Assembly: GCF_021028975.2 (NCBI RefSeq)
Contig: NC_059427.1
Span: 17,360,001 to 17,424,000 of the forward strand
DNA from: Sphaerodactylus townsendi
Lineage: Eukaryota
Length of the DNA: 64,000 nucleotides
Direction of reading: 5' to 3'
The translations under genes were made by a program, and so were the position numbers. A model generated the notes under the pieces. It saw nothing but the letters and a program-made list of their open reading frames with translations. It was not told the origin of the DNA and did no database searches. Each line of letters starts with the position of its first letter. Within the stretch, counting starts at the first letter, position 1. Shown here piece after piece: positions 1 through 64,000 of the stretch.

Positions 1-922
1 CTAAACCTGTCATGTTCCACAAATGCTACAAGAAACATTTAACCAAAAAGCAGTACAATCAGTGAGGCAGCCAAAGCAGCATTGACTACCAACCCCATCC
101 CAAGCAGATATACACCTTTCAAGTCCACTGAAGTCAGCTGCTTAGAGGCAATGGACTGAAGGTATGTTGATCTGATGGTAGATCACCTCATGTAAAAATA
201 ATGAGGGTCTGTGCCTCTGATCCACTTGTTTGTACAACTTCCCAGCTTGTGATATTTATACTGGTGAGAATAGCAGCAAACACTATCTTTTCCTTTTCAT
301 ACAATGAACTGAACTGACAAGGTATAAAGAATAATCATTAAAATGAAACAGATCAGGCCCCTTATGCCCAAGCTGTGGGGGGTGTGGGTTCTCACAGTCT
401 CTTCTGACTTCAGTCAAGCCAGCCCTTTGGCCTCTCTGCTCTGCCTTTTCTAGGGTTCGTTGCAGGCCCAAAACAATGATATATACTTTTACAGACAAGG
501 CACTCAGCACACAGTATATTTATAACTCGCTATAAATGTGCGGTAAGGAATCCACTTACTCATTCTGCTACTTTAGACCTACCGATTACCACAGGAAAGT
601 GGGTCTTTTTAAATAAGTGGAATAACTGCAGCCCCCACCCCCCCAAGCAGAATCACCCATGATGTTTACAGTGCAGCAGTCCCTGGATATCACAGTACAG
701 GAAGGGGAGGGGGCAAAGTGATCCAACATTTACGGTACCCTCCCATCAGTACAAGGCCAAGAAATATGCATGTGTTACCCCTTTGCTAAGAATGGGATGA
801 CCCAGACAGGGTCTTAAAAGAAGCAGAAGGCTGCAGGACTCATGAAGTTTGGAGGAAGCAAGACTACCAGGCTGGGACCTTGAGCCCTTAACACCTTGTT
901 TAAGGGTTTTTGTGTATGTAAA

Positions 923-1037
923 CATAGGTGTCAAACTCGCGGCCCTCCAGATGTTATGGACTACAGTTCCCATTATCCAGGGGATGATGGGAACTGTAGT
1001 CCATAACATCTGGAGGGCCGCGAGTTTGACACCTGTG
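923..1037. mobile_element. Palindromic hAT-type MITE
   Basis: Near-perfect inverted repeat (ggtgtcaaactcgcggccctccagatgttatggactacagttccca / its reverse complement) flanked by atgtaaa on both sides. Confidence 0.8.
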
Positions 1038-1399
1038 ATGTAAATGGTGAGAGTTTTTCTGGGGACCTTCAACATCTTTTATCCAGTTCTCCAAGCCTCT
1101 GGAGCCAACCAGAGCCAACCCGCAGGAAGAATGGACTTGGCATTATCAAACTGTAATTGGAAGTACTTGGAATGGAACTTGAACAGGACCTTGGAGCGTT
1201 AAGTTAAATGTTAATGTTTGACCGTTGTCCTCTGTTAAAGAAAGCAAACCATTTTGTCTAGAAGGTCAGTTGTTGCAAACTCCTTCCAAGTCCTGCCCCA
1301 CAGAACCCACAAGATGAGGTTACATGTGCACCCTCATCTAGTGCAGCACCCCCAAGCTCACAACGGCCCAGATTCTAAGTCGGTCTCCCCCAGTTCCCA

Positions 1400-1960
1400 A
1401 AGGGAGTAAGCACGCACGCGCACACAACATGGCCCTCTTCTCCCTCCCCAAGCGGCCAGCGAGGCAACGCAGGAAATCCTCCGCGGTGGAGAGAGATGCA
1501 AACCGCTACCGCGATGAATAGGAGGAGGAGGAGCAGCAGCCTGGGAGGGAGGCCTCCTGCTGCCCGGAACCCGCCTTCCCAACCAGGCCGTCGCTGCCGG
1601 GCGGTTGCCCTTCCCTTCGCGGCAACTCGGAGGCATCGGTGCGTCCGGCCCCTGTCTGCAAGCTGTCCTACACAGGGCCTTTCGGCGGGCCCAGCCAGAG
1701 CAGCGACCCTGTTGATAGCGGGCGAGAAGCGCAAAGGGCAGCCTGCAGTTTGCTTGGGCCATGGCAGAAAAGCATCTGGGGCATGCCTGGGCCTCGCTGC
1801 CGCTCTTTGGAGGAAGCATGTAGAGTTGGATTAAACGGGCGCCCCATCCATCACAGGTAACACCCGTGGCATCCCCTTTGGGCCTGGATCTCTATCCTTC
1901 CAGGCACCCTCTGGGTCTATGTTTCCATAGCCTCTTATCCCAGGAGTGGCAAGAGGCACG
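1400..1960 (+). promoter_or_regulatory. CpG-rich promoter/5' UTR region of CHST14
   Basis: High GC and CpG density immediately upstream of the CHST14 ORF. Confidence 0.6.
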
Positions 1961-1963
1961 GAG

Positions 1964-3037
1964 ATGGGGGTCAGTTCTGTGCGGCGGGCCACAGTCTCGG
2001 GCAGGACCCGCTCACACGGCACCAGTGGCACCGTGCTGCTGCCTTCCATGCTGATGTTTGGCGTGATCGTGGCCTCCAGCGGCCTTTTGCTCATGATCGA
2101 GAGGGGCATTTTGGCTGAGGTGAAGTCCCCGCCGCTCCATCCCTCGCACAGAGATCCGTCCTGGAGGAATGCTGGCAGTGCCAGAGGCGCCGCAGTGCCG
2201 GAGGATGTAGGGTACCAGGTGCTGCAAGATATCCGTAACAGGACAATCCGTGCCATGTGTGGGCAAAAGAACGTGCCCCACAGTATCTGGGACCTCTCCG
2301 CGAGCCAGAGGAGGACGGTACTTAAACACATCCTGGTTAGTGACAAACATCGCTTTTTGTATTGCTACGTGCCCAAAGTGGCTTGCTCCAACTGGAAACG
2401 AATCCTGAAAGTTTTAGACGGGGTGCTGGAGAATGTGGATGTGAAGCTCAAAATGGACCACAAGAGAGACTTGGTTTTTCTAAGAGACTTGAAACCAGAG
2501 GAGATCCGTTACCGGCTGAAACACTATTTCAAGTTCATCTTTGTCCGAGACCCGATGGAGAGACTTTTATCAGCTTACAGAAATAAATTTGGAGAGATCA
2601 AAGATTACCAGTTGAAATATGGAGTGGAAATAGTCAAAAGGTATAGGAAAAACCCAGGGAAAACGACGGGGGATGATGTCACTTTCTCCGAATTTCTCCG
2701 GTACCTCCTAGACGAAGATGTGGAGAAAATGAACGAACACTGGATGCCCATCTACAACTTGTGCCAGCCCTGTGCGGTGAGGTACGATTTCATCGGATCC
2801 TATGAAAGATTAAATGAAGATGCCAGTCATGTCCTGGAACGAGTTCAAGCGCCGTCCTATATACGCTTCCCCGAAAGGCAACCATGGTACAAACCAGTGA
2901 CTCCTCAAACTTTACATTACTTTTTATGTAACACTCCAAGGGGGCTGATCAAAGAGCTATTGCCAAAATACATTTTGGATTTCTCTTTGTTTGCTTACCC
3001 TCTTCCGAACATCACTAGTGAATTTTGCAGGCAGTGA
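1964..3037 (+). CDS. CHST14: Carbohydrate sulfotransferase 14 (dermatan 4-O-sulfotransferase 1), single exon
   Basis: [28 protein letters not shown] transmembrane segment, 5'PSB motif [13 protein letters not shown], 3'PB motif [16 protein letters not shown]-terminus [12 protein letters not shown]. First usable ATG is 1964 (gagATGG). The orthologous ATG at 1919 is followed by TAG. Candidate polyA signal AATAAA at 4981. Confidence 0.95.
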
Positions 3038-3473
3038 ATTTCTGTCCACTGCTGTCTCAGTGTTCTATGCAACTTCCTGTTTTTTTATATACTTTTACTA
3101 AACGTTTTCCACATCAGATACTTTGCTACGTAGCTTTAACCTTTATATACTGTGTATATATGCCGCTGACTTAAGCACAATATTTTTCTTGGAATGTGGG
3201 AGGTGGTTTTTGTATATTTGAGCAACAAAGCACACTTTTGGGTAGATTTACCACAGTATCAACTGCAGGACAGTTATATTTTGGAAGAAAATTGTAATAG
3301 CAACAATGGAAAATGTTGGGAGTGAGCTCTACTACCCCAGTCTGCGTGTGTGTGTGAGTTGCTGGTGTGTTCACCTAGCAAATAAGATCTTGTAACAAAA
3401 GGGCAGCAATTTGATACAGTATTATTATTATTTCAGTATTAAACCATAATGAGAGTCATAGGTTTATTTTTGT

Positions 3474-3792
3474 AGTGGCATAGTGGCTAAGAGCGTAGTG
3501 GCATAGTGGCTAAGAGCAGGTGCACTCTGATCTGGAGGAACCGGGTTTGATTCCCAGCTCTGCCGCTTGAGTTGTGGAGGGTTATCTGGGGAATTCAGAT
3601 TAGCCTGTGCACTCCCACACACGCCAGCTGGGTGACCTTGGGCTAGTCACAGCTCTATGGAGCTCTCTCAGCCCCACCTACCTCACAGGGTGTTTGTTGT
3701 GAGGGAGGAAGGGCAAGGAGATTGTAAGCCCCTTTGAGTCTCCTACAGGAGAGAAAGGGGGGATATAAATCCAAACTCTTCTTCTCTTCTTC
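3474..3792 (+). mobile_element. tRNA-derived SINE (Squam3-like)
   Basis: A-box gtggcatagtggctaagag (duplicated), B-box ggtttgattcc, body ggtgaccttgggctagtcacag, (CTT)n tail; many copies in the window. Confidence 0.8.
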
Positions 3793-5228
3793 TATTGCTC
3801 TTTGCAGAAGCTCTGGAGAGCTAATCCAGTACAAGCCCATTAGAATAAGTGTGGCCTGAAGTACATTTCCATAGGATTGCACTACATAAGTAAGAGATTA
3901 CTTGGGTTATGTTGTGCCATAAAAATATAACATTCTGAAGCTAAACATTTCTGCTCACACCTCCACCACCTGTATGTAGCATTGCAGGTGTAATGTTCTG
4001 GCCTATGCCACTGAAGCATTTTAAGTGATTCACAGTGCAGTTCTGTGCAGAATTATTCCTGGCTGTTTTGAGGCCAAAAACACCACAGCAACCCTGCACA
4101 GAATTGCAATGCCAATACATTTTAGGATTTAGGGTACAATCCTATACAGACTTAGCTGGAACTCTGTGAGTAAGCACCATGTAATGTTTTGGGGTTTATT
4201 TTTGATCTGTGATGATTACAGGGAACCTTCACTCCCAGAGCCCTTTGAACGCCAGCACTAAGAGGCAATATCAGGGGAAGGTCTTGGCCTCTATCGGCCG
4301 TCCAGGATAACTGGTAACCTGTTTTATTAAACGGGATGGTAAACTAACTGGACAGTGGTCTGATTCATCAGGATTCTTATGATGAACAGGATTGCTCGGG
4401 CAGAGCAATCACCCAGGAAAAATACAAACATGGCAAACCTTATTAATCCAATTGACCTATGAGACAAGTAAAAGATTTGGGTTCGGATGATCTGAAATTT
4501 GGAGCAATTGTTTCCAGTATTGCTTTGAGGTAAGAGAGATTGTGTATACATACAATACATGCTTTGCTAATGATTAGGATTTTCATATACTCTGGGTTCC
4601 GATAACGAGGGGTTTATGCTGCTCAGTGCGGTAGTTTGCTAGGGTGCTATCATGCTAGGTATGAAATGTATAGCATATTTTATCATACACTATGCTATAT
4701 ATGAAAGTTCATTTGTTAGAGCCTAAAAATCGAAGATCTTCCCTATCTCAAACCTCAAAGCATTCCTTTCAGGGCAAATGCTACAGTGCAGTTAAAAGTG
4801 AGGAAAAACTCAACTCTCCAGGGCATTTGTTTTTTTTTAAAAAAAAAGCTGTGTTTTGATTGTCAGCATGTGTATAGCATTCTTATTGCTTTGTGTTTAA
4901 ATACTGTTTTGAAATTTGAAACCGATATGAATGAAAGTAGGCATACCGGCTCACAAGCCTTTCCATAGTGTCTGCATTTCAATAAAGTTTCTGTATGAAA
5001 TTGTCTTGGAATTTGACGTGTGAAAGAGGCCCCACAATTTCATTTATTTCCTTTATTACATTTTTATCGCATCCTTCCTGCAAGGAACTTTGTGCTTTGT
5101 ACACTGTGCTTTGTGCTCCTTCATTTTATCCTCCCTGCAACCCTGTGAGGTAGGTTAAGCAGAAAGAATGAATGGTAAAAGTTTGCTCAGGGAGCAAACA
5201 CAGGACCCAGTTCTTCTTAATTGTAGAC

Positions 5229-5649
5229 CAGGGGTAGGGAACCTGTAACACTCAAAGAGCCATTTGGACCTGTTTTCCACGGGAAAAGAAAACACTTGGA
5301 GCTACAAATATTTTTTGACATTTAAAATAAAGATAACACTATATATATAGGGTTTTTTTTTTTACCTTTTATTCCGCTCATTCTGAGAAGCGCATGGATG
5401 CGCCCGCCTTGCTGCCTGCAGGGCGGGCAAGGATGAAGCCGGCGGCTCAGCCTCGTTGGCCGCCGGGAAAGCACCCGCCCCGCTCCAATGGGGCGGGCGA
5501 GAGGGGAAGCCCACGGCGCGGCCCAGCCGATTGTGGGCAGTTGGTGTGCAGGGCGGGGAAGGATGGGGCCGGCAGCTCGGCTCATGGAGCCACAGTGCAA
5601 AGGCAGAAGAGCCGCATGCGGCTCTCGAGCCGCAGGTTCCCTACCCCTG
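5229..5649. mobile_element. Non-autonomous hAT DNA transposon
   Basis: TIR caggggtagggaacc/ggttccctacccctg; exact 8-bp TSD TTGTAGAC. Confidence 0.9.
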
Positions 5650-6834
5650 TTGTAGACCTACACTTTTTAAAATTACCAAAAGGTGGACTTTAAAAAAATT
5701 AATTTGCTATTGCATGTGATTCACAAAACTCCATAAATTGGACAAAAATTACACATTCTGTTATATATTCAGTGAGATGCATGACCTGTACTTAAAGATA
5801 TCAATACTGAATTCATATAATCTTTAATAACATTAACTATCTTCCCAAATTGCTGTTCTTGCATAATATTAATTCATGTTATTATGATTTATACATTTAT
5901 AATCTATAAATGTACACTTTATAGTAATGTATTCAATTTGCTACAATCATTAAAATCCAATAATCAATTAAGCTCCTCTACTTATAACTTAAAAACTTGC
6001 TCTCAATAATCATTTGAATCTAAATATATATACGCTCCTACATTGTTCATTAAAAATGCACCATTAAATGCATCTGTTAAAAAAAATCCCCAGCTCAAAG
6101 CACTCCCTGCTGGTGATCTGGCAGCCACCCTTCTCAAACAAAATAAGTTCTAAGCATGAAGCTGCTGAATCAGAATTCAGCAGGAAGTTGAATATCAGAA
6201 GACATCAATGGGGACAATTGTTCAAATCCTGATTTTGCAAAAAAAAATAAAATTAAAAACTCCTAGAGGCAACCCACTTATTTTCTGCCTGTCTCAAAGG
6301 TCAGCTTTTAAGTCTGCTTGAATCAGCCCTTCCATCACCGGCGGCCCTTCCTGGGCTTTCATTTGGGCCTCCTGCCTAGCTGCAGTCCAGGAATTTGTTC
6401 CCAGCGCCGAAGACGGAGATGAGAATAAAAGAAACGCTTCTTGCCCGCTTCCCAATGCAGCGCATGCTCTGTGAACCACCGCATAGCCCCTACCCCCTCC
6501 TCACTGCCCCAATTTCTTCCTTCGCTCTCAGCAAAAGAGGCAAACGCGCCGGCTAGTAGTCTTCTCTTTCCAACCGTCCTCTCTACTTCTTGGAGGAACA
6601 GTACCAGCTGAACCTCTCTATCCCTAGGGACCCACCCTGCATACCGTTTGCGTGCACCCTTCTGCCCAGCTGCACCTTTGCAGGGGACTGACGCATTCTC
6701 CCCACACACTTCCCGTTCCTTAAAAGTAATTTGAGGAATTATTCGCCCCCCCTCCCCCACTAGATGTTGCTTCTGTTTAGAGAGCTGGGAATATCCCCAC
6801 GTATCAAGCAAAGCCACTATTCATTCATCTATCG

Positions 6835-7286
6835 CAGTGATGGCGAACCTATGGCACAGGTGCCAGGGGTGGCACTCGGAGCCCTTTCTGGGGGCACGCA
6901 CACACAGAGTTTGCCGTATGTGTGCGTGCCCCCCCCCCCAATCTAGGCTGGCCTGGGCCACTGAGCACGACATGCATGCACCGGGGTGAGAAGGGAGGAC
7001 TCAGCTGGCAGGCCTGATGCCTGTGCTCCGGGTGGCTGCTGCCCGAGGGGGGGGGGCATAGAGGAGGCAGAGATTCTGGAGATGCACAGAGCGGTGCGCG
7101 CAGGACTTGCTGGAAGCTAGAGCAAGTTGGCCCCTGCTCGAGTGGGTGGGGGGAGGAAGAGGGAGCCAACCGTTTTTTTCGAAACTAAAACCTCAGCATT
7201 CAGGCTAAAGTTGGCACTTTGCGATAAATAAGTGGGGTTTGGGTTGCAATTTGGGCACTCGGTCTCAAAAAGGTTTGCCATCACTG
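6835..7286. mobile_element. Non-autonomous hAT DNA transposon
   Basis: TIR cagtgatggcgaacc/ggtttgccatcactg; exact 8-bp TSD ATCTATCG; related copies at 14828 and 35953. Confidence 0.9.
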
Positions 7287-9890
7287 ATCTATCGCTTTAG
7301 GTTGCACCTGTGTCTGGGCCTCTATTTTACCCATCCTATGTTGGGGCTTCCTCAAATTACTCTCCTGCCAGCAAAACAGCTGGGTGTGAGTGTGGAAAAA
7401 GAGAGCATCTGGCAAGAACCTTTGGGGAGGGCAGATATGGTGGGTTGTATACTATCTGAACCCGCAAAATAGCGCACCTCTTCTCAGAGACCTTGAGGGC
7501 TGGCAAATGATCCTTATGGCAAAGTTATTTTGATCTTGAAACAACATTGGTAAAATGTACAAGTGCTGCCTGTTACCAATGCTGTCAAATTGCAGAGGGG
7601 GATCTCCCCTACCCAAGAGCCCAATACCACTATATTCCACTGCTGGCTAGCATCTCCCTCATAACAACTACTTCAGTGATCAATATGAAAAGCTCCTGTT
7701 TGTTGCTGGGGGTTACGACAGCTGCATAACTCATGTACCAAATTCTCCAAGGGTGGGGTAGTAAGAAAGTATTTGCACACTGTGGAAATATTTAGGGGGG
7801 GGGGGGGAATGGTTTTAGCATGCATTATATGGAAAAAGAGGCATCTGGCCAAGATAGCCTATGCTCTGCTACCGACTTTCCATTTTCAAGGCAGCAAAAG
7901 TAACGAAAATCAAAAACTCCCTCTGAGGAAAATGGTATGCTTTATGGGGAGAAAAACCCCTGGATGGTTGACATACAAGCAATGTGTCTTCTCTAATTTC
8001 AGGCAGAATATATTTGGGGTAATTCCACAAAGGTCAAATATAACGGGTTCAGACCCTTTTTGAAAGCGTTATTGGGGGAGAAGTTCCCACAGAACTCACC
8101 CCCCCCATGCTTCTAACCCGTTATATTTGTCTGTGTTAAATAAAAGTTGCCAAATTAGTGACTTTTTCCCTTCAACCCAGGTTTCAGTCACTTCCTGCTT
8201 GCCTGTGCAAACTATGGCAAGCAGGAAGTGTTCTACTCCCGCCCCCCTTCCATCCACCATTATGGTGGACTCCCCAGGCGGCCACCGTTAGAGTAGATTC
8301 TCTAGGTGGTCGCCATGTTGTGCCAGTAAGTGGGTGGGGAATTCTCCGGTCCACCAGGAAACACAGCGTTTTGTGTGTGAACCATGCCACCTCCTGATAC
8401 CGGGATCCCAGCGATCCCGACTGGCCCCTGCACCCGCCATGCAAACAGAGACACACAGGCAATGTGGGTTCATTTAACCTGTTTGTGTTGCCTGTACAGA
8501 ATCAGCCAAAGTGCAACAGATATTTGGCTTCGTCAACATATGGTGAAGATAGAGTTCCCTTGTGGACATTTTTTCCTATGGCTTGTGCTAACAGCTCATA
8601 GACAGGAGATAAGAGAGTGCTTCTTCCTTGTGCTCAGAGAATTTATAAACTTCCCCTTTGAGAATCCATCAGCCTCTAGGATCATTGCTGTCAAAAAGCC
8701 TTCCAGCTTTCCAGGCTCAGCTCCTTAAAGTGTTTGACCTTTTAGACCATCTTCATATGGATGGAGATGCCTTGGTCCCAGTTTGGTTGGTACCCAAGTC
8801 TGGTTTGGTCTCAGGTAAAATCTTAATAGGAGATGGGGAGGTGAGTAGTGTAGGGATGGGCAAAATGTTCATTTGACAGTTTTTGGGGCATGGCTTGGGG
8901 ATCACTGGAAGGCAGGACTTCCTGTGGCAGAAGGCAGGACTTTTTGGGTCACCAGGAGGGACTTCTGGGTCATTTTGCCCTGTTGCAGGGCTTGTAGGGT
9001 TCATGGTGGGTGGGACACGTATGGTTTGAACACCCAGACATGCCCTTTTCAGGGGTTAGGGTTGATTTGTGGAGCCTGCATGCATGGAGAGAGGCAGACA
9101 TTTGAAGACTGCCTTGTATTTGGGGCTGAGCGTGTGTGTTTTATCAGACTTTGACCAGCAGTTGACTATCAGCGGGTTCTCTCTCTCTCAAGTAAGAATT
9201 CAAGGGAAAAGAAAATGCACTTGCTCTGTTTAAACCCTCCACCCCAAAACCTCTTACTGAATGTTAAATTAGATGCAAAAGATGTACTTTAACAGGCTGT
9301 CCTGTACAATTTTAGGGTGAGAGACAATCTAATTCTTTCAAGCTAAGGCATCCCCTTCACAGACCCTGCCCCCATCTGGAGAAAATAACCCTTTCGAAAA
9401 CAGCTATCTGACAAAAATGAAATAAAACAAACTATTTTACCAAAGCTCTTCAGTTTCTCCCCATTCTCACATCTACAGCAAGCAGACCTCCCAAAAAAAT
9501 AGGCTGTCTTGTAAAAGCAGATGGGGAAAGCATTTCCCTTCTCTCAGCAGACACACGCCAGCATGCAGGCCTGCCCCAGCCCCCTCAACACGCACACACA
9601 GTGAAGAAAAAAGGAAGCTAGGGAGCAGCTTCTATCTAGCGGCCCCCTCTGATCTGTTGCATTTCCCCTCTCTGACATACAGGTCTGCAAGCTTGCAGAA
9701 AGGGTGCTGATGAGAAACCGTCAAATCAATCAGCCCGTCCCAATCTCCCGTCTATACACCAGCCGCAACTAACGCACTCAACTCTCTAGCAAACTGCCAG
9801 CCAGAAGCAGAGGGGGAGGGGGGGGGGCAGCCCCATCTCTTCTCTCATCCCATGATCTACCAGCTTGATTCTAACAATCAGCCCCTCCCT

Positions 9891-9921
<31 letters not shown>

Positions 9922-10796
9922 GCTCAAGACTCTCCAGCAAAACTGTCAGCCAGAAGCAGAGGGGGTGGCTTCTGTCCCCCCCATCTCTTCCAGCCCTCCC
10001 ATTTCCCACCTCTCAAGTAAACTCTCAGCCAAAAGCGGGGGGGGGGGGGTGTTTCGCCTCTATGCTCATCCCAGCCGGTGGAAAAATATAATAAAGCAGG
10101 GCAGTGGAACCTAGGAGCATCTTGCCACAGAGAGAGAGAGAGAGAGATGCTGTTGACTCCCCCCCCCTCTCTCTTCCAAAATGCTGTCTTGTCATGTCAA
10201 AGCAGATGGGGAAAGCATTTCCTCTCTCTCAGCAGACACACTTCAGCTTGCCGACCTGCCCCTCCCCCCCCTCTTAGCATCCCCCCCCCCCTCTTAGCAT
10301 CCATGCTGGCGGGGGAAAAGTTCTTTTAAAACTGATCTGCCGCTTTTCAGTTCAATGCATCCCACCCTTGTCCACATAACCTTTTCAGAAGACAGCATTT
10401 GGCAAAAGGACTGAGTCTTTCCGGGCTTCCCAATATGACAGCTGGGTAGTCCTCTGCTAGCCAATGAGGACTGTTCTTGGAGATAACTTGTCAAAAGCAA
10501 ACCCTTCCCGCCTGTTTTGAGTTGCAAAATCAACCAAGCTGGGGGGGGGGGGAGGAGGAGGACATTTGCCCAGGCACAACGGCAAGGCATGGCTAATTAG
10601 CAGGGCCTAGAGATGCCTGGCTTTCCGGCATTGGGTTATCAGCGAGACCTGTGACATCAGATAACCTTCCGCAGACCAAAAGACCCACCCCCAAGAGAGC
10701 GCGCATTTTTGCAGGTTCCCCTTTTAACCCAGTAGACATCTTCTGAAGAGTGCAATGGGTGAAAAGCCAAAAAGATCTCAGTTTTATATTTTAAAC

Positions 10797-13221
10797 ATGG
10801 ATCCTTTTCAGATCCCCGACAGGTCCGGTAAGATGCTTTTTCTATTCTTCTTATGGCAAAAGAGGGGTGGGTGGGTGTTGGAATATATATAATTTCCCAT
10901 ATTAGTTGCAGAGATTGAAGTGCTATCTGATGGGATCACCCAAAGCAGTCTTCAAAGTGGGACTCGGGGGTTAAACCAGCCAGGAGCTTTCCATGAGGGA
11001 GTATCTAGAAACTCCTATCCGTTAGAACCAGGTGGGTGTCAAAATGCTGGTAAGATTTTTTTAAACTATTTTGAAAGCCCATTTGTCTTCTATGCTGATT
11101 CTAAGCTGGAGTTAAAATATTCTACATACTGATTATAAGCAAGAGTTACAATACTCTATGCTTCAGCTGTCTTAGAAAAAAAAGTATACACTCCTGCTGT
11201 AATTTGGAAAAATGTAGCAAAAGTGGAATCTAGCAGTGTCTAACTCCACTCCACAGAGGGGGGGGGGGGAGAGAGAGAGAGAGTGCTGAATACACATGTT
11301 GTTCTACAGAGGGGGCAATGCATACCGGTAGGTGGTAATAAGTGTCTCTATTTTAAATTACTAGAAATTATCATCCAGAAGGTCAGACAGTCAGCATTTC
11401 CCCAAGATGCAGAGCCATCAACACATGCAGCTAACATGCTCAGTAAGTCCCCCCCCCCTTATAATTCTGAAATGTAACGAGTGCAGCAGCCCTGTAAAAA
11501 AATCAGCACATTATATAGCTAAATGGAGAAAGCGTTTCTTGGTGGTTTAGAATGTTTTTTAATGGATGTGTCTTGGGGAAGCCTCCGTGTGCCTTATTAA
11601 GGCTCCACCCTCCTTTTGCTGCAAAAACTAGCAAGCCCCCTGCTGGGGGAATCTCAGAGCTCGAACCTTTCTGTGGAGGGCAGGCTATGCATTAAAGGGG
11701 TTGTGGATGTGTCTTGGGAAGTCTCAGAGCTGTATATTTTACAATTATTAGAAGTGGTCATTAAAAACCCAGCCTTTCCTGGTACACCAGATATGTACAG
11801 GTCAAGAGTATGTGAGCAGCTTGGCCTAATAGGGCCACCACTGCTCTTGCTGCCCAAACTGTCATTCCCAATCAGCAACCTAAGGAAGCTGCTGGTAATT
11901 ATTCTACTATGTGTTCAAAGGCACTTTGGGTGGGCGGGTGCGTTTTAGAGCTTCTCGGTGGTTGCCAGGCATTCCTGGAGATTCCTGGAGAAGTGAATAG
12001 AATGTTTTGGGGAGCGGGCGGGTGCGTTTTAGAGCTTCTCAGTGGTTGCCAGGCATTCCTGGAGATTCCTGGAGAAGTGAATAGAATGTTTTGGGGAGAG
12101 GGCAGGTGCATTTTAGAGCTTCTTGGTGGTTGCCAGGCATTCCTGGAGATTCCTGGAGAAGTGAATAGAATGTTTTTATGTAAAGTTATCAGTATATGAG
12201 CATAATTTCTCTCTGCAGCTGCAAGTTTAAGCGATATGCTTCATGTTTTGATATGTTTTCCTATTTTGTCTTCTTTTTTCACATTATTTAAATTCTTGTT
12301 ATATTAAGGTTTGCTAACTGGGGTGCATAATTCATTTCATGCTTGTGTTTTCACCAATGCTGGCAGTTTTCTTTATGGGGTATTTTAGGTCTACAACATG
12401 TTAAAAATGTTGCGTGGATGTGTATATATAATTTTCTAACAAGGCCTGTGTTTATCCTGTTTTCAGATGCTGTATCTGATAGTAAAAGCAAGTTGAAGCG
12501 GACAAGGACCGATCAACAAGCAGCTGCTGGTGCTGGGGATGTAAAAGCCAAGAAGGCTCGTGTGGAGGACCCCACAAGGGAGATTCCTGATGCTGTGTTT
12601 CTTGAGACCTGTGCCAAGCTGCAACCCATTCTAGTAGCAAAACAAGAGAACGAAAAGATTATTGAAAAAGCAAAGGCTGCGATCAAAAGGCTGGAAGCCA
12701 GATCCCTCGAAGTGATGAGAAGCCATCTAGCGAATTACCTCGAAGTGATGAAAAGCCATCTAGCGAATAATAAAGCTGATAATGTTTATTTAGATTGCAC
12801 AGCTAATGTAACACAGGTGGGTGCAGGTTTGCCACAGAATGCCCCACATGCTGATCCTGCACAGAGTCCCAAAAGTCAGTCATCGGGGTCTGATGGAGAT
12901 GGGGATGGGGGGCCTGAATGCGGAGCAACTGAAGAAGAGGAGGAGGAGGAGGAGGAGGAGGAGGAGGAGGGTGGGGATGTTAATGCATCTCCCTTACAGG
13001 ATGAGGAACAACCAGAAGTCTTTGTGGAAAGGGTGAGAACGTGGGAAAGGCCCTATGAAAATTTTAGAAGCCTATTGGTTAGTGAGGCATTCCGCTTGTT
13101 AATTTAGACAGGTTAACATCGTTGAGCCACGCTCTTGAAGCGCTTTCAAGAGGTGTTCAAACCGTTGTGAATGATATTAGCGGGAGAATTGAACCTGATG
13201 ATTTTGTACAGTTACGATTGG
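10797..13221 (+). pseudogene. 5' part of Maverick protein-primed DNA polymerase B gene (predicted exons 10797-10827, 10912-11049, 11365-11442, 12467-13221)
   Basis: Restoring one missing T near 13097 gives VFVERVRTWERPYENFRSLLVSEAFRFVNLDRLTSLSHALEALSRGVQTVVNDISGRIEPDDFVQLRL, resembling the N-terminal region of vertebrate Maverick pPolB (DFVQLRL). Upstream GT-AG exons all join in phase 1. Confidence 0.6.
11925..12176. repeat. Tandem repeat, 84-bp unit x3
   Basis: gtgcgttttagagcttctc...ggagaagtgaatagaatgtttt starts at 11938, 12022 and 12106. Confidence 0.95.
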
Positions 13222-13533
13222 GATGAAAAGGGGATATTCGTTTACGAAGGAAAGCCCGTACCCGGGACCCATATATTGGACCTCATCAGAAGCGTTACAC
13301 AAGCACACGCCCCGACTTCTGCACGGCTCCCTAAAGGCTACGAGATGTTCATCGGTACATTGGCAGAACTAAACACACCCTCATCTGTAGCGGGCAGCAA
13401 AGCAACTAGAAAGCTGCTAGAAGATTTGAAAAGCTTTTCGCCACCACCCTCTGCCAAGAGAACGCCCGTCCAATCTTCCAAGAAAAAGAAGACGCACCTC
13501 TTTTGGCCCCTTCTAAAAGGAAAGCTGGGCTAA
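13219..13533 (+). pseudogene. 3' half of conserved Maverick gene (PW-like, WDxKG...G..I.DL motif)
   Basis: WDEKGIFVYEGKPVPGTHILDLIRSVTQ...PKGYEMFIGTLAELNTPSSVAG matches the pattern of a conserved Polinton protein; AATAAA at 13558-13563. Confidence 0.7.
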
Positions 13534-13650
13534 CCCTTGGAAAATGGTTAACGGAATAATAAATTATTTTTAAAATTGGTACAGTGTCCTGGCTCTAATT
13601 TTACAAATGAGGCACGTGATAGCGCTTTTTTTTTTCCAAAGAGGGTTTTA

Positions 13651-14180
13651 CTAGGGTGCACAGGAAACACAGGATTGTACAGGTCATAATCTGGTCTGTA
13701 AAGTTTTTGATCCCCTTCCAATTTTGTTCACAAAAGTCCTGACCATTCTGTCATTTTGCACAAGATCTGCTGAATACGTCTTCACAATCAAATCAAATGG
13801 CAGCCCCTTGCAGCGGTTGTACAGGAAGAACAGGCAGTGATGTCCGCAAGTAGTTGACGCGGGTCCCTGGAGTTTCTTCTGGTGAAAATAGATATCCTTA
13901 GAGTTTTTCTTTAAAAAAATCCATCACGGATTTTGGGGGTAGAGTAGACTGTAAGGTGGGTTTGCATAAGAGTAAAAAAATTCTACACGCTCATGATCGG
14001 GAAGGTGAATAGCCAACCAGTGCTCACCGGGGAAACTTGGAGGATCGGTGTTCACCACTAGACACGCTGGCCTCTGAGCCACTTTTTAGTCGGTAGCTGA
14101 TCGCTGGCGAAAACTCCCAAGAAACTTTTCCTGGTCATGCGGTTGTTTAACAATGCCCGCGATAGCTGCACAGTATCCAT
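13651..14180 (-). pseudogene. Maverick adenain-like cysteine protease (PRO), frameshifted
   Basis: MDTVQLSRAL...FLGVFASDQLP / PACLVVNTDPPSFPGEHWLAIHL...VEFFYSY / KKLQGPASTTCGHHCLFFLYNRCKG...NDRMVRTFV. Catalytic His, Gln and Cys are present; the Asp of FDSY is changed to Tyr; at least 2 frameshifts. Confidence 0.9.
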
Positions 14181-14181
14181 T

Positions 14182-14268
14182 CTACGCGTGGTCAAACAGC
14201 ACATTGCGGCTTTGATTGATTTCTATCACAGAATCAAACGCCGCGTACACAACCAGGTTGACTGGATA
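14182..14268 (-). pseudogene. C-terminal fragment of Maverick major capsid protein (double jelly-roll)
   Basis: YPVNLVVYAAFDSVIEINQSRNVLFDHA* matches the Polinton MCP C-terminal pattern (VIVYAEFDNVIEIDxNRNVLFDY); its stop lies 1 nt before the protease ATG. Confidence 0.85.
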
Positions 14269-14389
14269 ATAGGAAATGCTTGGCAAGAATACAAAGAAGA
14301 ACAAGTCGCTGCTTTGTGATACGAATGCTTAATCCAGATGTGGCTGTAACAGCATGTATCTTGCATGCATAAACTCAGTACACTCAGAT

Positions 14390-15590
14390 GAATGTAAGAA
14401 ATGCTCCCGTTGAGACCAATGGTCCACCTCGTTCGGCATTCTCTGAAGCTGCTTCCTAGAACTAGATTTCAGAAGCTTACATGCTTTTTCTGTAGTCTTT
14501 ATGGCTCATGGTTGGTAATGTTTGGTAGATTTATCTGCCATGAGGCTATAACCCCCTTTTGAAGCCATCTATGCTTGCAGCCATCACAATGCCCGCTGGC
14601 AGTGAATTCCTCAATTAAATTGCTCATTGAGTATCCAAGCGTTTCGTCTTGTCGATCCTGACCCTATTGCCCATCAAGTTTATTGGCTCGCCTCAAGCTC
14701 TTATATTATGGGAGCAGGAGAAAAAAATATTCACTCTTTCAACTTTCTCTGCCCCTTGTATAATTGTACATATCTGTAACACGTCTTCACTTAGCTGTCT
14801 TTTTTCTAAACTGAAAAGTCCCTATCCTAGTGATGGCGAACCTATGGCACGGGTGCCAGAGGTGGCACTCGGAGCCCTCTGTGGGCACACGCACAGAGTT
14901 CGTCATGTGGGGGGCAGAAAATCACCCCCCCACACACACACACACATCTAGGCTGGCCTGGGCCACTGAGCACAACGTGCGCGCACTGCAGTGATCAGGG
15001 AGGACTTGGCTGGCGAGCCTGGTGCCTATGCTCCAAGTAGCTGCTGCCCGAGGGGGGCGGGGGGGGGGGGCGCAGAGAAGGCAGAGATGCTAGAGAGGCA
15101 CAGAGCGGTGCACATGAGACTTGCTGGAGGCTTGAGCAGACTGGCCCCTGCTCGAGCGGGTGGGGCACAGGAAGAGGGAGCCAGCCGTTTTTTTCTAAAC
15201 TAAAACCTCAGCATTCAGGTTAAATTGCCGGGTTGGCACTTTGCGATACATAAGTGGGGTTTGGGTTGCAATTTAGGCACTCGGTCTCAAAAAGGTTCGC
15301 CATCACTGCCCTATCCTCATGAAAAAGACAGGGTCAGCCCCTTTATCACCTTTGTTGCCTGCTTCTGCACTTTTTCCCGCTCTGCAATCTCTTTTTTTTC
15401 TTTCAAATTTGGTGACCAGAATTGTACGCAGCATTGCACATCAGATTACACCACAGATTTTAATATGGGCTGTTTTATTCTCAGTTATTTTCCAAATATG
15501 TATTACTTTTCCCCTTTACGGCAGCACACTGAATTGACATTTTCCTCAAGCTGTCCACGACAAGCCCCAAGATACTCCAGGTTGTTTTAA
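14390..15590 (-). mobile_element. Degraded CR1-type LINE 3' fragment interrupted by a hAT MITE
   Basis: ctttttttctaaactgaaaagtcc, gcttctgcactttttcc, ggtgaccagaattgtacgcag resemble the better CR1 copy at 21473-22540. Confidence 0.55.
14828..15308. mobile_element. Non-autonomous hAT DNA transposon
   Basis: TIR tagtgatggcgaacc/ggttcgccatcactg; TSD CCCTATCC. Confidence 0.9.
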
Positions 15591-16030
15591 TACCAAATGT
15601 AGCAAGTCAAATATACCCGAAAGGAAGACTGATTTTCCCCGTCAAAGTTATTAATTCCCATAAACAGTTATATACAATATATATTTTTTAAAAAAATGGC
15701 ATCTAACCATTTTTTAAAGAGGTTGTCTTACATGCAGGGATATCATCCTTCCAGGTAAATTTGGTAGGATACTTTCACCCCTGAGTACAGCTGTTCTTCT
15801 TTGATAGGATTAACACAGACCCAGCAACAAGGATCATGTTCATTTTGTGATGATCACCTGGGATTTATGGAAATAACTGTGGGTCCAAATACTTACAAAG
15901 GTTTTCAGACGCAGTGAAAACAAATGCTACTTTCATCAGCATCAAGCTTCCTGTTCCCTGAGCCTCAGTCTGAACCGTGTATCCAATCTTAAGCAAAAGT
16001 CGTTACCATCCCCAGAAACTGAATCTGGAG

Positions 16031-16495
16031 TTTATTTATTAACATTCTACATCTTACGTTTCTATCTCCAAAGAGGATTCGAGGGGGCTTACATATGCTC
16101 CCCGCTGAACCCCCCAACAATACAAAAGCAGTATTAAAGATAAAAACATTAAAACCAATTACCAGCACGATGGCATAAAACCTGCATAAAAACATACAAG
16201 AGCAAACCTGCGTGTCGTACCCAGTCGAGGCCATGGGACAATATTAAAAAAAGGGGTACCCAGCTGGCCTGGCATAAAAAGCCCGGCAGAACAACTCTGT
16301 TTTACAGGCCATGTGGAACTGAGACAGACTCCACAGGGCCTGGATGTCCTCAGGGAGTACGTTCCACCAGGCCGGAGCCAGGGCCGTAAAAGCCCTGGTC
16401 CGTGTCGATGCCAGCCAGACATCCTTGGGGCCGGGGACCACCAACAGATTCACCTCTGCAGAGCAGAGGGGTCTTTGAGAGCAATAAGGGAAGAG
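16031..16495 (-). mobile_element. LINE (L2-like) 3' fragment
   Basis: Minus-strand translation ...TRTRAFTALAPAWWNVLPEDIQAL...CKTELF typical of an L2/CR1-clade ORF2 C-terminus; (TAAA) tail at about 16031-16040. Confidence 0.7.
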
Positions 16496-16509
16496 TTGAA
16501 GGGGCAGCT

Positions 16510-18251
16510 TCAGGGGCTCATTTTTCTCTTGACCTCCAGTGATGGCCACAGTCCGGCTATGACATTAGCCTGCACACCTTTTCTAACCACCTTGGCTCCA
16601 ATAGCCCTGATATCATTGTAATGCTGCAACATCTGGGCCTTGGTATTCCTGGATGTGAACTCCAAATCTGAGATTCGATGCTCAGCATCATCAGTGCAGC
16701 CAAAAAGGTTCCCCAGGGTATTCTGGATGCTAGCCATCATGGGGTGCATCCAGAACAACTCCGACTTAATTTGCTCCATGTCTGTAAGCAGCTGCTTCAC
16801 CATCTCCATTAACTCAGCAGCCGTTTTGTCTGGAAGTAAAGGAGATGGAGCTCTTTGCCCAGGTTTTGCTTCCCTGGAATCTGTGGAGGAAGCCGCCTCT
16901 GAGGTTTCTATGTGTGTCTCTGTTTCCATTTGGAGAGTTTCATGGGACTGGGTATTTATATTTATAGAACCATGTTTCCAGAGTGCCCCCAGTCCTGTCT
17001 GCAGCTTAGGTAACCTGCCCCTCAATTTTCTGGAGGCCCACCAGTTCTTCAAATTCAGATGTTTTTGTAGCTTCCCTCCTGGGTGCAGTCTCTGATGTTT
17101 CCTCAGGACAGATCCAGCAGACATGTTTCTCCTACTACATTTTCTTTTTCTGTCGGATTTTCTGTGTTTTATCAAAACAGACACACTGTCAGAATTTTCC
17201 CCAGAATCAGAGCAGTTGGTCTGTGTGGTAGAAGCTGAACTTGGAATGAACAGTTTCTTAAGACTGGAGCCTTCAGGCAAATTTTCTCCCTGACCATTTT
17301 TTTGAATATTGTGGTATTCTGAAGATTTCTCAGGTTCGGGGCCTGTAAGCTGGGGATCTGGTGTTGGCTGAGCATCAAATAAAAGAATGCCTGTAGTTAG
17401 TTCCAGCAAACCATTGCCAGACAGAACAGATTCCTCTTCTCCTCCTTCCTTCCCTGGGATACTGATCTGCTCGCTGTCCAGAATTATGGTCTTCTGACTA
17501 TTTAGTGCTGCAGTCCCATTCACACCTATTTGGGAGTAAGTGCTATTCAGGTCATTGAGTGAATAAATATTTATAGGCTTCAGCTGCGAGTTTTTCTCAG
17601 CACCCTGGGAAATATCTTCCACTGATATAAACAATGTTTCCTCAGGTAGGGCCACACATTCAAAGTCATCCTCTGTGTAGATATTCTGTTCATGAGGAAG
17701 TGTTATGGATTCACCCTGGTCCTCACCATCAACAGCTATGCATGGAGTCTCTCGACCTGGCCTACTATCCCGATGGTCCCTCAAATCTTCCCTGAAAGGA
17801 ATAAAATTCTCTTCCATTCTAGGGTTGTTTGACTGCTGCCTCTCCAATTCCTTCTGGTCCTCCTTCATTAAATTTTCCGCAGGATCCTGAGGGATTTTTC
17901 TCTCTGAGGATTCCTGTAGCTCCCCAGATAATATTGCGGGTTCAGGATCTTCCTCTCTGTGGCTTTTCCTGCTACCAACAAGTGAGGAGGGTTCGTCTTC
18001 TTTTCCACAACCACTATACACACACCTGGTCTCCAGATCTAATTCCGCATCTCTGGTTGTTTCCTTCAAATCGCTAACATCTTTTTCCTCTGAACTGCTT
18101 TCTGGTTGCCTTTCCAGAGGGTTCTCCTTAAATGAGTTTTCCTTGAAGCCCCAGGATATTTCCTTGTTGGATATTTCCAGCAATTCTGCCATAGGTTCAG
18201 GAGTTTCCTGCTGGGAGTCTTCCTCTCCTTTGCTGCCCATCTCCACACCTG
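16510..18251 (-). CDS. Last exon of FLYWCH-SCAN-KRAB gene: acidic low-complexity region, degenerate C2H2 relics, C-terminal coiled coil
   Basis: 1.74-kb open exon; NAGNAG acceptor ttcagcag in phase 1 matches the KRAB exon; relic fingers CSDSGENSDSVSVLIKHRKS and SVLRKHQRLHPGGK. Confidence 0.8.
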
Positions 18252-18390
18252 CTGAACCAAAGGGGAGGGGGGTCATTCTCTAAGTCAACAAAGTTAACTT
18301 TGCACACATGTAATAAAGCCTTTCCTTTACTAATAAGACCATTTAGCACTATTTAGTAACTGTATACATATCTTCATTAGATGCCTTAGA

Positions 18391-18520
18391 CCCGTGGTGG
18401 CGAACCTTTTGGCACTCCAGATGTTATGGACTACAATTCCCATCAGCCCCTGCCAGCATGGCCAATTGGCTATGCTGGCAGGGGTTGATATGAAATTGGT
18501 AATCCATCAACATCTGGAAT
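18391..18520. mobile_element. Palindromic hAT-type MITE (degraded)
   Basis: gtggtggcgaaccttttggcactccagatgttatggactacaattcccatcagcccc family. Confidence 0.75.
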
Positions 18521-18723
18521 ATAAAGACCACTCCCTCATATAACTTAGACAATGAACAATATGTTTATAAAAACAAAACCACCCACTAGACTTAGCATGT
18601 GCTTCATTGTATTGGGATTTACCTCTTATTTTTGTTATTCTATTCTATGTAGGTAACTGTACTATGTCTATTTGTTGTACACCGCCCGGAGCCCCTTGGG
18701 ATAGGGCGGTATAAAAATCCAAA

Positions 18724-18780
18724 GAATGAATGAATGAATGAATGAATGAATGAATGAATGAATGAATGAATGAATGAATG
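18724..18780. repeat. (GAAT)n microsatellite
   Basis: Direct reading. Confidence 0.95.
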
Positions 18781-20514
18781 ACTAACTCACTCTTGAAGTT
18801 TATCCTTACAATATGCCTGTGAGGTAGGCTAGCCAAGAGGATGACCAGCCAAAGGTCAACCAATGACCTCCATGTCAAGTGTGTGTGTGTGGATTTTCTT
18901 TCATGGAATTCCAAGTGGTTTACCTCTTTAACCTCTATTTAAATGACACTGTTTTTCCTGGTGAATCTTTCAACTCTCTGCACCTATCCAGCAGATCTAT
19001 CTCAGATTCGTTCGATGCAAACAATGCTGTGCTGTTATCTTGGAGTGGGTTAAGGCGACTGCTGAATGCTTTTGCACATTATTGTTCAAACAAGTCCTTG
19101 GATATCTATTACCAAAAGACCAAAGTTGTTTTTTTTTTGCAAAGGTGCCCCATCACATCATTTACCTTGGCTCATAATGGCTAGCTGATTGAGTAGGTGA
19201 ACACCTTTTCGCTGTCTTGGCTTCATTTCTTATAATCTGTCCTGAACAAGGTCTGCTACTAAAAAGTCAGCATCAATGCACTGTTCAGCCCTCCTGAAAT
19301 TCTTTCAGACCTCAGGCAGTGACTGCCTGTTGCTTTTGGTGTCTTTAAGGCTAAGATAATTCCTATTCTATTATATGGAGTATCAGTGACCATTGCTGAG
19401 GTCAATGGAAGGTATGACTCACGCTTAAAACCCTTCCTACATTCGCTGTCAAACATCCCTAAGTGTGTACCTGGCCCAGCTATTTTTCTAGAATTTGCTG
19501 AACCATCACTGGAGGCTAAGGCCTGGATAGCAATACGTTCTTTTATATTAAACAGCTGCCATTCATCAGACTGTTGCCTATCCATACTACCTGGCCAAAG
19601 ATGGCTTTTAAAGTCAATATTGAAAACTCTACCTGCATGTTGTAAGTTTCTACCGGCTCCCAAATATAGAATACTATTTCTAAGACATGGCGATATGGGT
19701 GGGGTTGAGGGTGCTTGGAGGCAGCAGGAAATCTTGCTGCCTCGCCGTTTTGGTGCGCCTCGACCCCGTCACTGACATGGGTGGGGCCAGGGGTTCTCGA
19801 AGACAATGAGGCAGCAGGACTTGAGAGACAACTTGGAGACAATGAGGCACCATGTCAGTGATACATGGACGGGATCAAGGCATGCGAAAACGATGAGGCA
19901 GCAGGACTTCCTGGTCACGTGGGGGGCGATTTTGCACCCCCCACGTGACCAGAAGAGTGGCATCCGGGGACAAGGGGTACCCTTGACTTTTAATGTCATT
20001 ATTTTCTAGATTTTAATTGTATAATCCCGCATATTAATAATTGTACATAAGCTTTATAAAACTGTAAATGTAAATCCTTTATTGAACTGTGTAGAGATGA
20101 GATTTTACGTTGTTTATAAATGAACCTTTCTCCTTTTGCTCGTGACTTGCTGATCTATTAGCATAAAAGAAATAGAGGTTTAATTCTATATTATTTACCA
20201 GATTATGTTATTTAGCTTCATGCCCTGAAAAACTTCCCCTGCCCGTTTCTACACAACAAGACCCTTTAAAGGAACAGGACATCATTCCCCCCCCCCCCCC
20301 CCGCCCTGCTGTCAGCCCTCTTATAGCACCCATCCATTCATCAATGATCTGGAGTGGGCAGCTTGCCAGCTGAAAGGGCTTGATAGGTCCTGAAAGATTG
20401 GGACACCATCTCTTGACCTATCTGCAAAGAATCCTGATAAAATGAGTGCACACTATTTTTTCAATGCCTTAGAGCCCAGAGCAGGATTTTCTAGGAACCA
20501 AGAAGGACCCGTAC

Positions 20515-20641
20515 TCAGCCAAGCCACGTTATCATAATTCTGTTGCATCACACTCCAGTACAGAGTTTTTTCCTCCAGGTTCAGCAAAGCCCATTCCTCC
20601 TCCAAGAAACGTATAGACACATCTTCAAAGGTGATTGAGTC
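20515..20641 (-). CDS. KRAB-A exon of FLYWCH-SCAN-KRAB gene
   Basis: [42 protein letters not shown]; canonical 127-nt exon, phase 0 in and phase 1 out, AG/GT flanks. Confidence 0.93.
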
Positions 20642-21472
20642 CTGAAACAACCAGAAGGAAGTTGCATTAACACATTTGGAGGTGTAATTTCCAAGCAAAT
20701 CTCAGGTCAGCGATGGATCAGTTGTACAGTTTTGGGCAAATCCACTGTCCTTCAGCCTCAGTTTCCAATCTGATAAATGGGTATAATTAAGGCACCATGC
20801 ACACACCCCCTGTAGAGAGAGATTAAAATAGTGGCTGCCCTTCTTAGCCTGACCCAAAGAAGGTGAATATAAAAGTACACATTTTAAAGCAAAAATCTGT
20901 AATCAACCCCACACAATTATCAGTAATTCTATTGCCATCTAGACATTAGTGCTAGACAATAAGACTAGACCTTCTACACTACTGTTACCAGTGACAGAGA
21001 ACAGATGGAACGCATGTCTGGTGGGGCCCACTAATTCAGCTTTAAGAACAGATTGGACAGAGATTTCTGGTCAGGGCCCAGATTGCGGAGACCTGAAAAA
21101 CACCTCTATGCTGCCTTGAGTTTCACACTGACAAAAAAAAGTGGGATATAAAGGGTAAATAAGTATGGAAGTGAGGTCAAATAAATAGCATTCTAGTGAA
21201 TGATGCAAGTGGGCTATGAATAAAAGTGTGAAGTTTGTGCAGGAAGGAGCCTTGGGCAGGACACCACACTCGGTGCAAAGCTTCCTGCTCAGGCTGGTCT
21301 CCAGAAGTGCCTCTAAGAAATGCATGACAAACAAGTGAAGCTCTTCCCACCCTCAAAAGCTCCATCTGTGGCCTCTTCCATGAGTTGTTTACAAGGACTC
21401 TTGCCACCATATGCTCTTTTCCTTTGAACTTTGCATGTTTTTTTTTTCCTCCGTTTGGTTCTGGAAACATTT

Positions 21473-22540
21473 AAGAACATAAGAACCAGCCTGCTGGATC
21501 AGACCAGAGCCCAGCACTCTGCTACTCACAGTGGCCCACCAGGTGCCTTTGGGAGCTCACATGCAGGATGTGAAAGCAATGGCCTTCTGCTGCTGCTGCT
21601 CCTGAGCACCTGGTCTGCTAAGGCATTTGCAATCTGAGATCAAGGAGGATCAAGATTGGTAGCCATAGATCGACTTCTCCTCCATAAATCTGTCCAAGCC
21701 CTTTTTAAAGCTATCCAGGTTAGTGGCCATCACCACCTCCTGTGGCAGCATATTCCAAACACCAATCACACGTTGTGTGGCGAAGAGTGCTTTCCTTTAT
21801 TGAATCCTAATTCTTCCCCCCAGCATTTTTATGAATGCCCCCTGGTTCTAGTATTGTGAGGAAGAGAGAAAAATTTATTCCTGTCACCATCTTCTACCCC
21901 ATGTATAATTTTATATACTTCAATCATTATCCCCCCCTCAGGCGTCTCCTCACCAAACTAAAGAGCCCCAAATGCCTTTGCAGCCTCTCCTCATAAGGAA
22001 GGTGCTCCAATCCTTCAATCATCCCTCGTTGCCCCTTCTCTGCACTTTTTTTAATCTCTTGACGATATCCTTTTTTGAGATGTGGCAACCAGAACTGAAC
22101 TTACTGATTACTCCAAAGATGCGGAATTAAGCACCGTATGTTTTTTATATAAGGGCATGACAATCCCTTGCAGTTTTGTTTATCCAAGCTCCTTTCCTAA
22201 TTATCCCCAGCATAGAAGTTTGCCTTTTTTTCACAGCTGCCATGCATTGAGTTGACATTTCCCAGGGAACTATCAACTAAGGCAGCCCAAATCCCTTTTC
22301 CCTGGCCTGTGACTGATAGCTACTGACCCTGTAAGTATTGTATGTGAAGTTTGGATTTTTTGCCCCTATGTGCATCACTTTACATTTTGCTACATTGAAC
22401 TGCATTTGCCATTTCTTAGCCCACTCACCTAATTTATCAAGGTCCGCTTGGAGCTCTTCGCAATCCTTTGTGGTTCTCACCACACTACATAATTTGGTAT
22501 CATCTGCAAACTTGGCCACCACACTACCCACCCCTACTTC
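21473..22540 (-). mobile_element. CR1 LINE 3' fragment (RT C-terminus and 3' UTR)
   Basis: VAKFADDTKL...LQADLDKLGEWAKKWQMQFNVAKCKVMHIG; aagaacataagaac terminal repeat. Confidence 0.9.
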
Positions 22541-23345
22541 TATTTTCCCTTCATGTTTCCTCCTTTGTTTTCCCAAGCACTTTTACCATGATTTTTCCCC
22601 TTCCTATTTCTGAGCCAGCTTCCCTTGAGCTTCCAGTCATGTTGAAACAGTCTTTATATCTTCACCCCATTAAATACCTGGCCTTTAGCCATGCCCCCAG
22701 CCTCCCCTTCAGCCATTTTCTGCTCCCCTTCATCCTCCATTTTAAAAAGGAATTTTTAACATTTTTTCTCTTTACCATATGGAACTAGCTAGGAAACCTT
22801 GAGGCAAAGATAAGAATGGGGTGATTAGATCCACTCTGTCAGTTTCACAGAGAGCTTGTGATATTAATGTTCAGGTACAGATACAAGGAAGCAGGGGACA
22901 TTAGATCAGCTTTGTCAATTTCACATGGGACCAGCCAGGTAACTTTAAGGGTAAGATACAATGTCTGCAATCAGGAGAGATGAAATTAACAAGAGATGTT
23001 GACTTTGCAGCGGAAATTGACAAGGGACTGCTGTGGTAATCATTGTGCTTTACAACAACTCTAATTTGGCTGAAAAATGTGTGTTGGGGTGGGTAGGATT
23101 AAGTACATGTTCCTGCTCCTTCAGGTAATGGGGCCTTCTCCAGTAGGGGTTGTTCGTGTTGGTGGGCTGGGGGGGGGGGGGTTGGCTTCCACTTTGTGTG
23201 GATAGTTCTCAGTGGTAGAAATGAAGGCTGAGACTTTTTTAAAAAAAATGCCACTTCAATACAACTGGACAATAATGCTAGAATGCCTGCGCAAAATAAA
23301 AAATGGAGGAGGGTTGTTCTTCTATGCCCTGCCCCCCCTTTCCTT

Positions 23346-23508
23346 AGTGCAGGCTGGAGAAGCGGCCTGTTCCCTTCAGGCTGAAAACGGCCTGGTGGGA
23401 ACTACACTTCCCATGAGACCCTGGGGTTCGCAAGGTCTCCTGGGAACTGTAGTTCCCACCAGGCCGTTTTTAGCCTGAAGGGAACATGCCGCTTCTCCAG
23501 CCTGCACT
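23346..23508. repeat. About 160-bp inverted repeat (MITE-like)
   Basis: agtgcaggctggagaagcggc...gggaactacacttccca / tgggaactgtagttccc...gccgcttctccagcctgcact; related partial copy near 60165-60265. Confidence 0.85.
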
Positions 23509-23925
23509 GTTTCACGATGGTAAGTGGGGGGCGGGGCCATTTTCCGCCCCAGGCACGTGCCCGGTGCAATGAGCACCCCCGGCCCACTAGTAGCTCTGAC
23601 TCTGCAGGAGTCCCATCGGGGGGAGGGGGGGAGAAGCTGGTTCACTTTAGCTGGGGATGGGCTGTCATAACTTCTGGTACCTGGACTCCCTTTGAATTAA
23701 ACCTGCTGACCACCTGAGCCTTTGAGAAGTGCTTTCCAGAGACCTTCCCCCACCCGCAATGACTTGAGGCTGTTGTTTCCAGATAACTAAGCCCCGACAC
23801 ATGATTCTTTGCCATTCCTGCTCCCAGTTCAGAAGCGAACAGGCCAATGCCGACCACAAGCACCACAAAACCTCTGAAAGACTCATTCAACACACAGAGC
23901 CATTAAATGCTGTCAAAACACATAC

Positions 23926-24822
23926 CTTCTGCAGTTCCTGACTAGCTCCAGAGGGTTCCTGTTCGCTCACGTAGGTCTCAGCCAGCTGAACTGCCTCCGT
24001 GCTGCTGCTCGGCTCCTGGGCTTTCACCCAGGCCTGCAAGGCCACCGGAAGCACTGCCAGGAACTGTTCCAAGATGACCATGTCCACAATCTGGTCCTTG
24101 TCGTGCTCCTGAGGACACAACCATTGCCGGGCTGCCTCACTTATGCAGGACAAAATCTCCTGGGGATTTGCTCCAGGTGGGACGGCGCCCGAGCGAAACC
24201 TCTGCCTCCCAGCTTCCTGGGTGGCCTGGGGGAGGGTTGAATGGGATGCTTGGGGCTCCTCACAGAGCATGGGAGTGGCCATGACATCACCATCCTCTAA
24301 TTTCTCTGAGCGCTCAAGAGAGTTTGGAGGAATTATAGAGAGTGATGAGGATGGATCCGTAGCAACTGACTTGGCCTCAGTGGCAGACGATGCTTGCGAA
24401 GGACACGTACCTTGGCGGGATGCTGCATAGATGTACTATACAAACTCAAATGCTGCATAAGCAGTTGGCTTCAAAGTTAGCTTTTTCACATTTTGGAAAC
24501 CTGGTTTCCTGCTGGGAACTGTTTCCGATAGCCCCCCAGAATTTGGCAAGACCGCTTCGTGGGTCAGTTGCGGGCCAGAAGGGATTGTTGTCATCTCTCT
24601 GCTGCCCTCTGTTCTCTTGGCTTCTCTGGGAAGGTGATTATGGTCTGAGAACTTGATGACACGGTCATCATAGGTGTGGGCTCTCCCTGGGCAGCGGTTT
24701 CTGTGGTAGTTTGCACATTTCCACACGGTTTTGTTCTTAAACACACGCTCCTTTGTAAACAGGTATCCTTTATGCAGCAGCTGATCTCGCCCTTTCTTAC
24801 TCTTCAAATACTGCAGGGGCAT
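23926..24822 (-). CDS. First coding exon of FLYWCH-SCAN-KRAB gene: FLYWCH zinc finger plus SCAN domain, with one in-frame TAG at 24436-24438
   Basis: YLKSKKGRDQLLHKGYLFTKE...TVWKCANYHRNRCPGRAHT...DHNH (FLYWCH), then RQRFRS...PQEILSCISEAARQWLCPQEHDKDQIVDMVILEQFLAVLP...WV...EAVQLAE (SCAN) in the same frame; acceptor at 24857, donor AAG/GTATGT. Confidence 0.85.
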
Positions 24823-25279
24823 TTTTTCAAAAGAACCGGGGATCAGGTTTGGGGATCTATTAAAAAAGACTGACAGCAAAGTTGTAATGAAAGAAAAATG
24901 AAGAACCCAGAGAAGGAGACGCTCACCGAGGTGGTGCTGCCAAGTAATACTTTCTCTGAGAGATCTTCAGGGTGCTGGGAAGAGATCCTTCAACATTACA
25001 GGGCAGGAAAGAGGACCTCCTTTCCCGAGATCGTCTTTTTGGTGATTATACTCACATCTTAATGATCCGCAAACGTTTTGTTCTCAAGTACTTGTTAGGG
25101 GATCCGCCCAAACTGAGTAGGTAATATCTGCCTTTGGGAAGCCTTCACGGCTCCTCCAAGTCCAAGCTGACAACGGGTGGATTCCTTTCCTTGTTAAATC
25201 CCAGATTCCACTTGCCAGGCGTCACTTCGCAGGAGGCTCCGGATTTCCAGATGTTATAAGCGCTTCCTCAGTCTGTTGA

Positions 25280-25690
25280 CAGGAAATGGGTGACTATCAG
25301 AGCCTGCGAAGCGGTTCTCACTCCGGTCAGCTCCCAGCGCAAATGGCTGCGAGGAAGCCAATCCGATTCTTGGAGGCAGTCTCTGTTGAGCCACGCCCCC
25401 TGATTGCACCAATCCCAGCAACGAAGAGCGAGTCCCCGCCAGATTGCCATTTCTCCCAGCAAAGCGCATGAGACAGACAGAGGAAAAAGGCCGACCACTT
25501 TCCCCCTAGTGGGCGAATCAAGACCTTTAACGTCGTTCCGGTGGAAAACGAAACTAACCGGATCACGTGACCAAGGGAGACTTCTTGTAAGAAAACTTTT
25601 TTTGGTCTGTTTGCCGGTGGGCGGGAGAGATGGCTCAGGCAGGGCGAGTATTGACGCGTGCACATGCACACGCATCCCACAACCCCTCGC
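25280..25690 (-). promoter_or_regulatory. CpG-rich promoter of the FLYWCH-SCAN-KRAB gene
   Basis: CCAAT boxes, TCACGTGA E-box (25563-25570), GC boxes and YY1-like AAATGGC upstream of a probable UTR exon ending at 24927 (GTGAG donor). Confidence 0.6.
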
Positions 25691-25813
25691 ATCTCCTCCC
25701 TTTGGGTTTAAAGTGTATTAGCCTTTGGCTCATTAGAAGCATATTCGAAAACTTCAAATGAGGAAGTGCAGGGTTGGCTTGTACAGGAAAGCAATTAGCA
25801 AACATTCCTAGGT

Positions 25814-25975
25814 TTGGGTGCTGTGTGGTTTCCGGGCTGTATGGCCATGTTCTAGCAGCATTCTCCCCTGACGTTTCGCCTGCATCTGCGGCTGGCATCT
25901 TCAGAACACGGCCATGCAGCCCGGAAACCACACAGCGCCCAAGTGATTCCGGCCGTGAAAGCCTTCGACAATACA
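25814..25975. mobile_element. Penelope-like retroelement terminal fragment with inverted pseudo-LTR
   Basis: ttgggtgctgtgtggtttccgggctgtatggcc / ggccatgcagcccggaaaccacacagcgcccaa inversion; hammerhead core CTGAAGA...GAAACGTC on the minus strand. Confidence 0.7.
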
Positions 25976-26449
25976 TACAAGATCACAATTCATTCATAAC
26001 CTCCAATTGGGAGTCCACTTACTATCCTCATGGATTCATGAATGAATTGCGATCTTGGGACGCATATTATTCCAACGAAGTTTTTCCATCTACGAGGGAT
26101 AGTATTCCAATGCGGATGTGGCAACAACAGAAAGCTGTTGGTTTCTTGACTTCCCCGCAAGGATATGGTCACTTTCATTTCGAACTTAGCACTGGCACTT
26201 TATTACTATCTACATTGATGTGATATAGGTTACGGATCATGATAGACTTGTATGTTTTTGTATGTCGTAGTAGTAATAAGTTTGAATATTTATTTATGAA
26301 ATATACACATGAATAATTGCATTTATGAGAAAGTATAGCTAATGAATTGCACTGATAAAACTGATGGTATTATTGACTGTTTAATTGCATTATATAGTGT
26401 CCAAGCATGGTGTGCTATATTGTTGGATCGATTTGATATTGAGCCCTGA

Positions 26450-26660
26450 CATGGATCATCCCAGCTAAGCCAGTGTTGTCAGACTTGGAACCTAAGCAGG
26501 ATTGGCCCTGGTTAGTACTTACATAGAAGACCGCCACAGAAGTGCAGGGTTGGTTTGTACAGGAAAGCAATTAGTAAAGCTCCCTGGTTTGTTTTGTTTC
26601 ACCTTGAAGATTCTATGTGTTGCCATAAATTGGCTGCAATTTAATAGCACTTTCCACCAC
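26450..26660 (+). mobile_element. 5S rRNA-derived SINE
   Basis: ttggaacctaagcaggattggccctggttagtactt...agaccgcc resembles the 5S internal control region; related minus-strand copies near 44200-44350 and 47920-48110. Confidence 0.65.
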
Positions 26661-29600
26661 TAGTACGCTCTGCTAAAACCAAAGAACTAGTTAGTCATGA
26701 CTACTTTAAGTCTAATGGTACTTAACACAGTTCTTTTCAGATAGATTGGGACCTAATGGGGGAAGTATGGCATGGTGGAAGGGGTACCTTACTGTGTGGA
26801 AGTTCTACCTTAGAGCTAGTGTTAAACTGGACATTTTCAAGCCCACAAGTTGCTCCATCCTTTTACAAAAACCCTTACTGTTTAAAAATGTGATCTTCAA
26901 ATTTCAGCCCATCTAGGAGTCTGGCAGCATCTCCAAGGCCTGCACCAGTGAATAATAATACCAACCTCTTCCACCAAAGCTGAAAGGGAAGGTGACTAGG
27001 CTTGCAAAGGGAAGAACACAAGAAAAAACTTGTCCTCTTAATGCAATGGGGAAAAGAGAACTGAGGAGATTGCTTCCTCTTCTTCTGCCCTCTTGACTGT
27101 TTCAGTGGGAAATGTTCCCATCTTCAACTTGAGGGGGAGGGAAAGGGAGCATTCTGGAACAGTATACAGAGAAAAGCTTGTCACTCTCCTGTGTGGCAGG
27201 GCTGCGCACACCCAGTCCCAAGAGGGACTGCACATAAGTCCATGAAGATGAAGAAAGACTTCTCTCAGGTCACCAAATGAGCTTCAGGGCTGATCAGGGT
27301 CTACACTAGGGTGGCGCCGCAGCTGCTTACCAGAAGCAAACAATACCAGCATTCGCTCTCCTCTCCCCCCAACTCCACCAGACCACTTTTTTTTCCTGCA
27401 AGCCCTGGCTTTCTTGGGCCCAACAGCTCTGGGAAGTCTACAGTGACGTCCCTGGAGATTGAAGAAAATGGAAGCAGAGATAGGAGAGCACTTTACTGCC
27501 TGGATCCTTGCAACTCGTGCAAAGCTCACTCCTCTAGAAATGGCTGTCTGTAGCCACCCAAAGTAGCAGTAGGAGGCTGAAGTGGGCTACAGGCATACAA
27601 TGTTGTCTCTGAAACCCCAAGGACTGCGCTATGTACACGTTTCCACTCGCTAAAGCAATGGCTTCCAGTCGATTTCCTCAAGCTGGAGGGTTACCGGTAT
27701 TTGCTTTGTTTTCATTGTAGCCCTATTGTTAACATGCAGTATGTCTGCTCATTGATAAACACAAGCAGAGTTTGGTTTGCACTGCATCAGCTATACAAGG
27801 TTGGGGTTGCTCCCGCTGGTTTTCTAATTTAGGCCTACCTTGTGAGTCTTACTTGCAACTATCGAGGACTGACTAATTGCCTTCAACAATTAAATTTTCA
27901 TCCCAGAAACATGATGTAATGACATCTTGATCTTTGTTGGCTTTGGAGGCCTGACTGCCCCCGCCCCCCGCACACACACACACACACACACACACAAATG
28001 ACAAAAACAAATCTTGATTCTAGTTTATTTTGCAAATATTTGCCCCAATTTCTGACGTATTTAATACAATCCTTGTGAGGAAAAAAAACACTTCTTACAT
28101 ATATATTGCAACTATTTATAAAATAGAATTTTTTCACAGCACAGCAGTCAGCCCCGGCAAGGAAGTCAAAAGAACCCAGTTACAATTTTGGCACTATAAC
28201 TTCCACTGTACCCCCCAAGAATAGAAAGCCAAAGTTTGTTTTCATAGGCAAGGGCCAAAATTTACTTCACTTCTGCTATGAAAATATACATCATCACGCA
28301 ACACTTTGGCCCTTTCTGCACAAACCTTTTAGAATGTGTTGAGGCAGGAAATAAAATGTTCCCTCCATGGAGTTCCACATTGTTTTTTTTTCCCTTTTGT
28401 AATCCAAAAGTTTTATTTCCAACCTCAAAACTTTTTAAATGAATCCCCTTTTAAAATGATCCTTTAGCTTGACACATTCTCAAAACATTTTCACTTACTG
28501 TGTGATCTATTTACTAAGTTTTCTATGTCTCTCTGCTGTCCTCGTATGTCCTTGGTGCCATTTTATTGCGTCATTGAGCTCACTTCATTCCCCCTGTTTA
28601 TTTTCATCATTTCTGTACAGCATTGATTATACAGGCTATAGAATCATAGCAAACAGCATGGAATCACCAAATAACTCAAAAAAGGGGGGGAACCCCTCAC
28701 GGCAGCCATGAATTGTTTCGGGGTGATGAGTGCAGACAAACACTGTGGTAAAGGGGGGATTGAAAATGTTTTACAAACGTTTTAGGTGATTTGTATGGAA
28801 AGGGCCATAGTTTAACTAACGGAACTCACTGTCAAAAGACATAGTGGTGGCCACTAGTTTAGATAGCCTGCAAATGTATGGAAGATGACCCCGTCAATAA
28901 TTCTTAGCTAAGCAGCAGCATGACTCTGAAAATCAGGTGGGATTGGCAGAATGGCAGAAAGGGACAGATAAACTGGGAGCCAAGGTCTCAAGAAAAAGGG
29001 AGGCTGTAAGTAAAGTAAGTAAACAAATAAGTGTTCTATGTTTGTAAATGCCATAAACTGATCCCACAACTTCCTGCTGGGGGGTGGGGAAAATCTACCA
29101 ACACATTTACAATCATATACATACGAGTGGGTGTTCGGGACCATGTGGTAGTACTTATACAGGCAAAGTCACGCAGCAGACCAAAGGTTCATGTCAATGG
29201 TTTCTGCCATGTGTCAGCCCTTCCCTGTTCTTTTCTCTTAGCATCTGGTATTCAGAGGTATACTACCACTGAACATGGAAGTGCTATTTATCCACCACAG
29301 CAAACTGTTGTTGATAGATTTATTTGGAAGCAAGTCCCATGGAGAATGGGCTGATATACTTGAAGGTAAGTGTATACAAGGAAGCAGTCCTAAACATACT
29401 TATCTAGGAGTGCATCCACTTGAACACAATCGGCGTTACCTCTGGGTAGACAGTTTTAGCTGCCTCTGGGCTGAATCCCCCAGAAGAGTTCATGTTCACA
29501 ATAGTTCTTGCGCAATGGAAGCTTTAAAGTCGCTCCTTGCTATCTGCTTGAATTAAGCAAAAGTGAGTGGATCCTATCTTTCCCACAAAGGCACAGAACT

Positions 29601-31097
29601 AGGTATGCCTTCTGGTACCATTTCAAAAAGCAAATAAAATATGCAAACTGTCTGATGTACATCCTATTGGTCTATATGCACATTATCACATTAAAAGTGA
29701 TACTGAAGTGCCACACACTACAAACAGAACTGAGCTAAGTGCATTTTCCTGTCTGCTCAAACATCACTGGATCCAACCGCGCATCTCCCAAGAGTGGGAG
29801 AAAAATCTACCAAGATACGAAATCTACCAAGAAAAAGATATCTTGATAGCAAGGTATCAACACTGTGGTATCTGGAGCTACCCATAGGAGTTTGGTGCCC
29901 AAACTGGCAGGAGTATCCAAAAGGAACAAGAGGGAGGGGTCTCTGTGTCATGCACCAAGCTCCTTCCAGAAGGTCCTTTAGAGACAGAAAGTCAAAAGGA
30001 GCAAACAAGCCAGGTCCCACAGGTGTAACTTAAGAGCACACTTACAGTTTGGGGCCACAGCTTCAAACTTCCTCACTTCTTATTTTGCTTGGACAATGAC
30101 AGGTCCTCTTTGCCTGTGGACCCAGTTGTGTAACATATCACACTAGCTGCACAGGGCGCAGTGGTTACTTACTAGACGCTCAAATCTAAAAGTCATACAG
30201 ACTGACTAGCAACGGACAGGAGAAGGAACCATGATCCAGGGCTCCCAAACCTTTTTGAATTCCGACACAGTGAGGTAGGTGCCGCCACAAAATGGCGGGC
30301 ACAGGAAGCCGAGCCAGGCACAAAATGGCTGCCACAGCTTACCTTCAGTCACACAGTGAAGATCTTTGTGCTGTGCTGGCAGCTGCCAATCTGCACAGGC
30401 AATCCGTTCCCCAATGGCCTATCAGAAACCTTGCCAGGCAAAGGCCCTACCTGGACCCACTCACTTAAAAAAAAACCACGTAGTGGGTGCTAGGAAAGGT
30501 TTCAGCAGGCACTATGGTGCTTATGGGGACTCCTGCCATAGTCCATGATACTCTGTATTACAGAATGCCACCCTAAAGTATGCTATTGGCTAGAGAGGAT
30601 ACAGCTTTCTGAAAATCACACCATTCACTGGAAACAGATTAAATCCCAACTATTCTGTTTCCAAGAAGATTACATATTGTTTAGGCCACAGTGTTTGTGG
30701 ACCATGGCTGATAAACCTACCTCAGCAGCAAAAGGAGTGGAGACAGTGGCCTCAGTGCCCAGCACAGCTCCTGTCTCCGACTCTCAAAAGGAACAGGAGG
30801 AAGCGCAGAAGAGAGTGTATGTGCTTTGCATGCAGAAGTTCCCTGGTTCAAGCCTCATCCTCTCCAATCAGAGGGCAGCCAAGAGTTAGGAAAGACCCTT
30901 TTTTGTCTGGATTCCACTGTAGGCACATGGCACAGATACCACTCAACCAGCGAGGCCAGCAGCCTCAGAGTAACGCAGCTTCATTCCTCTGCTCTTGACC
31001 AAAATGTGCTCTGACAGCAGGCTGGAAAAATAGGGCATGTCTGAGATCCTAGAGAGCAGCTGAACAGTTCCCTAAGAAGACCACTCTTACAGCTAAG

Positions 31098-31234
31098 CAG
31101 TGGTGGCAAACCTTTGGTACTCCAGATGTTATGGACTACAATTCCCATCAGCCCCTACAATTGGCTGTGCTGGCAGAGGCTGGTGGGAATTGTAGTCCAT
31201 AACATCTGGAGTGCCAAAGGTTCGCCAGCACGGT
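31098..31234. mobile_element. Palindromic hAT-type MITE
   Basis: Same family as 33167-33312. Confidence 0.8.
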
Positions 31235-32254
31235 GCTAGGGTCTGCTTCACACCTTCAGGGAATTCCAGGGGACTCCAATCTCTTAATCATCGCTAAGGG
31301 AACATGAATGCTGCTCACCTGAGAACACAGCCTGCTGATGTTATGATGCTGTTTTCTAAGAAAAAAAGAGGGTGGGGGAGAGGATGAAGGGGAAACTGGG
31401 CTGAACTCTCAAGCGTATGAAGATGTTCAGGTCTAGATGTGTTTTTTTTTCTTTACAAGCATTAAAAGACAAGCTGTGTTGTGCGGCAGGCTGACCACAA
31501 ACACACAAAAAATCCCCGTGCAGCAATAGGGACCAGGACCAAAAGCTGCTCTCGAAGGGCCTGTTTCCTAAACAGGGCACCAAAGTCTCACATAATCTTT
31601 TTTAAAAACATCATCACTCCCATGGGGGCTAAACCTTACTTTAAGACAAAAACCCAACATAAAAAGCCACGAGCCTCATTCATTCAGCAAGCAAAGGTGG
31701 CCTTCCCATTGGAACAGGGCTACCGCGTCCTGCGTTTTGCATCTGTATCACAGTGCATCTGTCCAAATCTTTTGGGTTCAAGCTGGGTTTCCCCCCAGGC
31801 ATATCAAAAAGAAAACCAGGGTGACGATAGATGTAACCTTCCAAGAGGAACAAGTGCCATTTTTTTCAGCTGTGGGACAACCTGTCCCAAGAAATATGTG
31901 CTGGGAACCCTAGCTGGACCTCCTGAAGGGGTCCCCATCCTATTGAGTCGAAGAAGAAGTTTGGGAGCCGAGTACTTAAGAATTCCTTTAACGGGGATGG
32001 CTGAGCCCCTGACTCTCTCTGGTTGCTAGAACCAAGTGAGAAAGAAGCTGTGATTAGGAAACATGGTTAGAAGTGTGTTGCCTCAAGGGCTTTCATCTCG
32101 GTGATTCACTTGGGTTGCAATCCACAGTCACAAAGTTCAGGGGGTGACCCCATGAGACAGCGATTCACTGGAAACACTTCTAGTGCCCATTTGTCGCTAG
32201 CAGGATTGGCCTGGAATCCTCTCTACCGCCACACTTCTTTCTTTGTTAGTTCCT

Positions 32255-35200
32255 TCAATCCATCGCAACCATCGCAGCAAGAACAGACACCTCCGCTCTC
32301 TTTTCAGTGTCCCTGGCCTGGCTCTGAGGGAGGTGTTCCAGCTGCTCCATCACTATTGGGAGACACAGGGCTGGGGGCTCCTGCAACAGCTGGGGAGGTC
32401 CAGCAGCAGCGTCCGGATGGCTCTTGCTCTTGTGAGCAGTGACATTGTCTTTCTTCTCAAACTTCTTGCCACAGAGGTCACAGGAAAACTGGTAGAAGGA
32501 GTGCGCGTCGTGCTTCTTCATGTGCCAGTTCAAGGAGGCTTTTTGGCGGCAGGTGAACCCACAGATCTCACACCTGAGCAAAGAGGAGGGACCAAGAACA
32601 GAATCACACACAAGGACTGATGAGCTAAAAGAGACCAATGGTCCATTTGGATCAGTACTGTCTCTCAGTCAATGGCCAATTAGCAGGCACCCAGAAGATC
32701 ACAAGCAAGATAGGGGAGATCTCCCCCATCTTCTCCTATCTGTCCTTTGCATCTCAGAGAATAACCCTCTCTTTGAACATGAGGGGTGTGATTTGAGTTA
32801 CCTCTGCCAGCAGCGGACCTACCTCCTCCATAAATGACCTAACATTTTTTTAAACAGTCATTTATATTAATGGTGACTGCAACAATTCGAGATGATTCAT
32901 CCCGTACGTGTGTCATTCACACCTCACTTTTCAGGCAACTGTCCCTCAAAGTAGTTCACATCATGAACAAAGGTAGATTCTACCCACAGCAAGAATACAA
33001 AGGCAAACAGCCCCCGGGAATATTCACAAGATAAGCAAACCCCCATCCCAAGAAACCAAAACCAAATGACAAGTACTGACCAGGAACCTGAAACTAAATA
33101 AAGCAAGTACTAGTTTGACAGCTGAGCACAGTGAACTCCATGAACGGGAGGCACCACAGAATAGGCCAATGGTGGTGAACCTTTGGCACTCCAGATGTTA
33201 TGGACTACAATTCCCATCAGCCCCTGCCAGCACGGCCAATTGGCCGTGCTGGCAGGGGCTGATGGGAATTGTAGTCCATAACATCTGGAGTGCCAAAGAT
33301 TCACCACCACGGGAATAGGCTCTGCCTTTAATCAAAAAGTGACAGAAACACACCAAGGAGGGCCACAGCAGAACATCTTAAGTTGTGGAACAGAGTCATG
33401 CTGAAGTAAGTCTTCTAGGCAGGTGGTACACAGTTGGTAGGTAATGTCGTCAAGGTGGCAGAAATTTCCAGGGGTTGGGGACAAGGTTTCAGTGCTCTGC
33501 AGACACCCTTCTATGCCTGGCACAACCAGAATGAAGTTGCAAAACAGCAAAAATTGAAGGGCAGGGTATGGCCAGTAAGGCAATCGTTCAAATGTGGTCA
33601 ACTTTGGTATACAGAGGGCACAGAAACCAGCTTCTCTTGGCATAGAATCTGGCTCATAAGCTTAAGATATGTTAGCACAGAGTACAGGCCTACTTACCGT
33701 ATGTAATTGCAAGTAGGGTTGTAAAACGTTAAATGTTTAAAACAATTTAAAAATAAAGATTCATTTGCCATTTATATGTTGCTGTGAATCGTTAAATTTT
33801 CTCCAAGGTTTGGAAAACCAGCAAAGGTTACCTGTGCATTCCAGGACTGTCTGTGCGCCAACAGATCCCCCCCACCCCCCACAACACTGGCCTTACAATT
33901 ATGTTTCAAGATTGATGTTGGAGCCTGTCAATTTTCTTAACAAAAACAATAGCAGAGTGGATAAGGTGTAAGAATATGTAGGTGGGCTAGAGATATTGTC
34001 TTGGTTCATATTTTGAGTGGTTATATATTTGCATTAATTGTTGCCCTTTTCAACGAAATGTACTTCTGAAATTGCAAGACGATGGATAGGCACCGTCCCA
34101 GAAAAAGCGGTGGGATTACTCACTGTAAAGGCTTTTCCCCTGTGTGGATCCGCCTGTGGATGATCAAGTTGCTACTAGTGCGAAAGGAGCGGGCACAGAA
34201 CTCACAGATGTAGTCTCGTTTGTCTGCAGGGAAGGAGAAAAGCATCTCGAGGGCTATTGTGCAGCAGAGGTGGGAAACCATTTTCCCTAAACATTATACT
34301 TATTTGTCAACAATCTATACATGCAAAACAATCATAGAATCATAGAGTTGGAAGAGACCACAAGGGCCATCAAGTCCAACCCCCTGCAATGCAGGAACAC
34401 ACAATCAAAGCACTCCCGACATATGCTCATCCAGCCTTTGTTTAAAAACCTCCAAAGAAGGAGACTCCACCACTCTTCGAGGCAGTGAATTCCACTGTTG
34501 AACAGCCCTGACGGTCAGGAAGTTCTTCCTAATGTTTAGGTGGAATCTCTTTTCCTTCACCTTAAATCCATTACTCCGTGTCCTAGTCTCTGAGGCAGCA
34601 GAAAACAAGCTTACTCCCTCTTTTTGTACCTACCCCAATTTATGTACCTATTTATAATTTTCAGTATTTATACATGTCTATACAATGCCATGTACAGCTA
34701 TTCATTAAATCCAACAGAGAATATTTTTCTCTTTTCACATAAGACTAAAAGACAACTATGGTGGGCAATAGTGTTGGGGCCTGCGGGGCGGCGGAGGGTT
34801 GCCACGCAGGAGGCAACACTTTTTTGCTCTATGGACCCCACTTCTAAATTCCTACATCTGTGCACCTAGCAATATAGGCTCACATGTATTGTGCTACAGG
34901 GGCAGATCACATGACCTGCAGAAGGTTCTAAGTTCCACTCCTGGCATCACCACCCAAAGTATCTCAGTCAGCAGGTGCCAAGGCAAAACTACCCCTGCCA
35001 GAGATCCTGGACAGTTGCTGTTTGTTGGACTAATGACCTTTCTAAGTGTGAGGCAGTTTTATATATGCAGGCTCATCATCCAAAGGGATTTCTCCAGTGC
35101 ACACTTGAGCAAGCTTGTCCATCTCACAACTAACCACTCAGTCAACTTTTGGCATCTTTCTGTAAATGTGGGTTCAGTTGAAACAGGGACACGAGCCAAA

Positions 35201-38200
35201 GCAGTGTTCTGTTGATGCTGAGAGCTGCTCTAAACCCCTTAGTTATCATTCATCGCATGATGATTTACCTCTCCTACTTCCTTATTTGAAGGCTGCTGAT
35301 GCTGAAGTCGGATGGAAGAAAAGGAGAGCAGGGCTTCTTGTATTGCCTTCCCAGGGAAGGCAAAACAGAGGTTTTGAAGAGGAATGTGTGTGTTGAAAGA
35401 CAATGCACATTCAAAAGCAATGAGGTGTAGTGGTTAACAGTGGCAGGCTCTGATCTGGAGAACTGGGTTTGATGTCCCACTCCTCTACAGGAAGCCTCTG
35501 GATGACCTTGGGCTAACCATAGTTCTCTCAGAACTCTCTCAGCCTCACCTACCTCACCAGGTGTCTGTAGTGGGGAGAGGAAGGGATTGTGGTTGGGAGG
35601 TTCTGGGAGACTCCGTATGGTTGAGAAACAAATGGTTAAAAAAAATCCAACTTTTTCCTCTTCAAATAGTCTTCAAAGATCCCAATGCCAAAAGAAAATG
35701 CAACGCTATCAATATGAACACACACACACGAAGCTACCTTCCACTGAATCAGTACACTGGTCTATCAAGGTGAGTACTGCCTACTCTCCTCCAGGGTCTC
35801 AGGCAGAGGCCATTTGTAACCCCTGATCTTTTAACTGCAGATGCTGAGAACTGGGCCTGGGAGATACTCTGCCACTGAGCCACAGCCCGACCCTGCCACT
35901 ATCTGTAGCAGATGTACCTTTGGTATCTATTGCCATCTGCCAGGGCATAGGTCAGTGGTGGCAAACCTATGGCACGGGTGCCAGAGGTGGCACTCAGAGC
36001 CCTTTCTGTGGGCACGCATGCACAGGGTTTGTCATGTGGGGTGGCAGAAAATCACACACACCCTCACACACATCTAGGCTGCCCTGGGCATGATCCTTTA
36101 CCTGGGAGTAAGCTCGGTTGCCTCCTAGGGTCATGACTCACCCATTCAAAGTATTACATGGTTGCTTCACCAAGCTTACTCCTGAGTAACGCGTGCCTTG
36201 GAGCCAACCGTTTTTCTAAACCAAAACCTTAGTATCCGGGTTAAACTGCCGTGTTGGCACTTTGCGACAAATCAGTGGGTTTTGGGTTGCAATTTGGGCA
36301 CTCGGTCTTGAAAAGGTTCACCATCACTGGCATAGGTTGCTTAGCAAATGGCCAGCCAGTTCAGACAAGGAAAACAAATCTGCACCATAAATGTTGCAGA
36401 GGAATCAAAAGGTACAAAGTGAGCAGAGGACTAAAAATAACTCTCTCCAAATTACTGTTATGCAAAGTATGAAAGCAAATGGGAACCACTAGATGAAACT
36501 CAGAGGCACGAAGAGAGGGTTCCAGCTGAAGGCAGGTTAAAGGCTCTTTTTGGGCTGGAGTAGGAGGATGACAACACTCTTCAGAGGGAGGCTGTGGCAG
36601 GCTCACCACTGTGCAGCTTCTCGTGCTCTTTGAGGTGTTTCTTGAAGTTGAAAGACTTGCCGCAGCTGGGATCAGAGCAAGTGAATGTTTTTTGGTGGAC
36701 ATGCTGGTATTTCTTGTGGTGCTAAAAAAACAAAACCAAAAATAAAAATAAAAACCCAAGTCAAAATACAAGAATTACTATTTTTGTGGTAAAGTTAACA
36801 GGGGGGGAAAGGGCTGGGGATAGTGTTCCAATCTGCTGAGGAAACAAACTTCATGAGGGAATGATATATTACACTGGGAGGATAATTTTATCCCTTTGTA
36901 ACGCACATATGGGCTTCATTTTTAATTTGTGACAAGCACCTAGAGATTTTACATGTGAGATACTAATAATCACATCATTAAAAAGAGAGAAACTGTTATA
37001 TCACATATAGCATTTCCTGTGACATAAAGCACATTTCAGGGCACCAGAACTTGTTTTACTGCAGCAGTGGCATAGGAGGTTAAGAGCTCGTGTATCTAAT
37101 CTGGAGGAACCAGGTTTGATTCCCAGCTCTGCTGCCTGAGCTGTGGAGGCTTATCTGAGGAATTCAGATTAGCCTATACACTCCCACACATGCCAGCTGG
37201 GTGACCTTGGGCTAGTCACAGCTTCTCGGAGCTCTCTCAGCCCCACCTACCTCACAGGGTATTTGTTGTGAGGGGGGAAGGGCAAGGAGATTGTAAGCCC
37301 CTTTGAGTCTCCTGCAGGAGAGAAAGGGGGGATATAAATCCAAACTCTTCTTCTTCTTCTTAAAAAAACAACACTGTGGATCCACCCAGATACCCATAAG
37401 GATGAGATGAGGAAGAAGAAAGCCCCACATGGTTGCTTTCACTCCACTGGGACTCCAAAGCAGCCTACAACATCATTCTCCCCTCTTCTATTTTACTCTC
37501 ACAACAATCACTTTGCAAGGTAGATTAGGCGGAGAGAGAATGCCTGTGCCCAGGGTCCCCCATTGAACTTCTATAGCAGAGCGGAGGTCTGAACCCGGGC
37601 TTCCCGGACACCCTCTCCAGTACACCATGCTGGCTCTGAGCATGTTGTCTCTGAACTTGGAGGTGCCATCAAAACTTGTATTTGCTAATACAACTCTATT
37701 CCATGCTTCTCTCTTCTCAGGTCCTATGGGGTGGCAGTCACTGAAGTGGGGGCCACCCACATCAAAATGTTTTGCAGAAACCCGAGAAGTTGTGGGACAT
37801 CCACTTTCTCGATCAGAAGACTAGTAGGCAATGCCACCAAGCAGGGCTTGTGGCTCAGCTTTGCATGTGGAATGTCCCACATTTACATCCCTGGCATCTC
37901 ACTGAGCAGGTGACAGGAAACGTCTTTCTCTGACAGAGATGCTGGAGAGCGGATGCCAGTCAGAATGGACAGAGCAAGCGGGACCAAATGTCTGACTTGC
38001 TGTAGAGGAGCTTCCTTTGTTCACACACTAACCTGCCAGTCCAGCCAGCCCAGCCCCTTGTTCTTTTGTCTTCCCTCTGCCATGAAGCCCACCCTCTGAA
38101 GAAGCCATTTTCTCCAGGCAAACTGATACCAGCAGTATGGAGATCAGATGTAATTCCAGGCTCTACTTGGAGGTTGGCAGCAATCACTGGGATGGCCATG

Positions 38201-41200
38201 GGGCAGCAGCAGGTCAGGGATTAGGAAAGGTCTGCTTGGTTGTCTGAGCCACAATGCACTGGTGTTTGCAGGAACAAGGCCTACTCTCAGAGCCCTCCCC
38301 TCCCAGCAAGGTTGCCAGCCACTTACATTCAAGTATTGGCGGTTGGAAAAAATCTTCCCACAGCCATCATAGTCACAGAGGAGGATCTCTCGCTTGGCTG
38401 CCTTCCTGTGGAGCAGGACAAGGTTGGGCATGAGAGAAGAGAGGAAGAGGAAACCCCTTAAAAACACCAGCCCCAAAGACCAGAACAGCCTCACCGAACA
38501 GTGTCCCTCTGCTCCCCCTTGCTCCATTAAGGCCTTGAGTGCCAGGCCTTATTGCACCCTCTCAGCAATCAGCTGTTGACTAGGCCTCCTATCTATAATC
38601 CTTCTGTCCAGGGGCGTAATGCCCATTGGGAAAGGTGGGCATCTGCCCAGGGTACCACCTTGTGGGGGGCATCAAAATGCAGGGTTCGTTTTTGGGTATT
38701 TTAGTGGTTTTCCATTTTTGGCCTGCAGGGGGCGCAGTTTTTAGGCTAGTGGCATCAAAATTTCAGCGTATCATCAGGAGACTGTCCTTATGCTACCCCC
38801 TAGCATAAGGACAGTCTCCTGATGATACGCAGAAATTTTGGTGCTGATACGTCTAAAAATGCACCCCCTGCAGGTACCAATGTCCTGGTGCAAAAAAAAA
38901 AATTGGTTGTGGTGGAGTGGCCGCCCATGGGCGGGGCGGGCATTTAACTCAGGTTTTGCCCAGGGCTACAGTTTGCCTCGTTACACCCCTGCTTCTGTGA
39001 CTGGGCAATCCAAAACTGAATCACACCTGTTAAAATTCACTGGAGTCAATGGGCTTCCAAGGGGGTAACTCTGTTTAGGATGGCACTGCAAGTAATCCAA
39101 GAATGTATTTTCTGGTGCTTTTGGTAAAGCAACACATAGTCGCTCACCTGATTCTTTTTGGACCAATCTGGGCCACATCTTCATCACCAGGCTGTGCCTG
39201 CTTCTTACAGCTGTAAGGAAGAGATGCTTAACAACTCAAACAAAAAACAAATCTGTCTTCAGAAGGGTCATTAGGTAGCCATTATGGCTAATATGGCGGA
39301 AGCAACCCAACTGAAAAATGGGGCAAGGGAGGCAGGATTTGAGAACAGCCACCTTGTGAAAGTCTCTCAGGTGGGCTAGATATAACAACCATGTCCTCTT
39401 GTCTGTACCCAGCAAACAGAATGTTAGTGCTAATCATGGAGGCTGCATTTGGCTTGTTCCAAGTTACTTAGAACCATGAATTTGTCTAATTCCTTTTAAA
39501 GCTAAGCTAGCGGCCAGCCTGTTACCAGATGCTTGGACAACTGTCCTGCAGGGCAAATAGCAATGGGGGTGGGGGGAGGCACGGGTTCTAATTGAGAAAG
39601 GATGAAACACACACACACGTACACATGTTCACCCACGCTGCTATTCCAATCAAAATCACACAAACATACACAAACTGCATAAACTGTCTCATACGTTGGG
39701 AGACACATGGCAGGTCTCCGTGGTGTTTAATTTCATGCCTGTTTATGAAATGTTCTTGCTCAGTGTTGTTTATATCTATTCATTTTAGTATTTCTGTCCT
39801 GCTTTTCTCTCCACTGTGGGTTCAAAACTGGCTTAAGAAACATACCAATGTGTTTAGGTATAACTGCAAGTATTCAGCTCGTGCTGGATCCATTGGCCCA
39901 GCTCACCCAAGACTTCTGTAACCAACACATTTTGGGTGTTTGGCTCCACCTTTCCAGTTCCCTGTCTGAGGTGAACATCCCTCTCCTTTCTCCCTTATGT
40001 TGGACTTGCCCCTCACCCTGCTTCGCCTTCACCGTTTCTCCCCTCTCAAGAGGGGCTGTGGCTAGTGTTAAGTGGAACGATTTCCCAGCTTTGGCAACGA
40101 CGCTGGTTTCTCTTTCACCGCTACGGTCGCTCCCTTGGAAGCACTCAGAAGCTGAAGTTGCCGAGGTCTTTGCAGCATGGAGTCCCTATGGATAGGCAAC
40201 ATTGACACAGAATTTCATTCCCACGTCTGACCAGTGTCTGATTTGCCAGAGGCATCAAAGAAACATTAACAAATAGAGCAACATTTGCAGATTAGTGTTA
40301 CTGGACATTACCCCATACTTAACTTCCCACTATCATTCAAAAATCCTACAAAATAAGGAAAGTAGCCTTGTGCTTGTCCTGTTCTTGACCATCACGAGCA
40401 GAACACAGAAAGCAAACAACCAGCCTTTTCACGAGAAATCCCATGTCTAGCACATAGGGCAGTACTGAATTGTGGTTAAATTTTACATTTTTTTTCTATT
40501 TTGCCTCTGGAGGGGAATCTTGAGATAGCTAATTCTTAAAATTAGGTATGTATTTATTCTGAACCCCAAACTTTTTAATCCTGCCTTTTTCCTTGCATTT
40601 ACATAAAACTTTTTTTCACTTGGAAATGTGCTACTTTTCTGTTAGTTTGGGCTCAGACATCCATCTGGAAAACCTCTTGGCTAACTTACTATCAAAATGG
40701 CATAGACAGGGCTGATCCCTACTGTCAAAAACCATCTCCGTGAGCTGGAAATCAAGATGTATACGTCTCGATTTGGCTCCGAAGGGTGGCGGCGGAAATA
40801 TGCATCTGGAATTCCAGTCTATTGTCATATGCGTTTTGACCCTGGATGCATAAAGAAAACAGGCTGTAACAGTGAGAGGAGAGTGACCTTCAGGTGGACA
40901 GCAAGAGTCACGCTGTAAAAAAGTTCCCTTTGTTCACAGTTCCTGCTTTGTATCCTCTTCAAGCATCAACACTAAATTAGAAGCTGTTTCCAGGATGCCC
41001 CCTAATACCTCAAATGTACCTGTCAAGGGAAGGATGATAATTTTCATCTCGCAGGTCGTCTGTATATGCCAAGCGGTCTTCCTCCTCCAAATCCTCTCCT
41101 CCTCCTCCTCCTTCCTCCTCCTCTGGTGGGTCAGGCTCTGACTGCGGTTTTCCCTCTGGCAGGGGCAAAGTGCTGCAGAAAGGGTGGGCGGGATGAAAGG

Positions 41201-44200
41201 GAAGGTTGCAGAGTTCAAAGATCCTTCAGCCAGGAACAGACCCTAGTTCCCTCCCAATCTTCAAAGCAAAAAAATCACCAGTATCTGTTTGTGGCTCTTT
41301 GACAGTTTTCCACCAGAAAATTAGCGCTGCCCTAATAAATCACACCAGGCGGATGCTCCAAAGAATTTCCAAGCACAACATGAAGGCAAAGGCTACTGTC
41401 CTTCCAATGAACTTCACTGGCCAGATTGTGGCCTTCTTACCAAGTTTGGAAAGATCATTTTACAAGTCTTCAGAGTCTGCCATGCAAGCCCTTCTTCAGG
41501 TTAGCCACCACATAAAAACTGGACGTTGGACTAATGGACTACTGGAGAGCCAGTGTGGTGTAGTGGTTAAGAGCAGGGGGACTCTAAACTGGAGAACTGG
41601 GTTTGATTCCCCACTCCTCCACATGAACCGTGGAGTCTTCTCTGGTGAACCAGATTTGTTTCCCCACTCCTCCGCACAAAGCCTGCTGGGTGACCTTGGG
41701 CTCAGAACTCTCTCAGCCCCACTTACCTCGCAAGGTGTCTGTTGAGGGGAGAGGAAGGGAAAGGAGTTTGCAAGTCCCTTTGAGACTCCTTACAGGACAG
41801 AAGGGGTGGGGGTATTAACCCAAACTCTTCTTCTTCCTATGTTCAACTATACCCTCACTTCTTTCCTTAACTTCAATCTCATTATAGTGGTTGGAAGGGC
41901 AGTTCATAGGTCAGTTACAAGATGGTGGTGTAGGGCCTGGAAAGATCATTCTGAGCTCCTTGAAGGAAGGGTGAGATTGTTTCAGCAGTTTTGGAGTGGG
42001 ACATACATTATAGCATGGGAAGATGATGCTGTTCCAGTGGTGCGCATGGTATGCGTGTGCGTGAATAAATGTGGAGTGGCTCATGTTGTAAAGCAGAACA
42101 TTAGCTTGCTGGTCAAGAGAAGAAGAGTTTGGATTTATATCCCCCCTTTCTCTCCTGCAGGAGACTCAAAGGGGCTGACAATCTCCTTGCCCTTCCCCCC
42201 TCACAACAAACACCCTGTGAGGTAGGTGGGGCTGAGAGAGCTCCGAGAAGCTGTGACTAGCCCAAGGTCACCCAGCTGGCATGTGTGGGAGTGCACAGGC
42301 TAATCTGAATTCCCCAGATAAGCCTCCACAGCTCAGGCGGCAGAGCGGAGAATCAAACCCGGTTCCTCCAGATTAGGTACACAAGCTCTTAACCTCCTAC
42401 GCCACTGCTGCTCCTCCTATGCCACTGCTGCTCAAGCATATACACACTGCGCACTCGTGCTATCCCGTTCTCAAATGGCCTTCTGATAACTACAGTTGCT
42501 GATTCGAAACCCTGTAAAACCACACACCACAAAGTCACAGTCATGTGAGCTAGCATCCTCCACTCTTGAGCTGATCCCCTCTCCCTCCACATTCCTCCTT
42601 CACCTCTACATGGACTACTGAACAGCCGGGACCATTGCCCTTGCAAGGGACAGATATGGCCTAGACTCTCCGGCTGCAGGTTCTTTTACTAGGTGATCTT
42701 TTTGTCACTGTTAGCCTTTGCGATAAGGACTTCAACTTTCTTCTGTTATTCCATGCTTTCTGTCCTCTCTGAAGAGGCTGAATGGAATCACACACACAGA
42801 GCACAGGAATGGTAGGGATTATTATGATAGGATGCATCAGCTTAACCGCACCGGACATAAAGATCCACTTACTCCTCTCCCCACTTTCTATGAGGTGCTG
42901 ATGGGGCCCCTTCAGTTGATGTGGTTGATCAGAGAGGAACAAGATGATGGTACCTACCTTTCAGGTACTGCAATTTCTGTGCTGCTTGGAACCTCTTCGG
43001 AGGGAGCCGCTGCAAGAGAAAACACGGGGCAACCAAATATTAAGACAATGGAGTCACCTAATAAAGCAATGATGGCATCTCTTGATCTTAGCAGTAAACA
43101 AGAGAGGGCTCAGCAAATTTGCTCAGTTGCCACTTTTGGCTTGATCCCCTCTAATTCCATTTTACAATAGGTCTTTAATTTAATGGTACATCAATTCAGA
43201 AGAGTGTTCATGTGAGCTAGTTTCTGTCTAAGGTCACCAAAGGGCATTTTGTGGGCATCCCCTATTCAGATAGAAGTTGTGAATATGGGGATGGCCATAT
43301 AGAGACTCTGGAACATGTTTTGTCTACTGTTGGAATGATCTGAAGCAGAAATATTTAGGGCCACTCTTATCCTTTAAGTCTTATCTTTCCTTGCAGAGTT
43401 TAATTTAGTGGCTACTATCCGACAAATTTTTGCAGGCAGTCATCAATTGTAAAAGGGGTTAATTTTGGGAATTATATTACTATGATTCTGCCTGTGACCT
43501 TTTGACTGTTTAAGCAATATCATTTAAGTAATAAAGCAAGAGTCACCTAATACAGTCAAGGAAGCAGCAAACTATGAGAAACCTGGCTATTTCCTAGATC
43601 GGGCAGGCCAAATAAGCAAGAGAAAAAAAGTTTGGATTTATACCCCACTTTTCTCAACTGCAGGGAGTCTCAAAATGGCTTTCTCTCCCCACAACAGACA
43701 CAACAGGGGCTGAGAGAGTTCAAAGAGTACTGTGACTAGCCCAGGGTCACCCAGCAGGCTTCATGCGTAGGAGTGGGGAAACAAATCTGATTCACCAGAA
43801 AAGAGTCCACCACTTATGTGGAGTACAGAATCAAACTTAGTTCTCCATATTAAAGTCCACTGTTCTTAACCACTACACCAAGCTGCCTCTTAACCACGAC
43901 ACCAGGTCATCAAAGGCTCTTTTGCAGCCAATCCTGGACACTGATGACGTTCATTTCCCTCCTAGTGCACAAGAGCAGTCAGTGCTAGGCTAGGCGGAGG
44001 GTCTGGCTCAGCACAAGGCAGTTTCCTTATTTCATATCCCAACTCCCACGATTAAATGGCAGCTCTGGGAATAGCAGCAGTAGAAACCTCAGCTCTCTCC
44101 TGCGGATTTTGAGCATTTAATATGTGTTTAGTTCCGCAGCAATCACAAGAGCTCAAAGCAAGGCTTAAAAAGTAAGCGAAGTGCGCTGTTGAGTTGCAAC

Positions 44201-47131
44201 TGAAATTCCACCTCATGGGGTTCTCGAGGCAAGAGATGGGGGGGGGGGGGTTGTCATTGCCTTCCTCTGTGTAGCAACCCCCTTGGTGGCCTCCCATCCA
44301 AGTACCAACCCGGCTTAGCTCCCAAGCTCAGTCAAAATCGGGCTCGTCACAGACTTCATATTTCAACCTGAAGCAAGATGGTTGCTTATTTTTATTCCAC
44401 ATTTCCTTCAAGGAACTTAGGCATATATGGGCCAGGCTATCCAGATCTACTAGACCTCAATGGCACATCTTTCAATTGTGGAGAAACTAAGAAACACACT
44501 ACACACTGGCTCTGGCAAATGTAAACAATATGTTAACAACCTTTTATATTTCAATTTGTTCATAATTCCTTCAAGAATATATTGTAATCATTCATAACAA
44601 ATGTGTCAAATGTGTAGAATCCAAATACTTCTACTTCTCACAAAGTCAAAAAGACGGTCATATAATCCAACAGTCACATAATCCAACTTGTAGAATCCAA
44701 AATTATCAATATTCATAACTCAATGTTCACTTTTCTCATAAAGTCCAAAATTTTCACTTCTCAAACGTCTACGCGTTCAAGACTATTTTGTGAACGTCTA
44801 CGCGTTCAAGACTATTTAGTGAACGTCTACGCGTTCAAGACTATTTAGTGAACCCAAATTTCACTAAACCTGGCTGGTATCATAAAGAGACTCTCCTGAT
44901 GAGACCAGCCAGGTTTGGTGAAGTTTGGTTCAGAGGGTCCAAAGTTATGGACCCTCAAAAGGGTAGCCCCATCTACTAATAGCTCCCATTGAAAACAATG
45001 GGGAATGGGGACACCTCCTTTGGGGGTCCATAACTTTGGACCCCCAGAACCAAATTTTACCAAGCTTGGCTGGTATCATCAGGAGTGTCTTCTGAGGGTA
45101 CCCTGAAAATTTGGTGTCACTAGCATAAAAACTGTGCCCCCTGCTGGCCAGCAAAGTAAAAACACAAAAAAAATTAATTACCCGCATATAAGTCGAGGGG
45201 AGCTTTTTCAGCATTAAAAATGTGCTGAAAAATTCGACTTATACATGAGTATATACGGTAATTGAAATATAAAAGGTTGTTAACATATCATTTACATTTG
45301 CCAGAGCCAGTGTGTAGCGCGTTTCTTAGTTTCTCCACTTTTTACGTTGCGCACAATTGTTTGTCAGACATCTTTCAACTATGCCTTGTCAGGCACTCCA
45401 AGTAGCCCCCTCCTGCCCACCAACAAAGAAGAATCTTTCCAGCCCCAGCATTCCAAGCTGGAGAACTTCATGCTGGCATCCAACCGCCTGCAGCTCCCTT
45501 ACCCTTCTCCGCCTTGTCGTTATCAAGCAATTCTTCCTCCTCGCCTAGGCCTGATCCACCAATGGGAGACAAGCATGCTGTCTGCTCTTGGTCCATGCTG
45601 CCCTGCACATCTTCCTTAGAAGGTGGCTCTGCCTCATCCATAGGACATGGCGAGTTAGAAGCGAGTGCTAAAGAAAAAGCATGGGCTGCAGCTGCCCTGC
45701 GGAGGGAGCGCCGGCGTCGGATGACAGGGGAGGGTAGAGGGCTGGACTTGGAACTTGCCACTTTATCTTCCTTGCTTCTGCAGGTTGCTTTGCGGGGAGG
45801 CAGTGTGGAAGGCAGAGGGCTGGGGGGGCTCCAGGAGAAAGTGTGACCTGCCAGGCACTCCCACACCAGGCCCCCAGGAGCTCCCTTCTGTGCCAGCGAC
45901 GGGGACTTCACGTCGGGAATGAAGCCACACTCCTGGCTGTGGTTGTGAGAAAGGACCACAAGGGTCTGCAAAGCATCAGCAGGAAGAGGGGTGGCAGGAG
46001 CACTGGAACTATCCTGTCCTAAGGGGACAAAAAAAGAGAACAAAGTCACTGGGAGAGCTCTGTACAGTATAATCAGAGCCCTCCCTCCCTCTAGAGAAAA
46101 CCAGAAAGGGTTCTTACCCACTTTGAGCACACAGCCCTGTGAGCTGTATCTGTGTGAAAAAGAAAAGCAGTGGGTGAACAAGTGGATCACACAACAGTGC
46201 ACTTTACTAACTTTTTGTGTGTGTGAACTAGGGACCGGAAAGGCAATGAAAGAAGAGACAAGCGATTTGATCCCATCCCACATTCCAACATCTCCCCTTG
46301 TGCCACAGGGTCTCCCACGAAATCCCCTTTTACCCTTGGGAAAGGAATCATGGCTCAGTAATACAGTGCCAGCTTTACACACAGACACTCTTCAGTTTGG
46401 TCTCTGGGATTTCCAGTGAAACGCTCTCAGCTGGCAGGGATTGAGAAAGGTCTGTCTCATTGTTTGAACTGATCTACAGCAACCGTTCTGTGGCATTTGC
46501 AATTCTTGTGGGCTTGTTTTTTGAGGTTCTTTCTGTATTGGTTAATTTAAAAGGCCACATTTTTTTCATCCCTCGGGAGTCCCCTGAGCAGGTAAAGATC
46601 CCTCCTTAGTGTGTGAGCGGAGCCGGAGCGAGGGGGAACTGTGTCCAAGGCATATGTGTGTCCTGTGCCCTGCCACGCCCCCTCCACACACCGGCCACAC
46701 CCCTGCACCAGCATGCTCCCGGGGCAAGATGCCCCCGCCCCTTGGGCTCTACATGTCTGGTGAGCAGCCCCTGCTAAGCGGTTTTTGTAAACCACACGTT
46801 TGAGGCAGTGATGGCGGTTTTCAGCACACAAACTGTTCCACTGCATAATCAAATGTTTGCCACTTAGCTAACATTTAGACAAAACTAGATGAGTGGGAAA
46901 CTGTATGGGAAGTAGTCCTACAAATACACACACCTCTCCTCACCTGTCGAGCAGGTACTTGGCAAGCTGGGAGTGCAAGGAAAATCCCAGCTGTTCCTTG
47001 AGCTGACACCATTGCTCCAGATGGCTGCCAATACGGATGCGGCATTTGCTGCGCCGGGCATCCAGCTCCTTGCGTTTCTGCTTGCGGATGGTTTCAGAGG
47101 CCCGCTGGCGGCCCTGGCGGCCATGTTCCAT
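32255..47131 (-). CDS. ZNF692: Zinc finger protein 692; predicted exons 47131-46944, 46149-46118, 46018-45503, 43009-42958, 41155-41020, (40185-39907?), 39210-39148, 38405-38327, 36721-36607, 34223-34124, 32573-32255
   Basis: [85 protein letters not shown] and five C2H2 fingers ([24 protein letters not shown] ... [21 protein letters not shown]); GT-AG boundaries. Middle exons have frame problems. Confidence 0.92.
33167..33312. mobile_element. Palindromic hAT-type MITE
   Basis: Near-perfect palindrome, TSD GAATAGGC. Confidence 0.9.
34332..34620 (-). mobile_element. CR1 LINE 3' end
   Basis: RTRSNGFKV...[39 protein letters not shown]; (atcataga) terminal repeat. Confidence 0.9.
35953..36329. 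mobile_element. Non-autonomous hAT DNA transposon
   Basis: TIRs as at 6835; TSD GCATAGGT. Confidence 0.9.
37062..37360 (+). mobile_element. tRNA-derived SINE (Squam3-like)
   Basis: Same family as 3474-3792, (CTT)n tail. Confidence 0.85.
38609..38991. mobile_element. Non-autonomous DNA transposon (Harbinger-like ends)
   Basis: TIR caggggcgtaa / ttacacccctg; internal module shared with 44850, 57290 and 62700. Confidence 0.6.
41547..41836 (+). mobile_element. tRNA-derived SINE (Squam3-like)
   Basis: gagccagtgtggtgtagtggttaagagc...gggtttgattccc...(CTT)n. Confidence 0.8.
42117..42432 (-). mobile_element. tRNA-derived SINE (Squam3-like)
   Basis: Reverse complement of the 3474 family. Confidence 0.85.
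43625..43902 (-). mobile_element. tRNA-derived SINE (older copy)
   Basis: Reverse complement of the same family, more diverged. Confidence 0.7.
44478..45338. repeat. Composite repeat: about 80-bp inverted flanks, 28-bp tandem x3 (44764-44851) and a DNA-transposon fragment
   Basis: 44478-44557 is the reverse complement of 45260-45338; gaacgtctacgcgttcaagactatttagt repeats; Tc1/mariner-like end cgacttatacatgagtatatacggta. Confidence 0.75.
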
Positions 47132-48699
47132 GATCTCAAAACCGCCCCGCTGAGAAAGAGCACGTTGAAGAAAGAAAATCATGTCATAATCCACAAGAAG
47201 TGATGACCCACTAATTACAAGTATTGTTCTTTATATATGTGGGCAAGCAGTCAAAACACAACAGTCTGGTTTTAGCTAGTTCTTTAACAAATCACATTTA
47301 TATCTTACACATTCTGAACAAAAGGCAATTGTTAGAAGCTGAAATACACAGGAAAGCTATCATCCAAATACATCAATAAATTTGAAATCCAGTTCCCGGT
47401 GTTTTATCATTCTTACTCATAACCAAGAAAAAGAACTCAGAGTAGGGATCTGTTGTTGGTTCTTAAACTGTCAACACCTAAAGCAGTATCTCTATGACAC
47501 ATAGTGAGAAAGCCAAAGAACGTCAAGATGCTCCAGGAGATAGAACCAGTGGTGGAATTCAGCAGGTTCGCATCACTTCAGCAGAACCGGTTGTTAAAAT
47601 GGTGCCAGTTGTTAAATTATTTGAATCCCACCCCCGGAACCGGTTGTTAAATTATTTGAATCCCATTACTGGATGGAACCTTCCACTTTTGACTAGCTGA
47701 GACAATGTAGATGGAAATGCCTCTTCTAAATTTCTCTTACTCAGGTTTGAACCAGGGAGAACAGAACTGATGCAATGTCCTTCAAGAGTCTGCACCGGCC
47801 CATTAGCCCTACCAGTTAATCTACAGTTTTAAATATATAGTAATAGACTAATCAGTGAGCCCCTTGTGGTCACTGCATGAACTGATGTGATGTTATGGGG
47901 GTATTCACTAACATTCTGGTTGTAAAGAGCTGTCAAGTTGCAGCTGACTTTTGGTGACACCATAAAGTTTTCAAGTGAAGAGATGTTCAAAGGTGGTTTG
48001 CCACTGCCTGGCTCTGCATAATAACTCTGATCCTCATTTGCAATCTCCCATCCAAGTACGAATCTGGACCTCCTGAGCTTCCAATGTCTGACAAATCAGG
48101 CTAGCCTGAACCAACCATTGTTGAAGCAGCGGTTACTCGGAGTAGACCCCCTTGTAGAATGCAATGCAGAAACAACTGACAGACGCACAGTCAACAGTGC
48201 AGAAATTCTATTTATTGCTCTACATTCTCTGTAGATGCTCAAAAATGGAGCCGCCTTTACGTAGTTTGGGGAACCCTGCTGCTTTATGTATTTCACCTAT
48301 GCTTCATCAGAGGGCATTTATAAAAAACACAAAACAAAGAAATGTGAAAAATAATAGACCAATGTATCATCTAAACCACATATGCTTAAATATGAGTATT
48401 AAGACAATGGTTGCTCAAGAGATAAGAAGTATAGATACACTGATGTCCCAGTAACCAGGAAATGGTGTATACTGAATATACAGACAAAATGCATAAGGTC
48501 TTAAAGTTCCCACAGCACCAATTGTTTTTTTGCTTTTTCTTGTTCTGGTTATTGGGGTTGTCCTCTCTTTTCATACAAGGTGGAATTCAACCATGTCACT
48601 TCCATGCCCAGAGAAGCAAATAGCACTAAATGAATTTGGACCAGCTCACTACTACCGCAAAGGGCTTCATGGGAGAAGCTGAATATTCCACAGATCCCA

Positions 48700-49400
48700 C
48701 AATTTGCGACACCCTCAAGTCACCTCTTCTCACCACGCCCCATTGCGCGAAGCCACGCCCCTTTACAATCTCTACCCTCCCCTCTTATATACCCACCTCA
48801 CTCCCGCTCTCTGTGATTTGAGCCAATGACTAGCTGCCTTGCCGGGCGCTGGCCAATTACAAACCAGCGTACAGTAGTACGGGCCGTTGGAGTGTCTATC
48901 CCTCCGTTAGTCGCGCGCCCCTCCTCCCCACTGACCGTTTCAATTAAGCTTCACTCTGAAGCACGAGACTTCTTGCCGTCAGTGAGTCCATTTGAGTCCG
49001 GGGAGCGCTAATCTTACACTTGAAGGCCCCCTTTTTGGGCCAACAAGTGGGGCCCACACCGCAGGCACCGTGGCCCCTTTAAGAGGGATGCTTTCTCCCA
49101 CCCTCAGTTTACACACGAGAGGAAGAGCAGCGGACTATGGCAGCCGAGGAAGGAGAAATCGGGTTCACCTTTTGCGCAAGCGCAGTTCACCCTAGCTCGA
49201 CCGTTAGCCAGCTGGATCCCAGGGTATCATGGGAGTTGTGGTTGATTCGCCCTGAACTGTGGCCGGGCGCTCGGAACTGTAAAACTTTGGGAGCAGAAAG
49301 CTCCTAACGGCTCCGCTCGTTGTCTCTTCAAGAACAGACAGCGATGGAATCCTTCGTTCTCTCCGTAATGCATGATGGTAGTTGTAGTTCCCTAATCTAA
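48700..49400 (-). promoter_or_regulatory. CpG-rich promoter of ZNF692 with ZNF143/THAP11-type motifs
   Basis: CCAAT and GC boxes; catgggagttgtggtt (about 49228-49243) and atggtagttgtagttc (about 49375-49390) match ACTACAnnTCCCA-type motifs. Confidence 0.6.
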
Positions 49401-62449: not shown

Positions 62450-63350
62450 CAGTGATGTAGGTATAGATTTTTATGGGGGGATTGGAAGGCGGGGCCATGC
62501 CCCCACCTGCCCCTGGGGGCTTGGCCACGCCTCCCCAAGCCCCGCCCCTGGCCTCAGTGCTTATAAAAGCAGCTCTCCGAGGCCAGGGACAGCAGACTCC
62601 CCTCCCCCCACCGGTTGGGCTTCCAGTTGGCAGCCAGCAGTCCCTTCTGCCCTTCCCTCCGGGCAGAGGCGTAGCTAGGGGAAATGGAGCCTGGTGCAAA
62701 ATCTGAGTGTTCCCCCCAGCAACCGCTGTGATGCTGGAATCCACCTCCAAACAGCATCACTTTCAATGGTGTTTAAACTAGGGAGCCCAGATTCTTATTT
62801 CAAATCCACCTTAAAGGGAGAATCTGGGGTCCCCAGTGAAAACAACATTGAAAGTGATGCTGTTTTGGGATAGATTCTCCCCCCACCCCGAAACAGCATC
62901 ACTTTCAATGTTTAAATTGGGGACCTCAGATTCTACCTTTAAATCCATGCCAAAGGGGGTGGATTTAAAAGAAGAATCTGGGGAAATTTGGGGGGTACCT
63001 GCTGTTAGGGGTGCAATTGTTAAGCTAGCCGCACCAAACTTTCAGGGTTTAGGAGACTCTCCTCAAGATACCACCCAGGTTTGGTGAAGTTTGGTTCAGG
63101 AGGTCCAAAGTTATGGACCCTCAAAGGTGTAGCTCCCATCTTCTATTAGCTCCCATTGGAAACATTGGAGGATGGGGGGACCCCCTTTGGGAGCCCATAA
63201 CTTTGGACCTCCTGAACCAAACCTCACCAAATTTGGGTGGTGTTATTAGGAGAGTCTTCCAACAAATCCCTGAAATTTTGGTGCTGCTAGCCTAAAAACT
63301 GCACCCCTGCGGGTCAAAAACTGAAAAAACACTTTAAAAATACAAAAAAC
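62450..63350. mobile_element. Truncated non-autonomous DNA transposon inserted in the tRNA-Ala array
   Basis: Starts cagtgatgtaggtatag; homologous (inverted) to 57180-58451. Confidence 0.75.
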
Positions 63351-63357
63351 CCAGTCC

Positions 63358-63430
63358 TGGAGAATGTGGGCATCGATCCCACTACCTCTCGCATGCTAAG
63401 CGAGCGCTCTACCATTTGAGCTAATTCCCC
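63358..63430 (-). tRNA. tRNA-Ala(AGC)
   Basis: GGGGAATTAGCTCAAATGGTAGAGCGCTCGCTTAGCATGCGAGAGGTAGTGGGATCGATGCCCACATTCTCCA; G3:U70 identity pair; T6 downstream. Confidence 0.95.
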
Positions 63431-63557
63431 ATGTACTGCTGGAAAAGGGTTTGAAACATCTGCAGAGGGAATGGGTCTGTGGGGTGGTTGCCACGACATG
63501 GAACTAAGCCAGGCTTCCGAGCAGCAAAAGGACACAGCACACTCAGCAGCCCAGTCC

Positions 63558-63630
63558 TGGAGAATGTGGGCATCGATCCCACTACCTCTCGCATGCTAAG
63601 CGAGCGCTCTACCATTTGAGCTAATTCCCC
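63558..63630 (-). tRNA. tRNA-Ala(AGC)
   Basis: Identical to 63358-63430, exactly 200 bp away. Confidence 0.95.
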
Positions 63631-63923
63631 ATGTACTGCTGGAAAGGCTTTGAAACATCTGCAGAGGGACTGAGACTGCAGGGGGTTAACCAAACAAGCT
63701 CCCTTACAGGTGAGAAAGCTCTAGAACTAATAGGGGCTTCACTGTTCTACAGTGTGCCATCGAAGTCTAAGAACACCTATGTTTCTTACGCTTTAAACTG
63801 TACAAACCCCTACCTTAAAAACAACAACACAATAACAGCAAGTTTAGAGCATTTTTCTGTAGATAGTTAAAAATACCTAGCAATGGTCCTTAGTGATGTA
63901 AATCTGCTTTATATTAAGGGTCT

Positions 63924-64000
63924 CAGGGGTAGGGAACCTGCGGCTCTCCAGATGTTCAGGAACTACAATTCCCATCAGCCCCTACCAGCATGGCCAATTG
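63924..64000. mobile_element. hAT-type MITE, cut by the window edge
   Basis: caggggtagggaacc TIR plus ggaactacaattcccatcagcccc. Confidence 0.75.

Follow-up and report, generated by a model that had tools for sequence, protein, structure and literature searches.

The locus at positions 16510 to 24822 of the window (the whole 64,000-nucleotide stretch of Sphaerodactylus townsendi that was analysed) raises a question that is easily stated, that is, whether a FLYWCH zinc finger, a SCAN and a KRAB-A domain belong to one intact protein and, if so, how that protein might act. Our preferred answer, given a probability of about 0.58, is that this is a transcribed squamate gene whose product is likely to regulate as a DNA-binding multimer, guided to its sites by a Mutator-type finger that was captured and not by C2H2 fingers.

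Gene structure and transcription

The gene lies on the minus strand, with FLYWCH and SCAN in exon 1, KRAB-A in exon 2, and a spacer, ghost C2H2 fingers and a coiled coil in exon 3. Pfam finds the three domains where a sequence-only reading had placed them (FLYWCH, PF04500, E 2.3e-16; SCAN, PF02023, E 1e-26; KRAB-A, PF01352, E 1.1e-16). Exon 1 opens with an unspliced 5′ untranslated part (24823..25335, with contig X4 starting at 25335) that holds two upstream ORFs of 1 and 9 codons, continues through the start codon (24822) and the FLYWCH finger (24810-24634; together 24634..24822), in which the C-C-H-H ligands are intact and which also matches PDB 2rpr (E 6e-12), and ends after SCAN (23956..24219) with a GT donor at 23926. 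Exon 2 (20515..20641) encodes KRAB-A. Exon 3 comprises an acidic spacer (17221..18248), two ghost C2H2 fingers with an incomplete ligand set (17068..17220), the conserved C-terminal coiled coil (16546..16812) and the stop codon (16512-16510), the latter with a 3′ untranslated part (16362..16512) covered by the spliced contig. The spacer was rightly described as long and acidic (344 aa, 21.5% D+E, mean identity 0.38). The genome holds a single copy of this gene, and a SCAN paralogue, 70% identical, is found ~190 kb away.

One spliced contig (X4; library type not recorded) spans all three exons with GT-AG joints. In organism C, raw RNA reads also carry the SCAN-KRAB joint (three reads in X12, one in X14), these reads being sparse and those of X12 not reaching the FLYWCH-SCAN linker. 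No RNA run was listed as containing the stretch. Positions 25335-23925 are unspliced and in one piece in X4 as in the genomic contig X1, and five Logan ORFs run uninterrupted from FLYWCH to SCAN, ending past the donor position. The gene is transcribed, and it is conserved in squamates.

An in-frame stop in the window

The proposal that three exons give ~920 aa stands as regards the exons and their GT-AG joints, but the window as printed cannot give such a product because it has an in-frame TAG (24436-24438) between FLYWCH and SCAN, which the sequence-only reading overlooked; only the read-corrected frame does, with 918 aa. Over the 56 bases 24424-24479, the contigs of X1 and X4 (organism A) and of X5 (organism B) share 18 differences from the window (seven substitutions, three insertions and eight deletions of nine bases in all; net −6), one of which alters the TAG. 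Applying them yields a stop-free exon 1 and brings back the reading frame and the RLRA..L.A.RQ motif, with the residues within the patch known only approximately, as the indels can be placed in more than one way. In the orthologues the patch corresponds to a conserved helix (KQTIQRLRA), the one that matches the transposase. Since three independent contig sets agree against the window and the frame is then open, the TAG is most likely an assembly error. This error truncates the RefSeq model XP_048347907.1 (P0029), which corresponds to residues 179-918 and is without FLYWCH. A mini-intron excising the TAG was also considered, and no joint was seen at that place in any run.

Were the TAG a real allele, this would be a pseudogene or split gene in the gecko, making only a SCAN-KRAB product from Met179. 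Such a reading would account for the stop and short form shared by the window and the RefSeq model, could invoke the fact that rare variants get dropped from contigs, and would sit well with the greater divergence of the N-terminal half of the S. townsendi coil from other lizards (0.56 vs 0.74). It is nevertheless very improbable, given the unanimity of three contig sets from two species across so many sites and the frame and motif thereby restored, and the single-base indels of the patch appear to resemble those of uncorrected long reads. The gene is almost certainly real and intact.

Conservation in squamates

The sequence-only reading had called for squamate orthologues, and these exist in number. 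FLYWCH, SCAN and KRAB occur together in 19 of the 65 matches of a protein search and in two more proteins from a second search, all of them squamate; 18 squamate genera are represented, covering every major lineage of lizards and snakes that was sampled, and the protein database searches found no such orthologue outside squamates. In a 20-row tree, geckos, lacertoids, iguanians and snakes each come out as a group supported at 96 or more, and the FLYWCH zinc ligands are intact in all 20 orthologues. Protein identity is 0.63-0.74 in the domains vs 0.30-0.42 in the spacer, the linkers and the ghost fingers; it is highest in KRAB-A (0.74), and FLYWCH reaches 0.66 vs 0.30 in the adjacent linker (in protein identity only). 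Geckos split off ~190-200 million years ago, and a lizard-and-snake-specific regulator retained since then would, if our reading is true, have been masked by about a dozen automatic names under which the orthologues are filed (such as 'ZNF483-like', 'ZNF436-like' or 'uncharacterized'). A literature search found no work on a FLYWCH+SCAN+KRAB gene or on FLYWCH in squamates, and none of six locus or protein identifiers of the gene appears in the 10 supplementary files of PMC12129022 that were searched; Table S3 of Cosby et al. may list it, for instance under LOC103277990 (Anolis), LOC110088025 (Pogona) or LOC107292842.

Origin and role of the FLYWCH finger

Outside squamates, the closest relative that turned up is a FLYWCH-MULE (Mutator) transposase. 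A metagenome scan gave 182 pattern matches, of which this was the sole relative, and the similarity extends into the helix after the finger. A profile of the orthologues scores this transposase at 78 bits over positions 7-125 and a host BTB-FLYWCH protein at 55 bits over positions 3-72, and the score of the post-finger helix alone against the transposase was reached by 2 of 500 shuffles. The transposase origin that had been claimed is now backed by sequence comparison, and the FLYWCH finger is likely to derive from a transposase. A host-protein donor is possible, since the comparison rests on one metagenome contig, one host protein and, for vertebrate FLYWCH1, a single domain from the PDB (at 49 bits under another profile). 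The PF10551 catalytic domain of MULE is absent by Pfam from 18 of 18 orthologues. Searches of the gecko genome gave a single match and revealed neither a transposon copy with FLYWCH nor dispersed terminal repeats, so that they point to no target site. An Atlas search with the N-terminus led to FLYWCH clusters at 0.77 only, a fossil MULE (L012) has no recognisable FLYWCH, and no relatives of either protein end were found in viral contigs.

The C2H2 fingers had been called dead, and dead they are, with none intact in 20 orthologues and no zf-C2H2 Pfam match at E≤5 in any of 18. Their remains are two windows, each at p=0.002 against 500 shuffles; the ghost signal stands at p<0.01 in 14 of the 20 orthologues, and Hemicordylus has a third ghost finger just upstream of the two. 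Since the protein's own C2H2 fingers have decayed, its DNA targets are likely to be found by the borrowed FLYWCH, which is probably the DNA-binding part of the protein. FLYWCH1, which has five fingers, yielded a DNA motif according to PMC13538051. The suggestion that a C2H2 array was swapped for a captured domain fits the end state, with both the DNA binding and the order of events being putative.

The C-terminal coiled coil

The C-terminal coil is helical in the predicted structure (pLDDT 72.6), as claimed, but is hardly the plain coil that had been described, because its conservation among lizards equals that of SCAN and it may be derived from a mobile element. Its RhxxhE motif (RISDLE in S. 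townsendi, 16677-16660) is present in 14 of 14 lizards and in none of six snakes, which show a change of its R to G. We think it quite likely that the coil oligomerises.

The coil is a candidate LINE-1 ORF1p-derived trimer, for which the evidence is mixed and which we favour only slightly. A dispersed, decayed homologue (L003) is 42% identical over 53 aa (E 4.5e-5), and an Atlas lead runs from the coil to Tnp_22_trimer (0.85, 14% of members). Against this origin, the snakes have lost RhxxhE, and neither Tnp_22 nor DUF3669 is among the Pfam families listed for the coil. The L1 group that abounds in the gecko genome was rejected as a donor for want of any signal, its 23 ORF1 frames doing no better than reversed controls (best 9.4 vs 5.6 bits) and hhalign giving a probability of 0.1. 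Other candidates fell away as well: L007 and L009 are antisense readings of another repeat (presumably a CR1-type end, by its motif), L004 and L008 match the coil weakly or only as any coil would, L020-L029 match a different repeat beside L003 and not its ORF1-like part, and PDB sequence and fold searches returned generic coils only.

KRAB-A and the mode of action

Repression via TRIM28, as put forward in the sequence-only reading, is the proposal that has been weakened. KRAB-A keeps the exact length and largely retains DV and EEW, both present in S. townsendi, but 17 of 20 orthologues have Q at position 34, with MHQ (the snake form), MQQ (as in S. townsendi) or TNQ where MLE is expected; E34 is found in the other three, all lacertids, whose form is MQE, and no KRAB-B exon follows the KRAB-A exon. 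PMC8835667 reports that E34 is necessary for strong repression and matters for TRIM28. With this TRIM28-critical glutamate missing in so many orthologues, classic repression is doubtful, and the variant KRAB would on balance bind TRIM28 weakly. SCAN, for its part, mediates oligomers, and old SCAN-KZFPs often fail to bind KAP1, as described in PMC6745500.

A canonical KRAB-transposase repressor, whose FLYWCH would sit on old Mutator ends while KRAB-A recruits TRIM28 to silence them, is in keeping with the conservation of KRAB-A and its signature residues, the lacertid E34 and the four KRAB-transposase fusions that repress sequence-specifically in the main text of 10.1101/2020.05.07.082677, but Q34, the absent KRAB-B exon and the failure of the genome search to find matching transposon ends make it unlikely. 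Quite improbable, too, is a scaffold or decoy in which FLYWCH binds protein or RNA and the protein modulates SCAN zinc-finger proteins or forms condensates, with no choice of DNA site. A protein with a single FLYWCH and two parts for oligomerisation, but lacking any intact C2H2 finger, could serve such a purpose, condensates are driven by DUF3669 coils in 10.1101/2025.03.01.640934, and FLYWCH1 works with β-catenin according to PMC10027918; yet the basic residues K24, R26, K31 and K35 of FLYWCH are invariant in all eight aligned rows, as for a nucleic-acid-binding face, and the transposase helix is likewise retained.

Under our preferred reading of a regulator aimed by FLYWCH, a SCAN-KRAB-C2H2 gene of the squamate ancestor would have received a Phantom-type Mutator transposon, either within its SCAN exon or immediately ahead of it. 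The transposon's start codon and its initial ~125 codons (FLYWCH and helix) would have come to be translated directly on into SCAN, with no splice between. Decay of the C2H2 array would have followed, with a coil of possible LINE-1 ORF1p origin ending the last exon. SCAN and coil might cluster single FLYWCH fingers, with avidity sufficient for repeated sites, SCAN might also draw in other SCAN zinc-finger proteins, and the variant KRAB would in most lineages recruit little TRIM28 or none. The fullest version of this scenario is tentative and rather less likely than not: an undescribed squamate-wide transcription factor in which mobile elements of three classes supplied the parts around KRAB (FLYWCH and helix from Mutator, SCAN from a Gypsy capsid and the trimer coil from LINE-1 ORF1p). 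It would have been born by exon read-through and would testify both that Mutator elements invaded the squamate ancestor and that a KRAB gene acquired an L1 trimer coil for a second time, independently.

Comparison with known systems

The body plan recalls SCAN-KRAB-C2H2 proteins of the ZKSCAN type, which have a SCAN exon, a KRAB-A exon and a long last exon holding the spacer and, here, finger remains, but the gecko gene lacks an intact C2H2 finger and has gained FLYWCH and the coil; it has neither the intact C2H2 array nor the MLE (E34) of canonical KRAB zinc-finger proteins. FLYWCH1 and BTB-FLYWCH host proteins share the finger family, but their matches stop at the finger (profile 2-72 and 3-72), short of the helix; FLYWCH1 is not known to have SCAN or KRAB. 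Phantom-group Mutator (MULE) transposases resemble it in that an N-terminal FLYWCH is followed by ~50 residues on the KxTIQR helix, the gecko gene differing by its lack of the catalytic domain, its single copy and the absence of terminal repeats from the searches. DUF3669 KRAB zinc-finger proteins (ZNF746, ZNF777, ZNF282 and ZNF398) offer a parallel in their heptad coil with RhxxhE and a KRAB without E34 (G34 in ZNF746, as given in PMC8835667), whereas the gecko coil is C-terminal instead of N-terminal and has no DUF3669 match among the Pfam families listed, and the C2H2 fingers are dead. The preprint 10.1101/2025.03.01.640934 describes DUF3669 coils as L1-ORF1p-derived trimers arising through one act of co-option, so that a gecko coil from L1 would be the second.

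Also among the closest systems are the host-transposase fusions typified by KRABINER (Cosby et al., 10.1101/2020.05.07.082677), which as portrayed in the main text have a transposase DNA-binding domain in frame with KRAB (and SCAN), several spliced exons and retention over long branches. The gecko gene likewise has a transposase-derived Pfam domain in frame with host domains (in the read version and 21 database proteins) and at least two exons with RNA support for introns (both joints in X4, the SCAN-KRAB joint in raw RNA). That main text, in which FLYWCH, Mutator, MULE and squamate do not appear, has transposase domains always in exons distinct from host domains and 8 of 9 splice sites as acceptors before the transposase. 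Capture of a separate transposase exon by splicing, a pattern observed there and not an entry criterion, is not what we see, since FLYWCH stands N-terminally and in one unspliced exon together with SCAN, an arrangement rightly singled out as unusual from the sequence alone. As a host-transposase fusion, the gene departs from the pattern published so far. If our reading is true, N-terminal read-through into a shared exon is a second route of transposase capture, Mutator elements were once present in one lineage of the vertebrates, a group for which MULE transposases went unconfirmed in a survey (PMC6446971), and nature has provided a test of DNA choice by a single multimerised FLYWCH finger, with snakes, which have lost RhxxhE, and lacertids, which differ at E34, as built-in comparisons.

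Gene structure and transcription

On the minus strand, an ATG at 24822 opens a FLYWCH finger (Pfam E 2.3e-16) that is in the same frame as SCAN (E 1e-26) within exon 1. KRAB-A follows in an exon of 127 bases (E 1.1e-16), and the last open frame, of 589 codons, ends at 16510; the gene has no KRAB-B exon. The three domains named by the sequence-only reading are therefore each matched by Pfam, and its three phase-compatible exons encoding about 920 aa are borne out at 918 aa, but it had not reported that the window as printed is interrupted by an in-frame TAG (24438-24436) between FLYWCH and SCAN. We consider an assembly error the most likely source of this stop. Contigs from sequencing runs X1 and X4 (organism A) and X5 (organism B) have seven substitutions, three insertions and eight deletions in common at 24424-24479 (net -6 bases), the first base of the TAG being among those changed. 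Once these differences are applied, the coding exon is open over 891 bases, the joined frame gives 918 aa and the corrected patch reads RLRA/RAHLRASRQ, which resembles the orthologue motif TIQRLRACLNATRQ. A heterozygous variant keeps some room, since X1 may be the assembly's own sample and contigs drop rare alleles. The RefSeq protein of Sphaerodactylus townsendi is identical to product residues 179-918.

A transcript joining FLYWCH to SCAN and KRAB was sought, and a single 3418-base X4 contig spans all three exons (25335-23925, 20640-20513 and 18246-16362) with GT-AG joints; X4 is a run of a kind not on record and a contig does not equal one molecule, yet its splicing implies RNA. In raw RNA reads of organism C, a close relative (three runs, one study), exon cover is thin, two intron bins are empty and the SCAN-KRAB joint is present in three reads of run X12 and one of X14; X4 alone shows the joint between KRAB-A and the last exon.

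The gene lies in a zinc-finger gene neighbourhood, as indicated by minus-strand C2H2 exons with family matches at 32255-38548 (presumably a ZNF692/ZFP91-like gene) and a separate minus-strand C2H2 array exon at 58679-59749. The window also holds a plus-strand, single-exon sulfotransferase at 1931-3037 (PF03567, E 2.5e-63), which we take to be CHST14-like, a plus-strand open frame of 258 codons (12331-13107) that has an acidic run and belongs to no clear family, and two tRNA-Glu(CTC) and two tRNA-Ala(AGC) genes (52299-52371, 54164-54236, 63357-63431 and 63557-63631). Intron 1 contains a high-copy retroelement fragment (~21470-22580), assumed to be CR1-type, with very deep read cover and a reverse-transcriptase-like FADDTKL frame. 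Over the SCAN part (23881-24357), X5 has, beside a near-identical contig, a second one that is ~90% identical (45 differences), possibly a partial duplicate.

Conservation in squamates

FLYWCH, SCAN and KRAB occur together in 19 of 65 longer homologues, distributed over 17 genera (geckos, girdled lizards, lacertids, amphisbaenians, monitors, iguanians and snakes), and a further search added two proteins, both from Anolis; the squamate orthologues that were sought thus exist across major lizard groups and snakes, with FLYWCH in place. Three word-based protein/ORF searches, which are weak evidence of absence, returned no protein with FLYWCH and SCAN outside squamates. Five Logan ORFs run unbroken from FLYWCH through SCAN and end just beyond the donor position, which makes it likely that FLYWCH and SCAN generally share an exon.

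We aligned 20 rows, namely the window gene with the contig differences applied and 19 full models (leaving out P0030, P0041, P0044 and partial models). Mean identity is 0.66 for FLYWCH, 0.69 for SCAN, 0.74 for KRAB-A and 0.63 for the C-terminal coil, the last being 0.74 between lizards and 0.51 between lizards and snakes. Linkers, spacer and ghost fingers lie at 0.30-0.42. In the tree, geckos, lacertoids, iguanians and snakes each come out as a group with support of at least 96, and the deep forks are weak; together with the domain conservation, this fits one vertically inherited gene. One Naja model (P0007), possibly an annotation chimera, fuses the gene's SCAN (94% to P0041) with a Myb/SANT-like domain (PF13837).

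The C2H2 fingers are dead, as had been claimed: no zf-C2H2 Pfam family matched at E<=5 in any of 18 proteins, and a profile built from 150 squamate fingers found a ghost finger (p<0.01) in 14 of the 20 rows, nearly always at the same stretch, and an intact one in none. Hemicordylus retains CPKC..L.QRSDLVIQ one unit upstream, which implies at least three original fingers. An Erythrolamprus protein (P0044, XP_070594020.1) carries FLYWCH-SCAN-KRAB with 12 intact C2H2 fingers; its N-terminal module is a duplicate that shares 83.5% identity with P0042 across 340 aa, its accession is near that of the main orthologue, and the protein reflects either an annotation chimera or shuffling at a later stage. 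Because this module stands with intact fingers, the order of FLYWCH capture and finger decay is not readable here.

Origin of FLYWCH and of the coil

Every one of the 20 rows retains the full set of four FLYWCH zinc ligands. When metagenome sequence was scanned using the N-terminal alignment, there were 182 pattern matches, the relatives being two loci on one contig. These encode FLYWCH (E 1e-15) with a MULE domain behind it (E 1.5e-13), an arrangement that PMC6446971 gives for Phantom-group Mutator transposases. Aligned with this transposase, the orthologue profile scores 78 bits (hhalign probability 99) and covers positions 7-125, including KRTIQR, versus 55 bits for a host BTB-FLYWCH, where the alignment ends at position 72; the score of the helix after the finger alone was reached by 2 of 500 shuffles. 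The proposed transposase link is thus strengthened, the closest match being a FLYWCH+MULE transposase, and we put the probability that FLYWCH derives from a transposase at about 0.8, the donor comparison being thin (one transposase).

In the gecko genome (1.81 Gb, 1742 contigs), no second FLYWCH was found among the candidates scored. One stretch (L012:1402-1818, G000:C8) is a fossil Phantom-like element whose MULE catalytic domain has decayed (E 1.2e-7). Another (L013, G000:C8:103472803-103476090) has a ~1000-codon open frame matching CG-1, MULE, SWIM and Ulp1 protease, and represents a vertebrate Mutator gene, either intact or domesticated; PMC6446971 had been unable to confirm MULE transposases in vertebrates.

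The last 90 residues form two long helices in a structure model (pLDDT 72.6). RISxLE is present in 14/14 lizards and 0/6 snakes, and RhxxhE is, according to 10.1101/2025.03.01.640934, the trimer motif common to L1 ORF1p and DUF3669. Elsewhere in the genome, the coil is matched best by one decayed, ORF1-like stretch (L003, G000:C1:144998093-144998359, minus; E 4.5e-5, reciprocal), which reads EAEHRISELED, then DLD..NIR..GV.EG. The latter, presumably the coil-RRM junction pattern of L1-type ORF1p, resembles the ELR..NILRIRG..EEG junction of the genome's L1 frames, and its codons are what CpG decay might leave of an arginine-rich stretch. L003 gave no match to Transposase_22, neither L003 nor the coil scored above reversed controls against 23 gecko ORF1 frames, and the Atlas link of the coil to the L1 ORF1p trimer family is a lead only. 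We lean slightly towards an L1 origin of the coil; L003 itself might be the remnant of an old LINE or a further captured coil. In Heteronotia (P0025), ~50 residues of the coil are duplicated within the spacer.

Proposed mechanism and alternatives

A Mutator element may have inserted into a local SCAN-KRAB-C2H2 gene, at the 5' end of its SCAN exon, supplying start codon and finger; a local host is suggested by a SCAN 70% identical to the gene's own ~190 kb away. SCAN has been traced to a Gmr1-like capsid and human FLYWCH1 gave a DNA motif (PMC4592553 and PMC13538051, respectively). SCAN and coil would multimerise the protein, so that single FLYWCH fingers could bind repeated sites, with output via partners other than TRIM28, or via TRIM28 only weakly.

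The repressor acting through TRIM28 envisaged by the sequence-only reading keeps part of its basis, KRAB-A being present with DV and EEW largely retained in the 20 rows, but its MLE motif reads MHQ, MQQ or TNQ, without E34, in 17 of them (MQE in three lacertids). In the available texts, MLE mutation abolishes TRIM28 binding, restoring E34 in ZNF746 brings a large gain (PMC8835667) and several old SCAN- or DUF3669-bearing KZFPs lack KAP1 binding (PMC6745500), all for human proteins and with Q at position 34 not among the variants described. Given the variant and these data, classic TRIM28 repression seems doubtful, and a canonical KRAB repressor unlikely. A protein scaffold or decoy, built on SCAN and coil with its C2H2 fingers dead, appears somewhat less probable again. 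As for a pseudogene in this gecko species, with the printed TAG on one side and the open frame of the three contig sets on the other, we regard it as very improbable.

Comparison with known fusion genes

The gene is real and conserved, and apparently undescribed. Literature searches (FLYWCH with SCAN domain/KRAB; FLYWCH with squamate) found no publication on it; the four genes named by a survey of L1-ORF1p fusions (PMC12129022) are different ones, and six locus/protein ids of this gene are absent from the supplements searched. FLYWCH and Mutator are not mentioned in the main text of Cosby et al. (10.1101/2020.05.07.082677). The claim that the architecture is unlike any named gene holds as far as no paper was found, qualified by a possible bare listing in the tables of Cosby et al., since RefSeq models are public and our comparison was with their main text. 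The gene satisfies their entry criteria for host-transposase fusions, whose transposase domains, as they state, always lie in exons distinct from host domains, whereas here, in keeping with the unusual placement first noted, FLYWCH shares one exon with SCAN.
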